Shown: positions 1 to 33,577 of the stretch, piece by piece
Layout of the letters: each line of letters begins with the position of its first letter
How positions within the stretch are numbered: the first letter of the stretch is position 1
Assembly: GCA_035560815.1 (NCBI GenBank)
Contig: DATMYR010000067.1
Location: 1-33,577 of the forward strand
Source: Syntrophomonadaceae bacterium
GTDB taxonomy: Bacteria > Bacillota > Syntrophomonadia > Syntrophomonadales > Syntrophomonadaceae
Direction of reading: 5' to 3'
DNA length: 33,577 nucleotides
Notes under the pieces: model-generated
Databases searched by the model: none
The model's input: only the letters and a program-made list of their open reading frames with translations
Told to the model about the DNA's origin: nothing
Program-made: the position numbers and the translations under genes

Positions 1-1
1 G

Positions 2-286
2 AGTGATATCGACAAAAAGAAGGTAGGAATCATTGTTGACGAAGTGCTGGAAGTATTACGGGTGTCGCAGCGTTATATCGAAGGGGCTCCGGAAATATGC
101 CAGGACAACAAGATGCAAAAATACCTGGAAGGCATCGCCAACCTGAATGATCGGATGATCATGATGCTGGATCTGCAGCATGTTTTACAGGAAAACGAAT
201 GGCAGAAGCTGGCGGAAATCAGCGAACCGGGCAAGACGCAGCCCAAAGCCAATCCCAAACTAAAAAAACAGGGTAGGAGTTCTTAA
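2..286 (+). CDS. cheW: CheW-like chemotaxis coupling protein, C-terminal part (5' end outside the window)
   Basis: Open frame runs from the window edge to the TAA at 284-286. The translation ...GIIVDEVLEVLRVSQRYIEGAPE...LNDRMIMMLDLQHVL matches the CheW C-terminus. Stop sits next to the cheB ATG. Confidence 0.7.
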   Translation, partial: SDIDKKKVGIIVDEVLEVLRVSQRYIEGAPEICQDNKMQKYLEGIANLNDRMIMMLDLQHVLQENEWQKLAEISEPGKTQPKANPKLKKQGRSS

Positions 287-1339
287 ATGATTAAGGTATT
301 AATAGCCGATGATTCGGCCTTAATGCGCAAGACTCTCAAGCGCATCCTGGAAGCTGACCCGGAGATCGAGGTGATCGGTGGTGCCCGGGACGGGGAGGAT
401 GTGGTGGTAAAGGCCCGAGAGCTTATGCCGGATTTAATCACGATGGACGTAAATATGCCCAAACAGGATGGCATCACAGCCCTGCAGCATATTGTAAGCG
501 AAAAAATATGCCCTGTTATTATGGTATCCTCCCTTACCCAGGCGGGGGCCATGACGACCTTTGAGGCACTGGAATTGGGAGCTTTTGATTTCGTTGGGAA
601 ACCTGGAGGCACTGTCTCTGCTGATATGGGAGAAGTTGCCAAAGAACTGGTGGGCAAAATCAAAGCAGCGGTAAAAGGGGGCAGCAGCAAGCGCTCAGTA
701 ACCGAAAGATTGGCCCGTCCTACCCGGAGCACGGAGAGGAACACAGTGAGGTCGGTCCGGAAGCACAGCATGAAAGCTGTAGCCATGGGCATATCCACCG
801 GAGGCCCAAAAATGATCTATGAAGTGCTGCCCTATATTCCGCGTGATGTTAACGCTGCCTTCTTTTTGGTCCAGCATATGCCGGCCAATTTTTCTACTCC
901 TTATATCAAAAGACTTTCGGAATCCTGCCAGTTGGATGTAGTGGAAGCCCAGGCGGGGACGAAAATTGAACCGGGTAAATGCTATGTAGGGGGCGGAGGA
1001 AGACATCTCAACCTGGTTAACAGTGCAGCCGGGGTACCGATCATCCGCCTAGCCTCTCGTCCGGAGCACCTGTTTATTCCTTCAGTGAGCGTGATGATGG
1101 ATTCAGTTCTTAGTATATACGGAAACCGGACCATTGGAGTTATTATGACCGGCATGGGCAGTGACGGGGCTGATAGTATGGTTAAGATCAAGCAGGCAGG
1201 TGGTATAACCATCGCCGAAGCTGAGGAGAGCGCGATCGTGTTCGGGATGCCGGGTGAGGCTATCAAACGCGGCGGTGCTCAGATCGTAGCACCGATTTGG
1301 AATATTGCCGATGAAATCATACGCGCGATAGAACGCTAG
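287..1339 (+). CDS. cheB: Protein-glutamate methylesterase CheB (receiver domain plus methylesterase domain)
   Basis: 350 aa. N-terminal receiver motifs (VLIADDSALMR ... ITMDVNMP) and C-terminal CheB methylesterase domain (GISTGGP ... HMPANF ... GMGSDGA). AGGAG ribosome-binding site at 275-279, ATG at 287. Confidence 0.9.
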   Translation: MIKVLIADDSALMRKTLKRILEADPEIEVIGGARDGEDVVVKARELMPDLITMDVNMPKQDGITALQHIVSEKICPVIMVSSLTQAGAMTTFEALELGAFDFVGKPGGTVSADMGEVAKELVGKIKAAVKGGSSKRSVTERLARPTRSTERNTVRSVRKHSMKAVAMGISTGGPKMIYEVLPYIPRDVNAAFFLVQHMPANFSTPYIKRLSESCQLDVVEAQAGTKIEPGKCYVGGGGRHLNLVNSAAGVPIIRLASRPEHLFIPSVSVMMDSVLSIYGNRTIGVIMTGMGSDGADSMVKIKQAGGITIAEAEESAIVFGMPGEAIKRGGAQIVAPIWNIADEIIRAIER

Positions 1340-1500
1340 CCTGACCCTTTGAGGACGGTCAACAAATTCAGAAAGGGGAGGGCTGAAAACCAGGGTGCCA
1401 GGAGCATTGCGTTAATATATCAACGAAACGCCGGATAGCCGGCGTAACAACCCGAAGTTGTGCAGTACATTACAGGTTCATGAAGAGAGGGGAGAAGCTT

Positions 1501-1884
1501 ATGAAGGGAATTAAAGCAGATGGGGTTGCGATTAGAGTCATGGCAGTGGATGATTCCCCGGTGTCGCGAAAAATGATTAAAAAGGCCTTGGAACCGGAAG
1601 GCTTCCAAATTGTTGCCGAAGCAGGCAACGGTAAGCAGGCGGTTGACCTATACCCCACGGTAAATCCCGATGTAATTACAATGGATGTTACCATGCCGAT
1701 CATGGACGGACTGGAAGCAGCCTCGGCGATCAAGGGCATCAATCCCTCTCAGAAGATCATCATGCTTAGTGCAATGGGAGATGAGGACATCAGGATCGAA
1801 GCACGTCAGCGAGGCATCGACGAAGTATGTTCCAAACCGTTTAAGCCTGAGGATATTATAGGGACCATACTCAGGATACTGTAG
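1501..1884 (+). CDS. cheY: CheY-like single-domain response regulator
   Basis: Receiver-domain motifs (MAVDDSP, ITMDVTMP, MLSAMG). ATG at 1501 is preceded by AGAGGGGAG. The ORF-track start at 1480 is a less likely alternative. Confidence 0.85.
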   Translation: MKGIKADGVAIRVMAVDDSPVSRKMIKKALEPEGFQIVAEAGNGKQAVDLYPTVNPDVITMDVTMPIMDGLEAASAIKGINPSQKIIMLSAMGDEDIRIEARQRGIDEVCSKPFKPEDIIGTILRIL

Positions 1885-1900
1885 AAATGAGGTGAAGTTC

Positions 1901-2374
1901 ATGGAAATGAGTGCACAATTTGCACCGTTTGTTAAAGCCACAATAAAGATACTCAAGGATATGCTGGGTTTTCAGATTACCAACGGTGATAACGAGAAAG
2001 AGGCCGATATCTTTACTTCCCGGGGATTTGCAGTCATGGTGGGATTCACCGGAGGCTGGAAAGGGCGCCTTATTCTCGATATGCCCGGGGAGACGGCTAT
2101 GAAAATGGCCAGTTCCATGACCGGGGAAGTCTACAGCGGTGCTGGTGAGGAAGAAGTCCTATTATCAGGAGCGGAGCTGGGCAATATTATTGGGGGAAAC
2201 GCTATAACCGAAGTAAACAACAGCCAACCTGGTTTGAAGATCCGCTTGACTCCTCCCAGCGTTTTTTCCGGAGATGAGATGACATTTTTCAATGCTCGCC
2301 TCAGTTCCTGGTCAGTCCTCTTGAATACGGATGCCGGACCGGTGAAGTTAAATGTTGCAATAGAGGGGGCTTAG
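1901..2374 (+). CDS. CheC/CheX-family CheY-P phosphatase (CheX-like, single active-site motif)
   Basis: One E-x2-N-x22-P motif (AELGN ... 22 residues ... P), size about 157 aa. ATG at 1901 with GAGGTG ribosome-binding site. A GTG at 1892 is an alternative start. Confidence 0.7.
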   Translation: MEMSAQFAPFVKATIKILKDMLGFQITNGDNEKEADIFTSRGFAVMVGFTGGWKGRLILDMPGETAMKMASSMTGEVYSGAGEEEVLLSGAELGNIIGGNAITEVNNSQPGLKIRLTPPSVFSGDEMTFFNARLSSWSVLLNTDAGPVKLNVAIEGA

Positions 2375-2377
2375 GCA

Positions 2378-2839
2378 ATGGATATCAAATATATTAACGG
2401 ATTTATTAACGGCCTGCTCAATGTTTGCGGCACACTGGGCCTTTCTGATATGAAACGTACCGGACTTGCCAAGCGTGAACATTTGGAGATTGACAAAGAG
2501 GTCAATATTGTACAGGGAATGGTCGGGAGTTTGAATGGAAACGTGGTTTTGTCCATGGAGGATCAAACTGCTCGCAACATTGCCTCCTTGATGATGGGCG
2601 GCATGGAAGTTGCGACCCTGGACATGATCCCCAAGAGCGCTCTTTGTGAACTGGCCAATATGATCTCCGGGAACAGTGTAGCGGCACTGGGGGCCCAAAC
2701 AGAACCCGTAGAAATGAGCCCACCAACCCTGGTAAACGGGAAACGTATTGTAGCCCTGGTTAGCCTGGTGGAAACCCTGGAAATCCAATTTTCCGGAGCA
2801 ACCGGGACATTAAGCCTGAGCATAGCCCTGGAAGGGTAA
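2378..2839 (+). CDS. Second CheC/CheX-family phosphatase (paralog of the previous gene)
   Basis: 153 aa. An ELAN ... 21 or 22 residues ... P motif, same fold class as the upstream gene. Tandem arrangement. Confidence 0.7.
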   Translation: MDIKYINGFINGLLNVCGTLGLSDMKRTGLAKREHLEIDKEVNIVQGMVGSLNGNVVLSMEDQTARNIASLMMGGMEVATLDMIPKSALCELANMISGNSVAALGAQTEPVEMSPPTLVNGKRIVALVSLVETLEIQFSGATGTLSLSIALEG

Positions 2840-2960
2840 AAGGTCAAGGCTTCTGCTTCTGAAATCTGATACCTTTTCGCCCAAGAAGTTATAGATTGGC
2901 GGAATTTCCGATAACCCATGATTCTGGATAATGATGTTCAGGATGAGACGGGGTAGCAGT

Positions 2961-5102
2961 ATGAAAAAAGGTGGCAGCGAGATCGGAGTAGCTATTGTCG
3001 GGGGAGGGCATGGATGTCTGGAACTGATGTCCCTCATCCAGAGCTTTGCATTGGAAGAATTTCAAGCCCGTATTATCGGAGTGGCTGACCAGCGGTGCCC
3101 GGCTCCGGGCTTGAAGTATGCCAGGGAACAGGGATATATGACTACCCAGGATTATACCGATTTTTACTGCCACCCAGAAGTGGAAATTCTTATCGAGTTA
3201 ACCGGAGTTCCCCAGGTGCTAGATCACATCTATAAAACCAAACCGCCCCATATGAAAGTCATAGACCATATATCAGCTCGCCTATTTTGGGACCTAATGC
3301 GTCATAAAGCCGATTACCGTTCCCGGGCAATCCTGGAATCAATTCGGGATGCTTTTATCGTTGTCGATGAACAGGGAAAAATTCTGCAGTTCAACCAGCG
3401 AGCGCAAAACATGTTTCCCGGGTTATTTACTGGAGGCAGCAGCATCCGTGTTTCAGCTTTTATGAAAGCGGTCTTTGGGACCGATCTTTATCGTTTCCTG
3501 GACACGGAAGAAAATGTGATCTACCGACTCGTTGCCTACCCGGGCAGTGGTCAGGAGTTTCCCATCGAAATGGTGGCATTTCAGGTTGAAATTGAGAAAA
3601 ATGCCTGCTGGGTATTCTCTTTTCGCGATGCCAGTGAAAGGCAGCGAGCCCAACAGGAGATATCCCGCCTACAACGCTGGGAAACGGTGTTTAACAATAC
3701 TGCCTGTGCTTTTGGCGAGTCGTCTGATCTGGATCAAGCCATTGCATACACAGTTCAAACTGTCGGAGAGCTGTTTGACGCCCAGGGGGTTGTCGTATGC
3801 ACTATCGCTTCGCACAGCCGCAACCTGTTATTGAAAAGTGTTTATCATAACATCAGCAGCAAGTATCCGGACTACAGAAAAATTAAAACCTCTTCCATGC
3901 TTCCTTTTATCAGTGAAAACCTGGAGTCAGGCAATATGATTAAGATTCACAATGTGGATACTCTGCCCCATCCGGACCGCAGTACCCTTCGTTCCCTGGA
4001 AATCAAGTCCTTCCTGGGACTTCCCATTGTCGTCCAGGACCAACTTTGGGGGGCGATTTTTGTGGACAGCCGCCTGAAGCGTTTCTGGTCAGGGGATGAG
4101 GTCGATTTCCTGCTCTCCATCGTAAATATCATACAAAATGCCCTTACCCGCAAAGATGTGGAGGAAAGCCTCCACGAATCTGAGACCCTCTATCAACAAA
4201 TTGTGGACCATTCCCTGACCGGGTTTTACATCATTCAGAAGCATCGACTGGTCTTCGTTAATCAGTGTTTAGCCAATTTGTTCGGCTATGATTCTGAAGA
4301 ACTTCTCAATAGAGACCCCCTGGACTTCATCCATCCAGATGATCGACATACGATCTGTAGTCCAACGTCCGGGGAAAGGCCCGGCAACAGAATCGTCAGG
4401 GGAATTAAGAAAGACGGAAATATCTTCTGGGTGGAGTGTTCCAATAGTTTGATTACCCTGAAAGGCAAACCGGCATTTATTGGGAACCTTCTTGATGTAA
4501 GCGAACGAATCATCAATGAACAAAACATAAGCCGTGTGTTTGAATCGATTACCATGCTGGCTGGCACCATGGTAGAACAGAGGGATCCGTATACCGCCGG
4601 ACATCAGCGGCGGGTAGCGGATATCTGTGTGGCCATTGGCAAGAAAATGATGCTGTCCAAGGTGCAATTGGAAGGATTGCGCGTGGCTGCCTTGCTTCAC
4701 GATCTGGGGAAATGTGCGGTGCCCATCGAAATCCTTACCAAGCCGGGAAGGCTGCGCTCCTCGGAAACCCAATTCATCCAACTGCACAGTCAATTGGGGG
4801 CTGAAATACTCTCCGATATACCATTTCCCTGGGATGTCTCCACCATTGTCATGCAGCATCACGAGCGCTTGGACGGGTCCGGTTATCCAGGCCGGTTAAA
4901 AGGTGATGAGATCCGGATTGAGGCACGTATACTTGCAGTAGCTGACGTTTTGGAAGCCATGTCTTCTCACCGGCCTTACCGCCCTTCTTTGGGATTGGAA
5001 AGTGCGCTGCAAGAGCTTCAGGAGAAGGCCGGGCTGCTCTATGATGAACAGGTTGTGGCGGTTCTGCAACAGATATTGGATACTTTGGATATCAGCGCCT
5101 GA
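2961..5102 (+). CDS. Multidomain c-di-GMP phosphodiesterase: Gfo/Idh/MocA-like Rossmann N-domain, PAS, GAF, PAS, HD-GYP
   Basis: N-terminus IGVAIVGGGHG ... ARIIGVADQ ... YTDFYCHPEVEILIELTGV resembles an NAD(P)-binding Rossmann fold. PAS-like and GAF-like segments lie in the middle. C-terminal HD-GYP core (HQRRVA ... LHDLGK ... HHERLDGSGYPGRLKG). Alternative start ATG at 2931. Confidence 0.8.
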   Translation: MKKGGSEIGVAIVGGGHGCLELMSLIQSFALEEFQARIIGVADQRCPAPGLKYAREQGYMTTQDYTDFYCHPEVEILIELTGVPQVLDHIYKTKPPHMKVIDHISARLFWDLMRHKADYRSRAILESIRDAFIVVDEQGKILQFNQRAQNMFPGLFTGGSSIRVSAFMKAVFGTDLYRFLDTEENVIYRLVAYPGSGQEFPIEMVAFQVEIEKNACWVFSFRDASERQRAQQEISRLQRWETVFNNTACAFGESSDLDQAIAYTVQTVGELFDAQGVVVCTIASHSRNLLLKSVYHNISSKYPDYRKIKTSSMLPFISENLESGNMIKIHNVDTLPHPDRSTLRSLEIKSFLGLPIVVQDQLWGAIFVDSRLKRFWSGDEVDFLLSIVNIIQNALTRKDVEESLHESETLYQQIVDHSLTGFYIIQKHRLVFVNQCLANLFGYDSEELLNRDPLDFIHPDDRHTICSPTSGERPGNRIVRGIKKDGNIFWVECSNSLITLKGKPAFIGNLLDVSERIINEQNISRVFESITMLAGTMVEQRDPYTAGHQRRVADICVAIGKKMMLSKVQLEGLRVAALLHDLGKCAVPIEILTKPGRLRSSETQFIQLHSQLGAEILSDIPFPWDVSTIVMQHHERLDGSGYPGRLKGDEIRIEARILAVADVLEAMSSHRPYRPSLGLESALQELQEKAGLLYDEQVVAVLQQILDTLDISA

Positions 5103-5252
5103 CGATCCCCGGACTTTTCGCAGGCCTTTTCTATGTTTGCTCTTCCCTAAGGTAGCCGATCTTGCCATGAAATATAAAATGCTTTTATAAACCCCGTCCT
5201 TCAGGGGAAATGGAGGCCCTTACCTCTGTTAGAATGAAGTTTCCCAGGGTAA

Positions 5253-5280
5253 TTGACATTAGGGCAAGAACCAGTATAAT
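5253..5280 (+). promoter_or_regulatory. Consensus sigma-A-type promoter: TTGACA, 16-nt spacer, TATAAT
   Basis: TTGACA at 5253-5258, 16-nt spacer, TATAAT at 5275-5280. No ORF follows within several hundred bp. Confidence 0.4.
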
Positions 5281-5345
5281 GAAGATAATTAACAAGTAAT
5301 GCATACCTTGTACAGCTGAATATAGTAATAATTTTTGAGAGCCTT

Positions 5346-5380
5346 GAGCCCCTATTTTAGGGGCTCTTTGTCATTTATTC
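5346..5380 (+). terminator. Rho-independent terminator-like hairpin (GAGCCCCT / AGGGGCTC, then TTTGTCATTTATT)
   Basis: 8-bp GC-rich stem, 5-nt loop and a T-rich tail, about 65-95 nt downstream of the orphan promoter. Confidence 0.45.
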
Positions 5381-5779
5381 GGGTTTTTCCGGCGCGGCAT
5401 AGTTCGGAAGATCTACGAATGGTTAACCCACTTTTCTTATTTGGAAAAGATCGTGGAGAAAAGGCTTGAGAGACACAACGTCATATTCCTTCCGCTTGAC
5501 CGCATACATCTCGAATAGATAGTGATTGTACACTCACGCAATTTTGAGACTGCAATCTTAATAGAGTAAATAGCATTTCTCCGCAGAATGAAAAGCCTGA
5601 CAGCCAGACGTGTTTGGATAAGACCGAATCACAGAATGCAAGTGTTATTAAAGATCATTGCCAGTGGCGCCCGTGAAACCATTTGGAGGAAGATGGATCC
5701 ATTGAGGGGGAGAGCATAGGACAGGAATAACAGGCATATTTAATTAAAGTGCTGTTGATAGATATAAGAAGTAAAGGAG

Positions 5780-6340
5780 GTGATTCGTGTGCCTATAGAC
5801 AAATTCGCCGAAAGTGGAGAGAAACGCGGTTTGGTAATTGTTATTACTGGAAATGGAAAAGGAAAAACGACTTCTGCTTTCGGGCAGGCTTTGAGAGCCA
5901 CAGGACAGGGATACCGGGTCTGTATTATTCAGTTCATGAAGGGGAGAGCTTATGGAGAAGTTCTGGCCGTGCAGAAATACCTGCCGACCATCCAGCTGAT
6001 TCAATATGGACTGGATAGTTTCGTCATGCGGGATAATCCTGCACCGGTGGATATCGACCTGGCTCGCCAGGGCTTCGAAAAGGCCAAGGAGGTTATTCAA
6101 AGCGGGGATTTTGACATGGTTATTCTCGATGAAATCAATGTTGTTCTCGATTTTAACCTGGTACCGGAAGCAGATATCCTGGAGATGGTGAAAAACAAGC
6201 CCCCGGAATTGGATTTGGTCATGACCGGCCGCTATGCGTCCCAGGCTTTGAGAGAATTAGCCGATACGGTCAGTGAGGTTGGTGAAGTAAAACACCATTA
6301 TCAAGCTGGTATAAAGAACCGGGCCGGTATTGAATATTAA
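5780..6340 (+). CDS. cobO: Cob(I)yrinic acid a,c-diamide (corrinoid) adenosyltransferase, CobA/CobO/BtuR type
   Basis: P-loop GNGKGKTTSAFGQ plus the conserved IQFMKG ... DLVMTGR family motifs. GTG start directly after AAAGGAGG. Confidence 0.85.
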   Translation: MIRVPIDKFAESGEKRGLVIVITGNGKGKTTSAFGQALRATGQGYRVCIIQFMKGRAYGEVLAVQKYLPTIQLIQYGLDSFVMRDNPAPVDIDLARQGFEKAKEVIQSGDFDMVILDEINVVLDFNLVPEADILEMVKNKPPELDLVMTGRYASQALRELADTVSEVGEVKHHYQAGIKNRAGIEY

Positions 6341-6440
6341 AGAACTGGTAGTCGAAGAGCAAAGCAAGATCTAAGAACCATGGTGAAAGTTAGATAGAGA
6401 TAAGTTGGTTTGAGCGAGCGAAAAGAGGAGGGGTTACAGG

Positions 6441-8120
6441 ATGTTTACACCGGATGTACTCGAGCAATCCAAAACCATGAGGTCTAAATGGGAAGATGAA
6501 GTAAAAAAGATCGTGGCTAAAAAGGCCGACCAGAAGCCCGAGTGGACAACAGTATCAGACCTGGCCATCAAGCGTTTGTACGGCCCGGAAGACATCAGAG
6601 ACATGGATTTTGCCAAAGACATTAGCTACCCCGGACAATATCCATTTCTCCGTGGAAATCAGGCAACCGGATACCGAGGAAAATATTGGACCTTCAGAAT
6701 GTTTGCTGGTATGGGCAGCGCTGAAGAGACCAACAAGCGCTGGCATTATTTGCTTAATTCCGGACAAACCGGCCTAAGCACCGCTTTTGATTTCCCCACA
6801 CTGATGGGCTATGATACCGATTCCCCCAAAGCCCGGGGTGAATGCGGCAAATGCGGTGTGGCTATTGATTCTATAGAGGACTTTCAAAAGTTGATTAAAG
6901 ACATTCCACTGGATACCATTTCCACATCTATGACCATCAATCCCCCAGCAACGATTTTGTGGGCTATGTATTGCGCTTCTGCACAGATGCAGGGTATCGG
7001 TCTGGACAAGATCAATGGCACAATTCAGAACGATATGTTAAAAGAATTCATCGCGCAGAAGACTCTGATGTGCCCCCCCGAACCTTCGGTGAAGCTGATC
7101 AGCGATACTGTTGAATTCGGGACGAAGTATGTGCCCGGATGGAACACTATCAGCATCAGCGGTTACCACATTCGGGAAGCAGGAGCTACTGCTGTTCAGG
7201 AACTGGCCTTCACCCTGCGCGATGGCATGGAATATGTGGAAGACGTGATAAAACGTAAAGGGCTGCATGTGGATCAATTTGCTCCTCGGTTGTCCTTCTT
7301 CTTTAATGCCCACATCGATTTCTTTGAAGAGATTGCCAAACTACGGGCCGCTCGCCGCATCTGGGCCAAAGCCATGCGGGAGCGTTACAATTCCCAGGAT
7401 CAACGTTCATGGTGGATGCGTTTCCATACCCAGACTGCCGGGTGCTCCCTGACTGCCCAGCAGCCTTATAATAATGTGGTTCGAACCGCTGTCGAGGCCC
7501 TGGCCGCCGTTCTGGGAGGAACTCAATCCCTGCACACCAACTCTCTGGATGAGGTTTTATGCCTGCCTTCCGAACACGCGGTGCAAATCGCCTTAAGAAC
7601 TCAGCAGATCATCGCTGAAGAAACCGGTGTGACCAACACAATCGATCCCCTGGCTGGTTCCTATTTCATTGAATCCCTGACCAACGAGATGGAAGAGAAG
7701 GCCTGGGACTACATTCACAAGATCGATGATATGGGAGGTATGGTAGCCGCCATTGAAAGAGGTTTCCCGCAGATGGAAATATCCGATGCTGCTTATCGTT
7801 TCCAACGGCAGATTGATGCTGAAGAGAAGATCATGATCGGTGTCAACAAGTATAATACCGATGACGTAGTTGAAATCCCCTTTGTTGAGATTGATGACAC
7901 TGTGGAAAGAGAACAATTGGAGCGCCTGAGTGACTTAAAACGCCGGCGTGACAGCCGCAAGGTCTCCGAGTGTTTGAAAGACATCAAATCGGCCTGTGAA
8001 AAGGGTGACAATGTCATGCCATATTGCATCGAAGCCGTCAAAAACTATGCCACTGTTCAAGAAATTTGCGACGTATATCGGGAAGTCTACGGCGAATACC
8101 GTGACCCCGGCATATATTAG
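6441..8120 (+). CDS. Adenosylcobalamin-dependent acyl-CoA mutase, large (substrate-binding TIM-barrel) subunit, ICM-like signature
   Basis: Aligns by eye along its full length to the methylmalonyl-CoA mutase catalytic domain (FLRG ... WT.R.FAG ... GLS.AFD.PT ... GVAIDS ... SISGYH..EAGAT ... DQFAPRLSFF ... AKLRAAR). Has Phe in FRMFAGM and Gln in EFIAQKT where MCM has Tyr89 and Arg207. No B12-binding domain in this ORF. Confidence 0.9.
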   Translation: MFTPDVLEQSKTMRSKWEDEVKKIVAKKADQKPEWTTVSDLAIKRLYGPEDIRDMDFAKDISYPGQYPFLRGNQATGYRGKYWTFRMFAGMGSAEETNKRWHYLLNSGQTGLSTAFDFPTLMGYDTDSPKARGECGKCGVAIDSIEDFQKLIKDIPLDTISTSMTINPPATILWAMYCASAQMQGIGLDKINGTIQNDMLKEFIAQKTLMCPPEPSVKLISDTVEFGTKYVPGWNTISISGYHIREAGATAVQELAFTLRDGMEYVEDVIKRKGLHVDQFAPRLSFFFNAHIDFFEEIAKLRAARRIWAKAMRERYNSQDQRSWWMRFHTQTAGCSLTAQQPYNNVVRTAVEALAAVLGGTQSLHTNSLDEVLCLPSEHAVQIALRTQQIIAEETGVTNTIDPLAGSYFIESLTNEMEEKAWDYIHKIDDMGGMVAAIERGFPQMEISDAAYRFQRQIDAEEKIMIGVNKYNTDDVVEIPFVEIDDTVEREQLERLSDLKRRRDSRKVSECLKDIKSACEKGDNVMPYCIEAVKNYATVQEICDVYREVYGEYRDPGIY

Positions 8121-8144
8121 AAATTACTGGAGGAGGTAAGCAAT

Positions 8145-8549
8145 ATGTCTAACAGGAAAATCCGTATTTTGCTGGCGAAACCCGGTCTTGACGGCCATGA
8201 TCGCGGAGCCAAAGTCCTGGCTAGAGCTTTTCGTGACGCAGGCTTTGAAGTGATATATACCGGCTGTCACCAGACGCCGGAACAGATTGTTGGAGCAGCC
8301 CTGCAGGAGGATGTTGATATGGTAGGCTTAAGCTGTCTGTCCGGGGCTCATACCTATCTTTATCCCAGAGTAGCTGAGCTCCTAAGAGAGCAAGGCGCAG
8401 ATGATATTACCGTAGTCGGCGGGGGCATCATCCCCGATAAAGATTTTCAGCCCCTTTATGATGCAGGCTTAAAAGCCCTTTTTACTCCCGGTGCTACGCT
8501 GGAATCGATTTGTACATGGATTCAAGAAAACATCAAACCAAGGGATTAA
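8145..8549 (+). CDS. Acyl-CoA mutase small subunit (B12-binding domain, DxHxxG)
   Basis: 134 aa, [19 protein letters not shown] ... GLSCLSGAH ... VVGGGIIP. Classic cobalamin-binding Rossmann domain immediately downstream of the large subunit, with an AGGAGG ribosome-binding site. Confidence 0.85.
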
Positions 8550-8566
8550 TAAAGGACGTGATAAAT

Positions 8567-9523
8567 ATGGAGGAACTAGGGAAGAGGGCTATGGAGGGAG
8601 ATGTAAGGGCTGCCTCCCGACTGATAAGGAATATTGAAGACAACATCCCGGGAACCAATTTAGCGATTAAACAAATTTTCCCCCATACCGGTAAAGCCCA
8701 TGTTATAGGGCTGACCGGTGCGCCGGGAGCCGGTAAGAGTACCATAACCGATGAACTGATTATGGCTATTCGAAAAAAGAGCAAAACAGTGGGCGTATTA
8801 GCCGTTGACCCCACAAGTCCATTTACCGGGGGAGCTCTTCTGGGAGACCGAATTCGTATGCTGCGCCATGCAGAAGATACGGGGGTCTTCATCCGCAGTC
8901 TGGCCACCCGGGGGGCTATGGGCGGATTGTCCAAAGCTGTAGGCGATGGCATTCATGTTTTGGATGTAATGGGGAAAGACGATATCATCGTAGAGACTGT
9001 TGGTGTGGGGCAGCAGGAAGTTGACATTATCAATCATGCTCACACGGTGATCGTTGTTCTGGTCCCCGGCATGGGCGATGATGTGCAGGCGATTAAGGCC
9101 GGCTTGATGGAAATAGCTGATATTTTTGTAATAAACAAGGCTGATCGGGACGGGGCCAATAAGCTCTATAAAGAAACCAAGAATATGATCGGCATGGGTA
9201 AATGGTCCAGCGGTTGGGAGCCGCCCGTGCTCATGATCGAAAGTGTTATGGAGCCGCATTCTTTCGCGAAAAGCGTAGCAGAGCTCTATGATAAGATCGA
9301 AGAACACTACCAGCACTTGATCGATAAAAACCTGATGGCGGACCGGGCTTATCGAAAAGTAGTCACTGAACTGAATGACGCATTGCGGTCCGCTATCTTG
9401 GATCCGATTTTGGAAACCCTGAGTGCTTCAGGTGATTTCGATGAAATGATTCGGAAATTGATGATGAAGGAGTCTGATCCTTATACGCTGGCTGAAGCTG
9501 TGGCTGAAACGTATCTCAAGTAA
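8567..9523 (+). CDS. meaB: MeaB/ArgK-family G-protein chaperone of B12-dependent mutases
   Basis: P-loop GLTGAPGAGKST, switch region LAVDPTSPFTGGALLGDRIRM, ETVGVGQ, NKAD. The ATG at 8567 avoids overlap with the small subunit. An in-frame ATG at 8510 would overlap. Confidence 0.85.
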   Translation: MEELGKRAMEGDVRAASRLIRNIEDNIPGTNLAIKQIFPHTGKAHVIGLTGAPGAGKSTITDELIMAIRKKSKTVGVLAVDPTSPFTGGALLGDRIRMLRHAEDTGVFIRSLATRGAMGGLSKAVGDGIHVLDVMGKDDIIVETVGVGQQEVDIINHAHTVIVVLVPGMGDDVQAIKAGLMEIADIFVINKADRDGANKLYKETKNMIGMGKWSSGWEPPVLMIESVMEPHSFAKSVAELYDKIEEHYQHLIDKNLMADRAYRKVVTELNDALRSAILDPILETLSASGDFDEMIRKLMMKESDPYTLAEAVAETYLK

Positions 9524-9633
9524 CGAAGGATTCCATTTTCATGGCAGCTTTCCCGGAGGATATCACCGGTGCCCCGGCCGTAGACGGATTGGTTAGAAAA
9601 ACGGTTTACACGGGAAGGATGGTCAATATATCC

Positions 9634-10056
9634 ATGAAAAAGATGAAGATACTCTTAGCCAAAGCCGGCCTGGATCCCCATGACAAGGGCGTCAAATTAC
9701 TGGCCCACACCCTTAGAGATGTAGGTGGTCTTGATGTTGTCTACACAGGCCTCTACCGGACGGTAGAAGAGATTGTGGAAGAAGCCGTAAAGCACAATGT
9801 GGATATGGTTGGATTGAGCGTGCACACTGGTCTGCACATGACACTGTTTCCTACCTTGCGGGGACAACTGGATGGTGCAGGCCTCGGGCACGTACCGATT
9901 ATCGGCGGTGGAGTCATGCCCGACCAGGACATGAAGGCCCTAAAGACATGCGGGATTGTTGCTGAAATGTTTCGGTACACCCAAACTATTCAGGAAGTCA
10001 TCAATTGGCTATGGGCCGCCCAGGCGGCAGCAGCATGTCAAGAAGCAGCAGACTAA
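9634..10056 (+). CDS. Second stand-alone B12-binding domain protein (DxHxxG)
   Basis: KILLAKAGLDPHDKGVKLL ... VDMVGLSVHTGLH ... IIGGGVMP. Paralogous to the small subunit. ATG at 9634 after GGAAGGA. The long upstream extension from 9541 has no support. Confidence 0.75.
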   Translation: MKKMKILLAKAGLDPHDKGVKLLAHTLRDVGGLDVVYTGLYRTVEEIVEEAVKHNVDMVGLSVHTGLHMTLFPTLRGQLDGAGLGHVPIIGGGVMPDQDMKALKTCGIVAEMFRYTQTIQEVINWLWAAQAAAACQEAAD

Positions 10057-10070
10057 AGGAGGGAGTTCGT

Positions 10071-10610
10071 ATGGAACCTAGAAATGATGAAGATCAAGAG
10101 GCCATGAAAGATAAGGTCAAAACCCTGGCCAAAGGCAACTTCCGCAAGGGTTTGAACTGTGCAGAATCAGTGTATTTAGCACTGGTTTCCGCCGGGTTGG
10201 TGAATTTCCCACCGGAAACGGTAGCCTTAACGACGGTCTTTGGAGGTGGTATAGGACTGACTGGTGGAGTATGCGGGGCCCTGGTAGCTGCGGCTATGGG
10301 AATCAGCGCCAATCACGGACGCCGCGATCCAGCCCAGGGATCATTCGAAGAAATCGTCGACAGATTGTACGGCAATCCAGGACTATACCGCTTCTTTAAC
10401 CAGCTGCCGCATAAATTTGCCCAGGAGTTTGGGTCCACCCAGTGTGCTGAGTTGAACAAAGATTATCCTAACTGGTTTCAGAAAGAGCGTTTTCGTAAAT
10501 GTATGAACATAGTGGTTGAGACAGCCGGTTTGGCGGTAGACTATATTTATCAGGGTCAAAATGAAGGTTACAGCCAGGCCTTTGGTAAGAATATGGCCGG
10601 AAAAGCGTGA
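10071..10610 (+). CDS. C_GCAxxG_C_C family protein (putative redox-active, unknown function)
   Basis: LNCAESVY ... GGGIGLTGGVCGAL ... CAEL ... RKCMNIV matches the C-GCAxxG-C-C pattern. AAAGGAGGG ribosome-binding site 7 nt before the ATG at 10071. Confidence 0.7.
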   Translation: MEPRNDEDQEAMKDKVKTLAKGNFRKGLNCAESVYLALVSAGLVNFPPETVALTTVFGGGIGLTGGVCGALVAAAMGISANHGRRDPAQGSFEEIVDRLYGNPGLYRFFNQLPHKFAQEFGSTQCAELNKDYPNWFQKERFRKCMNIVVETAGLAVDYIYQGQNEGYSQAFGKNMAGKA

Positions 10611-10665
10611 ACGTGTCAAGAGAACAAAAGACGGCTTGACACCACCCTTGCGGCAGGGGGAGTCG

Positions 10666-11745
10666 ATGTTGAAACAACCGCTATTATTGCATATAAATCA
10701 CACGGTATTTCTTCGGGATGACGTCCTGGTCATGGTGGACCGGCGATATCTTCCTGGTAGGATTGAGGAAGTGTCTGCTCGCAGCTACGAAGAAGTGGCG
10801 GAGGCCATTGAAGGTATGATTGTCCAGGGGGCCGGTGATATTGCTATTACTGCTGGATATGGTCTATATCTGGCGGCCCGGGATGTGGAAAAGGATCCGA
10901 CTGCCAGTCAGGAAACTGTCTTGCAGTATCTAGAGAAGGCTCGGCAGCGGCTGGTTAGAACCCGGCCTACCGGGCATCATCTGGCGGCTCTTTTAAACAA
11001 AATGGTGAAGGAAGTAGACTGGGAGAAGGGCCGGTGTGCAGACCAACTCTTGGAGAGCGTGGAGCTGGCCATCGAGAAACAGCAGCGGCGTTCGGAACTG
11101 ACCGGCCGATGGGCTAGCGAGGTCCTGGAAAACGGGGATACCATATTGACTCATTGCTTTCCCGGAGCGGCTCTTTTGTATATGTTGTGTTTGGGCCGCG
11201 ATCAAGGTAAAGAAATAAAGGTTGTGGCCGGTGAAACACGCCCTTATCTGCAGGGAGCCCGGTTGACAGCCTGGTCCGTAGCCCAGTTGGGAATTCCCGT
11301 GACCTTAATCACAGATAATATGGCTGCCTATTGTATGAATGAAGGAATGGTGAACAAGGTGTTTACTGCGGCCGATCGTATTGCCATGGACGGGACGGTT
11401 GCCAACAAAGTGGGGACATTCCAATTAGCCCTGGTTGCCCGCTATCACCAGGTTCCTTTTTATGTGCTGGGCTATGGGGGACCGGACCGCAATTGTGCCA
11501 GTGGGGGCGACATCCCTATCGAAGTTCGCGATCCCCAGGAAGTTTTGTGTTTTAATGGAGTGAGAATAACCGGAGATAATGTGAAGGGCTTCTATCCCGC
11601 TTTCGATCTAACCCCACCCCAGATGGTGGAGGAGATTATCACCGACCGGGGAAGGTTTATTCCTTACCATATTCACCGTTACTGGAAAACTCGTCCCGAG
11701 GAAATCAATGGTTCGGGAGGTGTGTCACAAGCACGCTCTTTTTGA
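10666..11745 (+). CDS. eIF-2B alpha/beta/delta-family sugar-phosphate isomerase (MtnA-like; methylthioribose-1-P, 5-deoxyribose-1-P or ribose-1,5-bisP isomerase)
   Basis: Family motifs GAGDIAITAGYGL ... TRPTGHHLA ... LTHCFPGAALLY ... ETRPYLQGARLTAWS ... ADRIAMDGTVANKVGT ... VPFYVLG. Start at ATG 10666 after GGGGGAG. The ORF-track extension to 10561 overlaps the upstream gene. Confidence 0.8.
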   Translation: MLKQPLLLHINHTVFLRDDVLVMVDRRYLPGRIEEVSARSYEEVAEAIEGMIVQGAGDIAITAGYGLYLAARDVEKDPTASQETVLQYLEKARQRLVRTRPTGHHLAALLNKMVKEVDWEKGRCADQLLESVELAIEKQQRRSELTGRWASEVLENGDTILTHCFPGAALLYMLCLGRDQGKEIKVVAGETRPYLQGARLTAWSVAQLGIPVTLITDNMAAYCMNEGMVNKVFTAADRIAMDGTVANKVGTFQLALVARYHQVPFYVLGYGGPDRNCASGGDIPIEVRDPQEVLCFNGVRITGDNVKGFYPAFDLTPPQMVEEIITDRGRFIPYHIHRYWKTRPEEINGSGGVSQARSF

Positions 11746-11802
11746 CCAGTCGTTGGACCTACAAGATCGTCAATTCAACATCTAAAAGGGAGGGAAAAAG
11801 TT

Positions 11803-11994
11803 ATGTCGATTATAAAAAATACCGTTATTCCTCTGGGCCGCCCCTTATATATTCCCAGAGAGGGAATGAGTAAAGAGGATCTCGAAATTGAATCATCAGG
11901 TAATTACCTGGTTATCGAAAAACCGGATCACTTTATCATTAAAAACGATGAGTGCTGCCGCAGTATCCAAGTCATCATAAAAACCAAGGAATAG
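11803..11994 (+). CDS. Small hypothetical protein (63 aa)
   Basis: Strong ribosome-binding site (AAAGGGAGGGAAAAAG) before the ATG. No recognisable motif. Confidence 0.35.
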   Translation: MSIIKNTVIPLGRPLYIPREGMSKEDLEIESSGNYLVIEKPDHFIIKNDECCRSIQVIIKTKE

Positions 11995-12178
11995 GATGGT
12001 CAGATTCAGAAAGGACTGCATCTGAAAGGAGAGCGGATTCACCCGTCGGATATTGTTTCTGGCCGGGGCGATGGGAGTATACCAACTAGAATGGCTGCGC
12101 CCACCCATCGGGTGAACAGAATTTTATAAGACAGACAACCTGAATGAAGGACGGATTGAAGAGAGGGGTCAACGGCCT

Positions 12179-13360
12179 ATGATTCAACGGGAAGAACTGG
12201 AGTCCAGGGTGCAGAGATTGCAGCACCAAATGCAAGTGAATGATTGCCAGGGATTTCTGATTATGCAGAATGTAGATCTCCTGTATTTCAGTGGCACCAT
12301 GCAAAATGCTCAACTTTATGTTCCGATACAGGGTCAACCCCTCCTGTTCTGTCGCAAAAGTTGTGAAAGGGCCGGGCAGGAAAGTCCCTGGACCTTGATA
12401 CCGGTAATCAACTATAAGAGTATCCCTGAAAAGATGGCCGAGTTAGGGTGCCAAATTCCACTGCGCCTGGCTTTAGAATATGATGTTATACCTGTTAATA
12501 GCTACTTGTTTTGCCGGAAGCTCTTCCCTCAGGCCGAGTTTATGGACGGCAGTTCCTGGATAAAACATATTCGGGCGGTGAAAAGTCCAGCAGAAATTGC
12601 CGCGCTTCGAACAGCCGGAAAAAACATGGCTTTGGTCTTTGGCCAGGTTGCAGGCATGATTCGCCCCGGCATAAGTGAGATGACCGTGGCAACCGAAGTG
12701 GAAAGACTAGCTCGCCAGTTTAATCATCAAGGCCCTGTTCGCTTGCGGGCCTTCAACCAGGAACTTTTTTTCGGGCACTTATTGAGCGGGGTCAGTGGAG
12801 CATTAGCCAGTTTCAACGATGGGGCAGCTGGAGGTCCGGGCCCCGGTCCCTTTTATCCGCAGGGCTCCGGATCCAGGCTGTTGGCCGCCCATGAACCGAT
12901 TATTCTGGACTATGTAGGATGTTTTGACGGGTATCAAGTGGACCAGACGCGTTGTTTTACCATCGGTGCGCTGCCGGATAATGTGTATCACGCGTTTCAA
13001 GTGGCTTTAGAGATTCAGGAGGCGGTGACAACCAGTGCCCGTCCCGGTGTTGCACCCGCTGCATTGTGGAATATCGCTCTGGCGAAAGCTGAGGTCGAGG
13101 GGTTAAAGGACCACTTCATGGGTCATGGGACTGATCAGGCCAAATTCGTGGGCCACGGCATTGGGCTGGAAGTAGACGAGTATCCAGTCCTGACTCGAGG
13201 CTTCAATGAACCCTTGCAAGAAAATACCGTGTTTGCCCTGGAACCTAAATTTGTGTTTCCCGGCCAGGGGATGGTAGGGATAGAAAACACCTGGCTGGTC
13301 ACCTCATCAGGTGTGGAAAAGATTACGATATTTCCCGATGACCTGGTAGTCATCGATTGA
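12179..13360 (+). CDS. M24-family metallopeptidase (Xaa-Pro aminopeptidase or creatinase-like)
   Basis: Pita-bread fold motifs (AVKSPAEIAALR ... DYVGCFDGYQVDQTR ... HGIGLEVDEYP ... ALEPKF ... GIENT). Confidence 0.85.
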   Translation: MIQREELESRVQRLQHQMQVNDCQGFLIMQNVDLLYFSGTMQNAQLYVPIQGQPLLFCRKSCERAGQESPWTLIPVINYKSIPEKMAELGCQIPLRLALEYDVIPVNSYLFCRKLFPQAEFMDGSSWIKHIRAVKSPAEIAALRTAGKNMALVFGQVAGMIRPGISEMTVATEVERLARQFNHQGPVRLRAFNQELFFGHLLSGVSGALASFNDGAAGGPGPGPFYPQGSGSRLLAAHEPIILDYVGCFDGYQVDQTRCFTIGALPDNVYHAFQVALEIQEAVTTSARPGVAPAALWNIALAKAEVEGLKDHFMGHGTDQAKFVGHGIGLEVDEYPVLTRGFNEPLQENTVFALEPKFVFPGQGMVGIENTWLVTSSGVEKITIFPDDLVVID

Positions 13361-13382
13361 GAATCCAAGTGGAATACCTAGC

Positions 13383-13440
13383 GTCCCAACAATCCAAGTG
13401 ACAAGAATAACAAGTTGGGACCATATTCTATGTTTATACT
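13383..13440 (+). terminator. Probable terminator hairpin (GTCCCAAC ... GTTGGGAC, then a T-rich tract)
   Basis: 8-bp stem with a long 23-nt loop. Tail is CATATTCTATGTTTATAC. Lies 23 nt after the peptidase stop. Confidence 0.35.
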
Positions 13441-13766
13441 AAATATAGAGGGAATGTCTTATTACTCCCGGGATTAGGGCATTTATTCCAATATCTCATT
13501 ATCTCTTCATCAAATGGCAGCCTGCAGCAAGAACACATGATGAAATATTTTCCCGCCCACGAATATCTCATTTCACGCAACCCCGATCAGCTTAATATTT
13601 TCTATAATTCCAAGCTTTTTCGATAACTTTAGTCAAGTCCGGTAAGGATTCCCATGCGTATTCCGCAGAAGGAGGTGGGCATTAGCTGGCATCTATGATA
13701 TGGGGGAGAGTGTTAGACTGCTCCACAGGTTTGGAGAATTCTGTTGCCCAAAAGGAGGGGAGTTGC

Positions 13767-14132
13767 ATGAAGTACTGGGAAAATGACATCCTGTCCGGAA
13801 TCTCGGAAAGCTGCTATCTGGACCCTGCTTATCATCCCGCATGCCTGGGCTGTGTGGACCGCATGGACTGTTATGGAGAAGTATTGTATGCGGATTTTAG
13901 AGTAAAGGCTTTGATTATGAGTGAACTCTTAGATCACAGTGATTGCCTGAATCCAATGAATGCTGATCGACTGGCTGAAGCCCTCGGTGTGGAGTGGGAG
14001 GAGGAGAAGGTCCGTAAGATTCTCTTAAGCAATTACTGCACGGATGGCCGTATTAAACGTGTGGTAAAGCTGGCCTTGGAAAGTGAGCGACACAGTCCCC
14101 AACCCCGGATCAGGGAGCTGGTTAGGGTCTGA
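13767..14132 (+). CDS. Small Cys-rich hypothetical protein (about 121 aa)
   Basis: ATG at 13767 after AAAAGGAGGGG. Cys cluster SCYLDPAYHPACLGCVDRMDCYG. The upstream 24-codon extension in the ORF track lacks a ribosome-binding site. Confidence 0.5.
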   Translation: MKYWENDILSGISESCYLDPAYHPACLGCVDRMDCYGEVLYADFRVKALIMSELLDHSDCLNPMNADRLAEALGVEWEEEKVRKILLSNYCTDGRIKRVVKLALESERHSPQPRIRELVRV

Positions 14133-14161
14133 GTAAACGAATATAGAGTTGACGAAATGTG

Positions 14162-14202
14162 GGACGGTTCATATGCGGATAGCAGAACCGTCCTTATATT
14201 TG
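14162..14202 (+). terminator. Rho-independent terminator (GGACGGTTC / GAACCGTCC, then TTATATTTG)
   Basis: 9-bp perfect stem, 14-nt loop, U-rich tail, 30 nt after the stop at 14132. Confidence 0.6.
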
Positions 14203-14291
14203 CAAAATAACCATTCTTGCTGGCAGGATTATAGTCCGTTATTCAAGAATGCCTTGCCTAAGGTCTTAAAACTGTCGGCGGAGGTGTTGAG

Positions 14292-15608
14292 ATGAATATC
14301 ATCATTCCAGAGAATGTGCAATTGTTAATGACCAACCTCAACCAGGGAGGATACCAGGCCTATGTATATGGAGCCTGTCTCCGGGATCTGCTCTTGGGCA
14401 AACAACCTCTAAATTGGGACGTAAGCACTGATGCATTGCCTACTGACGTTTTGCTCCTTTTTGATGAGAAGGATGGTTATAGCGCTATTCCCGATGACCA
14501 TGACTATAGAAGCGTTCGGGTTATTTTCCAGGGGGAAAGCTGTAAAATCAGCACTTTTCAGACTGCCGAAGAAACCAGATTTTCCGGAGATATCAAGGAA
14601 GATTTACTCCATCACGATTTCACCATGAATTCAATCGCTTACAACAATCAACAGGGTATTGTCGATCCCTTTCATGGAGTACAAGATATACAGAAGCAAA
14701 TGATTCGCTGTGCTGGGAATCCTTTTGAACGCCTGCAGGAAGATCCAGTCCGCATTCTGCGAGCGGTGCGGTTTGAGGCGCAGTTGGGGTTCTATATGGA
14801 TGAAAAGCTTTTGGACGCGATCTCTTCCTCGATAAACACTCTTCCAACCTCTCATTCAACACAGGTCTGTAATGAATTAACTCAGATTCTCCTCACTCAG
14901 AAGCCGTCCTTTGGTATCAACAGACTGCTCGAACTGGGCCTCTTACGATGCCTAATTCCAGAACTTATTCCCACCGTGGGCTTTGACACCCATAGTTCTT
15001 ACCATGACCGCGATGTTTTTAAACACACTATGGTGGTTCTGGATCAGGCCAAAGCTGGCTTGAACCTCAGGCTGGCAGCCCTCTTTCATGATATCGATAA
15101 GCCCAACTGCCTGACCATTGATGAGGATGGAGAAGGGCACTGTTATGGCCATGCCAATAGCAGCAGCGAAGTGGCGGATAGTGTTTTATCCCGTCTGGGT
15201 TTCGACCGTAAAACCATTTATTCGGTGAAAGCCATCGTTAAAGAACATATGAACTGTTATGACAATATCAGCGAACTGAGCATACGACGCTTGATTCGTC
15301 GTGTAGGTCTGGAAAACCTGGACAGTTTGTTCGAACTGCAGATTGCTGATGCCTGCGGTTCGGCTCGTTCAGGGCGGAACGTTGACCGGGTGCTGGCCAT
15401 ACGCAGCAAATGTTGGGAGATGGTAGCCCGCCGAGAACCGTTGAGCACTCATGATCTAGACATTCATGGTTATGATTTGATGGGTCTGGGCTATCCTCCG
15501 GGCAAGGAAATTGGCCAGGCCCTGGAATATCTCCTCGATAAAGTCATAGATAATCCTACTTTGAATCACAAAGAAACCCTGATGGAATTACTCAAATCAA
15601 AAGATTAA
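14292..15608 (+). CDS. Pol-beta-superfamily nucleotidyltransferase with HD domain (CCA-adding enzyme / poly(A) polymerase family)
   Basis: N-terminal GGYQAYVYGACLRDLLLGKQPLNWDVSTDA (GG.VRD-like head motif), RDFTMN, C-terminal HD region (LFHDIDKP). Confidence 0.8.
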   Translation: MNIIIPENVQLLMTNLNQGGYQAYVYGACLRDLLLGKQPLNWDVSTDALPTDVLLLFDEKDGYSAIPDDHDYRSVRVIFQGESCKISTFQTAEETRFSGDIKEDLLHHDFTMNSIAYNNQQGIVDPFHGVQDIQKQMIRCAGNPFERLQEDPVRILRAVRFEAQLGFYMDEKLLDAISSSINTLPTSHSTQVCNELTQILLTQKPSFGINRLLELGLLRCLIPELIPTVGFDTHSSYHDRDVFKHTMVVLDQAKAGLNLRLAALFHDIDKPNCLTIDEDGEGHCYGHANSSSEVADSVLSRLGFDRKTIYSVKAIVKEHMNCYDNISELSIRRLIRRVGLENLDSLFELQIADACGSARSGRNVDRVLAIRSKCWEMVARREPLSTHDLDIHGYDLMGLGYPPGKEIGQALEYLLDKVIDNPTLNHKETLMELLKSKD

Positions 15609-16058
15609 AGCCGCGCTTTCATCATAGGCAACACAGGGGACAGGTGAACGAATTGAATTAGTAAATCGAAGCCCGTCCCCTCGGATTTATTGCCGAACAT
15701 CCTTCGAACCCATCTTTCAGGTGCCGGCGCCCGACCAGTCACTTCTTTCGTTATTACTCCATATTCTGAATAGAGAGGTACGTTCATACGTGTAATATAT
15801 TCATGACAGTTCCTGGCTAAACGGAGGGAAAATGACCAGTGTAGGAAGGATTATAGATAAAAAGAAAGAAATAGTAAAAATGATGGAGTAGATGAAGAGA
15901 ACACTCGAATGCTCCATCAGGAATTTTTGTTGTTCATATCAGAAATACCTATCATACATCTTATGAGGAATTCTATCAGGTCTTATGCGTAAAATCTTCT
16001 CTGGGGAACAGGTTTAGGTCCCCAGGGGAGAAATGTGTCTTGAGGAAGGAGAGCGAGG

Positions 16059-18023
16059 ATGAAGTACTGTACCAATTGTGGGCAGCAACTACCGGATGAA
16101 GCGGGGTTCTGTACCAGTTGCGGAACGGCTCAAAAGACAGCAGCCGTTGCCCCACCCCCGGTAGACCCAAGTCCGGTGACAACAATGCCATCTGCGGTGA
16201 ACCCAATTCCAGTGACGAATGCAGTCCCTCCGGCAGATCCCAGTCCGATGACAACGGCTCCAACTACAGCGAATCCGGTTCCGGTAACTACTGCAGCGCC
16301 CCCGTCTAATCCTGAGTCGGTGTCCATCCCTTATCAGGGTTTACCGCTGGGAGGGACGACCTATCCAAATGGGGCGCCGGGCACTCCGTTGGCTACGGCG
16401 GTTCCTCCGAAAAAGAGGCGTACATGGTTATGGGTTACCGGAGGAGTTGTATTGTTTCTGCTCTTAGCATGTGCAGCAGTCTACAGTATGGGGAATTTTT
16501 CGGGGCCCAGATCACCCAGGTTGGCATCTGCCAATACAGAGATGTTCTTGTGCGTGAAACCCAATATGTTTCAGGTCAACAACTTCAACCACCTGAGAGA
16601 CATATATATGGCTGTACCGGAAGTCAAAGATGCGGTAGAAAAGTTTAAAAAGCAGATGCAGGAAGAAAATGACATCGATTTTGACAAGGATATTGATCCC
16701 TGGTTGGGGAAAGAAGCTGCCCTCTTTATGCCCAAGCTCGATAACCAGGATAAGGTGGCCATGGCGATTGAGTATAAGGATGCCGAAAAAGCGAAAGCTT
16801 TTATGGCCAAGGCGGAAAACAATAAAAGCGCCAAACGCGAAACTTATAATGGCATTGAGATTACCACCTATCAAGGGGATGCTTCTATAGCCCTGGTTGA
16901 CAATTTTATGATTATTTCCAGTGACAGGGCTTTGCTGTTGGAGACCATTGACCGCAGCAAAGGAAAAATCAAAGACAATCTTGAATCCAATGCAGACTAC
17001 CAGCGAGTTTTGAGCGCCCTGCCTTCGAACCGGAGCGCGTTCTGGTACGTTAACTTAAAACAGGCCATGGCAAGCAGCAGTAAAGCTGGAATGGGAGACA
17101 TTTCCGGACTGAAAGACCTGTCAATGGCGATGCAATCACTGCAGGGAGCTGGGGCTGCTATTACGCTTGAATCCAATGGGGTGCGCGGGGACTATGTCCT
17201 GGCCTTTGATAAACAAGGAGTTCCCGATTACTTGAAAAACAGTGATAAGGGCAAAGAGGAGCTGAAAGCCACTTTGGATATGATGCCCGAAGAAACCCTG
17301 GGATTTTTGTATAGTTCTTCTCTGGTAAATATTGTACAGGAGAGCCTGAAAAATCCGGGCAGCAATTCCGACCTGGCTCAAATAAAAAGAAGTTTGAATG
17401 AAATACAGTCTGCTACCGGAATCAACGTGCAGACCCAGGTGCTTGATATGCTGCGGGGAGATGCAATTATAGCGGTCACTCCCCACTACGGAGACTTTTT
17501 CGGTCAGAGCGGTGCTCCGGTTAGCATGGTTCTGGCCCTGGGGGTGCAGGACCAACAAGCAGCCACCCGAAATACTGAGGATGTTCTGAGTAAAATGGAA
17601 AAGTTTGATCTGAAAGTGGATAGAAAAACTGTCAATGGCAGCAAGATGTACAATATCAGCCAGCAGTACGGGGGGGATTCTATTAGCCTGGGTTTGGGGA
17701 ACAAGCTTCTCATATTGGGCTCATCCCCAGAGCTTACCAACATAGTTTTGAGTAAGCACACCACCACGCTGGGAGCAAATTCCGACTTCAAGAAAGCATT
17801 TGATCCATTTCCCGGTGCCTGGGCGCCGCAGCTCTATGTGAATACCACAAAGGCTTCCAAAGCGGTGAGTGACAGTCTTACCGGGTCCGACCAGAGTGAG
17901 TACCGTAAACAGGTAATGCCCTGGATGGGACCGATGAAATCAATCTCCGCTGCCGACTCCGCCTGGGATCAAAGCAAAGCCGTGACCCAGGGAGCTTTCT
18001 TTATCCGGATCGAAAAACCGTAA
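16059..18023 (+). CDS. Membrane-anchored protein: N-terminal zinc-ribbon (CxxC ... CxxC), Pro-rich repeat linker, TM helix, large extracytoplasmic domain (DUF3352-like)
   Basis: MKYCTNCGQQLPDEAGFCTSCG zinc ribbon. PVTT-type repeats. Hydrophobic WLWVTGGVVLFLLLACAAVY. GAGCGAGG ribosome-binding site before the ATG. Confidence 0.8.
   Translation: MKYCTNCGQQLPDEAGFCTSCGTAQKTAAVAPPPVDPSPVTTMPSAVNPIPVTNAVPPADPSPMTTAPTTANPVPVTTAAPPSNPESVSIPYQGLPLGGTTYPNGAPGTPLATAVPPKKRRTWLWVTGGVVLFLLLACAAVYSMGNFSGPRSPRLASANTEMFLCVKPNMFQVNNFNHLRDIYMAVPEVKDAVEKFKKQMQEENDIDFDKDIDPWLGKEAALFMPKLDNQDKVAMAIEYKDAEKAKAFMAKAENNKSAKRETYNGIEITTYQGDASIALVDNFMIISSDRALLLETIDRSKGKIKDNLESNADYQRVLSALPSNRSAFWYVNLKQAMASSSKAGMGDISGLKDLSMAMQSLQGAGAAITLESNGVRGDYVLAFDKQGVPDYLKNSDKGKEELKATLDMMPEETLGFLYSSSLVNIVQESLKNPGSNSDLAQIKRSLNEIQSATGINVQTQVLDMLRGDAIIAVTPHYGDFFGQSGAPVSMVLALGVQDQQAATRNTEDVLSKMEKFDLKVDRKTVNGSKMYNISQQYGGDSISLGLGNKLLILGSSPELTNIVLSKHTTTLGANSDFKKAFDPFPGAWAPQLYVNTTKASKAVSDSLTGSDQSEYRKQVMPWMGPMKSISAADSAWDQSKAVTQGAFFIRIEKP
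16155..16315 (+). repeat. In-frame tandem Pro/Thr/Val-rich repeat (about 5 units of A/V-D/N-P-x-P-V-T-T)
   Basis: Repeated GACCCAAGTCCGGTGACAAC / AATCCGGTTCCGGTAACTAC-type units visible at DNA level. Encodes VDPSPVTT / VNPIPVTN / ADPSPMTT / ANPVPVTT. Confidence 0.7.
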
Positions 18024-18052
18024 ACTAGTTTCAATCATAATATGAACTATAT

Positions 18053-18089
18053 GAGGCGGCCTTAAAGGCCGCCTCCTTTTATAGCACAT
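18053..18089 (+). terminator. Rho-independent terminator (GAGGCGGCCT / AGGCCGCCTC palindrome, then CTTTTA)
   Basis: 10-bp perfect GC-rich stem with a 3-nt loop (TAA) followed by CTTTTATAG (4-nt U run), 30 nt after the stop at 18023. Confidence 0.75.
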
Positions 18090-18181
18090 AGGTGCAAAGA
18101 GCATCCAGAATTATTTATAAATATAGCGAACCTTTTTGTTCTTTGCTGTGTATACCAGTTAGCTATTGGTATGGAAGGAAG

Positions 18182-18730
18182 ATGATTTTGCAGTCCATTA
18201 CCCAGGAACAGGCCGAAGCGATATTCCGAGAATATTCAAGCTATGTTTATCGGGTTGCACTTTTTATATCTCGATCCAGCACCATGGCCGAGGATATCAC
18301 CCAGGAAACCTTCCTACAGGTGTTTCGCAAGTACGGCAGTTATGATGCCACCCGACCTATTGGACCATGGTTGTACAAGATTACTCTAAATATAACCCGC
18401 AACACCTTGCGTAAACAAAAGTGGCTGCAGCTGTTTATGGAAATCCCTGAACAGAAATCCACCCATTCGATTGAGGAGGAAGTACTGAAAAACCAGATAG
18501 ACCAGGAATTGTGGCAAGAAATTAATCACCTTACATTAAAAAGTCGTGAAGTAATCGTACTGCATTACTATTTGGGCTTAAAGCTCATTGAAATTGCCAA
18601 AGTCCTGGATATTCCTCTGGGAACCTGCAAATCCAGACTTCATACGGCAATGAATTCTCTGACCAAAAAACTCCGAGCCAACGATCATTTCATTTCTTAC
18701 CAGGGAGGGGATCAGCATGAAAAGCTATGA
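18182..18730 (+). CDS. ECF-subfamily RNA polymerase sigma-70 factor
   Basis: Region 2 (YVYRVALFISRSSTMAEDITQETFLQVFRK ... GPWLYKITLN) and region 4 (LTLKSREVIVLHYYLGLKLIEIAKVLDIPLGTCKSRL). ATG at 18182 after GGAAGGAAG. 3' end overlaps the next gene by 14 nt. Confidence 0.85.
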   Translation: MILQSITQEQAEAIFREYSSYVYRVALFISRSSTMAEDITQETFLQVFRKYGSYDATRPIGPWLYKITLNITRNTLRKQKWLQLFMEIPEQKSTHSIEEEVLKNQIDQELWQEINHLTLKSREVIVLHYYLGLKLIEIAKVLDIPLGTCKSRLHTAMNSLTKKLRANDHFISYQGGDQHEKL

Positions 18731-19700
18731 ATCCGAAATAGAAGCACTGCTGAATGATAAATTGAATGAATATGAGCCGTCAGTACAGTTCGGCCGGGTT
18801 TGGAGTGAATACCGTAAAAATTATATGAAGGAGTCTGCGATCAGGCGTCTTTTTAAAGCTCCCAGGATTGCAGTGGTGGTTCTGGCAGCTCTTCTCATTA
18901 TTGGTTTTGTCTTGAAACCGCGTGTAGATAAAATCGACTATCCTTTTGTAGATGACCCGAGAGTGATTGGCAGGTGGCAAACTGTAGATTGTGTCAAAAC
19001 CATCGATCAATTTGTCCCGGGACAAAAGGCCCTCCTGGATCAGTTGCCTGTCAATCAACTGGTTTTCGTAAAAGGCGGAAAAATGCTCATGCAAAATGAA
19101 GATACCAATGGCAGCTTGGTGCCCAGTGTTTCTACGTGGACCAAAGGATTGATGATATATATAGTAGATAAAACTGCCAGTCAATATGAGATCAGGGAAG
19201 TCAATGGCACTGCGTATATGTTTCTCGAATGGAAAACCGGGGATTATGTTTATTGGCATCGCAAGCCATCCTATTATGTCCTTGTGAAAATAGATGATCA
19301 TGACTACTCTGACTTCAAGGTTGATGTAAAAGAAGATAAAATTGACTATCCTTTTGAAGACGACCCCCAGTTGCCTGGAACATGGCAGGCTGTCGATGCA
19401 GTATCCAGCATGGATCAGTTCCAGCCTATGGATCAGCAATACCCGGGGGTGCTTTATTTGCAGCGGTTGGATATCAAAGAAAAGGGCAGCATCTCAGAGG
19501 TTACAACGAATGGGCAGAACCCGGAAGGCGATCTTACCTGGACCAGGGGCTTGATAATCTCTAAGCAAGAAAAGACGGCAAGCCATTACGAAATAAAAAA
19601 GTTCGGAAGAGACACTTACTTATTCTATGAGTGGAAAAGTGGAGATTACAAGACAAGGGGAATGAAGCCCAAATACTATGTATTAAAACGGATAACATAG
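18717..19700 (+). CDS. Putative anti-sigma factor: N-terminal cytoplasmic segment, one TM helix, two tandem copies of an uncharacterised roughly 125-aa domain
   Basis: Overlaps the sigma gene. Strong ribosome-binding site (CAGGGAGGGG). TM segment IAVVVLAALLIIGFVL. Repeats begin KIDYPFVDDP / KIDYPFEDDP and end YYVLVKI / YYVLKRI. Confidence 0.75.
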   Translation: MKSYESEIEALLNDKLNEYEPSVQFGRVWSEYRKNYMKESAIRRLFKAPRIAVVVLAALLIIGFVLKPRVDKIDYPFVDDPRVIGRWQTVDCVKTIDQFVPGQKALLDQLPVNQLVFVKGGKMLMQNEDTNGSLVPSVSTWTKGLMIYIVDKTASQYEIREVNGTAYMFLEWKTGDYVYWHRKPSYYVLVKIDDHDYSDFKVDVKEDKIDYPFEDDPQLPGTWQAVDAVSSMDQFQPMDQQYPGVLYLQRLDIKEKGSISEVTTNGQNPEGDLTWTRGLIISKQEKTASHYEIKKFGRDTYLFYEWKSGDYKTRGMKPKYYVLKRIT

Positions 19701-19724
19701 ATCTTGACGAACATGGATGATATG

Positions 19725-19760
19725 AACGGGGTTTCCTGGTGAGACTCCGTTTGTTATTTC
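19725..19760 (+). terminator. Rho-independent terminator (AACGGGG / ACTCCGTT, then TGTTATTTCTG)
   Basis: 7-bp stem including one G-U pair, 10-nt loop, U-rich tail, 25 nt after the stop at 19700. Confidence 0.55.
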
Positions 19761-19953
19761 TGAGAGGTGCAAATTAAACCGAGGGTCATGGATATTTTTT
19801 ATCTGTGGCTACGAACCTTTCCCAGACTTCCTGTGTATAACAGGTAAGTGATTTGGACGGGAGGGCAGATTACACCAGGCTTTTGGGCAAATGCCTATCT
19901 AGCACGAAGCTAGTTTGTATGTATTGGCTTTTTACGAAAGGGGACGATCTCAC

Positions 19954-20835
19954 ATGGAACAAAATGCACCACAAAAAAAACGGTTCACGCTAAAAAGAGT
20001 ACCCAAAATTCTCTTGTTGGTTCTTGCTGCACTGGTGGTCTTTGGTTTTGCTTATGGCCCTGTCATAGACAAAACAGACTATCCTTTTGTCAATGACCCG
20101 ACTGTTATCGGAAAATGGCAGGCGATTGATTTTGTGGAGAAACAGGATCAGTTTACCCCGGAACAAAAGTCCTTTGCCGGGGATCTATATCTTTCCTCAT
20201 TGGTCTTTATTAAGGATGGGCAGATGCTTTTCGCGGCCGATAACGGCAAACTGGGTCCCACTTCATTCACCTGGACCCAGGGCCTGGTGCTCTGTAAACA
20301 AGAGAAAACAGCTAGTAAATATGAGATCCAGGAAATCAATGGCGCTGCTTATATGTTCTTTGAATGGAAGAGCGGAGACTATACCTACCTGCACCGGGCG
20401 CCGCAGTATTACGTCTTAAAGAAAGTGGACAATGATGATTATTCCAACTACAAGCCCACCGCTACCCAGGACAAAATTGATTATCCATTTGTCGATGACC
20501 CCCAGCTGCTCGGTCAATGGCAGAGTGTTGATTTTGTGCCAACTGTTGCTACATTCGTTCCCGGCACTACCAGTTGGAGAGGCGAGCTGTTTCTGAAGCA
20601 AATTGATATCGCTGCACAGGGAGAAATAGCAGAGCTGACTTCTGAAAACCGAAATCCATATCAAGATCTTACCTGGACCAAAGGTTTGATTCTGGATAAA
20701 CAACAGAAAACAGCCAGTCAATATGAAATAAAGGAGTTAAAAGGAGACGCCTATTTGTTCTACCAATGGAAGAGCGGGGATTACATTTACAGGGGAATGG
20801 AACCTCAATATTATGTCTTGAAAAAAGTGAAGTAA
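19954..20835 (+). CDS. Membrane-anchored paralog of the anti-sigma extracytoplasmic region (two more copies of the same roughly 125-aa domain, no anti-sigma N-domain)
   Basis: Short N-terminus, TM helix ILLLVLAALVVFGFAY, then KTDYPFVNDP ... YYVLKKV and KIDYPFVDDP ... YYVLKKVK. ATG at 19954 after GAAAGGGGA. Confidence 0.75.
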   Translation: MEQNAPQKKRFTLKRVPKILLLVLAALVVFGFAYGPVIDKTDYPFVNDPTVIGKWQAIDFVEKQDQFTPEQKSFAGDLYLSSLVFIKDGQMLFAADNGKLGPTSFTWTQGLVLCKQEKTASKYEIQEINGAAYMFFEWKSGDYTYLHRAPQYYVLKKVDNDDYSNYKPTATQDKIDYPFVDDPQLLGQWQSVDFVPTVATFVPGTTSWRGELFLKQIDIAAQGEIAELTSENRNPYQDLTWTKGLILDKQQKTASQYEIKELKGDAYLFYQWKSGDYIYRGMEPQYYVLKKVK

Positions 20836-20866
20836 GACAGAGGCAAAACCTATCCTGGCACAGAGG

Positions 20867-20900
20867 ACGGGATCTCGTTGAATGAGATCCCGTTTTCGTC
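20867..20900 (+). terminator. Rho-independent terminator (ACGGGATCTC / GAGATCCCGT, then TTTCGTC)
   Basis: Perfect 10-bp stem, 7-nt loop, U tract, 32 nt after the stop at 20835. Confidence 0.7.
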
Positions 20901-20954
20901 GCAGGGCTTTTCATAATGACGATTCGCCGTTTTTAGAGAGCCGCTCGTTTTTAC

Positions 20955-21560
20955 CTATAAGTGATCGGGGAGATTTAGGACTAATTCTTCCAAGGTCTTG
21001 CTCCTGATTAAGGCTGCAGTGATCTTAGGATGTGGATTCCGATAGATAACGGGGTCCTCGCTTTCGCCCAATTCGTTCCTAACCGGGAAAGCTAGGATTT
21101 CCCTTTCAGTACAGAATTCCGCGTAAACCCCTTCCTTATTTCCTCTGGCATCCAGCCTGATCCAGCGGTTCAGACTTCTTAAAAATACAGCATTCAAACC
21201 GTGAATTACCAGGCGAGATGGGTCAAGATCATCGAGAACCAGTCTTTGATAACAAAACCCGGCCGGAATGCGCCAATAACGAAGTAAGGCAGCCAATAAG
21301 TGAGACTTGGCGTAACAAATTCCTTCTTGATAAAGCAGGACCTCGGAAGCCCTGCAGGTGACAATTACACCGCTGCCATCAAACGAATGTCTAATGGTAT
21401 CTCGAACCCATTCATAACAGGATCTAACCAGGGGAATCTCATGGCTACTATCTGCACCTATTTGCTGAGCGATTTTTTGAATGTTCGGTTCGAAGAAATC
21501 AATCATCTCTGAAGACTCCAGATACAGATCCAAATTCTCAATTTCGGGAAAGATAAGCAT
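20955..21560 (-). CDS. Transglutaminase-like (papain-fold Cys-His-Asp) domain protein
   Basis: GICYAKSHLLAALLR core typical of the transglutaminase-like superfamily. ATG with GAAGGAG ribosome-binding site on the minus strand. Confidence 0.7.
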   Translation of the reverse strand: MLIFPEIENLDLYLESSEMIDFFEPNIQKIAQQIGADSSHEIPLVRSCYEWVRDTIRHSFDGSGVIVTCRASEVLLYQEGICYAKSHLLAALLRYWRIPAGFCYQRLVLDDLDPSRLVIHGLNAVFLRSLNRWIRLDARGNKEGVYAEFCTEREILAFPVRNELGESEDPVIYRNPHPKITAALIRSKTLEELVLNLPDHL

Positions 21561-21708
21561 GAAAGCCAGCTCCTTCGCTGAAGCCCGTATGTTGATTGTA
21601 AAAACAATTCGTTATAAATCCATCTAATACCTGCTCTGCATGACCTTCCGATGATTGATTTAAGCAGCAGTATTCCATACAACTCTGACAGTATGGAGAC
21701 CGGGCATT

Positions 21709-22350
21709 CTAAAGGGCTTTCAGCAATGCTGTAACATAACGGTCAAATGCATCCTTATCCTGGAACAGTTGATTCCTCAAGGGAGTGCTTAATTCCAACT
21801 GCACACCCGCTCCTTCTCTATTGCGGTTGCAGATATTGTCCGGGTCTCTCCCCCCAAGGTTGCCGGGTGCCCTCACTACAGAAAATCCGGCCGATTCCAA
21901 TTGCTGTTTCACTTTCTGTCCCAGAGCATTGTCTCGGCCGCCTAAATTGGTCACAGCCTTTTGGGTACCGTAACACCCATGGATAGAAAGAGTTTGGTCA
22001 GATTGAGCGACCATGCTGCATGCGATGGGTTCATCAAAATGGGTGGAAGTAATATGCAGTGGTCTGGGTTTGAGCCCAACAAAGCTATAAAAATCATAGC
22101 CTCCCTGGCTGGCTACGGCCGAGGCCACCTCACTGGTTTCGCGTTCGATGGATCCGCCATGGATGGCGAGTATACTGGTGGACGAACCCCTATCCTGAGT
22201 GATGATTTGATAATCAACATTGGGAGTCTCCCGGGAATGAAGCTGTTCGAAGTTTTTGTATGTATCAGCCCGGGCTTGTTCATAGGAACCGAATGTGATG
22301 AATATAAGAATTAGAAAGGTAAATGAAAACAAGTACGAAATTTTCTTCAA
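21709..22350 (-). CDS. Poly-gamma-glutamate hydrolase family protein (PghP/YjqB-like zinc amidase) with signal peptide
   Basis: SILAIHGGSIE ... LHITSTHFDEP ... LSIHGC ... NLGGRDPDNICNRN ... GVQLELS matches the PghP/UPF0714 family. Hydrophobic N-terminal signal. TTG start after AAGGAGAG. Confidence 0.8.
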   Translation of the reverse strand: MKKISYLFSFTFLILIFITFGSYEQARADTYKNFEQLHSRETPNVDYQIITQDRGSSTSILAIHGGSIERETSEVASAVASQGGYDFYSFVGLKPRPLHITSTHFDEPIACSMVAQSDQTLSIHGCYGTQKAVTNLGGRDNALGQKVKQQLESAGFSVVRAPGNLGGRDPDNICNRNREGAGVQLELSTPLRNQLFQDKDAFDRYVTALLKAL

Positions 22351-22565
22351 TATCTCTCCTTCTTTCTGTCAATAACCGCGACTGGAGGACTTTCTATCAC
22401 CTCCAATAGGATAGATTCAACATGGTCGACCTGCGATACAGCATTCCTGCTCCCGAAGAAAAACGGTTGGGTATTTCCTTTATAGCCTATCGGCAGGGTG
22501 GTTGTCGAAAGTAAAGCCCGGTAATCCAGGGAGATGGTGGGGGACTGAAGAGAAAATGGCTTCAA
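22347..22565 (-). CDS. Hypothetical 72-aa ORF overlapping the PghP-like start by 4 nt (doubtful)
   Basis: Overlap pattern only. No ribosome-binding site and no motif recognised. Confidence 0.2.
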   Translation of the reverse strand: MKPFSLQSPTISLDYRALLSTTTLPIGYKGNTQPFFFGSRNAVSQVDHVESILLEVIESPPVAVIDRKKERY

Positions 22566-22972
22566 AGGAAACTGGTGCGATGGAGTTTGCTGGAAGGAAA
22601 ACCGGTTAGCAGAACTCAGGTTCGTGCAGGGAGCCCATAATCCGTAGGGATGCGGAGTAAAGACCTATTTGAACTAGATAAAGGAAATGGGCGTTTTGTG
22701 AAGAATTATTACGAAAAATGATATACAATGAAGAATAGAGAGGATATCACAACACCAGAGACTTTCCTTAAATTGACATTGTCGATGTTAAATATTACCT
22801 TTTACATAGGTTCACACGCCACAAAGTGGTTTAGAGTACGCGGATACTGTCCTCGGGCATGACGGTTTCTTTATGCTTCCATATGCTCCGAGGGAGGGTT
22901 TTCTTCTCTTTAAACCCGGTTGTCTGAGGGCTTGTTGGTTGCCATGAAATAAACACGATGGGGAGGTTTACC

Positions 22973-25207
22973 ATGGACTTATTTATTGGCATGTCGTTAA
23001 TCGCTCTGGGTATTTTTCTTCTATTCTTTTTAATCTGGCTGTCAAATTTCTTGGTAGTCATTGGGGGAACTCAAATCGGCATCGTTGAACGAAAGTATCT
23101 GGGCCGCCAGCTTCCCAGTGACCGGGTTATCGCCCAGAAGGGGGAAATAGGGGTTCAAGCTCGAACCCTCGGCCCTGGCATTCATGTTTTCTTCCCCTTT
23201 TTATTTTCAGTTACCAAACAGAGTTTTATCGTTATCCAGGAAGATAGCATCGGTTTGGTGGAAGCCATAGATGGACGACCACTTACTTCGGGGCATATCT
23301 TTGGCCGCTCAGTTGAAGGACACAATTTCTATCAAGATGCGGAAGCTTTCCTGCAAAATGGAGGGCAGAAGGGGCCGCAGAGTGACTATATCCCCCCCGG
23401 TACCTATCGCATCAACACCCGTCTTTTCAAGGTAACCCTGGTCAGTGCGATTAGCATTCCGGAAGAAGCCATTGGAATTGTAGAAGCAGCAGATGGTGTG
23501 CCGATTCCGGCGGGAAATATCTTTGCCCGTTCGGTGCCTGGCCACGGATTCTACCAGGATGCCGAAGCTTTTCTAGAGAACGGAGGGCAAAAAGGACCGC
23601 AGACCGATTATCTCCCACCTGGGACGTACCGTATCAATACCAAGTTCTTCAAGGTGACTTTGGAACCGGTTGTCAGTATTCCCCAGGGAAGTGTGGGCGT
23701 GGTAACAGCCACGGACGGATCGCCTATCGATCCGGGCCGCCTGTTGGCCCGCGCCGTGACCGGGCATAATAATTTCCAGGATGGGACTTCATTCCTCATT
23801 AATGGAGGACAGAAAGGTCCCCAGTTGGATATACTTTTACCCGGTAAATACCGGATTAATTCTCGCATGTTTCAGATGACGCAATACCCGGCCATTATGA
23901 TCAGCTCAGGGAGTGTGGGATTGGTTACCGCAAAGGATGGTGAACCCCTGCCGGCCAATGAGTTAATCGCCGAATCAGTGAGCGGTCACGAAGGCTACCA
24001 GAACGCCGCCGGTTTCCTGAACAATAAAGGGCAAAGAGGGCCGCAATTGGATGTGCTGCCTCCCGGGACCTATTATATCAACCCCTACATGTTTGCCGTC
24101 GATCTAGACGCAGCAGCAGTGGTCAACCAGGGAGAAGTAGCTGTGATTATATCCAACGTAGGCCAGCGGCCTCCCCAGAGTGCCGCGGTGGGGGAACCGA
24201 TATTGAGCGGGGACCGAATCGAGTCTTACGTAGTAGAAAAGGGATATAGAGGCATTCAATTGGAGGTAGTGGGACCGGGCACCTATTATATCAATAAGCG
24301 AGCTTATATTCCCATTATTGTCAAAACCACCAACACTACCATTGACTGGGATGATGAATCGCCGGAAGGCAGCTTCAATCCACTGAATGTAACTTCAAAA
24401 GATGGGTTTATCATTAAGGTGGGAGTCAAAGTAGTTATACGGGTGCAGCCCGAGCAGGCGCCTTATATGGTAGCCCGTATCGGCAGCATCGAAAACCTGG
24501 TCATGAACGTGATCCATCCCTTGATCGATAGCAGTTTCCGCAACCAGGCCTCCTCAACTGAGGCTATGAAGTTCTTACAGGATCGTCATGAGCAGCAGGA
24601 GAAAGCCCTGGAGAGAGTACGGAACGAACTGGAAAAGTATCATGTGGAAGTCTTAAGTGTTCTTATCTGCCAGATTCAGATTCCTGAGGCCTTGATGGAA
24701 ACCCAGACCAACAAGGTAATTGCCGCCCAGCAGCAGGATATGTATACCCAGCAGAGGGAAGCGGAAGTTAAGCGTATTGATATGGAGCGCACCCGGGCGC
24801 AGGCTAACAAGCAAGGGGAGATTGTCTCCGCCGAAGTGGGCGTCAAGGTGGCAGAGCAGGAAAAAATCAAGACGGTAACGATCGCTGAAGGAAACTCCAG
24901 CCGGGTGAAACTGGAAGGCCAGGGCGAGGCGGAGAAGATTCTGGCCATTGGCAAATCCACTGCTGAAGCCTATGAATTAACCCGTGCCGCCATCGGGCCG
25001 GAAAGCGTAGCTTTCATCGAATTGATGAAATTGATATCTGGCGGGAACGTTAAAATTACTCCGGATATCGTAGCCGGGGGCGATTCTGGCTCCCTGCTTA
25101 ACATTATGCTGGCTCGCATGTTAGCTCGAAACAGTGTTCCAGTCTTAGGACAGGCAGAAACTGCTGCTACCAATGGGGCTGCCACCGGAAGCGGCGAAAA
25201 GGGATGA
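22973..25207 (+). CDS. SPFH/band-7 (flotillin-like) membrane protein with five inserted tandem repeats of about 80 aa and a Glu/Ala/Gln/Lys-rich coiled-coil tail
   Basis: N-terminal TM helix. SPFH start (VVIGGTQIGIVERKYLG ... LGPGIHVFFPF). Repeats IGLVEAIDGRP ... GGQKGPQSDYIPPGTYRIN occur five times. SPFH C-lobe and flotillin-like EA-rich C-terminus. ATG at 22973 after GGGGAGG. Alternative ATG at 22958. Confidence 0.85.
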   Translation: MDLFIGMSLIALGIFLLFFLIWLSNFLVVIGGTQIGIVERKYLGRQLPSDRVIAQKGEIGVQARTLGPGIHVFFPFLFSVTKQSFIVIQEDSIGLVEAIDGRPLTSGHIFGRSVEGHNFYQDAEAFLQNGGQKGPQSDYIPPGTYRINTRLFKVTLVSAISIPEEAIGIVEAADGVPIPAGNIFARSVPGHGFYQDAEAFLENGGQKGPQTDYLPPGTYRINTKFFKVTLEPVVSIPQGSVGVVTATDGSPIDPGRLLARAVTGHNNFQDGTSFLINGGQKGPQLDILLPGKYRINSRMFQMTQYPAIMISSGSVGLVTAKDGEPLPANELIAESVSGHEGYQNAAGFLNNKGQRGPQLDVLPPGTYYINPYMFAVDLDAAAVVNQGEVAVIISNVGQRPPQSAAVGEPILSGDRIESYVVEKGYRGIQLEVVGPGTYYINKRAYIPIIVKTTNTTIDWDDESPEGSFNPLNVTSKDGFIIKVGVKVVIRVQPEQAPYMVARIGSIENLVMNVIHPLIDSSFRNQASSTEAMKFLQDRHEQQEKALERVRNELEKYHVEVLSVLICQIQIPEALMETQTNKVIAAQQQDMYTQQREAEVKRIDMERTRAQANKQGEIVSAEVGVKVAEQEKIKTVTIAEGNSSRVKLEGQGEAEKILAIGKSTAEAYELTRAAIGPESVAFIELMKLISGGNVKITPDIVAGGDSGSLLNIMLARMLARNSVPVLGQAETAATNGAATGSGEKG
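23240..24430 (+). repeat. Five in-frame tandem repeats of about 240 bp inside the flotillin-like gene
   Basis: Recurring DNA and protein units (e.g. TTCTACCAGGATGCCGAAGCTTTTCT / GGAGGGCAGAAAGGGCCGCAG and FYQDAEAFL.NGGQKGPQ). Units 1-2 are nearly identical, 3-5 progressively diverged. Confidence 0.8.
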
Positions 25208-25326
25208 GAAAACGCTTGCGGTTCACGGTAATGAAGGGGAATCAGTCTCGAATAGTAGGCACCGTGCATCCTTAAACGAATAAATAGTAAATATTTGATA
25301 GAAATACTGAACCCCCGGAGGTGCAT

Positions 25327-26268
25327 GTGCTAAAAGAGAGAATTTTAGGGGGATTATTGGGTGTAGCTGTAGGCGACGCACTGGGTTTGCCGGTGCAGTT
25401 TAACAGCCGCAAAGCAATGGAACAACGACCTGTAACGAATATGGAGGGTTGGGGTGTTTTCAACCTGCCACCGGGGGCCTGGAGTGATGACACCTCCTTG
25501 ACCTTTTGCCTGGCGGAAAGCCTCGCGGAAAAAGGCCTCGATATCGAGGATACAGGTCAGCGTTTCCTGCGCTGGTACACAGAGGGCTACTGCACCCCTA
25601 CAGGAGTTTCCTTTGATATCGGGAAGAGCACCAGGCAGGCTATGGAGCGCATCCGTACAGGATGCCCGGCAGCGGTAGCGGGAGGCACAGGGGAAAGAGA
25701 CAACGGCAATGGTTCACTCATGCGTATTCTGCCTGCCGCTCTCTATTTTCATCGGGATCGTCAACCAGATCTGGCTGCAAAAATATGGGCATTCTCCTCC
25801 ATAACCCACGCGCATCCCCGGGCCTGCTCGGCCTGTTACCTATATGCTCTCCTGGCGAAAGAGCTTCTTCAGAGTTCCAGCGCAGCGCAAGCCTATATGA
25901 AAATATGCAGTATGGAGTTGTCTCCCGGCTTGGATCCTGGTGAGCGCGATCACTTTCAACGACTGCTTGGAGGAAGCTTGCATTTGCTGCCCAGGGATGA
26001 AATTGAATCAGACGGTTATGTTGTTCATACCCTGGAAGCTGCCCTATGGTCCCTATTAAATCAAAGGAATTTTGCTGATACCGTATTGGAAGCCGTTAAT
26101 TTAGGTGATGATACAGACACTACAGCAGCTGTGGCTGCAGGCCTGGCTGGGCTGTATTATGGTCTGAAAGGAATTCCCCTGAAATGGCAACAGGCACTGA
26201 TTGGCTACGATATTCTTCTGAGAGTGGCCGATCTCTTCGCAGAAAAGATTAAAAAGAACTTTGAATAG
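25327..26268 (+). CDS. ADP-ribosylglycohydrolase family protein (ARH/DraG-like)
   Basis: ILGGLLGVAVGDALGLPVQF ... SDDTSLTFCLAESL ... DTDTTAAVAAGLAG are hallmark ARH motifs. GTG start at 25327 after CCGGAGG. Alternative GTG at 25321. Confidence 0.85.
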   Translation: MLKERILGGLLGVAVGDALGLPVQFNSRKAMEQRPVTNMEGWGVFNLPPGAWSDDTSLTFCLAESLAEKGLDIEDTGQRFLRWYTEGYCTPTGVSFDIGKSTRQAMERIRTGCPAAVAGGTGERDNGNGSLMRILPAALYFHRDRQPDLAAKIWAFSSITHAHPRACSACYLYALLAKELLQSSSAAQAYMKICSMELSPGLDPGERDHFQRLLGGSLHLLPRDEIESDGYVVHTLEAALWSLLNQRNFADTVLEAVNLGDDTDTTAAVAAGLAGLYYGLKGIPLKWQQALIGYDILLRVADLFAEKIKKNFE

Positions 26269-26311
26269 GAGGCTGATGACGCCATCCTGTCAGCAAATAA
26301 TATTTTCCCCT

Positions 26312-26345
26312 GAAAGGCCGTGGAATTCCATGGCCTTTCCTGATT
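26312..26345 (+). terminator. Hairpin (AAAGGCCGTGG / CCATGGCCTTT) after the ARH gene, possible terminator
   Basis: 11-bp stem with one mismatch and a 4-nt loop. Weak U tract (TCCTGATTC). Confidence 0.35.
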
Positions 26346-26487
26346 CATGAAACCGGAAAGTTGGGTTGGGGTTTTAGACAAATAGGAATAAATCATACAG
26401 GGTAAAGGGATCCTGGCTCATCCAGCGAAATTCTATCTATAAAGAACAATCCTCATACAAGAGGTCAAAGACAAGGAGCGGACGGAG

Positions 26488-27093
26488 TTGGGTGTAGAGG
26501 AAATCGCTGCGGAAGACAGGAGTGGCATCTTCGTAACGGGAGCTATTGTAGATGTCGAAACAACTGGTTTCAGCCCTGAGTATGACGAAATCATTGAGAT
26601 CTGTATCATCCTTTTTGTTTTTAATAGAGAAACCGGAGTGGTTAGCCAGATCATTGAAGAGTATGTAGGGCTGCGTGAGCCGGCTTGTGGAATACGACCC
26701 GGGGCTGCCCGGGTTAATGGCATTACCGTGGCCGATGTCCAGGGAAGGGATCTTGACTACGCTAAAGTGTCGGCAATCCTTGAGCAAGCTGAATTCCTTA
26801 TCGCTCATAATGCTTCCTTTGATCGCGGTTTCCTGGTTCGCCTTTTTCCCCAGGTTGCCATCAAATCCTGGTTTTGCTCGATGTCGGGGATTAACTGGCG
26901 GGGTAAGGGGTTTCCCAACCGCCGTCTTCAGGACCTATTATCCTGCCATGATATCAGGCCAGGAAGGGCTCACCGGGCTCGGGACGATGTGCGAGCCACC
27001 CTGGAACTCCTGTCTTTCAGCCAGGAATGGGGGGCGACCTACCTGTCTGAACTGCTGATAGGGCGGAGGATGAAGGCCAACAAACGGAGGTGA
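26488..27093 (+). CDS. DnaQ-like (DEDDh) 3'-5' exonuclease
   Basis: Exo I VDVETTG, Exo II IAHNASFDRGFL, Exo III HRARDDV. TTG start 9 nt after AAGGAG. Confidence 0.75.
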   Translation: MGVEEIAAEDRSGIFVTGAIVDVETTGFSPEYDEIIEICIILFVFNRETGVVSQIIEEYVGLREPACGIRPGAARVNGITVADVQGRDLDYAKVSAILEQAEFLIAHNASFDRGFLVRLFPQVAIKSWFCSMSGINWRGKGFPNRRLQDLLSCHDIRPGRAHRARDDVRATLELLSFSQEWGATYLSELLIGRRMKANKRR

Positions 27094-27779
27094 AACATGG
27101 CTCAAAAGTCGCAGATGGCAGTCATGACTGCAAGATGATTGAGCTGAAACAGCTTGCCAGTGCTGTCCACCAATACTTCTGGCAAAATAAGCTGTTATTG
27201 GTGCAATCACTAACTGAGGGCCAGCAACTCCTGGAGGCGCTGATACGGGAAGGGATAGCCTGGGCTAATCTGCGACCCATCACACCGCTGGAGTTGGCTC
27301 TGGAAATGATTCAACCAGATATGCAGCAACGGGGTTTAGAACGAATCGAGCCGGATCAACTTTTGTTTATGTTGAACGAAATCATCGCGGGCCTTGAACG
27401 GCGAGGGGAGATTGTCTATTTTCGACAACTCCTGGAGACGGGCGTCTTGACCCAGGTGATCGTGAAGAGCATCACTGAATTACGTCTGACCGAGGTGGAG
27501 GCCGCTACCCTTAGTCCCGAGCAACTTGGGGACCCCCAAAAGGCAAGGGAAATGGGCCTTATCCTCAACGCCTACGATCTGGAGCTGGAAAGCCGAGGCT
27601 TGATGGATGATGCAGCGGTCTTCCAGCGCGCAAATGGACTACTTTTAACCGGTACTAACTTATTGTCAGAAAAAGTAATTATTATACCTGAAAAACTACC
27701 ACTATCAACAATAGCGAATCATTTTGTCAGCCAGCTTAAGAAACATTCTGGAATCATCCTCTGGGAAAACCCGCTGTAG
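27090..27779 (+). CDS. Hypothetical protein translationally coupled to the exonuclease (ATGA overlap), possibly a truncated remnant
   Basis: No recognisable catalytic motif. The reading frame runs into an AT-rich tract (about 27650-27930) and ends without a terminator. Confidence 0.4.
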   Translation: MKHGSKVADGSHDCKMIELKQLASAVHQYFWQNKLLLVQSLTEGQQLLEALIREGIAWANLRPITPLELALEMIQPDMQQRGLERIEPDQLLFMLNEIIAGLERRGEIVYFRQLLETGVLTQVIVKSITELRLTEVEAATLSPEQLGDPQKAREMGLILNAYDLELESRGLMDDAAVFQRANGLLLTGTNLLSEKVIIIPEKLPLSTIANHFVSQLKKHSGIILWENPL

Positions 27780-27930
27780 TTATGGTAAGGAATCCCATTT
27801 AGCTTCGAACTTGGCCTATGAGAAGCAATTGTTTCCCTATCCTTTCTTACTGTAATCTTTGTCATCAACAGAATTGTTAAGCACCACTCTCATGACAACC
27901 GTCAAAAACTAAATTGCCAACAGCCCGAAT

Positions 27931-30723
27931 TTAAATATTCTTCCATTCACCCCGGTTCTGATCAGGAAAGTTCTTACAGCGTATTTCACCCGGTCTGCTG
28001 GCCACCTGGGCCTGGCAAGACTCGGGACGGTTGTTGCTGGCCCAGATGTGGCAGATAGGAATGTTCATTTCTTCAGCCCGGCCTACAATCTGTGCTGTCA
28101 CCGAAGAATACTTCCGGCGATTGCCGTCCCATACTACCATGATCACATCGCTGTGGTCAGCGATATAATGTCCGGTCTTTAAATAGGCTGTTTGGCGGGT
28201 AGGGGAGAGTGGCATCTCAATTACTTCAATAGCACGATTGGACAACCAGTAGTTGAACTCGTTGCGCAATTCAGCTCCCTGAGGATCTGTTCGGTAATCA
28301 TCACTGATGCCGAAATCGTTGATGTATTGTTCCAGGGCGTAAGGCAATACGGCAATGAGTCGAGAGGCTTCTATTTTCAATAATTCACGGGCCACCAGGC
28401 GGTCGGCTCCCAGAGCCAGAGGGGAAAAGACGGTAAGATAGTGCTCGGGGTACTCTTGCTTGATATAGGCAATAGCATGATCCACTGCCTCCTTAAGTAT
28501 ATCCATCTCCTCCGGGTCCAGGTTTACGTGCCCGGTAATTCCTATCCTCAGCATCTCCCGGTGACCCAGATATGTCAAGTCATTGAACTCTTTCATGTTT
28601 ACATGCATCTCAATAATGTGATCGGGGGGCAGGCTGGATAGTTCGTATTTGCGTTTGTCGGCCAAACTGCTCATCTTGAGCAAATTCTCAAGAGAACGCG
28701 ATCCATGGCGATAGCGGGTGGTAAGAAGGAAGGCGTCCAGGACTCCGGAGTCGATTTCAAACTGGCTGCTATGCATGATCTGCGGCGCATTGGACTCAAG
28801 AGATTGGCGCAGGATAAAAGCCCGGCGGATCATATAGAGCCGGTCTTCAACGGTATTGGGGTTGCCGTTGATACCTCGAATGTTGATGAAGGCCCGCAAG
28901 CGGCTGATAAAATCAGGCTTTTTGGCCGCCCGATCAGAGGAACTATCTCTCTCACTGAATTCTTCAAAGGAGTGTCGGGTGGCTCCGGCGAAAACATAGA
29001 TGCCGCCGCCCAGTGGGTGGGGAAGGCCCTGATACGTGAATTCGCCATCCTGCATGGGAGCCAGAAAATAACGGAGCCATCCCAGGGGCTGGCCCTGGCA
29101 GGGAGTATCGAATTCATCCCAAAAAACCAGTGGCATTTTCCCTTTCAGGTTCAGGTCGCGAACCTGGTCAAAGGCGGTCTGCAATTCCTCAGCCGAATCA
29201 AACTGGGAGAGGTTAAAAGTAAGCTGAGCATCCTCGCCAATGCCCAACCCTTTAGCGATTTCTTTAATGACAAATGACTTACCCGCTCCCGGCTGCCCGA
29301 AGACCGCTACGCAGATCGGCTTTTCCGGCCTTTTTAGGCGCAGGTAATCACGCATGGCATTATTAACGCTGCGCACCCCTTCTATTTCCTGACGGTCAGC
29401 ACTGCTCCAGGCTCCCACCGTCTCTACCGGAACATTCAATAAAGCTGCCTGGGGCCCATTCACTACGATGTTTCTTGCCAATTCATTGACCGCCCGAATG
29501 CTCTGAGGGTCTTGCACACAGCACTCTCGGTCCAGGTTTTTCCATAACGCATCTTCCAGAATGGTCCACCTGCCTGGTTTACTGCGAGCGGTATTTTTAT
29601 CATCCACAAAGATGCCCAGTTCACTGACAAGATCCAGGAGAGGCAAACCGGTGGCACTTTTCTTACCGGTTTTCAATTCCTGATAAGCGTAAACCATGGT
29701 CTGGTAAGGAAACTGCAGGTGTTTATGCTCATCGTGCTCCACCACGTCGTAGCCCTTGATATGAAGGAGGCGGGCTAGTTCTAAACCAATGCGGGTGGCT
29801 TCAGTCCAGTCCACGCCCTCCGGGTTTTCTGCCCAGGAGACGGCCAATGCCCCAATAATACAGCTATTGTCACCGATGATCTGACCGGGGAACTGGCTGG
29901 CGAAATCACCTTCTTGCCCCCGACGGTCGAAGATCAGGGTATTGACCTTCTGCCCTACAATGACAGCACCGCTTAGCCCGATGGGGACAATAACCTGATG
30001 GTATTTTATATTTTTTCCTGTGGAATCTGCAAAGGGGCAGCTGGGACTCAATACAGCTTTGACTACTTCCTCCAGCATGCGCTCCCAGGATAAGGAAATG
30101 CCCACCTTAACCGCACAAGCCCGCAGGTCACTCAAGGAGCTGACGATCGTGGTTTTCTGTGCTAGACCTAATTCTATAATCCGGCTGAGCAACGGGTTTT
30201 CCTGTCCGTTGTTATACTGGCCGAGTTTCAGAATGATATGAGCCGGGCTTTTTTCTCCCCCGGTCAAAACTTCAGGCCATCCTGCCGGACAGTGACTAAA
30301 ACCAAGACCACTGTCCTGAATCAGCAGCAGGTCGGGATATCCGCTTAGACGGGCGGAAGGGTAATCCCAGTTACCAGTTTCAAATTCGTGCCATTTCCAG
30401 AGGCGAAAGGAGTTCTGATGCAGTCCCGGGTTGGCAAACTCTTTCCACAAAGTCCAGGAGGTGGTGATGCATCGGTCTTTGGGTCGCTTTAATAGGTCGT
30501 CATCCAATATTGCGCCTTCCACCCGGGCTATCTGGGGCGAGATCATTTCATTCAACAATTCTAGTATCAAGGCCGATCCACCCGGCTTGGAACTGAGCCG
30601 CACCCGGGAATCCTCATCTTGCCGCTGCCAGTAGTAGACGCCCCCGTGTACAGTCACGTCATCGTGGTGAATCCGAAACCAGTCTACGGTGGGATCGCCG
30701 CACACCTGTATCAATAAACACAT
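27931..30723 (-). CDS. Large three-part protein: uncharacterised N-terminal region (about 480 aa), AAA+-like P-loop ATPase, C-terminal SLOG (SMF/DprA-LOG) Rossmann-like domain
   Basis: Walker A VAVFGQPGAGKSF, Walker B MPLVFWDEFD, sensor-like VFAGATR. C-terminal VFSPLALGADRLVARELLKIEASRLIAVLPYALEQ aligns with the DprA/SLOG core (SGLA.GID ... AH ... AL ... IAVL ... GLD). ATG at 30721-30723 follows AAAGGCGGGAGG. The 34-codon ORF-track extension lacks a ribosome-binding site. Confidence 0.8.
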   Translation of the reverse strand: MCLLIQVCGDPTVDWFRIHHDDVTVHGGVYYWQRQDEDSRVRLSSKPGGSALILELLNEMISPQIARVEGAILDDDLLKRPKDRCITTSWTLWKEFANPGLHQNSFRLWKWHEFETGNWDYPSARLSGYPDLLLIQDSGLGFSHCPAGWPEVLTGGEKSPAHIILKLGQYNNGQENPLLSRIIELGLAQKTTIVSSLSDLRACAVKVGISLSWERMLEEVVKAVLSPSCPFADSTGKNIKYHQVIVPIGLSGAVIVGQKVNTLIFDRRGQEGDFASQFPGQIIGDNSCIIGALAVSWAENPEGVDWTEATRIGLELARLLHIKGYDVVEHDEHKHLQFPYQTMVYAYQELKTGKKSATGLPLLDLVSELGIFVDDKNTARSKPGRWTILEDALWKNLDRECCVQDPQSIRAVNELARNIVVNGPQAALLNVPVETVGAWSSADRQEIEGVRSVNNAMRDYLRLKRPEKPICVAVFGQPGAGKSFVIKEIAKGLGIGEDAQLTFNLSQFDSAEELQTAFDQVRDLNLKGKMPLVFWDEFDTPCQGQPLGWLRYFLAPMQDGEFTYQGLPHPLGGGIYVFAGATRHSFEEFSERDSSSDRAAKKPDFISRLRAFINIRGINGNPNTVEDRLYMIRRAFILRQSLESNAPQIMHSSQFEIDSGVLDAFLLTTRYRHGSRSLENLLKMSSLADKRKYELSSLPPDHIIEMHVNMKEFNDLTYLGHREMLRIGITGHVNLDPEEMDILKEAVDHAIAYIKQEYPEHYLTVFSPLALGADRLVARELLKIEASRLIAVLPYALEQYINDFGISDDYRTDPQGAELRNEFNYWLSNRAIEVIEMPLSPTRQTAYLKTGHYIADHSDVIMVVWDGNRRKYSSVTAQIVGRAEEMNIPICHIWASNNRPESCQAQVASRPGEIRCKNFPDQNRGEWKNI

Positions 30724-31131
30724 CCTATCAACCTCCCGCCTTTTGCCCGGTGTTGAAACAAAAGAAGCCTTTCCGCCGGCAGACCGGATTGGAAAGACCC
30801 CATGATTTTCATAATCATGCCCCACCGGCCATGATTGCTTCTCGGTAGCATTTATTATATCATATCAGGGCATCGCTTCCAGGTAACATCTGTTAACGAT
30901 TCGGGCACAGGAGAAAGTCACGAACATATTCGTGGTATAATAAGGGAAAAATGGGATAGGCGTTCGAATAATCATGTATCGCTCGCTGCTTTTGTAGTAC
31001 GATTTGCTCGTCAATCATCCCAAGATTGACGATTTCTACGATAACTGGCGTCTCATTGCATAAATCTTAGGCAGTGTATGAATCACCTGGGCAATAAAGC
31101 AGGCTATAGATGAAGGGATACGATATAAATC

Positions 31132-31836
31132 ATGAAGATCGCGATAGAAAAGCGGAAGACATTTTTTGTAAAAAACCGTAAACCACTGATCACTGTCTTC
31201 GTGATGATCGTCATTTTGACTGGTGTTGCCTTCTTGGCGGTCAATTGGTACGTAGAACGGGTTGGAGGTAAATACATATACAGTGGAAATGAGATACCTC
31301 ATGCAGATGCTATTTTGGTTTTAGGTGCATTTGTTCTTCCTGATGGAAACGTATCGTCTATGCTCAACGACCGGCTTACAGTGGGATATCAACTATATGA
31401 ACAGGGCAAGGCACCGAAAGTTCTTGTGAGCGGGGATCACGGACGTAAAGATTATGATGAAGTGAACACCATGAAGGAGTTCATGAAGAAGAAAGGCGTA
31501 CCAGGTCAGGATGTGTTTATGGATCATGCCGGTTTTAGCACCTACGAGAGTATGTATAGAGCGCGGGATATCTTTCAAGTGAAGAAGGTAATTATCGTAA
31601 CACAGCGCTATCATCTTCTGCGTGCAGTTTTCATAGCCAGGAAATTGGGCCTTGATGCTTATGGAGTCGCTTCTGATCTGCACGATTATGGATCGGTAAT
31701 GGCCGGCTACCAACTCAGAGAAATGGTAGCCCGGAACAAGGACTTCCTGATGACAGAGATCATCAAACCCGAGCCTACTTTTTTAGGAGACGCCATACCG
31801 GTATTCGGTGATGGGGGAGCTACGGACGATAAATAG
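31132..31836 (+). CDS. sanA: SanA/YdcF (DUF218) family membrane protein
   Basis: N-terminal TM helix, then ADAILVLGAFVLPDG ... VLVSGDHG ... DHAGFSTYES ... IIVTQRYHLLRAVFIA, typical of DUF218/SanA. Confidence 0.8.
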   Translation: MKIAIEKRKTFFVKNRKPLITVFVMIVILTGVAFLAVNWYVERVGGKYIYSGNEIPHADAILVLGAFVLPDGNVSSMLNDRLTVGYQLYEQGKAPKVLVSGDHGRKDYDEVNTMKEFMKKKGVPGQDVFMDHAGFSTYESMYRARDIFQVKKVIIVTQRYHLLRAVFIARKLGLDAYGVASDLHDYGSVMAGYQLREMVARNKDFLMTEIIKPEPTFLGDAIPVFGDGGATDDK

Positions 31837-31907
31837 GAGGTCATGAACCGGGTAACAGATGAAGGGCGAGGGTTCGTTGTTTCAGCTACAAAGGAGGAGG
31901 TTTTACA

Positions 31908-32780
31908 GTGAAGAACAAACTGCTTTTCCTGGCAACCTTGTTTGTATCGTTTCTTTGGGCTCTGGGCGCCGCGAGTGCTGACACCATTATCGTTAACGGG
32001 ACTACTGTATACAACGGGGATCCAGTTACGGAGAACGGGAGGATTCTGGCACCCCTCGTACCGTTTTGCCAGGCCCTTGGGGTGCAGGCGCAGTGGAATC
32101 AGGAACTGCAAAATATAAAAATTGAGGGGAAAGATACTGAGATATTTTTATATGTGAATGGGGACCAGGCCTTTGTCAACCGGGTTGCTACTCCTATTGC
32201 GGTGCCTCCCCGTATAGTGAATGATCAGATATATATTCCTGTTGTTTTTGTAAGTACAACTTTGGGCTTTCAGGTAAGTTGGGATGCAGATAAGCAGACA
32301 GTCTATGTAGCCGGGAGGACGAATGATTTGGGTTCCCCCCCGGACTCATCAACAAATGTAACCAGGTTGCTTTTATCTGATGGCTCTGTCTATGAAGGAA
32401 AGGTATCCGAAGGACAGCCAAATGGAAAAGGGGTTCGGACTGGCCCGGATGGCAGCAGTTTTTCTGGCGATTTCAGAAATGGCAGACCGGACGGTGTGGG
32501 AGAATATCACTACCCAAGCGGTGCTGTCTATAACGGGCAGTTTAGCAACGGGCAGATGAATGGATGGGGTATCCTGAATTATGTAAATGGTAATAAATAC
32601 GAAGGGAATTGGCTGAATTCTCAATTCAATGGCTACGGTGAGTTCTCATTTACCGATGGGACCATTTATCGCGGTAATTTTTTGAACGGGTTATCGGAGG
32701 GAACAGGATCCGTTACCTATCCTAACGGGCGAATTCTTAATGGTACCTGGCAGCAGGGCAAGCTCATGGAAGGCCGATGA
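31908..32780 (+). CDS. Secreted protein: copper-amine-oxidase-N-terminal-like stalk domain plus MORN repeats
   Basis: Signal peptide (LLFLATLFVSFLWALGAASA). LAPLVPFCQALGVQAQWNQE ... IYIPVVFVSTTLGFQVSWD resembles the Cu_amine_oxidN1 fold. C-terminal YxGxFxNGxxxGxG MORN units occur six or more times. GTG start after AAAGGAGGAGG. Confidence 0.75.
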   Translation: MKNKLLFLATLFVSFLWALGAASADTIIVNGTTVYNGDPVTENGRILAPLVPFCQALGVQAQWNQELQNIKIEGKDTEIFLYVNGDQAFVNRVATPIAVPPRIVNDQIYIPVVFVSTTLGFQVSWDADKQTVYVAGRTNDLGSPPDSSTNVTRLLLSDGSVYEGKVSEGQPNGKGVRTGPDGSSFSGDFRNGRPDGVGEYHYPSGAVYNGQFSNGQMNGWGILNYVNGNKYEGNWLNSQFNGYGEFSFTDGTIYRGNFLNGLSEGTGSVTYPNGRILNGTWQQGKLMEGR

Positions 32781-32969
32781 ACATACAAGAGTATATACAA
32801 GGGCAGTTGAGAGCGTGGGAAAAAAGTTTGCAGGGTACTAGACAGGACCCACAGTCCAAGCAAGACAGAAACGGCTTGCTTGCAGTATCATAGGAGGAGC
32901 TTTTTATGGTCCTTGACAAGTCCCTGAAAATAGGGATTAAATGAAGTATTACGATTTAAATTGAGGAGC

Positions 32970-33338
32970 ATGAATGTGACCGATATTATAGTGTATGTTT
33001 TAATTGGCTTAGCCGCTGGTGTCCTGGGCGGCATTTTCGGTCTAGGGGGTGGACTCATCGTCGTGCCAGCCCTGATTTTTATCAGCGGGTTTACTCAATT
33101 GAAGGCCCAGGGGACCTCCCTGGCCGTTATGCTGCCACCCGTGGGGCTCCTGGCTTTTATGACCTATTATCGGAATGGTAATGTGGACCTGAAAGCCGGC
33201 ATTATTATATGCATCACCCTCTTTGTTGGAGCATTCTTTGGGGCACGGATGGCTCAGTCCGTAAATCCCGATTTATTAAGAAAGGGTTTTGCAATATTTA
33301 TGATCCTGGTTTCACTGAAAATGCTGTCCGGAAAATAA
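32970..33338 (+). CDS. TauE/SafE (DUF81) family membrane protein, half-size
   Basis: GLAAGVLGGIFGLGGGLIVVPALIF ... GTSLAVMLP and four predicted TM helices. ATG at 32970. A GTG at 32976 has better ribosome-binding-site spacing. Confidence 0.7.
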   Translation: MNVTDIIVYVLIGLAAGVLGGIFGLGGGLIVVPALIFISGFTQLKAQGTSLAVMLPPVGLLAFMTYYRNGNVDLKAGIIICITLFVGAFFGARMAQSVNPDLLRKGFAIFMILVSLKMLSGK

Positions 33339-33375
33339 ATGACTATAAGAACAAAATATTGAGATGCTTTTGAAC

Positions 33376-33416
33376 AATGAGAACTCATCATTTCCCGCGA
33401 GTTCTCATTGTTTTTG
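33376..33416 (+). terminator. Rho-independent terminator (AATGAGAACTC / GAGTTCTCATT, then TTTTT)
   Basis: Perfect 11-bp stem, 12-nt loop, 5-nt U run, 38 nt after the stop at 33338. Confidence 0.75.
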
Positions 33417-33577
33417 CATACTATCAGGCACCGAATTTATAAATGCTATACCGAGAAATTATCATAGACTTGTTTTTATCAACGTATGGCAAGAAGAAAA
33501 CCATGCAAACCTGCGTATTAATTCAGTGTGAGCATGTTCATCAAGTGATCCAAAATCATAACATAAAGTTATTATAC

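What the first reader, a model, noticed from the sequence alone, without database searches (positions are those of the whole stretch)
6441..8120. Mutase large subunit carries the Phe/Gln active-site pair of isobutyryl-CoA-type mutases, not the Tyr/Arg pair of methylmalonyl-CoA mutase
Against the P. shermanii MutB motifs IRQY(89)AGF and EFMVR(207)NT, this protein has FRMF-AGM and EFIAQ-KT. Phe/Gln at these positions is the signature reported for isobutyryl-CoA mutase (IcmA Phe80/Gln198) and pivalyl-CoA mutase relatives. The split large (559 aa) and small (134 aa) subunits also match the IcmA/IcmB pattern. This suggests butyryl-CoA to isobutyryl-CoA isomerisation (isobutyrate/butyrate metabolism) rather than propionate metabolism. 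My alignment to MutB is from memory, so this is tentative.
Basis: partly seen in the sequence, partly recalled or inferred. Interest (0 to 1): 0.55.

Follow-up and report, generated by a model that had tools for sequence, protein, structure and literature searches.

The report
Isobutyryl-CoA-type B12 mutase, not methylmalonyl
This gene, labelled in databases as a methylmalonyl-CoA mutase relative, has the active-site residues of an isobutyryl-CoA mutase, so it most likely interconverts butyrate- and isobutyrate-derived CoA esters in a syntrophic anaerobe; this reading is already made in the field's genomic papers, though no enzyme of this clade appears to have been assayed.

Summary
ORF 6441-8120 (559 aa) has Phe88 and Gln206 at the positions of P. 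shermanii MutB Tyr89 and Arg207. Three independent alignments agree, and the MutB numbering was verified. The crystallised isobutyryl-CoA mutase IcmF has the same residues (Phe598, Gln742). The query also has Ala where HcmA has Asp117.

The Phe/Ala/Gln triad is invariant in 80 orthologues (66-87% identity) from Bacillota, Syntrophales and other Desulfobacterota, and Dehalococcoidia. Some genomes also carry a separate Tyr/Arg paralogue next to it. A third, independently chosen column (MutB 122) also separates the two classes perfectly and places the query with the Phe/Gln type.

In 23 orthologous loci the cassette lies close to short-chain beta-oxidation genes. In about 15 it lies directly downstream of them on the same strand.

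The window's gene order (adenosyltransferase, large, small, MeaB) matches the "isobutyryl-CoA mutase cluster" Slip_0757-0760 of the isobutyrate-isomerising Syntrophothermus lipocalidus (PMC5017805).

Caveats: the deep phylogeny is unresolved, no butyrate genes lie in the window, and there is no enzymology.

This is a new member of a known kind, of modest interest. The split-subunit argument is not diagnostic, and the pivalyl-CoA mutase remark is not borne out.

The parts
5780..6340 (+). ATP:cob(I)alamin adenosyltransferase (CobA/BtuR type), which makes and delivers adenosylcobalamin. The likely start is the GTG at 5789, after the AAAGGAGG ribosome-binding site.
   Evidence: PF02572 at 209 bits. 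NF004637 at 187.7 bits and TIGR00708 at 167.1 bits. Sequence around the start. Found next to the mutase in 50 of 81 loci, the window included.
6441..8120 (+). Acyl-CoA mutase large (substrate-binding) subunit, 559 aa. Pocket residues are Phe88 (6702-6704), Ala115 (6783-6785) and Gln206 (7056-7058). The catalytic Gln196, Tyr242/His243 and His329/Gln331 are intact.
8145..8549 (+). Mutase small (cobalamin-binding) subunit, 134 aa. DxHxxG motif 'DGHDRG', with the His ligand codon at 8196-8198.
   Evidence: TIGR00640 at 166 bits. Best PDB hits are 2yxb at 150 bits and HcmB (4r3u_C) at 131 bits. Motif confirmed.
8567..9523 (+). MeaB-type G-protein chaperone (the open frame starts at 8510; the likely ATG is 8567). 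P-loop GAPGAGKS.
   Evidence: TIGR00750 at 316.6 bits, above the cut-off of 240.75. P-loop. Conserved position in 64 of 81 loci.
9541..10056 (+). Second mutase small-subunit paralogue, 171 aa. DxHxxG motif 'DPHDKG', with the His codon at 9679-9681. Its partner and role are unknown, and whether it belongs to the system is uncertain.
   Evidence: PF02310. TIGR00640 at 108 bits. Best PDB hit is HcmB at 109 bits. Present after MeaB in L001, L002, L004-L008, L010 and L011.

Best explanation
Genes 5780-9523 encode a stand-alone (unfused, IcmA/IcmB-like) adenosylcobalamin-dependent isobutyryl-CoA mutase together with its cofactor machinery.

The 559-aa large subunit binds the acyl-CoA in its barrel domain. 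The 134-aa small subunit binds cobalamin base-off/His-on through its DxHxxG histidine. Homolysis of the Co-C bond gives a 5'-deoxyadenosyl radical, which abstracts a hydrogen from the substrate. The thioester carbon then migrates 1,2, interconverting n-butyryl-CoA and isobutyryl-CoA.

Phe88 and Gln206 replace the Tyr and Arg that hold the free carboxylate of methylmalonyl- or succinyl-CoA. The pocket therefore fits a methyl group instead of a carboxylate. The adenosyltransferase makes and hands over AdoCbl, and MeaB gates loading and removal of damaged cofactor.

In a syntrophic fatty-acid oxidiser this links isobutyrate, for example from valine, to butyrate beta-oxidation, and the reaction is reversible.

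Shown here: the residues, their conservation, the cassette composition and the context in orthologues. Inferred: the substrate, the radical mechanism (by homology) and the physiological direction.
For: 1. Pocket residues: Phe88/Ala115/Gln206 match IcmF Phe598/Ala/Gln742. They differ from MCM and Ecm (Tyr/Ala/Arg), HcmA (Ile/Asp/Gln) and Xaut_5043 (Leu/Leu/Asn).
2. The triad is invariant in 80 orthologues across three phyla.
3. Columns chosen without the query clade: MutB position 122 is Leu in 12 of 12 other Phe/Gln proteins and in 0 of 65 Tyr/Arg proteins, and the query has Leu. The query also agrees with the Phe/Gln class at MutB 170 (Pro), 208 (Lys), 245 (Ile) and 98 (Thr). Among the top 25 discriminating columns, 14 favour the Phe/Gln class and 9 the Tyr/Arg class.
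4. The catalytic residues common to active mutases are retained.
5. The protein fails the NCBIfam MCM equivalog model: 642 bits against a cut-off of 876.
6. L042 and L044 hold a Tyr/Arg paralogue with its own small subunit beside the Phe/Gln cassette, so the two types are not redundant.
7. In 23 orthologous loci, beta-oxidation genes lie within 8 kb. The fullest form is a co-directional ACAD-thiolase-HBD-ECH-ACAD run followed by large-small-MeaB. An AbfD-family gene lies directly upstream in L012 and L016.
8. The gene order is the same as Slip_0757-0760 of the isobutyrate-isomerising S. lipocalidus. The supplementary table lists no homologue for the two non-isomerising Syntrophomonas strains.
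9. Similar cassettes are called ICM in Syntrophomonas BUT1 and in Syntrophomonadaceae bin23.
Against: No enzyme of this clade has been assayed, as far as the held literature shows. Global similarity to IcmF is low: 257 bits, against 529 for HcmA and 491 for human MCM. The nearest non-orthologous relatives are about equally distant whatever their triad: Phe/Gln 52-53%, Tyr/Arg 50-54%, Ile/Asp/Gln 49-50%. In the NJ tree the grouping with the other Phe/Gln and HCM-type sequences has only 3-10% bootstrap support, so common descent with characterised ICMs is not shown. The window itself holds no butyrate or isobutyrate activation genes or beta-oxidation genes. I could not obtain the S. lipocalidus or S. 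cinnamonensis IcmA sequences to test orthology directly. IcmF-type pockets also turn over isovaleryl-/pivalyl-CoA slowly (from memory of Cracan and Banerjee 2012), so specificity is not proven by two residues.
Confidence: 0.8

Rival explanations
1. It is an acyl-CoA mutase for another uncharged acyl-CoA, with isobutyryl-CoA only a side substrate. Candidates are isovaleryl-/pivalyl-CoA or a substrate not yet described.
For: The clade is a distinct lineage with 100% bootstrap support, only about 47% identical to IcmF-type proteins and other Phe/Gln clusters. The family shows more than 40 different pocket triads, most of them uncharacterised. In Syntrophomonadaceae the cassette travels with a second small subunit, an MtnA-like isomerase, an M24 peptidase and a C_GCAxxG protein rather than with butyrate genes.
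Against: The pocket triad is identical to IcmF, and a further class-specific column agrees. The presumed native pivalyl-CoA mutase has a different triad, Leu/Leu/Asn. Context in many orthologues is a C4-type beta-oxidation operon without carboxylase genes for isovaleryl-CoA breakdown.
Confidence: 0.1
2. It is a 2-hydroxyisobutyryl-CoA / 3-hydroxybutyryl-CoA mutase (HCM-like).
For: HcmA is the best solved-structure hit at 529 bits. The second small subunit is most similar to HcmB. An Ile/Asp/Gln representative (P0124) is the nearest sister in the NJ tree with 64% bootstrap. 3-hydroxybutyryl-CoA dehydrogenase and thiolase genes lie next to some orthologues.
Against: Both HCM-defining residues are absent: Ile90 is Phe and Asp117 is Ala, in all 80 orthologues. 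There is no 2-hydroxyisobutyrate-CoA ligase nearby, unlike the Xaut_5018-5021 cluster.
Confidence: 0.04
3. It is a genuine methylmalonyl-CoA mutase, as the database names imply, serving propionate or succinate metabolism.
For: Database names: 'methylmalonyl-CoA mutase family protein' and 'EC 5.4.99.2'. About 45-54% identity to Tyr/Arg-type enzymes. MeaB and the adenosyltransferase also accompany MCMs.
Against: Both carboxylate-binding residues (Tyr89, Arg207) are replaced in every orthologue. The protein scores below the NCBIfam MCM equivalog cut-off. A separate Tyr/Arg paralogue coexists in the same locus in L042 and L044. No epimerase or carboxyltransferase genes lie in the window.
Confidence: 0.03

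Closest known systems
IcmF (fused isobutyryl-CoA mutase) of Cupriavidus metallidurans, PDB 4xc6, with its close orthologue in Ideonella dechloratans
   Same: Same pocket triad, Phe598/Ala/Gln742 against Phe88/Ala115/Gln206. Shared 'RMF' and 'STAFD' motifs. Same components: B12 domain, G-protein and substrate barrel.
   Different: IcmF is one ~1,090-aa polypeptide; here there are three separate genes. The substrate domain scores only 257 bits and is about 47% identical or less over aligned columns. The query scores 338 bits against the NCBIfam IcmF cut-off of 1500.
IcmA/IcmB of Streptomyces cinnamonensis (stand-alone isobutyryl-CoA mutase; Phe80/Gln198 cited from memory of Ratnatilleke et al. 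1999)
   Same: Split large (~560 aa) and small (~135 aa) subunits, with a Phe/Gln pocket as reported.
   Different: From memory, icmB in Streptomyces is not adjacent to icmA, whereas here the genes form a tight cassette with MeaB and the adenosyltransferase.
Slip_0757-0760 'isobutyryl-CoA mutase gene cluster' of Syntrophothermus lipocalidus TGB-C1 (PMC5017805), and the cassettes of Syntrophomonas BUT1 (PMC6687939) and Syntrophomonadaceae bin23 (PMC8674449)
   Same: Same family (Syntrophomonadaceae). Same four genes in the same order: adenosyltransferase, N-terminal-domain subunit, B12 subunit, MeaB. The host organism demonstrably isomerises isobutyrate to butyrate.
   Different: Those assignments are themselves bioinformatic. 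Sequence-level orthology to the window was not tested because the sequences could not be retrieved. The window adds a second small-subunit gene.
HcmAB 2-hydroxyisobutyryl-CoA mutase (Aquincola tertiaricarbonis, PDB 4r3u; Xaut_5018-5021)
   Same: Highest overall similarity among solved structures (529 bits). Split subunits. Gln at the Arg207 position. Leu at MutB position 122.
   Different: HcmA has Ile90 and Asp117, which bind the hydroxyl group. The query has Phe and Ala.
Methylmalonyl-CoA mutase (P. shermanii MutB 1req, human MMUT 2xij, split Tyr/Arg enzymes of anaerobes)
   Same: Same fold, cofactor, catalytic Tyr243/His244 and chaperone system. 45-54% identity.
   Different: Tyr89 and Arg207 are replaced by Phe and Gln, and His/Gln122 by Leu. 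The query scores below the MCM equivalog cut-off.

Membership tests
Adenosylcobalamin-dependent acyl-CoA mutase superfamily | Large-subunit substrate barrel domain (Pfam PF01642 / TIGR00641) | tested here: met
   TIGR00641 at 759 bits against a cut-off of 303.8, covering residues 35-556. PDB hits at E = 1e-157.
Adenosylcobalamin-dependent acyl-CoA mutase superfamily | Separate or fused B12-binding domain with the DxHxxG histidine ligand | tested here: met
   Small subunit 'DGHDRG', TIGR00640 at 166 bits.
Adenosylcobalamin-dependent acyl-CoA mutase superfamily | Catalytic residues equivalent to MutB Gln197, Tyr243, His244, His328 and Gln330 | tested here: met
   All are conserved in the query and its orthologues.
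Isobutyryl-CoA mutase (ICM, EC 5.4.99.13) | Phe at the MutB Tyr89 position (IcmF Phe598) | tested here: met
   Phe88, invariant in 80 orthologues.
Isobutyryl-CoA mutase (ICM, EC 5.4.99.13) | Gln at the MutB Arg207 position (IcmF Gln742) | tested here: met
   Gln206, invariant in 80 orthologues.
Isobutyryl-CoA mutase (ICM, EC 5.4.99.13) | Further class-specific columns shared by Phe/Gln-type proteins, chosen without the query clade | tested here: met
   MutB position 122 is Leu in 12 of 12 Phe/Gln proteins and 0 of 65 Tyr/Arg proteins, and the query has Leu. The query also has Pro at 170, Lys at 208, Ile at 245 and Thr at 98. Among the top 25 columns, 14 favour the Phe/Gln class and 9 the Tyr/Arg class.
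Isobutyryl-CoA mutase (ICM, EC 5.4.99.13) | Phylogenetic grouping with a biochemically characterised ICM | tested here: inconclusive
   NJ tree of 119 sequences. The query clade has 100% support. It joins the other Phe/Gln sequences (including IcmF) and the HCM-type sequences with only 3-10% bootstrap support.
Isobutyryl-CoA mutase (ICM, EC 5.4.99.13) | Interconversion of butyryl-CoA and isobutyryl-CoA in vitro | not testable with these tools
   Requires enzymology.
Isobutyryl-CoA mutase (ICM, EC 5.4.99.13) | Genomic link to butyryl-CoA metabolism | tested here: inconclusive
   None in the window. Present in 23 of 80 orthologous loci, several as one co-directional operon.
IcmF (fused ICM) | Single polypeptide of B12 domain, G-domain and substrate domain; NCBIfam NF045497 at 1500 bits or more | tested here: not met
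   Three separate genes. 338 bits.
Methylmalonyl-CoA mutase (EC 5.4.99.2) | Tyr89 and Arg207 binding the substrate carboxylate | tested here: not met
   Phe and Gln instead.
Methylmalonyl-CoA mutase (EC 5.4.99.2) | NCBIfam equivalog NF006944 at or above its cut-off | tested here: not met
   642 bits against a cut-off of 876. The model covers the fused enzyme, so part of the shortfall is due to length.
2-Hydroxyisobutyryl-CoA mutase (HCM) | Ile90 and Asp117 (HcmA numbering) | tested here: not met
   Phe88 and Ala115.
Ethylmalonyl-CoA mutase (Ecm/MeaA) | Retains Tyr and Arg for the carboxylate; Gly in place of MutB His328 | tested here: not met
   The M. aquaticum MeaA, next to ccr, has Tyr/Arg and Gly. 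The query has Phe/Gln and His.
Pivalyl-CoA mutase (PCM; Xaut_5043/5044, identity from memory of Kitanishi et al. 2015) | Pocket as in Xaut_5043 (Leu / Leu / Asn at the three positions) | tested here: not met
   The query has Phe/Ala/Gln. No paper on PCM is held in the library.

The most novel reading that the evidence does not exclude
The clade is an independently evolved, horizontally spread lineage of acyl-CoA mutases, 66-87% identical across three phyla. On this reading its Phe/Gln pocket is convergent with IcmA/IcmF. Its real role in Syntrophomonadaceae would then go beyond simple butyrate/isobutyrate isomerisation. One possibility is a different uncharged acyl-CoA substrate. Another is an enzyme working with two alternative B12 subunits, coupled through the conserved MtnA-like isomerase to salvage of 5'-deoxyadenosine lost from the cofactor.
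Probability: 0.12. Interest if true: 0.5.

Novelty: new member of a known kind. Interest (0 to 1): 0.25.

Why it matters
Automatic annotation calls this protein, and thousands of close relatives in anaerobic digesters, sediments and aquifers, a methylmalonyl-CoA mutase (family) protein. That implies propionate or succinate metabolism. Reading it as an isobutyryl-CoA mutase changes metabolic reconstructions of syntrophs: it gives them a route from isobutyrate (a product of valine fermentation) into butyrate beta-oxidation, and back. It also identifies candidate enzymes for microbial isobutyrate production.

The three-column signature is MutB positions 89, 122 and 207. Together with the survey across 80 loci, it gives a simple rule for re-annotating the clade. 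The idea itself is not new, because field papers already use this assignment, so the gain is confirmation and scope rather than discovery.

Tried and rejected
- The primary biochemical papers are not held in the library: Cracan 2010, Cracan and Banerjee 2012, Jost 2015 (both papers), Kitanishi 2015 and Yaneva 2012. Residue roles in IcmA and PCM therefore rest on memory. The IcmF residues and their numbering were checked directly against the 4xc6 sequence.
- Searches for Phe80/Gln198 or Tyr89/Arg207 text found nothing relevant.
- I could not retrieve S. lipocalidus Slip_0758 or S. cinnamonensis IcmA. The Fig. S2 tree of PMC5017805 is an image. A plasmid-collection search with the Phe/Gln representative P0164 found only hits below 48% identity.
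- Cluster names for the Phe/Gln representatives were uninformative.
- A first NJ tree on all 150 representatives was degraded by fragmentary or chimeric representatives. A Biopython NJ run timed out. The tree was redone on 119 intact sequences.
- Rfam found no riboswitch or other RNA in the window.
- I did not run structure prediction. Sequence E-values of 1e-157 already fix the fold, and the tool returns no coordinates for inspecting the pocket.
Full report
**What is there.** The window is a 33,577-bp contig of a Syntrophomonadaceae MAG. The predicted protein is 100% identical to an NCBI entry named 'methylmalonyl-CoA mutase family protein'. On the + strand a tight run of genes reads as follows:
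- 5780-6340: CobA/BtuR-type ATP:corrinoid adenosyltransferase.
- 6441-8120: mutase large subunit, 559 aa.
- 8145-8549: B12-binding small subunit, 134 aa.
- 8567-9523: MeaB G-protein chaperone.
- 9541-10056: a second B12-binding small-subunit paralogue, 171 aa.
- Then a C_GCAxxG_C_C protein, an MtnA-like isomerase and an M24 peptidase.

Upstream lie chemotaxis genes and a GAF-PAS-HD-GYP protein. No Rfam family, and so no cobalamin riboswitch, reaches threshold anywhere in the window.

**Checking the observation.** FRMFAGM is at residues 85-91 and EFIAQKT at residues 202-208. HMMER pairwise alignment with P. shermanii MutB (1req_A) puts the query's Phe88 opposite the Tyr of 'IRQYAGF' and Gln206 opposite the Arg of 'EFMVRNT'. 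Two MAFFT alignments with further references give the same columns. The residues shared by all active mutases (MutB Gln197, Tyr243/His244, His328/Gln330) are intact. The small subunit has the DxHxxG cobalamin-ligand motif.

**What the two residues mean, tested on sequences.** The primary papers were not in the held library, so I assembled references from sequence:
- MutB, human MCM and HcmA, from the PDB alignments.
- An IcmF from an Ideonella plasmid that aligns end to end with the crystallised C. metallidurans IcmF at 1875 bits.
- A MeaA/Ecm from Methylobacterium aquaticum lying next to crotonyl-CoA carboxylase/reductase.
- The two mutases on the Xanthobacter autotrophicus Py2 plasmid. Xaut_5021 is in an HCM-type cluster with a CoA ligase. 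Xaut_5043/5044 I recall as the native pivalyl-CoA mutase.
- Tyr/Arg-type split enzymes from Streptomyces, Paraburkholderia and Acetoanaerobium.

At MutB-89 / HcmA-117 / MutB-207 the triads are as follows:

| Enzyme | Triad |
|---|---|
| MCM and Ecm | Tyr/Ala/Arg |
| HcmA and Xaut_5021 | Ile/Asp/Gln |
| Xaut_5043 | Leu/Leu/Asn |
| IcmF | Phe/Ala/Gln |
| Query | Phe/Ala/Gln |

Counting in the 4xc6 alignment, with its 20-residue tag, the IcmF residues are Phe598 and Gln742. These are the numbers I remember from the IcmF structural work. The query therefore has the ICM pocket. It lacks both carboxylate ligands of MCM and ECM and both hydroxyl-binding residues of HCM.

**Is it more than a local oddity?** A scan of one genome per GTDB species returned 80 orthologues at 66-87% identity. 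They come from Syntrophomonadaceae, Desulfosporosinus, Sporomusa, Syntrophales/Smithella, Desulfobotulus, Desulfohalobiaceae and Dehalococcoidia. All 80 have Phe/Ala/Gln. Two of these loci (L042, L044) also carry a Tyr/Ala/Arg paralogue (53% identity) with its own small subunit, immediately upstream of the Phe/Gln cassette. The two types therefore coexist as distinct enzymes.

An exhaustive HMMER search of 1.84 billion representatives found 24,212 family members. Among the best 150 plus my references, 74 are Tyr/Ala/Arg, 19 are Phe/Ala/Gln, 4 are Ile/Asp/Gln and the rest show dozens of other triads.

As an independent test I ranked alignment columns by how well they separate 65 Tyr/Arg proteins from 12 Phe/Gln proteins. 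The query clade and the two original positions were left out of this ranking. The best column (MutB 122) is Leu in all 12 Phe/Gln proteins and in none of the Tyr/Arg proteins, and the query clade has Leu. The query also sides with the Phe/Gln class at MutB 170, 208, 245 and 98. Among the top 25 columns it sides with the Phe/Gln class at 14 and with the Tyr/Arg class at 9.

**Phylogeny.** I built an NJ tree from 119 intact sequences, 518 columns and 300 bootstraps. The query and six orthologues from three phyla form a clade with 100% support. That clade joins an Ile/Asp/Gln representative with 64% support. It then joins all other Phe/Gln sequences (including IcmF) with 10% support, and HcmA with 3%. 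It is not nested among Tyr/Arg enzymes, but the deep nodes are unresolved.

Overall identity does not discriminate either. The nearest Phe/Gln, Tyr/Arg and Ile/Asp/Gln relatives are all about 50-54% identical. HcmA (529 bits) and human MCM (491 bits) outscore IcmF (257 bits). The refutation criterion 'clusters firmly with bona fide MCMs' is not met. Common ancestry with characterised ICMs is also not demonstrated, and convergence remains possible.

**Genomic context.** The window itself has no butyrate or isobutyrate genes. Across the orthologous loci the conserved core is large-small-MeaB plus the adenosyltransferase, which sits upstream in Bacillota and downstream in Syntrophales.

In 23 loci, beta-oxidation genes lie within 8 kb. 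In Syntrophales (L021, L024, L026, L030) the order is acyl-CoA dehydrogenase, thiolase, 3-hydroxyacyl-CoA dehydrogenase, enoyl-CoA hydratase, acyl-CoA dehydrogenase, then large, small, MeaB, all co-directional. Desulfohalobiaceae and Desulfovermiculus (L047, L049, L059, L067) and Dehalococcoidia (L075-L077) show shorter versions of the same arrangement. In L012 and L016 an AbfD-family, 4-hydroxybutyryl-CoA-dehydratase-like gene lies directly upstream. In L017 and L018, CobT and CobS are nearby. This is what one expects if the product is n-butyryl-CoA entering beta-oxidation. It is not what one expects for methylmalonyl-CoA.

**Literature.**
- Narihiro et al. [quoted passage not shown] It consists of adenosyltransferase, N-terminal-domain subunit, B12 subunit and MeaB, which is exactly the window's order. 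No homologue is listed for the two non-isomerising Syntrophomonas strains.
- Ziels et al. 2019 (PMC6687939) report putative ICM genes in Syntrophomonas BUT1 that are 65-83% similar to those of S. lipocalidus.
- PMC8674449 reports an ICM cassette in Syntrophomonadaceae bin23.

I found no enzymology for this clade. I could not retrieve the S. lipocalidus sequence to confirm orthology directly.

**Mechanism.** By homology with the structurally characterised mutases, the small subunit binds AdoCbl base-off/His-on. Co-C homolysis yields the 5'-deoxyadenosyl radical, which abstracts a substrate hydrogen, and the thioester group then migrates 1,2. Replacing Tyr89 and Arg207 with Phe and Gln removes the carboxylate-binding site and leaves a pocket for the methyl group of isobutyryl-CoA. 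MeaB and the adenosyltransferase load and repair the cofactor. The residues and the cassette are shown here. The substrate and the physiological direction are inferred. I put this at 0.8. The rivals are another uncharged acyl-CoA as the main substrate (0.1), HCM (0.04) and true MCM (0.03).

The observation and the main interpretation are right. Two supporting remarks are weak. Split subunits occur in HCM, the presumed PCM and many Tyr/Arg enzymes. The presumed pivalyl-CoA mutase does not share the Phe/Gln pair.

**Novelty and interest.** This is a new, uncharacterised member of a known enzyme kind. The same assignment has already been made bioinformatically for close relatives. The value here is confirmation, a cleaner signature (MutB positions 89, 122 and 207), the breadth of the clade and its beta-oxidation context. 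Interest is modest (0.25).

Noticed in passing
window 9541-10056 (+): A second acyl-CoA-mutase small-subunit paralogue, 171 aa, with an intact DxHxxG motif ('DPHDKG') and a ~30-aa N-terminal extension. It follows MeaB, and there is no second large subunit in the window. Its best solved-structure hit is HcmB. It is conserved at this position in 9 Syntrophomonadaceae and Desulfosporosinus loci (L001, L002, L004-L008, L010, L011). Its partner and role are unknown.
   Followed up: partly
window 10561-11745 (+); L001-L005, L007, L008, L010, L016-L020, L071, L072: An MtnA-like (methylthioribose-1-phosphate isomerase family) gene recurs beside the Phe/Gln mutase cassette in 16 of 81 loci (the window included), in more than one arrangement. 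In Syntrophomonadaceae it is downstream on the same strand. In deltaproteobacterial MAGs L017-L020 and L072 it is divergent, about 1.3 kb upstream. In L016 it lies about 6.8 kb upstream. An untested idea is that it isomerises 5-deoxyribose-1-phosphate during salvage of 5'-deoxyadenosine lost from adenosylcobalamin.
   Followed up: partly
window 10005-10610 and 12179-13360 (+); several loci: A C_GCAxxG_C_C putative redox protein (13 loci), an M24 peptidase/creatinase-family protein (11 loci) and, in other loci, DUF2284 (13 loci) also travel with the cassette across phyla. Their functions are unknown.
   Followed up: partly
window 5253-5376 (+): A perfect sigma-70 consensus promoter (TTGACA, 16-nt spacer, TATAAT) at 5253-5280 is followed about 65 nt later by a strong terminator-like hairpin (GAGCCCCTA...TAGGGGCTC plus a T-run, 5346-5376). 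It lies in the 677-bp gap upstream of the adenosyltransferase. It could be a small RNA or a leader. No Rfam family matches.
   Followed up: no
L042 4704-6320 and L044 4876-6492: A Tyr/Ala/Arg (MCM-type) large subunit with its own small subunit lies immediately upstream of the Phe/Ala/Gln large-small(-MeaB-ATR) cassette in two Syntrophales MAGs. The two mutase types are tandem and may share one chaperone and one adenosyltransferase.
   Followed up: partly
top 150 family representatives (P0121-P0270): The acyl-CoA mutase family shows more than 40 different residue triads at the three specificity positions (for example Val/Val/Gly, Val/Val/Arg, Ile/Val/His, Asn/Val/Ser). Most have no characterised member, which suggests many undiscovered substrate specificities.
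   Followed up: no
L034 (4,146-bp contig labelled Methanoregulaceae archaeon): This contig carries an acyl-CoA dehydrogenase and a Phe/Gln mutase 78% identical to the query. It is most likely a bacterial contig mis-binned into an archaeal MAG.
   Followed up: no
window 27931-30825 (-), 13695-14132, 18717-19700, 19915-20835, 27090-27779: A 964-aa ORF has only weak AAA/Torsin matches. Four further ORFs of 145-327 aa have no Pfam match. One of them follows an ECF-type sigma factor (18092-18730) and may be its anti-sigma factor.
   Followed up: no

Follow-up and report, generated by a model that had tools for sequence, protein, structure and literature searches.

ECF sigma factors paired with anti-sigma factors are among the commonest signalling devices of bacteria, and the input of most of these pairs is undefined. 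In one of the described pairs, RsiV/SigV of Bacillus subtilis, the anti-sigma factor crosses the membrane once and carries a ligand-binding outer domain (PMC4183432). The locus that we analyse here lies in a stretch of 33,577 nucleotides from a Syntrophomonadaceae bacterium (the window), and its layout resembles that of RsiV/SigV: a sigma factor gene overlaps the next gene, which encodes a single-pass protein with an internal N-terminus (protein A), the sigma operon is autoregulated (by a predicted promoter in the case of the window), and the inducer presumably binds to the outer domain. The two systems differ, however, in several respects. The outer domain of A is unrelated to that of RsiV and consists of predicted calycin-like barrels in tandem, the cytoplasmic part of A is only about 45 residues long and matches no Pfam anti-sigma domain, and a truncated, apparently sigma-induced paralog (protein B) has no counterpart in the RsiV system.

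Three other kinds of membrane signalling proteins deserve comparison. The RsgI proteins that control SigI in cellulolytic clostridia are single-pass anti-sigma factors with several paralogs per genome and carbohydrate-binding modules as sensors, and A is like them in that it would carry an exchangeable binding module outside the membrane. The RsgI system differs, however, in that SigI is no canonical ECF sigma factor and RsgI has an N-terminal domain family of its own; no RsgI-type N-terminal domain, SigI or carbohydrate-binding module was detected in the window proteins. The likeness to BlaR1/MecR1-BlaI/MecI is that many members of the family defined by the repeat of A are true M56 proteins, encoded beside a BlaI-type repressor, in which the pair of repeats occupies the position of the BlaR1 sensor domain. 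In contrast to BlaR1, A has only one transmembrane helix and neither an HExxH motif nor an M56 domain (Peptidase_M56 matches neither A nor B), its partner is a sigma factor instead of a repressor, and its sensor is predicted to be a beta-barrel and not a penicillin-binding fold. Lastly, HAAS-PadR pairs are two-protein signalling systems (PMC11237479). As is proposed for the window, a membrane protein there controls a cytoplasmic transcription factor, but the cytoplasmic module and its partner are different, and the window contains neither HAAS nor PadR.

The sigma factor gene and its transcription unit

The sigma gene (18182..18730, on the plus strand like all the features described below) encodes 182 aa, and judged from its sequence this product is an ECF (group 4) sigma factor, as a preliminary description of this DNA had held. 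Sigma70_r2 matches residues 15-81 (E 2.8e-13), Sigma70_r4_2 matches residues 108-158 (E 1.5e-12), and the TIGR02937 sigma70-ECF model, whose cut-off is 42.9, reaches 92.4 bits. Group 4 proteins have only regions 2 and 4 in about 170-200 aa, and this is what is found here, with neither a region 3 nor a region 1.1. All the named NCBIfam sigma subfamilies (SigW, SigM, SigY, SigV and others) remain below their cut-offs, and orthologs share 50-65% identity. The NCBI product of this gene has 180 aa, so that the start is probably the TTG at 18188.

Upstream, an intrinsic-terminator-like hairpin at 18053..18075 (a 10-bp stem with 8 GC pairs, then a T-run) ends the preceding gene (16059-18023) and sets the sigma operon apart as a transcription unit of its own. 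Downstream, the first 14 nt of gene A lie within the sigma gene, and gene A is followed at 19722..19754 by a terminator-like hairpin with a 14-pair stem and then TATTTCTG. This is the terminator that had been described between A and B; indeed, every feature of the preliminary description is present at its place. We found no conserved neighbour genes beyond the sigma/A pair, which argues that the pair is the functional unit.

A predicted ECF-type promoter at two sites

An ECF-type promoter of the sigma operon is predicted at 18128..18154 (GAACCTTTTTGTTCTTTGCTGTGTATA; -35 GAAC(C), -10 GTGTATA), and a second copy with the same spacing lies 5' of gene B at 19813..19839 (GAACCTTTCCCAGACTTCCTGTGTATA). 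The general form is GAACC(T/A)TTT...GTGTATA. Of 33 loci, 30 have the conserved promoter GAACCTTTTT-N10-GTGTATA 5' of the sigma gene, and it is present 5' of B as well. A position weight matrix made from 22 sigma-upstream sites, all of them from other genomes, singles out two sites and no others in the window of 33.6 kb. The site at 18128 is the top match with 33.9 bits, compared with 12.9 for the best of 30 shuffles, and the site at 19813 comes second with 22.8 bits, while the third match reaches 5.0. The predicted promoter thus shows what is expected of ECF autoregulation, namely an AAC-containing -35 and a GT-containing -10 in front of the sigma factor's own gene.

We also considered that the motif might be a sigma-70 or extended -10 promoter, and rejected this reading because no sigma-70-like promoter was called at the 18128 site, the -35 reads GAAC, and the motif goes along with this clade of sigma factors. 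Thermoanaerobacter RpoE1/TolB was likewise discarded as a relative, since its promoter (tGTTAC-N16-CGTC) differs. A search of metagenome contigs with the exact promoter pattern gave 106 stretches, 80 of which were fetched; in 6 of them an ECF sigma gene follows, the remaining ones look like chance or unrelated conserved sequence, and no new targets emerged.

Protein A and its putative sigma-binding end

Gene A (18717..19700) encodes 327 aa that comprise a cytoplasmic N-terminus (aa 1-45, 18717..18851), which is a putative sigma-binding (anti-sigma) module, a single transmembrane helix (aa ~46-66, 18852..18914) and two repeats, each a predicted calycin-like beta-barrel domain (repeat 1, aa 71-193, 18927..19295; repeat 2, aa 207-327, 19335..19697). 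Repeat 2 is 44% identical to repeat 1 (BLASTP, E 9e-33) and is modelled with high pLDDT. The transmembrane helix is placed by hydropathy and by the model: the Kyte-Doolittle peak of 2.58 falls on residues 48-66, and the AlphaFold helix of this region spans 41-64. At its outer end, about half of the A homologs have a small-residue G-F-A motif, which may recall the signal-peptidase site of RsiV.

The N-terminus of A consists of two short helices and then a basic stretch. The helices are modelled at 5-16 and 25-39 with low pLDDT (56-67), and the pattern I8/L16/F25/V28/W29 is conserved (95 homologs). No Pfam family matches residues 1-45 at E up to 1, and hence no anti-sigma domain family could be assigned. 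In particular, no class I or zinc-binding anti-sigma domain (ASDI, ZAS) was found in A: besides the missing Pfam match there are only two short helices, and these ~45 residues are shorter than the N-terminal helical bundle of about 80-90 aa that defines class I. The cytoplasmic part, read from the sequence, has zero Cys and zero His, in line with the HxxxCxxC zinc motif having been noted as missing.

How regularly the repeat and the sigma factor occur together was a question raised at the outset, and in 36 of the 40 closest loci, across several phyla, the sigma gene and gene A turn out to overlap or to lie side by side. These loci belong to Syntrophomonadaceae, Desulfosporosinus, other Clostridia, Calditrichales and Desulfatiglandales, the cultured carriers being Syntrophomonas wolfei subsp. 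methylbutyratica, Phosphitispora fastidiosa and Desulfosporosinus spp. In Bacillales (Heyndrickxia, Cohnella), the sigma orthologs have the same promoter and the same N-terminus (S-F-x-x-V-W and the transmembrane helix), joined to an unrelated outer domain. This swap indicates that the A-type N-terminus tracks the sigma factor while the outer domain is exchangeable, and it thereby supports a modular sensor role for the latter. As far as sequence comparison can tell, A most likely behaves like the cognate single-pass anti-sigma factor of the overlapping sigma gene, to which it would bind through its N-terminus. The database contains one natural sigma/anti-sigma fusion (P0052), which is probably a frameshift artefact; modelled by AlphaFold with a sigma-only alignment, it has pLDDT >95 for the sigma part and 31-37 for the anti-sigma N-terminus.

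The repeat domain

The four repeats, two in A and two in B, share 44-57% identity with one another, close to the 45-55% that had been estimated by eye for four diverged copies. Likeness of this degree, among the repeats and between A and B, far exceeds what chance would produce. The domain had been called unplaced, and this holds: neither Pfam-A nor NCBIfam gives a significant match (the best is DUF4909, with 12 bits, E 0.2 and a cut-off of 25), and a profile search of the PDB sequences with the repeat found nothing relevant. AlphaFold models the repeat as an 8-stranded barrel, at a pLDDT of roughly 90 or above. In structural comparison it is best matched by lipocalin-like, FABP, avidin and YedD barrels, with TM-scores of 0.47 or less and identities of 24% or less, so that the modelled repeat seems to resemble calycin/lipocalin barrels only at the level of the fold. 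Since no specific function attaches to it, this likeness does not make the repeat a described DUF or a fold with a known function, an outcome for which the preliminary description had allowed.

With lipocalin/calycin barrels (Bacteroides 4gzv, 4i95 and 4iab; DUF4909 4lqz), the repeat would share an eight-stranded up-and-down barrel and a short helix, and its invariant G-x-W at the first strand presumably recalls the lipocalin signature. Unlike lipocalins, the repeat is always in tandem, outside the membrane and on signalling proteins, and there is no significant sequence match between the lipocalin/calycin proteins and those of the window. Below the threshold, matches to the central hairpin of DUF4909 recur. 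With 12 bits against a gathering cut-off of 25, A does not belong to DUF4909 (PF16253), and some three-repeat relatives attain this threshold only when short matches to profile positions ~28-58 are added together (P0315, 41.8 bits; P0098, 26.1 bits), no single stretch being significant. We take the DUF4909 link as a lead for a possible distant relationship, and not as membership.

The orphan paralog B

Gene B (19954..20835) encodes 293 aa from the ATG at 19954, which corresponds to the NCBI protein P0017; the longest ORF starts at the TTG 19915, but the ATG is the likelier start as it matches this 293-aa protein. A transmembrane or signal-anchor helix (~20005-20055), preceded by a basic stretch, is followed by repeat 1 (20068-20430) and repeat 2 (20470-20832). 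B is in effect A without its first 44 residues: the two are 54% identical over 282 residues (A45-326, E 3e-110), and the similarity starts exactly at the basic stretch before the transmembrane helix (A45/B13), the cytoplasmic helices of A being missing. The alignment thus agrees with the earlier view of B as a membrane-anchored paralog with two copies of the domain and no cytoplasmic part. B, itself a member of the family alignment A1, keeps every invariant column of it. Its leader of ~110 nt has no Rfam match (riboswitch or other RNA) at E up to 1.

Other orphan paralogs made of a transmembrane helix and repeats, with the same promoter motif, are found in three other genomes, at the loci L013, L030 and L036, and at L036 a lineage-specific variant of the motif, GAACTAAAAT, precedes both the orphan and the sigma operon. 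The outer domain of each orphan is closest to that of the anti-sigma factor of its own genome (67, 66, 74 and 55% identity). In the closest Syntrophomonas relatives (L001-L008), the orphan is absent beside the sigma operon, so it is not obligatory to the system. The idea that B is a decoy or co-sensor gains support from the ECF-type promoter predicted in front of it and from the recurrence of the arrangement elsewhere. Our literature searches for anti-sigma decoys, or for this repeat domain, found nothing.

The repeat family in other transducers

The repeat belongs to an undescribed family that has no database entry and counts ~1,180 cluster representatives, mostly from anaerobes. Three kinds of membrane signal transducers carry it as their outer part: ECF anti-sigma-like proteins such as A, BlaR1-type M56 proteins encoded beside BlaI, and HAAS proteins beside PadR. 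The BlaR1-type Peptidase_M56 proteins beside BlaI make up 42 of the 69 long representatives; relatives with the M56 domain include the L048 and L062 proteins. The Planctomycetota proteins combine HAAS, a transmembrane helix and the repeats, and their gene lies 3' of the PadR gene. That the same domain lies on the outside of both BlaR1-type M56 proteins and the HAAS partners of PadR supports the proposal, made in the preliminary description, that it is a sensor module. Exported or lipoprotein forms that consist of repeats only are common in the family, and fusions of the repeat to MerR also occur. The Elusimicrobia loci combine an ECF sigma factor, a single-pass protein of 107-111 aa and a separate exported protein with 3 repeats. 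JGI names the 327-aa proteins 'BlaR1', a name that stems from the shared repeats, as A has no M56 domain while relatives do.

Proposed mechanism and alternatives

We consider it probable that the locus is a self-contained ECF signalling module in which A restrains the sigma factor, the barrels sense, and B is a sigma-induced decoy. The short N-terminal helices of A would act as a minimal anti-sigma domain that holds the sigma factor at the membrane, and the two outward-facing calycin-like barrels would be the input module. A signal at the outer face, the simplest being a small hydrophobic or amphipathic ligand bound in or between the barrels, would then lead to release of the sigma factor. Other single-pass anti-sigma factors undergo proteolysis on release, and by analogy A probably does so as well. 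Once free, the sigma factor would use the GAACC...GTGTATA promoter at 18128 to transcribe its own operon, and the promoter of the same type at 19813 to transcribe gene B. Being A without the sigma-binding end, B would accumulate only after induction, when it would most likely compete with A for the same ligand or protease, and such a decoy could provide negative feedback or adaptation. Four elements of this scheme are inferred: the contact between A and the sigma factor, the binding of a ligand, the proteolysis, and the direction in which B acts.

It could also be that B is the effector of the response, a membrane-anchored binder that sequesters or shuttles the compound sensed by A. The sensor domain of BlaR1 is related to beta-lactam-binding proteins, and by analogy sensor and protective protein would here share one binding domain. 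This idea, which we hold to be unlikely, is in keeping with the predicted sigma dependence of B, with its retention of every invariant residue of the family, with the frequent exported and lipoprotein repeat-only forms, and with the lack of any other local regulon member available as effector. Moreover, calycin barrels typically bind small hydrophobic molecules, as the fold matches would lead one to expect of B. One anchored binding protein would, however, offer only stoichiometric protection, and many genomes with the sigma/A pair lack the orphan; the closeness of orphans to their own anti-sigma factors, transmembrane helix included, would be explained at least equally well by competition with A or by pairing with it. 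The barrels of B may instead hetero-oligomerise with those of A, to stabilise or gate it, so that B would be a co-sensor. This would resemble three-component systems such as CnrX-CnrY-CnrH, whose small anti-sigma factor answers to a distinct sensor protein in the periplasm. The separation of the 3-repeat protein from the putative single-pass anti-sigma factor in Elusimicrobia speaks for such a partnership, as do the alike transmembrane helices of A and B, and the similarity of orphans to the anti-sigma factor of their own genome could reflect co-evolving interfaces, or else gene conversion. Yet A has two barrels of its own, most genomes lack an orphan beside the operon, and B lies 3' of a terminator and has a predicted inducible promoter of its own, so it would be scarce before induction and fits poorly with an obligatory co-sensor, which makes this role quite improbable.

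A third alternative is that A is not an anti-sigma factor but the first product of the regulon, an envelope protein, and that the sigma factor is controlled otherwise. That A contains no known anti-sigma domain, and that the AlphaFold model of the fusion has no confident sigma/A contact, would be explained in this way. Against it stand the gene overlap and strict adjacency across phyla, the conserved pattern of the cytoplasmic helices, which is dispensable in the orphans, the same N-terminus beside sigma orthologs with other outer domains, and the same outer domain on two other, established types of membrane-to-repressor transducers. With all this in mind, we regard it as very improbable that A has no part in restraining the sigma factor.

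Significance

If the proposed module is true, the repeat represents a sizeable new family of input domains (~1,180 clusters) common to three mechanistically different membrane-to-transcription systems, and since the family spans all three, a ligand found for one would inform the others. The predicted promoter and the minimal regulon of two genes would also make for a straightforward reporter assay. More tentatively, the tandem barrel might be a family of extracytoplasmic ligand sensors that fit interchangeably into ECF anti-sigma, BlaR1-type protease and HAAS-PadR transducers, and the ECF version might independently have gained, in several lineages, a sigma-induced but sigma-blind copy of its own receptor, a decoy that would supply negative feedback or adaptation. 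Should B be a decoy, its feedback design would be one for which the literature searched offers no description in ECF systems. That the sigma promoter apparently also drives a copy of the sensor without the sigma-binding end suggests a built-in feedback loop, and this type of receptor paralog, sigma-induced according to its predicted promoter and devoid of the sigma-binding end, recurs in several genomes.

Architecture of the sigma gene, A and B

In overall design, the module follows the well-known type of ECF system in which a sigma factor is paired with a single-pass, here putative, anti-sigma factor. The sigma gene (18182-18730, + strand) encodes a protein of 182 aa made of sigma-70 regions 2 and 4 only, which passes the general ECF model TIGR02937 (92.4 bits for a cut-off of 42.9) and none of the named ECF subfamily models. 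Gene A (18717-19700, + strand, 327 aa) overlaps it by 14 nt and encodes about 45 N-terminal residues, one hydrophobic helix and two extracytoplasmic repeats (residues 71-193 and 207-327). A terminator-like hairpin (19722-19754) separates A from gene B (+ strand, 293 aa), whose likely start is the ATG at 19954, preceded by AAAGGGGA, in agreement with the NCBI call. A45-326 and B13-292 are 54% identical (E 3e-110), and since the similarity begins at the basic stretch preceding the TM helix and runs to the end, B amounts to A without its cytoplasmic helices. The four repeats (A1 and A2, B1 and B2) are mutually 44-57% identical, and the nearest pairs are A1 with B1 and A2 with B2, so that the internal duplication came first and the whole unit, TM helix plus two repeats, was copied later.

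The preliminary description had proposed just this arrangement: a sigma factor overlapped by a membrane protein with a short cytoplasmic segment, one TM helix and two tandem repeats (45-55% identical by eye), and then, past its own terminator, a TM-anchored two-repeat paralog devoid of the cytoplasmic part. Every particular of that observation is confirmed, and the interpretation that went with it is supported.

A repeat outside the recognised families

The repeat had not been recognised from any characterised anti-sigma sensor family. It gave no significant match to Pfam-A or NCBIfam, while a profile of 95 homologs found nothing among the sequences of solved structures. The structure prediction that had been suggested was obtained as an AlphaFold2 model of A, built on the 95-homolog alignment. 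Both repeats are modelled confidently (pLDDT about 90-97), each as eight strands and one short helix, and the cytoplasmic helices score low (56-67). Foldseek searches of the PDB returned weak matches only (E about 2e-3, TM at most 0.47), the top ones being the Bacteroides lipocalin-like structures 4gzv, 4i95 and 4iab. The model and these weak matches together point to a calycin-type barrel with no close relative among solved structures. A weak sequence signal also recurs between the repeat and the central hairpin of DUF4909; A scores 12 bits, far under the 25-bit threshold, and the few three-repeat relatives that reach it do so by summing short pieces alone. We regard this signal as a lead for a possible distant relationship, not as membership.

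The repeat as probable input domain of several transducers

When 1.84 billion cluster representatives were searched exhaustively with HMMER, 1,183 family members emerged at E up to 1e-3 and 453 at E up to 1e-30; scanning genomes, one for each species, gave at least 431 loci. These are found in Syntrophomonadaceae, Desulfosporosinus, Clostridium and other Clostridia, Elusimicrobia, Planctomycetota, Calditrichales and Desulfatiglandales. The repeat always lies behind a TM helix or a signal peptide, usually in two or three copies, and it occurs in three main settings. The repeat protein may follow an ECF sigma gene: the co-occurrence survey proposed at the outset found a sigma gene immediately before it in 36 of the 40 closest loci. 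In Clostridium species and Planctomycetota, the repeats may also make up the C-terminal end of BlaR1-type (Peptidase_M56) proteins, whose genes come after one for a BlaI-type repressor (M56 is present in 42 of the 69 long family representatives). Finally, the repeats may be preceded by HAAS plus a TM helix, in which case a PadR gene lies upstream; HAAS and PadR have been proposed to form a signalling pair at the membrane (PMC11237479). An input domain would be expected to take the outer position in unrelated transducers, as the repeat does in three types of them, and this supports the earlier reading of the repeat as a sensor module.

Rarer settings are a MerR fusion (P0269, a MerR DNA-binding domain followed by repeats), large exported proteins, and exported or lipoprotein forms made of repeats only. 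In Elusimicrobia, the operon consists of an ECF sigma gene, a 107-111-aa single-TM protein without any Pfam match and a separate three-repeat protein. This layout is seen at L047, L051, L058, L063, L065, L067, L069 and L075, with a distant ECF sigma; the three-repeat protein is exported, an additional one-repeat protein is often encoded as well, and the putative anti-sigma and the repeat protein are here separate.

Several database entries call for comment. P0047, P0062, P0066, P0071, P0091, P0092 and others are annotated 'BlaR1' or 'blaR' at source; the anti-sigma-like proteins so named have 322-333 aa and no Peptidase_M56 domain, and the name appears to have spread via the shared C-terminal repeats. 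P0052, a 503-aa single ORF joining sigma and anti-sigma, has no counterpart in the database; it probably results from a frameshift in a read-archive assembly. A two-repeat protein on a contig binned as the archaeon Methanosaeta (L043, 149-874) may reflect mis-binning or transfer.

A as a putative anti-sigma factor

The sigma gene and A, which overlap, are the sole conserved unit at these loci. The N-terminus of A carries a conserved hydrophobic pattern (I8, L16, F25, V28, W29) followed by the basic stretch, and this cytoplasmic part is exactly what the orphan paralogs lack. The most telling evidence for the putative role comes from Heyndrickxia sp. (L187, 2938-4366) and Cohnella soli (L188, 2935-4261), whose sigma orthologs are 49-53% identical: the gene overlapping each of them encodes the S-F-x-x-V-W start seen in A and a TM helix, followed by an unrelated outer domain. 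These pairs suggest an N-terminus tied to the sigma factor and an exchangeable outer domain. The outer domains of L187, L188, L100 and L149 all differ from the repeat and are likewise unplaced, the tail of L100 being weakly DUF4367-like.

The N-terminus of A contains no Cys and no His, and so the zinc anti-sigma motif is absent, as had been noted for HxxxCxxC. It is recognised by no model and falls short of the length of a class I anti-sigma domain, so that A cannot be assigned to any established family of such domains. Taken together, the context marks A as a putative anti-sigma factor outside those families.

At L021 (4746-5969), and probably at L022, a gene for a 407-aa Peptidase_S8 (subtilase) lipoprotein lies between the ECF sigma gene and that of the repeat-bearing anti-sigma; the lipoprotein is a candidate for the role of site-1 protease here.

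A promoter motif shared by the sigma operon and B

The sites at 18128-18154 and 19813-19839 have in common GAACCTTT-N12-GTGTATA. As this pattern was derived from the two sites themselves, an independent test was made with a weight matrix of 22 sigma-upstream sites from other genomes only, scanned over both strands of the whole window. The two sites scored 33.9 bits (18128) and 22.8 bits (19813), the third-best site 5.0 bits, and the highest score in any of 30 shuffles was 12.9 bits. No sigma-70-type promoter was called at 18128 or at 19813. More widely, 30 of 33 loci have GAAC-N14-19-GTNTA before the sigma gene, with a constant spacing to the start codon. The -35 element of the motif is of the AAC type typical of ECF promoters. 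The motif follows this sigma clade, including relatives with other anti-sigma outer domains; the same GAACCTTTT...GTGTAT promoter is seen at the sigma orthologs or relatives of L187 and L188, and also of L100 and L149. An ECF-type motif before both transcription units, tied to this clade, argues for autoregulation of the sigma operon, with B as a second predicted target of sigma.

Orphan paralogs and the role of B

Three other genomes encode orphans resembling B (a TM helix and two repeats, no cytoplasmic helices, the same promoter motif upstream). In a Desulfatiglandales genome (L013), the orphan opens the sigma operon; it lies just upstream of the operon, with its own motif copy, in a Bacillota MAG (L036), where orphan and sigma promoters have in common the lineage-specific -35 variant GAACTAAAAT; and it is on a different contig (L030) from the operon (L023) in a Clostridia MAG. 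There, two motif copies about 120 bp apart (L030, 382-525) precede the orphan, within a segment duplicated in tandem. In a distance tree, each of these orphans is sister to the anti-sigma outer domain of its own genome (67% identity for L013, 74% for L030 and 66% for L036). B is 55% identical to A in this comparison and falls inside the Syntrophomonadaceae clade, not as the immediate sister of A. The matching orphans may come from repeated duplication or from gene conversion keeping the copies alike; either way, selection would keep a sigma-blind copy matching the receptor. No orphan was seen next to the operon in the closest Syntrophomonas relatives (L001-L008), and it is thus an optional addition.

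We propose that A sequesters sigma at the membrane and that its barrels read an outer signal, the simplest candidate being a small hydrophobic or amphipathic ligand. A would then be inactivated, probably through proteolysis, and sigma, judging from the promoter motifs, would transcribe its own operon and B. As a receptor without the putative sigma-binding end, B would damp the response, competing for the ligand or for the protease. The inducible promoter predicted behind the terminator suits this decoy role, and it would equally suit an effector role, in which B would sequester the ligand. B could also be a partner of A, and here the three-gene layout of Elusimicrobia is the favourable point. 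The decoy or co-sensor first envisaged is supported as a possibility by the sigma-type promoter before B and by the similar orphans of the three genomes.

The nearest functional analogues of the module are ligand-binding anti-sigmas such as RsiV (PMC4183432). The present system differs from these in its undescribed sensor domain family, common to BlaR1-type and HAAS-PadR systems, in its minimal and unclassified putative sigma-binding end, and in a recurrent truncated receptor paralog predicted to be sigma-induced. A literature search of incomplete coverage returned no description of this repeat domain or of such a decoy.

Genomic context

The 33,577-bp contig belongs to a Syntrophomonadaceae metagenome-assembled genome (MAG), and the exact database matches P0001 and P0017 correspond to NCBI locus tags VN426_12040 and VN426_12045. 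The surrounding genes are of ordinary chromosomal kinds: CheB, a GAF-PAS-HD protein, methylmalonyl-CoA mutase with MeaB, an M24 peptidase, the CCA-adding enzyme, a Band_7 protein and an ADP-ribosylglycohydrolase. A 964-aa ORF (27931-30825, - strand) has no recognisable domain beyond weak P-loop NTPase matches (AAA 21.2 bits, STAND-like E 0.005). Directly upstream of the sigma gene, a 654-aa protein (16059-18023, + strand) combines an N-terminal zinc ribbon, a proline-rich stretch, a TM helix and DUF3352; it is probably unrelated to the sigma operon, because a strong hairpin terminator (18053-18075) ends the gene. Between 18000 and 23000, the G+C content is 0.42-0.46, compared with about 0.50 on either side. 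This segment, which holds the sigma gene, A, B and two minus-strand genes, one transglutaminase-like (20955-21560) and one for a poly-gamma-glutamate hydrolase (21709-22350), may be acquired DNA.

Follow-up and report, generated by a model that had tools for sequence, protein, structure and literature searches.

This locus raises the question of what kind of SPFH protein carries its first beta module in several tandem copies, and what such an array would build. Within the window, which is the whole stretch of DNA analysed (33,577 nt), the ORF list places the start of the gene at 22958 or 22973 and its end at 25207 on the + strand. A GGAGG motif at 22962-22966 lies 6 nt 5′ of the ATG at 22973, and translation from this ATG gives 744 amino acids and a stop. 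The identical product is deposited in NCBI as HWP97570.1, an "SPFH domain-containing protein" from a Syntrophomonadaceae MAG. The coding sequence of this repeat-expanded SPFH protein is accordingly 22973..25207 (+), stop included, and the ORF list and HWP97570.1 bear out the coordinates and length given in the first-pass annotation.

A Pfam scan of the whole protein reports Band_7 (PF01145) alone, at 72.5 bits against a cut-off of 23.6. This exceeds the Pfam gathering score and places the protein in the SPFH/Band 7 superfamily. The N-terminal anchor and the long C-terminal helical (coiled-coil) region of that superfamily are also present, as seen in the AlphaFold2 model and in the relatives. 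The NCBIfam scan of the 744-aa protein gave no significant match. Band_7 is confined to the C-terminal part (aa 412-603, in the numbering of the longer 749-aa reading of the ORF), so that the extra length lies N-terminal to the canonical SPFH core, as had been proposed. Together with the repeat HMM and hhalign results given below, this upholds the central earlier claim: the gene product is a membrane protein of the SPFH superfamily, and tandem copies of its N-terminal beta module have enlarged it.

The modules, all on the + strand, follow an N-terminal transmembrane anchor helix (aa 2-24, 22976..23044), which is modelled by AlphaFold2 with a pLDDT of 86-90 and is matched by a hydrophobic N-terminus in relatives. 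R0 (aa 35-92, 23075..23248) is a first, short SPFH1-type module without the 17-aa loop/helix insert, recognised by a MAFFT module alignment and by hhalign. It is followed by four full 74-aa repeats detected with the repeat HMM, namely R1 (aa 93-166, 23249..23470; E 3.6e-43), R2 (aa 167-240, 23471..23692; E 2.2e-43), R3 (aa 241-314, 23693..23914), and R4 (aa 315-388, 23915..24136). The orthology matrix assigns R2 to the same type as R1, and makes R3 and R4 orthologous to the penultimate and the last repeat, respectively, of relatives with three or five repeats. R5 (aa 389-462, 24137..24358) is a degenerate module that corresponds, by hhalign and Pfam, to the canonical SPFH1 element joining SPFH2, and the Band_7 match begins within it. 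The SPFH2 alpha/beta domain (aa ~463-570, 24359..24682) is the equivalent of the vault "shoulder". The long wall helices (aa 572-638 and 651-689, 24686..25039) form a predicted coiled-coil or "cap helix" region, indicated by AlphaFold2 and by a marginal match of the family profile to the flotillin-2 C-terminus. The C-terminal tail (aa 691-744, 25043..25204) is predicted with low confidence (pLDDT <50).

The earlier description of five repeats of about 80 aa is right in that the repeats are real, but it needs correction in both number and length. Self-comparison of the gene gives a period of exactly 222 nt, or 74 aa. R1-R4 each match the repeat HMM far above chance (E 1e-41 to 1e-43). The repeat profile aligns by hhalign to R0 with 95% probability (E 6e-9) and to R5 with 85% probability (E 7e-7), which agrees with the proposed resemblance of every repeat to the first SPFH beta element. 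The full copies number four and the modules six, the full R1-R4 being flanked by the degenerate R0 and R5. No Pfam model covers the 74-aa repeat. Each 74-aa unit has 11 invariant and 6 near-invariant positions across diverged copies, and this strong conservation argues for selection on the modules themselves.

The duplications are old. Pairwise identity among R1-R4 is 46-70% for amino acids, 51-65% for nucleotides, and 28-38% for third codon positions, and the third-codon identity between copies is at, or close to, the random level. A recent duplication is rejected on this ground. R1 and R2, which the first-pass annotation described as nearly identical at the DNA level, are the closest pair, with 70% identity in amino acids, 65% in nucleotides, and 36% at third codon positions. 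The best blastn self-match in the gene has 72% identity over 148 nt. Only a 56-nt core is detectable at the DNA level, with 61-71% identity at a spacing of 222 nt. Tandem Repeats Finder reported no repeat on the gene DNA, and a DNA-level tandem repeat is rejected as well. The copies are so diverged that an assembler could neither collapse nor inflate them, and the repeats therefore cannot be an assembly artefact, a possibility that had been raised earlier.

Slippage polymorphism between strains had also been expected. The closeness of R1 and R2 (70% in amino acids), and a copy number of 3, 4, or 5 depending on the clade, would suit a recently expanded, slippage-prone locus whose copy number, like that of a contingency gene, differs from strain to strain. 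This reading is largely refuted already by the DNA divergence of R1 and R2, the short and imperfect longest DNA-level match, the empty Tandem Repeats Finder result, the divergence of the copies beyond assembler error, and the presence of exactly four full repeats in 23 of 23 orthologues at 62-92% identity. It is now hardly credible. The first-pass annotation had named a conserved subfamily sharing the repeats as the finding that would count against recent expansion; such a subfamily exists, and it has no name.

The 744-aa protein has more than 6000 homologues at E <1e-5. Copy number was counted in the query and the 120 best homologues of these matches. Four full repeats occur in 24 proteins of 719-744 aa, comprising the query and its 23 closest relatives, which are Syntrophomonas-like. 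Three full repeats occur in 16 proteins of 640-693 aa from Peptococcaceae and Thermacetogeniaceae, and five occur in 81 proteins of 773-902 aa from Geobacter/Geomonas, Syntrophus, Chitinilyticum, Paludibacterium, and others. The unit length is 74 aa in 546 of the 549 copies in this set. By an identity matrix, the last repeat has its orthologue in each of the 3-, 4-, and 5-repeat groups, and so does the penultimate one; the first repeat type is the one that varies, with one, two (R1 and R2 in the query), or three copies by group. Copy number would have changed between clades through duplication of the first repeat type, from one copy to two, as in the query, and then three.

A search with the repeat profile across 1.84 billion cluster representatives found 1350 of them at E ≤0.001, each of which has 2-15 stretches that match. 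Of the 1350, 85 are complete proteins, and these have between 1 and 13 full copies. The repeat array is a conserved trait of a large, unnamed, and uncharacterised bacterial family. An N-terminal hydrophobic stretch is found in 120 of 121 near relatives. Some distant relatives of about 840 aa, such as P0130 and P0135, have neither a hydrophobic segment nor a secretion signal. Giant relatives carry a C-terminal VWA domain and sub-threshold matches to the CshA surface-adhesin repeat. Some carriers are cultured, among them Geomonas, Paludibacterium, and Chitinilyticum.

The protein was first described as flotillin-like. The Pfam Flot and NCBIfam flotillin models give nothing against the 744-aa protein at E up to 1, and the family profile has a marginal match (E 0.0017) to the flotillin-2 C-terminus. 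Flotillins are usually paired with an NfeD gene in an operon of the yuaF/yqiJ type (PMC2636767). Beside this gene in the window, and at four related loci, there is no NfeD-family partner gene. Neither of the two marks of a flotillin, a match to the specific models and an adjacent NfeD gene, is found, so the label does not hold as a statement of membership, and the 744-aa protein is not a recently expanded flotillin. Some sources name relatives "YqiK".

It is nevertheless conceivable that the protein works as an ordinary microdomain scaffold of the FloT/YqiK type, with the additional modules serving as a neutral spacer that affects neither assembly nor function. The YqiK labels would agree with this, as would the contact of the family profile with the flotillin-2 C-terminal helices, the N-terminal anchor, and a probable cytoplasmic face. 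A neutral spacer is, however, difficult to reconcile with the 11 invariant and 6 near-invariant positions in each unit, which indicate selection on the modules, and a flotillin identity with silent flotillin models and the absence of an NfeD-type partner at every locus examined. This explanation is improbable.

The structure of the monomer was predicted with AlphaFold2 from a 48-sequence alignment, with a mean pLDDT of 75.9 and values of 85-93 in the repeats. The model has a transmembrane helix at aa 2-24 and then six beta modules, in which a full repeat consists of about five strands and a short helix. These are followed by an alpha/beta domain at aa ~463-570, helices at 572-638 and 651-689, and a tail of low confidence. 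In a Foldseek search of the PDB with this model, the top 10 matches are all major vault protein (MVP), with E values of 3e-15 to 7e-13 over about 800 columns. The model also matches crystal structures limited to vault repeats R1-R7, at E 2e-8 with TM scores of 0.55-0.57, and its predicted repeat stack superposes on these repeats. The SPFH2 and helical part of the model brings in further matches, to prohibitin, erlin, HflK/C, stomatin, and flotillin. A model of three repeats only is of low confidence (pLDDT 61) and gives a weak match to vault protein (E 8e-3).

Sequence comparison gives a different result. The Pfam models Vault (PF01505) and MVP_shoulder (PF11978) find nothing in the whole protein at E up to 1. 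A set of 18 diverse repeats searched against Pfam gives no Vault match at E up to 10 and nothing meaningful. The repeat profile and the family profile retrieve no MVP chain among PDB sequences, and the repeat profile has no meaningful sequence-level match to any PDB chain. The predicted fold suggests a link between the 74-aa repeats and the vault repeats. The multiplied-SPFH1 layout is already known from MVP, the best structural match of the model in the PDB, a precedent that the first-pass annotation missed.

Lysine and arginine are absent before the transmembrane helix, and about one is found just after it. Some relatives have a signal peptide and then a transmembrane helix. By the positive-inside charge rule, and because of these signal-peptide relatives, the bulk of the protein is probably cytoplasmic (N-out, C-in). 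The opposite orientation would allow an extracytoplasmic, stalk- or adhesin-like protein, in which the helix is a signal anchor and a rigid beta-repeat stalk carries the SPFH and helical part, or domains that bind partners, outward from the membrane without forming a cage wall. HflK/C, prohibitin, and erlin do face away from the cytoplasm (PMC12624060), and the VWA domain and CshA matches of the giant relatives would fit a surface protein. No CshA stretch passes on its own, however. The positive charge after the helix, with none before it, would place the repeats inside the cell, as do the relatives with a signal peptide and then a transmembrane helix, and the relatives lacking a transmembrane helix have no secretion signal of any kind. 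In addition, the structure that the repeat array matches best is the vault wall, with its lateral packing, and not an adhesin stalk. An outward stalk is thus unlikely.

Without exception, solved SPFH complexes are rings or cages (PMC12624060). The protein is likely to be a single-pass, membrane-anchored SPFH scaffold with the domain order of vault protein plus a transmembrane anchor, which would form a tall ring or cage on the membrane. From the N-terminus, the transmembrane helix is followed by six SPFH1-type modules, by SPFH2, by some 115 residues of wall helix, and by a tail that is flexible. By analogy with solved cages, protomers would pack side by side into a ring, and the helices would close a dome on the membrane. 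The stacked SPFH1 modules would make a tall barrel wall of several tiers, reaching from the membrane up to the SPFH2 ring. Such a wall could lift the SPFH2 ring and the dome far from the bilayer and so enclose a larger space over a membrane patch. Wall height would be set by repeat number and would be fixed within a clade. An alteration of cage geometry by repeat expansion, as proposed earlier, would be expected.

The 5′ untranslated region contains a hairpin and a U-rich run (22850..22911, +), which had been put forward as an attenuator. The hairpin itself exists, at about 22850-22894, with the U-rich run at 22898-22911. Its stability falls within the range of shuffles, with a local z-score of -1.54 and 15 of 200 shuffles as good; the fold of the whole leader has a z-score of -0.10. 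Terminator and promoter scans of the + strand upstream of the gene found nothing, and Rfam has no match in the leader. The leader DNA does not align with the DNA upstream of orthologues at about 83% protein identity. An attenuator or riboswitch is rejected on the shuffle z-scores, the empty terminator scan, and the unconserved upstream DNA, and the feature is unsupported as a functional element, although a lineage-specific leader element may exist. The sole Rfam match is a sub-threshold SAM-III (26.8 against 45 bits) on the minus strand inside the coding region, and it is taken as chance.

No conserved operon was found in the window and the four related loci, where the neighbours differ at every locus. 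Vaults carry a PARP, and an ADP-ribosylglycohydrolase gene lies downstream in the window. It is absent from the other four loci and was for this reason dropped as a vault-like partner. Small upstream ORFs in two loci were likewise set aside as partners, as they are unrelated to each other. PADLOC has no match for the 744-aa protein, and an anti-phage defence role was rejected. Because the gene neighbourhoods are unconserved, no client or partner can be named.

Vault repeats R1-R9 are described as homologous to SPFH1 and the vault shoulder as SPFH2 (PMC12915596, PMC11348225), and the vault cap helix as the SPFH coiled coil (PMC12915596). The 744-aa protein resembles MVP in its predicted order of an SPFH1-type tandem array, an SPFH2 "shoulder", and a long cap helix, so that in the model the tandem repeat domains lie directly N-terminal to the shoulder and cap helix as in MVP. 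It differs in other respects. There is no sequence membership by the Pfam Vault and MVP_shoulder models (PF01505, PF11978). MVP is soluble, and its free N-terminal repeat R1 makes the waist contact of a two-cup particle, whereas a transmembrane helix precedes R0 in the 744-aa protein and occupies this end. MVP has nine modules and the 744-aa protein has six, with a unit of 74 aa that includes a loop/helix insert. Genes for the vault partners PARP4 and TEP1, and vault RNA, are absent near the gene; Rfam gave no vault RNA match in 22000-25500.

Vaults are soluble closed particles and are the exception among SPFH complexes in having no membrane association (PMC12624060). A more speculative proposal, which is unlikely as it stands, is that the family is the missing membrane-bound counterpart of the vault. 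Its members, with 2-15 stacked SPFH1 modules, would form tall "half-vault" cages capped by the cytoplasmic membrane, and those without a transmembrane helix (P0130, P0135) would form free, vault-like particles. The origin, or a parallel origin, of the vault architecture would then lie in bacterial SPFH proteins whose repeats expanded before the anchor was lost.

SPFH cages (HflK/C, flotillin, prohibitin, erlin, and stomatin) and vaults have only recently been seen as one structural family. Within it the vault is the described exception, as it has numerous copies of SPFH1 and does not touch a membrane. A large and widespread bacterial family with many SPFH1 copies and a membrane anchor, and with anchorless relatives included, would be an intermediate form. 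The purpose of the repeat barrel and the origin of the vault architecture, both long-standing questions, would become testable in bacteria, and the family's range of 2 to 15 modules would amount to a natural set of wall heights with which to study the control of SPFH cage size. It also marks an annotation gap, as the 74-aa repeat lies outside all Pfam models.

Among membrane-bound SPFH proteins, FloT/FloA and YqiK share with the 744-aa protein an N-terminal membrane anchor, Band_7, a long helical C-terminus, and probably a cytoplasm-facing orientation. They differ in having one SPFH1 module instead of six, in agreement with the earlier remark that FloT, FloA, and YqiK have no repeat expansion, and in their usual pairing with NfeD, which is absent for this gene. 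HflK/C, QmcA, stomatin, prohibitin, and erlin form cages from proteins of 250-420 aa with a single SPFH1 module. Several of them are oriented away from the cytoplasm and have FtsH or NfeD as partners, whereas no such partner is linked to the 744-aa protein. A survey of 12 subfamilies of prokaryotic SPFH proteins contains no relevant mention of "repeat" (PMC2636767), and in the literature searched no bacterial family is described that combines a membrane anchor with multiplied SPFH1 modules.

Prokaryotic MVP homologues have been reported in a few Myxococcales, Cytophagales, and Oscillatoriales, and in Asgard archaea with five repeats (PMC3762200; bioRxiv 10.1101/872010; PMC12962969). An ECOD-based survey describes "MVP repeat + SPFH + tail", with a single repeat, as a widespread archaeal architecture (PMC13607799). 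The reported MVP homologues are similar to the present family in having several repeat modules ahead of the Band 7 or shoulder domain. [quoted passage not shown] Compared with all of these homologues, the 74-aa-repeat family is much larger, with its 1350 cluster representatives, and in the near clade (120 of 121) it is anchored by a transmembrane helix.

The close orthologues of the Syntrophomonadaceae SPFH protein, at 72-84% identity, include two loci (L001 and L003) and the homologous proteins P0010, P0014, P0019 and P0021. The metagenome bins in which they lie carry the labels Chitinophagales, Ignavibacteriales, Saccharibacteria, and Acidobacteriota. Such labels point to contigs that were mis-binned or to horizontal transfer.

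Downstream of the SPFH gene, the window contains an ADP-ribosylglycohydrolase (25321-26268, + strand), a DEDDh/RNase T-type exonuclease (26488-27093, +) with PADLOC model matches to DEDDh and PDC-S48, and a 229-aa protein without a family (27090-27779, +). A convergent gene (27931-30825, - strand) encodes a 964-aa protein, the sole match of which is a weak one to AAA-ATPases. The genes at 25321-30825 could be a small defence-type cluster, and no linkage of the SPFH gene to them was found in other genomes. In Geomonas sp. Red32 (L019:1-5928), the 5-repeat orthologue is preceded by a same-strand run comprising DUF898, an M48 peptidase, DUF5684, an unknown protein, a rhomboid protease, and a small ORF. 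A connection of the Geomonas SPFH orthologue to membrane proteases is possible, one that is missing from the Bacillota loci.

The window region 16059-19700 (+) begins with a zinc-ribbon/DUF3352 protein of 654 aa, followed by an ECF-type sigma factor. The gene for this sigma factor overlaps at its end with a 327-aa ORF, which has no family match and lies where an anti-sigma factor is typically encoded. Within the coding region of the SPFH gene, the antisense strand has a match to the Rfam SAM-III (SMK box) riboswitch (23183-23255, -). At 26.8 bits (E 0.003) it is below the Rfam gathering score of 45 bits, and it is most likely due to chance.

Related sequences outside the window vary in their N-terminal region. 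P0121, P0127, P0128, P0134, and P0144 start with a signal-peptide-like segment, after which come about 60 residues, a TM helix at approximately residue 88, and then the repeats. This layout implies that the short N-terminus is extracellular and that the repeats are cytoplasmic. In P0122, P0126, P0130, and P0135 the hydrophobic segment is wholly absent and the first module lies right at the protein start. P0130 and P0135, at about 840 aa each, are close in length to the eukaryotic vault protein. Such proteins are candidates for bacterial soluble vault-like particles.

P0121, P0122, and P0123 are giant relatives of 1638-1802 aa, in which a Band_7 domain comes after the repeats, as does a VWA domain at the C-terminus. 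The source of P0121 is the cyanobacterium Symploca sp.; the sole annotation of this protein is 'VWA domain-containing protein'. The three giants contain 11-13 full repeats, with 12-15 matched stretches, and have more repeats than the vault protein, which has nine.

What the first reader, a model, noticed from the sequence alone, without database searches (positions are those of the whole stretch)
27931..30723. Stand-alone 930-aa gene combining an unknown N-terminal half, an AAA+-like ATPase and a C-terminal SLOG/DprA-like nucleotide-sensor domain
This gene is one of only two minus-strand gene blocks in a window that is otherwise + strand, and the accessory-type genes either side of it are unrelated. 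The AAA+-like motifs are GQPGAGKS, VFWDEFD and VFAGATR. The last about 200 aa carry the SGLA.G(I)D ... LIAVLP pattern of the SMF/DprA-LOG (SLOG) superfamily, whose members bind nucleotide-derived ligands and recur in conflict systems (for example Thoeris ThsA). Read directly from the sequence, the architecture is an unknown N-domain, an ATPase and a SLOG domain, and I could not match it to any named defence system. It therefore looks like a candidate undescribed signal-sensing effector or immunity protein. The first 480 aa contain no motif I recognise and would be the presumptive effector.
Basis: partly seen in the sequence, partly recalled or inferred. Interest (0 to 1): 0.85.

Follow-up and report, generated by a model that had tools for sequence, protein, structure and literature searches.

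The report
Ribokinase-fold, AAA+, SLOG sensor protein
This 930-residue protein joins a ribokinase-like domain, an AAA+ ATPase and a SLOG nucleotide-binding domain, and it is the single-chain form of a large uncharacterised family that in other phyla is split into operons with TIR immune-signalling genes, which makes it a candidate for a new nucleotide-signal-controlled immune or signalling device.

The parts
27931..30723 (-). Complete gene, 930 codons plus stop. ATG at 30723 with a GGGAGG ribosome-binding site upstream.
   Evidence: full-length homologues
29689..30723 (-). Ribokinase/PfkB-fold domain, residues 1 to about 345. Residues conserved across the family are G9, D10, D14, W15, G48, G49, R107, D137, D199, R201, S212-W213-E214, G252, D266, E271, G280, G284 and R318.
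29404..29688 (-). Linker and pre-ATPase helical region, residues 346-440. The first half is variable. The conserved WTILE motif is at residues 386-390.
28624..29403 (-). AAA+ ATPase module, residues about 441-700. It holds an invariant DRxEIE motif (443-448), Walker A 476-483 (nt 29275-29298), Walker B 533-539 (nt 29107-29127), sensor-1 T582 (nt 28975-28995), candidate arginine finger R608 in KKPDFISRLRA, and candidate sensor-2 R676 in HGxRS.
   Evidence: Pfam AAA scores 21.3 bits against a cut-off of 21.2, with weaker Torsin, AAA_22 and nSTAND_NTPase5 hits. A profile search of PDB finds Vps4-like and AFG2-type AAA proteins over residues 448-547. Invariance. Coordinates. No fold was predicted for this part.
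27934..28581 (-). SLOG domain closest to YpsA, residues 715-930. First strand RIGITGH at 726-732. The GxD motif (G772-A773-D774) lies in SPLALGAD (nt 28402-28425). LIAVLP is at 789-794, and VWDG follows.

Best explanation
The gene encodes the single-chain form of a widespread, unnamed conflict or signalling module. Its fixed core is a ribokinase-fold domain joined to an AAA+ ATPase, and its partner is a YpsA-like SLOG domain. I propose the following mechanism. The C-terminal SLOG domain binds a ribose-containing nucleotide signal, most likely an NAD-derived ADP-ribose derivative of the kind TIR proteins make. Ligand binding changes the assembly state or ATPase cycle of the AAA+ module. That in turn switches on the N-terminal ribokinase-fold domain, which binds a ribose-bearing small molecule, and probably phosphorylates or otherwise consumes it, leading to growth arrest or another cellular response. 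Shown here: the three folds or motif sets, the fused-versus-split gene relationship, and the association with TIR, SLATT and RyR genes in other phyla. Inferred: the identity of the ligand, which domain is the output, any kinase activity, and any defence phenotype.
For: 2. The GxD/E motif named as the YpsA-clade substrate-binding signature (PMC6459960) is present as G772-A-D774.
3. The domains occur fused or split. In 20 loci a separate SLOG protein homologous to this C-domain (HMM E 1e-16 to 1e-52) lies beside a ribokinase-fold/AAA+ gene that lacks SLOG, usually as the next gene in the same direction.
4. In L077 and L088 that neighbour is a SLOG-SLATT fusion, a published type of SLOG-coupled membrane effector.
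5. A TIR gene lies within four genes in 18 of 30 split-clade loci and in four fused-clade loci outside the Firmicutes. In L043 (also fetched as L003) a TIR gene ends 4 nt before the fused gene. Overall 24 of 30 TIR genes point the same way as the core. The TIR proteins also carry WD40, TPR, LVIVD or STAND modules.
6. SLOG-only relatives on plasmids sit in a TIR-caspase-SLOG operon and in a SLOG-DUF4231 plus TIR plus WD40 operon.
7. The ATPase motifs and a set of polar residues at the sequence positions of the PfkB substrate, Mg and ATP sites are at least 95% conserved down to about 30% identity, which argues that both modules are active.
8. The distribution is patchy across phyla at 50-70% identity, some genomes have two copies (L041 and L045 come from one MAG), and the genomic context changes even within Syntrophomonadaceae.
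Against: No TIR gene lies in the window or near any of the roughly 45 Firmicute loci examined. The neighbours here are ordinary chromosomal genes, with no mobile-element or defence-island marks. No homologue was found in phage or viral collections. The PADLOC models give no match. The family is unusually well conserved for an immune gene. The PfkB sequence signatures are not intact, and Pfam PfkB and hhalign detect nothing, so catalysis by the N-domain is uncertain. The ATPase fold and the full-length arrangement were not modelled. Nothing here distinguishes a SLOG sensor from a SLOG enzyme.
Confidence: 0.5

Rival explanations
1. In Syntrophomonadaceae the protein is a physiological regulator, not an immune protein. 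It would sense an endogenous nucleotide or NAD metabolite through SLOG and adjust nucleoside, ribose or NAD metabolism through the ribokinase-fold domain, with the AAA+ module acting as the switch. B. subtilis YpsA is a precedent: a SLOG protein that took on a cell-division and stress role.
For: The gene stands alone among chromosomal metabolic and housekeeping genes, with no TIR gene nearby. It is present in many Syntrophomonas species and keeps local synteny among close relatives. Sequence conservation is high. The authors of the YpsA study suggest YpsA has acquired an "institutionalized" cellular role (PMC6459960). It is absent from phages and nearly absent from plasmids.
Against: Context differs between at least five groups within one bacterial family, and there is no conserved metabolic partner. 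The same fused form sits directly beside TIR genes in Acidobacteriota. The wider family is embedded in TIR, SLATT and STAND operons. Its spread across phyla at high identity is patchy.
Confidence: 0.25
2. The SLOG domain is an enzyme rather than a sensor. Like LOG, it would cleave an N-glycosidic bond, or it would process a TIR product. Together with the ribokinase-fold kinase it would make or destroy a nucleotide signal, so the protein would be a signal generator or signal modifier rather than a receptor-effector.
Against: The best structural matches are YpsA, ShosA and DprA, not LOG. No match to the Pfam LOG-family model (PF03641) appeared in the Pfam scan of the C-domain. The nearest SLOG relatives are fused to SLATT pore domains, an arrangement usually read as sensor plus effector.
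Confidence: 0.12
3. The ribokinase-fold domain is a catalytically dead ligand-binding or protein-binding N-domain. The real output would be the AAA+ motor, remodelling or unfolding a target protein or simply burning ATP. SLOG and the ribokinase-fold domain would then be two input sensors.
For: The PfkB sequence signatures are degenerate. The position I align with the GAGD catalytic aspartate is not clearly kept, and D273 is not conserved in the wide alignment. Neither Pfam nor hhalign recognises the domain. N-terminal domains of AAA+ proteins commonly recognise substrates (general knowledge). Several relatives pair the core with a TIR gene and have no SLOG at all (L065, L068, L075, L076, L086, L089), so the core itself may sense the signal.
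Against: D10, D14, GG, D199, G252, D266 and E271 are at least 95% conserved at the sequence positions that hold the PfkB substrate, Mg and ATP motifs. That pattern is more than a scaffold would need.
Confidence: 0.13

Closest known systems
Thoeris type I effector ThsA (SIR2-SLOG), partnered with the TIR protein ThsB
   Different: There is no SIR2 domain. The SLOG domain is much closer to YpsA, ShosA and DprA than to ThsA. An AAA+ ATPase and a ribokinase-fold domain take the place of the NADase. No TIR gene lies next to the gene in this window. The ThsA models in PADLOC do not match.
YpsA (B. subtilis, PDB 2nx2) and the YpsA-like SLOG clade
   Different: YpsA is a stand-alone protein of about 180 aa linked to cell division. 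Sequence identity is only 15%. The Pfam scan of the C-domain returned no YpsA-family match beyond one weak cpYpsA hit (E 0.23, 1 of 23 members). Here the domain is the C-terminal part of a 930-aa ATPase.
Ribokinase/PfkB carbohydrate and nucleoside kinases (for example pseudouridine kinase 7c1x, ribokinase, adenosine kinase)
   Different: Sequence identity is 9-16%. There is no Pfam PfkB match. The NxxE and DTxGAGD signatures are not intact. The domain is fused to an AAA+ ATPase, an arrangement I found described nowhere.
SLOG-SLATT and TIR-SLOG conflict systems (described by Burroughs et al. 2015, as cited in PMC6459960; type III Thoeris and the untested '4TM SLOG' and 'SLOG Patatin' candidates in the 2025 preprint)
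   Same: The SLOG clade found here is also found fused to SLATT/DUF4231 and next to TIR genes, which is the published sensor-effector layout.
   Different: In this protein the partner is an ATPase with a kinase-fold domain, not a pore, patatin or SIR2. The 2025 survey lists an untested 'ATPase' effector class, but I could not establish that it is this family.

Membership tests
SLOG (SMF/DprA-LOG) superfamily | Rossmann-like three-layer fold with the SLOG strand order, recognised by structural similarity to DprA, LOG, YpsA, MCP and TRPM MHR1/2 | tested here: met
SLOG (SMF/DprA-LOG) superfamily | Glycine-containing loop after strand 1 and a G-x-D/E or SGxAxGxD-type motif after strand 2 | tested here: met
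   RIGITGH (G728, G731 and H732 conserved in at least 90% of homologues) and SPLALGAD (G772 conserved in at least 90%; D774 in most)
YpsA clade of SLOG | Sequence-level membership (Pfam YpsA-family models) | tested here: not met
   No Pfam match for the query C-domain. One of 23 members hits cpYpsA at E 0.23, and 4 of 23 hit DprA at E >= 0.069. Only the fold ranks YpsA first.
Thoeris (TIR signal generator plus signal-activated effector) | A TIR-domain gene in the same operon or immediately adjacent | tested here: not met
   A TIR HMM finds nothing in the 33.6-kb window and nothing in the Firmicute loci. The feature is met only in relatives: L043, L046, L053, L057 and 18 split-clade loci.
Thoeris (TIR signal generator plus signal-activated effector) | Protection against phage and activation by a TIR-made ADPR derivative | not testable with these tools
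   Needs experiments
ThsA | SIR2 NADase domain fused to SLOG | tested here: not met
   No SIR2 match in Pfam or PADLOC. The N-domain has a PfkB fold.
AAA+ ATPases | Walker A GxxGxGK[ST], Walker B hhhhDE, sensor-1 polar residue, arginine finger, sensor-2 arginine in a helical lid | tested here: met
   GxPGxGKS, VFWDEFD, T582, R608 and R676 are all at least 96% conserved in 45 sequences. Pfam AAA scores 21.3 bits against a cut-off of 21.2. PDB profile hits are to Vps4-like and AFG2 AAA proteins. Assigning R608 and R676 to these roles is by motif position only.
AAA+ ATPases | AAA+ fold (alpha/beta core plus helical lid) and ring assembly | not tested
STAND NTPases (nSTAND5) | Match to the family model above its threshold | tested here: not met
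   PF25199 scores 17.2 bits against a cut-off of 34 for the query and 27.3 bits for a Chloroflexota relative
PfkB/ribokinase kinase family | Ribokinase fold | tested here: met
PfkB/ribokinase kinase family | Sequence signatures (GG motif, NxxE, DTxGAGD with a catalytic Asp) and a Pfam PfkB match | tested here: inconclusive
   GG is present and invariant. There are possible degenerate equivalents: S196-x-x-D199, and D266...G269-Q-E271-G-D273. The equivalences were made by eye.
DprA (DNA-processing protein A) | DprA sequence family and its accessory domains for ssDNA and RecA loading | tested here: not met

The most novel reading that the evidence does not exclude
The ribokinase-fold/AAA+ core, with SLOG fused or encoded next door, could be the effector of a new and very widespread TIR-signalling immune system. 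In that system an ADP-ribose-derived second messenger would switch on an ATP-driven small-molecule kinase, an output type not known for any nucleotide-signalling defence. Syntrophomonadaceae would carry a self-contained single-gene version. A side implication concerns bacterial RyR domains. They replace SLOG at the C-terminus of the core and recur on a TrkA_N partner protein in the same TIR operons, so they may belong to cADPR-type signalling. That would echo the cADPR-ryanodine-receptor link in animals.
Probability: 0.3. Interest if true: 0.88.

Novelty: new variant of a known kind. Interest (0 to 1): 0.72.

Why it matters
If this reading is right, the gene gives access to a large protein family that nobody has characterised: more than 2,000 clusters at 50% identity and hits in at least 591 species-level genomes. 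The family would extend TIR/SLOG nucleotide signalling to an ATPase-plus-kinase-fold output and into phyla that defence catalogues cover poorly, such as Chloroflexota, Acidobacteriota and syntrophic Firmicutes. The fused single-gene form is a compact object for biochemistry: one polypeptide carries the presumed sensor, switch and output. The co-occurrence of RyR domains with TIR genes could also bear on how cADPR signalling in animals originated.

Tried and rejected
1. Sequence searches with the N-domain and C-domain profiles against PDB and Pfam gave nothing usable: a GAPDH hit at E 0.07, a ROP hit at E 1.9, and weak DprA hits. Only structure prediction resolved the domains.
The PfkB motif equivalences therefore remain manual.
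3. No genuine PfkB gene was present in the fetched loci to use as a real-sequence bridge.
4. I tried to identify the untested 'ATPase' effector class in Table S1 of preprint 10.64898/2025.12.03.692087. Its TIR sequences are only 22-37% identical to the TIR proteins next to this family. The nearest database relatives of one of them lie next to TPR-S/patatin genes or unknown genes, not next to this family. The question is unresolved.
5. The ADP-ribosylglycohydrolase and exonuclease genes in the window are not functional partners. ARH recurs in none of the other loci, and the exonuclease only in L013 and L039.
6. The promoter and terminator scan around the gene was no better than shuffled sequence.
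7. The phage, viral-contig and plasmid collections gave no full-length homologue.
8. I rejected the longer 964-aa GTG ORF as the true start.
9. I rejected DprA-like DNA binding and STAND membership; see the membership tests.

Full report
**The feature is real.** The minus strand carries an open reading frame that ends at the stop codon 27931-27933. The ATG at 30723 follows a GGGAGG ribosome-binding site and gives 930 residues. About 120 listed homologues are 915-935 aa long and align from residue 1, so the longer GTG-initiated 964-aa ORF is not the gene. The window has only one other minus-strand block, at 20955-22350. The rest of the window is ordinary Syntrophomonadaceae chromosome: CheB, methylmalonyl-CoA mutase with MeaB, a CCA-adding-type enzyme, a sigma factor, an SPFH protein, an ADP-ribosylglycohydrolase, an RNase_T exonuclease and a DUF218 gene. 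The database copy of the protein is annotated only as a hypothetical protein from a Syntrophomonadaceae MAG.

**Sequence libraries say little.** Pfam gives a borderline AAA match (21.3 bits against a cut-off of 21.2) and P-loop-level hits. PADLOC and NCBIfam give nothing meaningful. Profiles of the N- and C-terminal regions find nothing in PDB or Pfam.

**Structure prediction resolves both ends.**
- It keeps the GxD/E motif that the YpsA authors name as the clade's predicted substrate-binding signature (PMC6459960), here as G772-A-D774.
- I did not model the ATPase. Its Walker A, Walker B, a sensor-1 threonine, an arginine in a DFxSRL motif and an arginine in HGxRS are invariant or nearly so. 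Profile hits in PDB are to classical AAA proteins.

Most match only profile positions 1 to about 720, that is, the ribokinase-fold domain plus AAA+. A scan of one genome per species finds relatives in at least 591 species. Those in the 80 loci retained come from Syntrophomonadaceae, Peptococcaceae, Acidobacteriota, Chloroflexota, Armatimonadota, Thermoleophilia and some Proteobacteria. The C-terminus varies. It is SLOG in the clade that holds the window gene, and RyR repeats in many others.

**Fused-or-split evidence links SLOG to the core.** I called ORFs in the fetched loci and searched them with HMMs.
- In 20 loci, a protein homologous to the window's SLOG domain is encoded by a separate gene beside a core gene that lacks SLOG. 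It is usually the next gene downstream, and sometimes it is divergent upstream.
- In two loci, that neighbour is a SLOG-SLATT fusion.
- The typical Chloroflexota operon runs in this order: core with RyR, then SLOG, then a TrkA_N...RyR protein of about 600 aa, then one to three TIR proteins carrying WD40, TPR, LVIVD or STAND modules.
- A TIR gene lies within four genes in 18 of 30 split-clade loci. It also lies beside the fused form in four non-Firmicute loci. In one of these the TIR gene ends 4 nt before the fused gene.
- The nearest SLOG-only relatives on plasmids sit in a TIR-caspase-SLOG operon (B. subtilis pBS72) and in a SLOG-DUF4231, TIR, WD40 operon (Caballeronia).

Together these results place this SLOG clade and its ATPase partner within TIR-centred nucleotide signalling.

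**The window's own clade weakens the case.** In Syntrophomonadaceae and other Firmicutes the fused gene stands alone. No TIR gene is in the window or in any Firmicute locus. Neighbours are housekeeping or miscellaneous genes, and context is shared only among close relatives; at least five different contexts occur within the family. The window's context recurs only in L013 and L039. No phage, viral-contig or full-length plasmid copy exists. A domesticated physiological role, as the authors suggest for B. subtilis YpsA, therefore remains a serious rival.

**Mechanism.**
- Shown: the folds of the two end domains, the motif set of an active AAA+ module, and the gene-neighbourhood logic.
- Inferred: SLOG receives a ribose-nucleotide ligand, the AAA+ module converts binding into assembly or an ATPase cycle, and the ribokinase-fold domain provides the output.
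- The argument for a functional pocket in the N-domain is conservation. G9, D10, D14, G48, G49, D199, G252, D266 and E271 are at least 95% conserved down to about 30% identity. In sequence order they fall where PfkB kinases have the substrate-binding loop after strand 1, the GG dipeptide, the NxxE motif, the TxGxxG loop and the DTxGAGD motif. These equivalences were made by eye against the predicted secondary structure and are not supported by any alignment tool.
- D273 is not conserved in the wide set, so the catalytic base, if there is one, is uncertain.
- Several relatives pair the core with a TIR gene and have no SLOG, so the core may itself sense a signal.

**Comparison with known systems.** The logic resembles Thoeris: a TIR generator and an effector that carries SLOG. 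The protein is not ThsA, because it has no SIR2 domain and its SLOG is of a different clade, and in this genome the defining TIR partner is missing. No paper in the searchable library combines SLOG, ribokinase and AAA+, or RyR, TIR and SLOG. A December 2025 survey of TIR systems lists 29 candidate effector types, including an untested 'ATPase' class. I could not show that this class is the present family. I therefore rate the gene as a new variant of a known kind of system. The immune role is supported by association in other phyla, and its function in this organism is open.

Noticed in passing
L063:4415-7036, L063:7672-9501, L070:13287-15059, L062:9044-10852, L090:6611-9172: RyR (ryanodine-receptor repeat) domains recur in the same operons as TIR genes. 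They form the C-terminus of the ribokinase-fold/AAA+ core and the C-terminus of a TrkA_N (NAD-binding Rossmann) partner protein. Canonical cADPR is linked to ryanodine receptors in animals, as noted in preprint 10.64898/2025.12.03.692087, so this bacterial co-occurrence may be worth a study of its own.
   Followed up: partly
window 27090-27779 (+): This 229-aa ORF has no Pfam match, and its start overlaps the stop of the RNase_T exonuclease gene by 4 nt. It is about 34% identical over about 160 residues to part of a 667-aa protein that lies next to the homologous gene in L013 and L039. It may be a shortened or rearranged version of that longer gene.
   Followed up: partly
window 22958-25207 (+): The 749-aa SPFH/Band_7 protein has about four tandem repeats of some 70 aa ahead of the Band_7 domain. 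Each repeat ends in a motif like NGGQKGPQxDxLPPGTYRIN. Close homologues (59% identity) occur near the gene family in L045 and L056.
   Followed up: no
L091 (B. subtilis plasmid pBS72) 3638-5492: A three-gene operon encodes a TIR protein, a caspase-family protein and a 162-aa SLOG protein related to the window's C-domain. It resembles type IV Thoeris (TIR plus a caspase-like protease) with an extra SLOG gene.
   Followed up: partly
L058:10969-13542; L041 and L045; L043:25-273: Copy-number oddities. An Armatimonadota homologue carries two SLOG domains in tandem. One Thermacetogeniaceae MAG has two paralogues on different contigs. The Acidobacteriaceae island in L043 holds a fragment of a second copy about 10 kb upstream of the complete gene.
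   Followed up: no
L036 / L007 (MAG labelled Chitinophagales): The contig that carries a 58%-identical homologue also has genes with the copper amine oxidase N-terminal domain. In my experience that domain is typical of Firmicutes, and a gene in the window has it too. The contig may be mis-binned, so the apparent Bacteroidota occurrence should not be trusted.
   Followed up: no
window 25321-26268 (+): An ADP-ribosylglycohydrolase gene lies three genes away from a SLOG-domain protein. That is suggestive for ADP-ribose chemistry, but the pairing recurs in none of the 84 other loci examined, so it is probably coincidental.
   Followed up: yes
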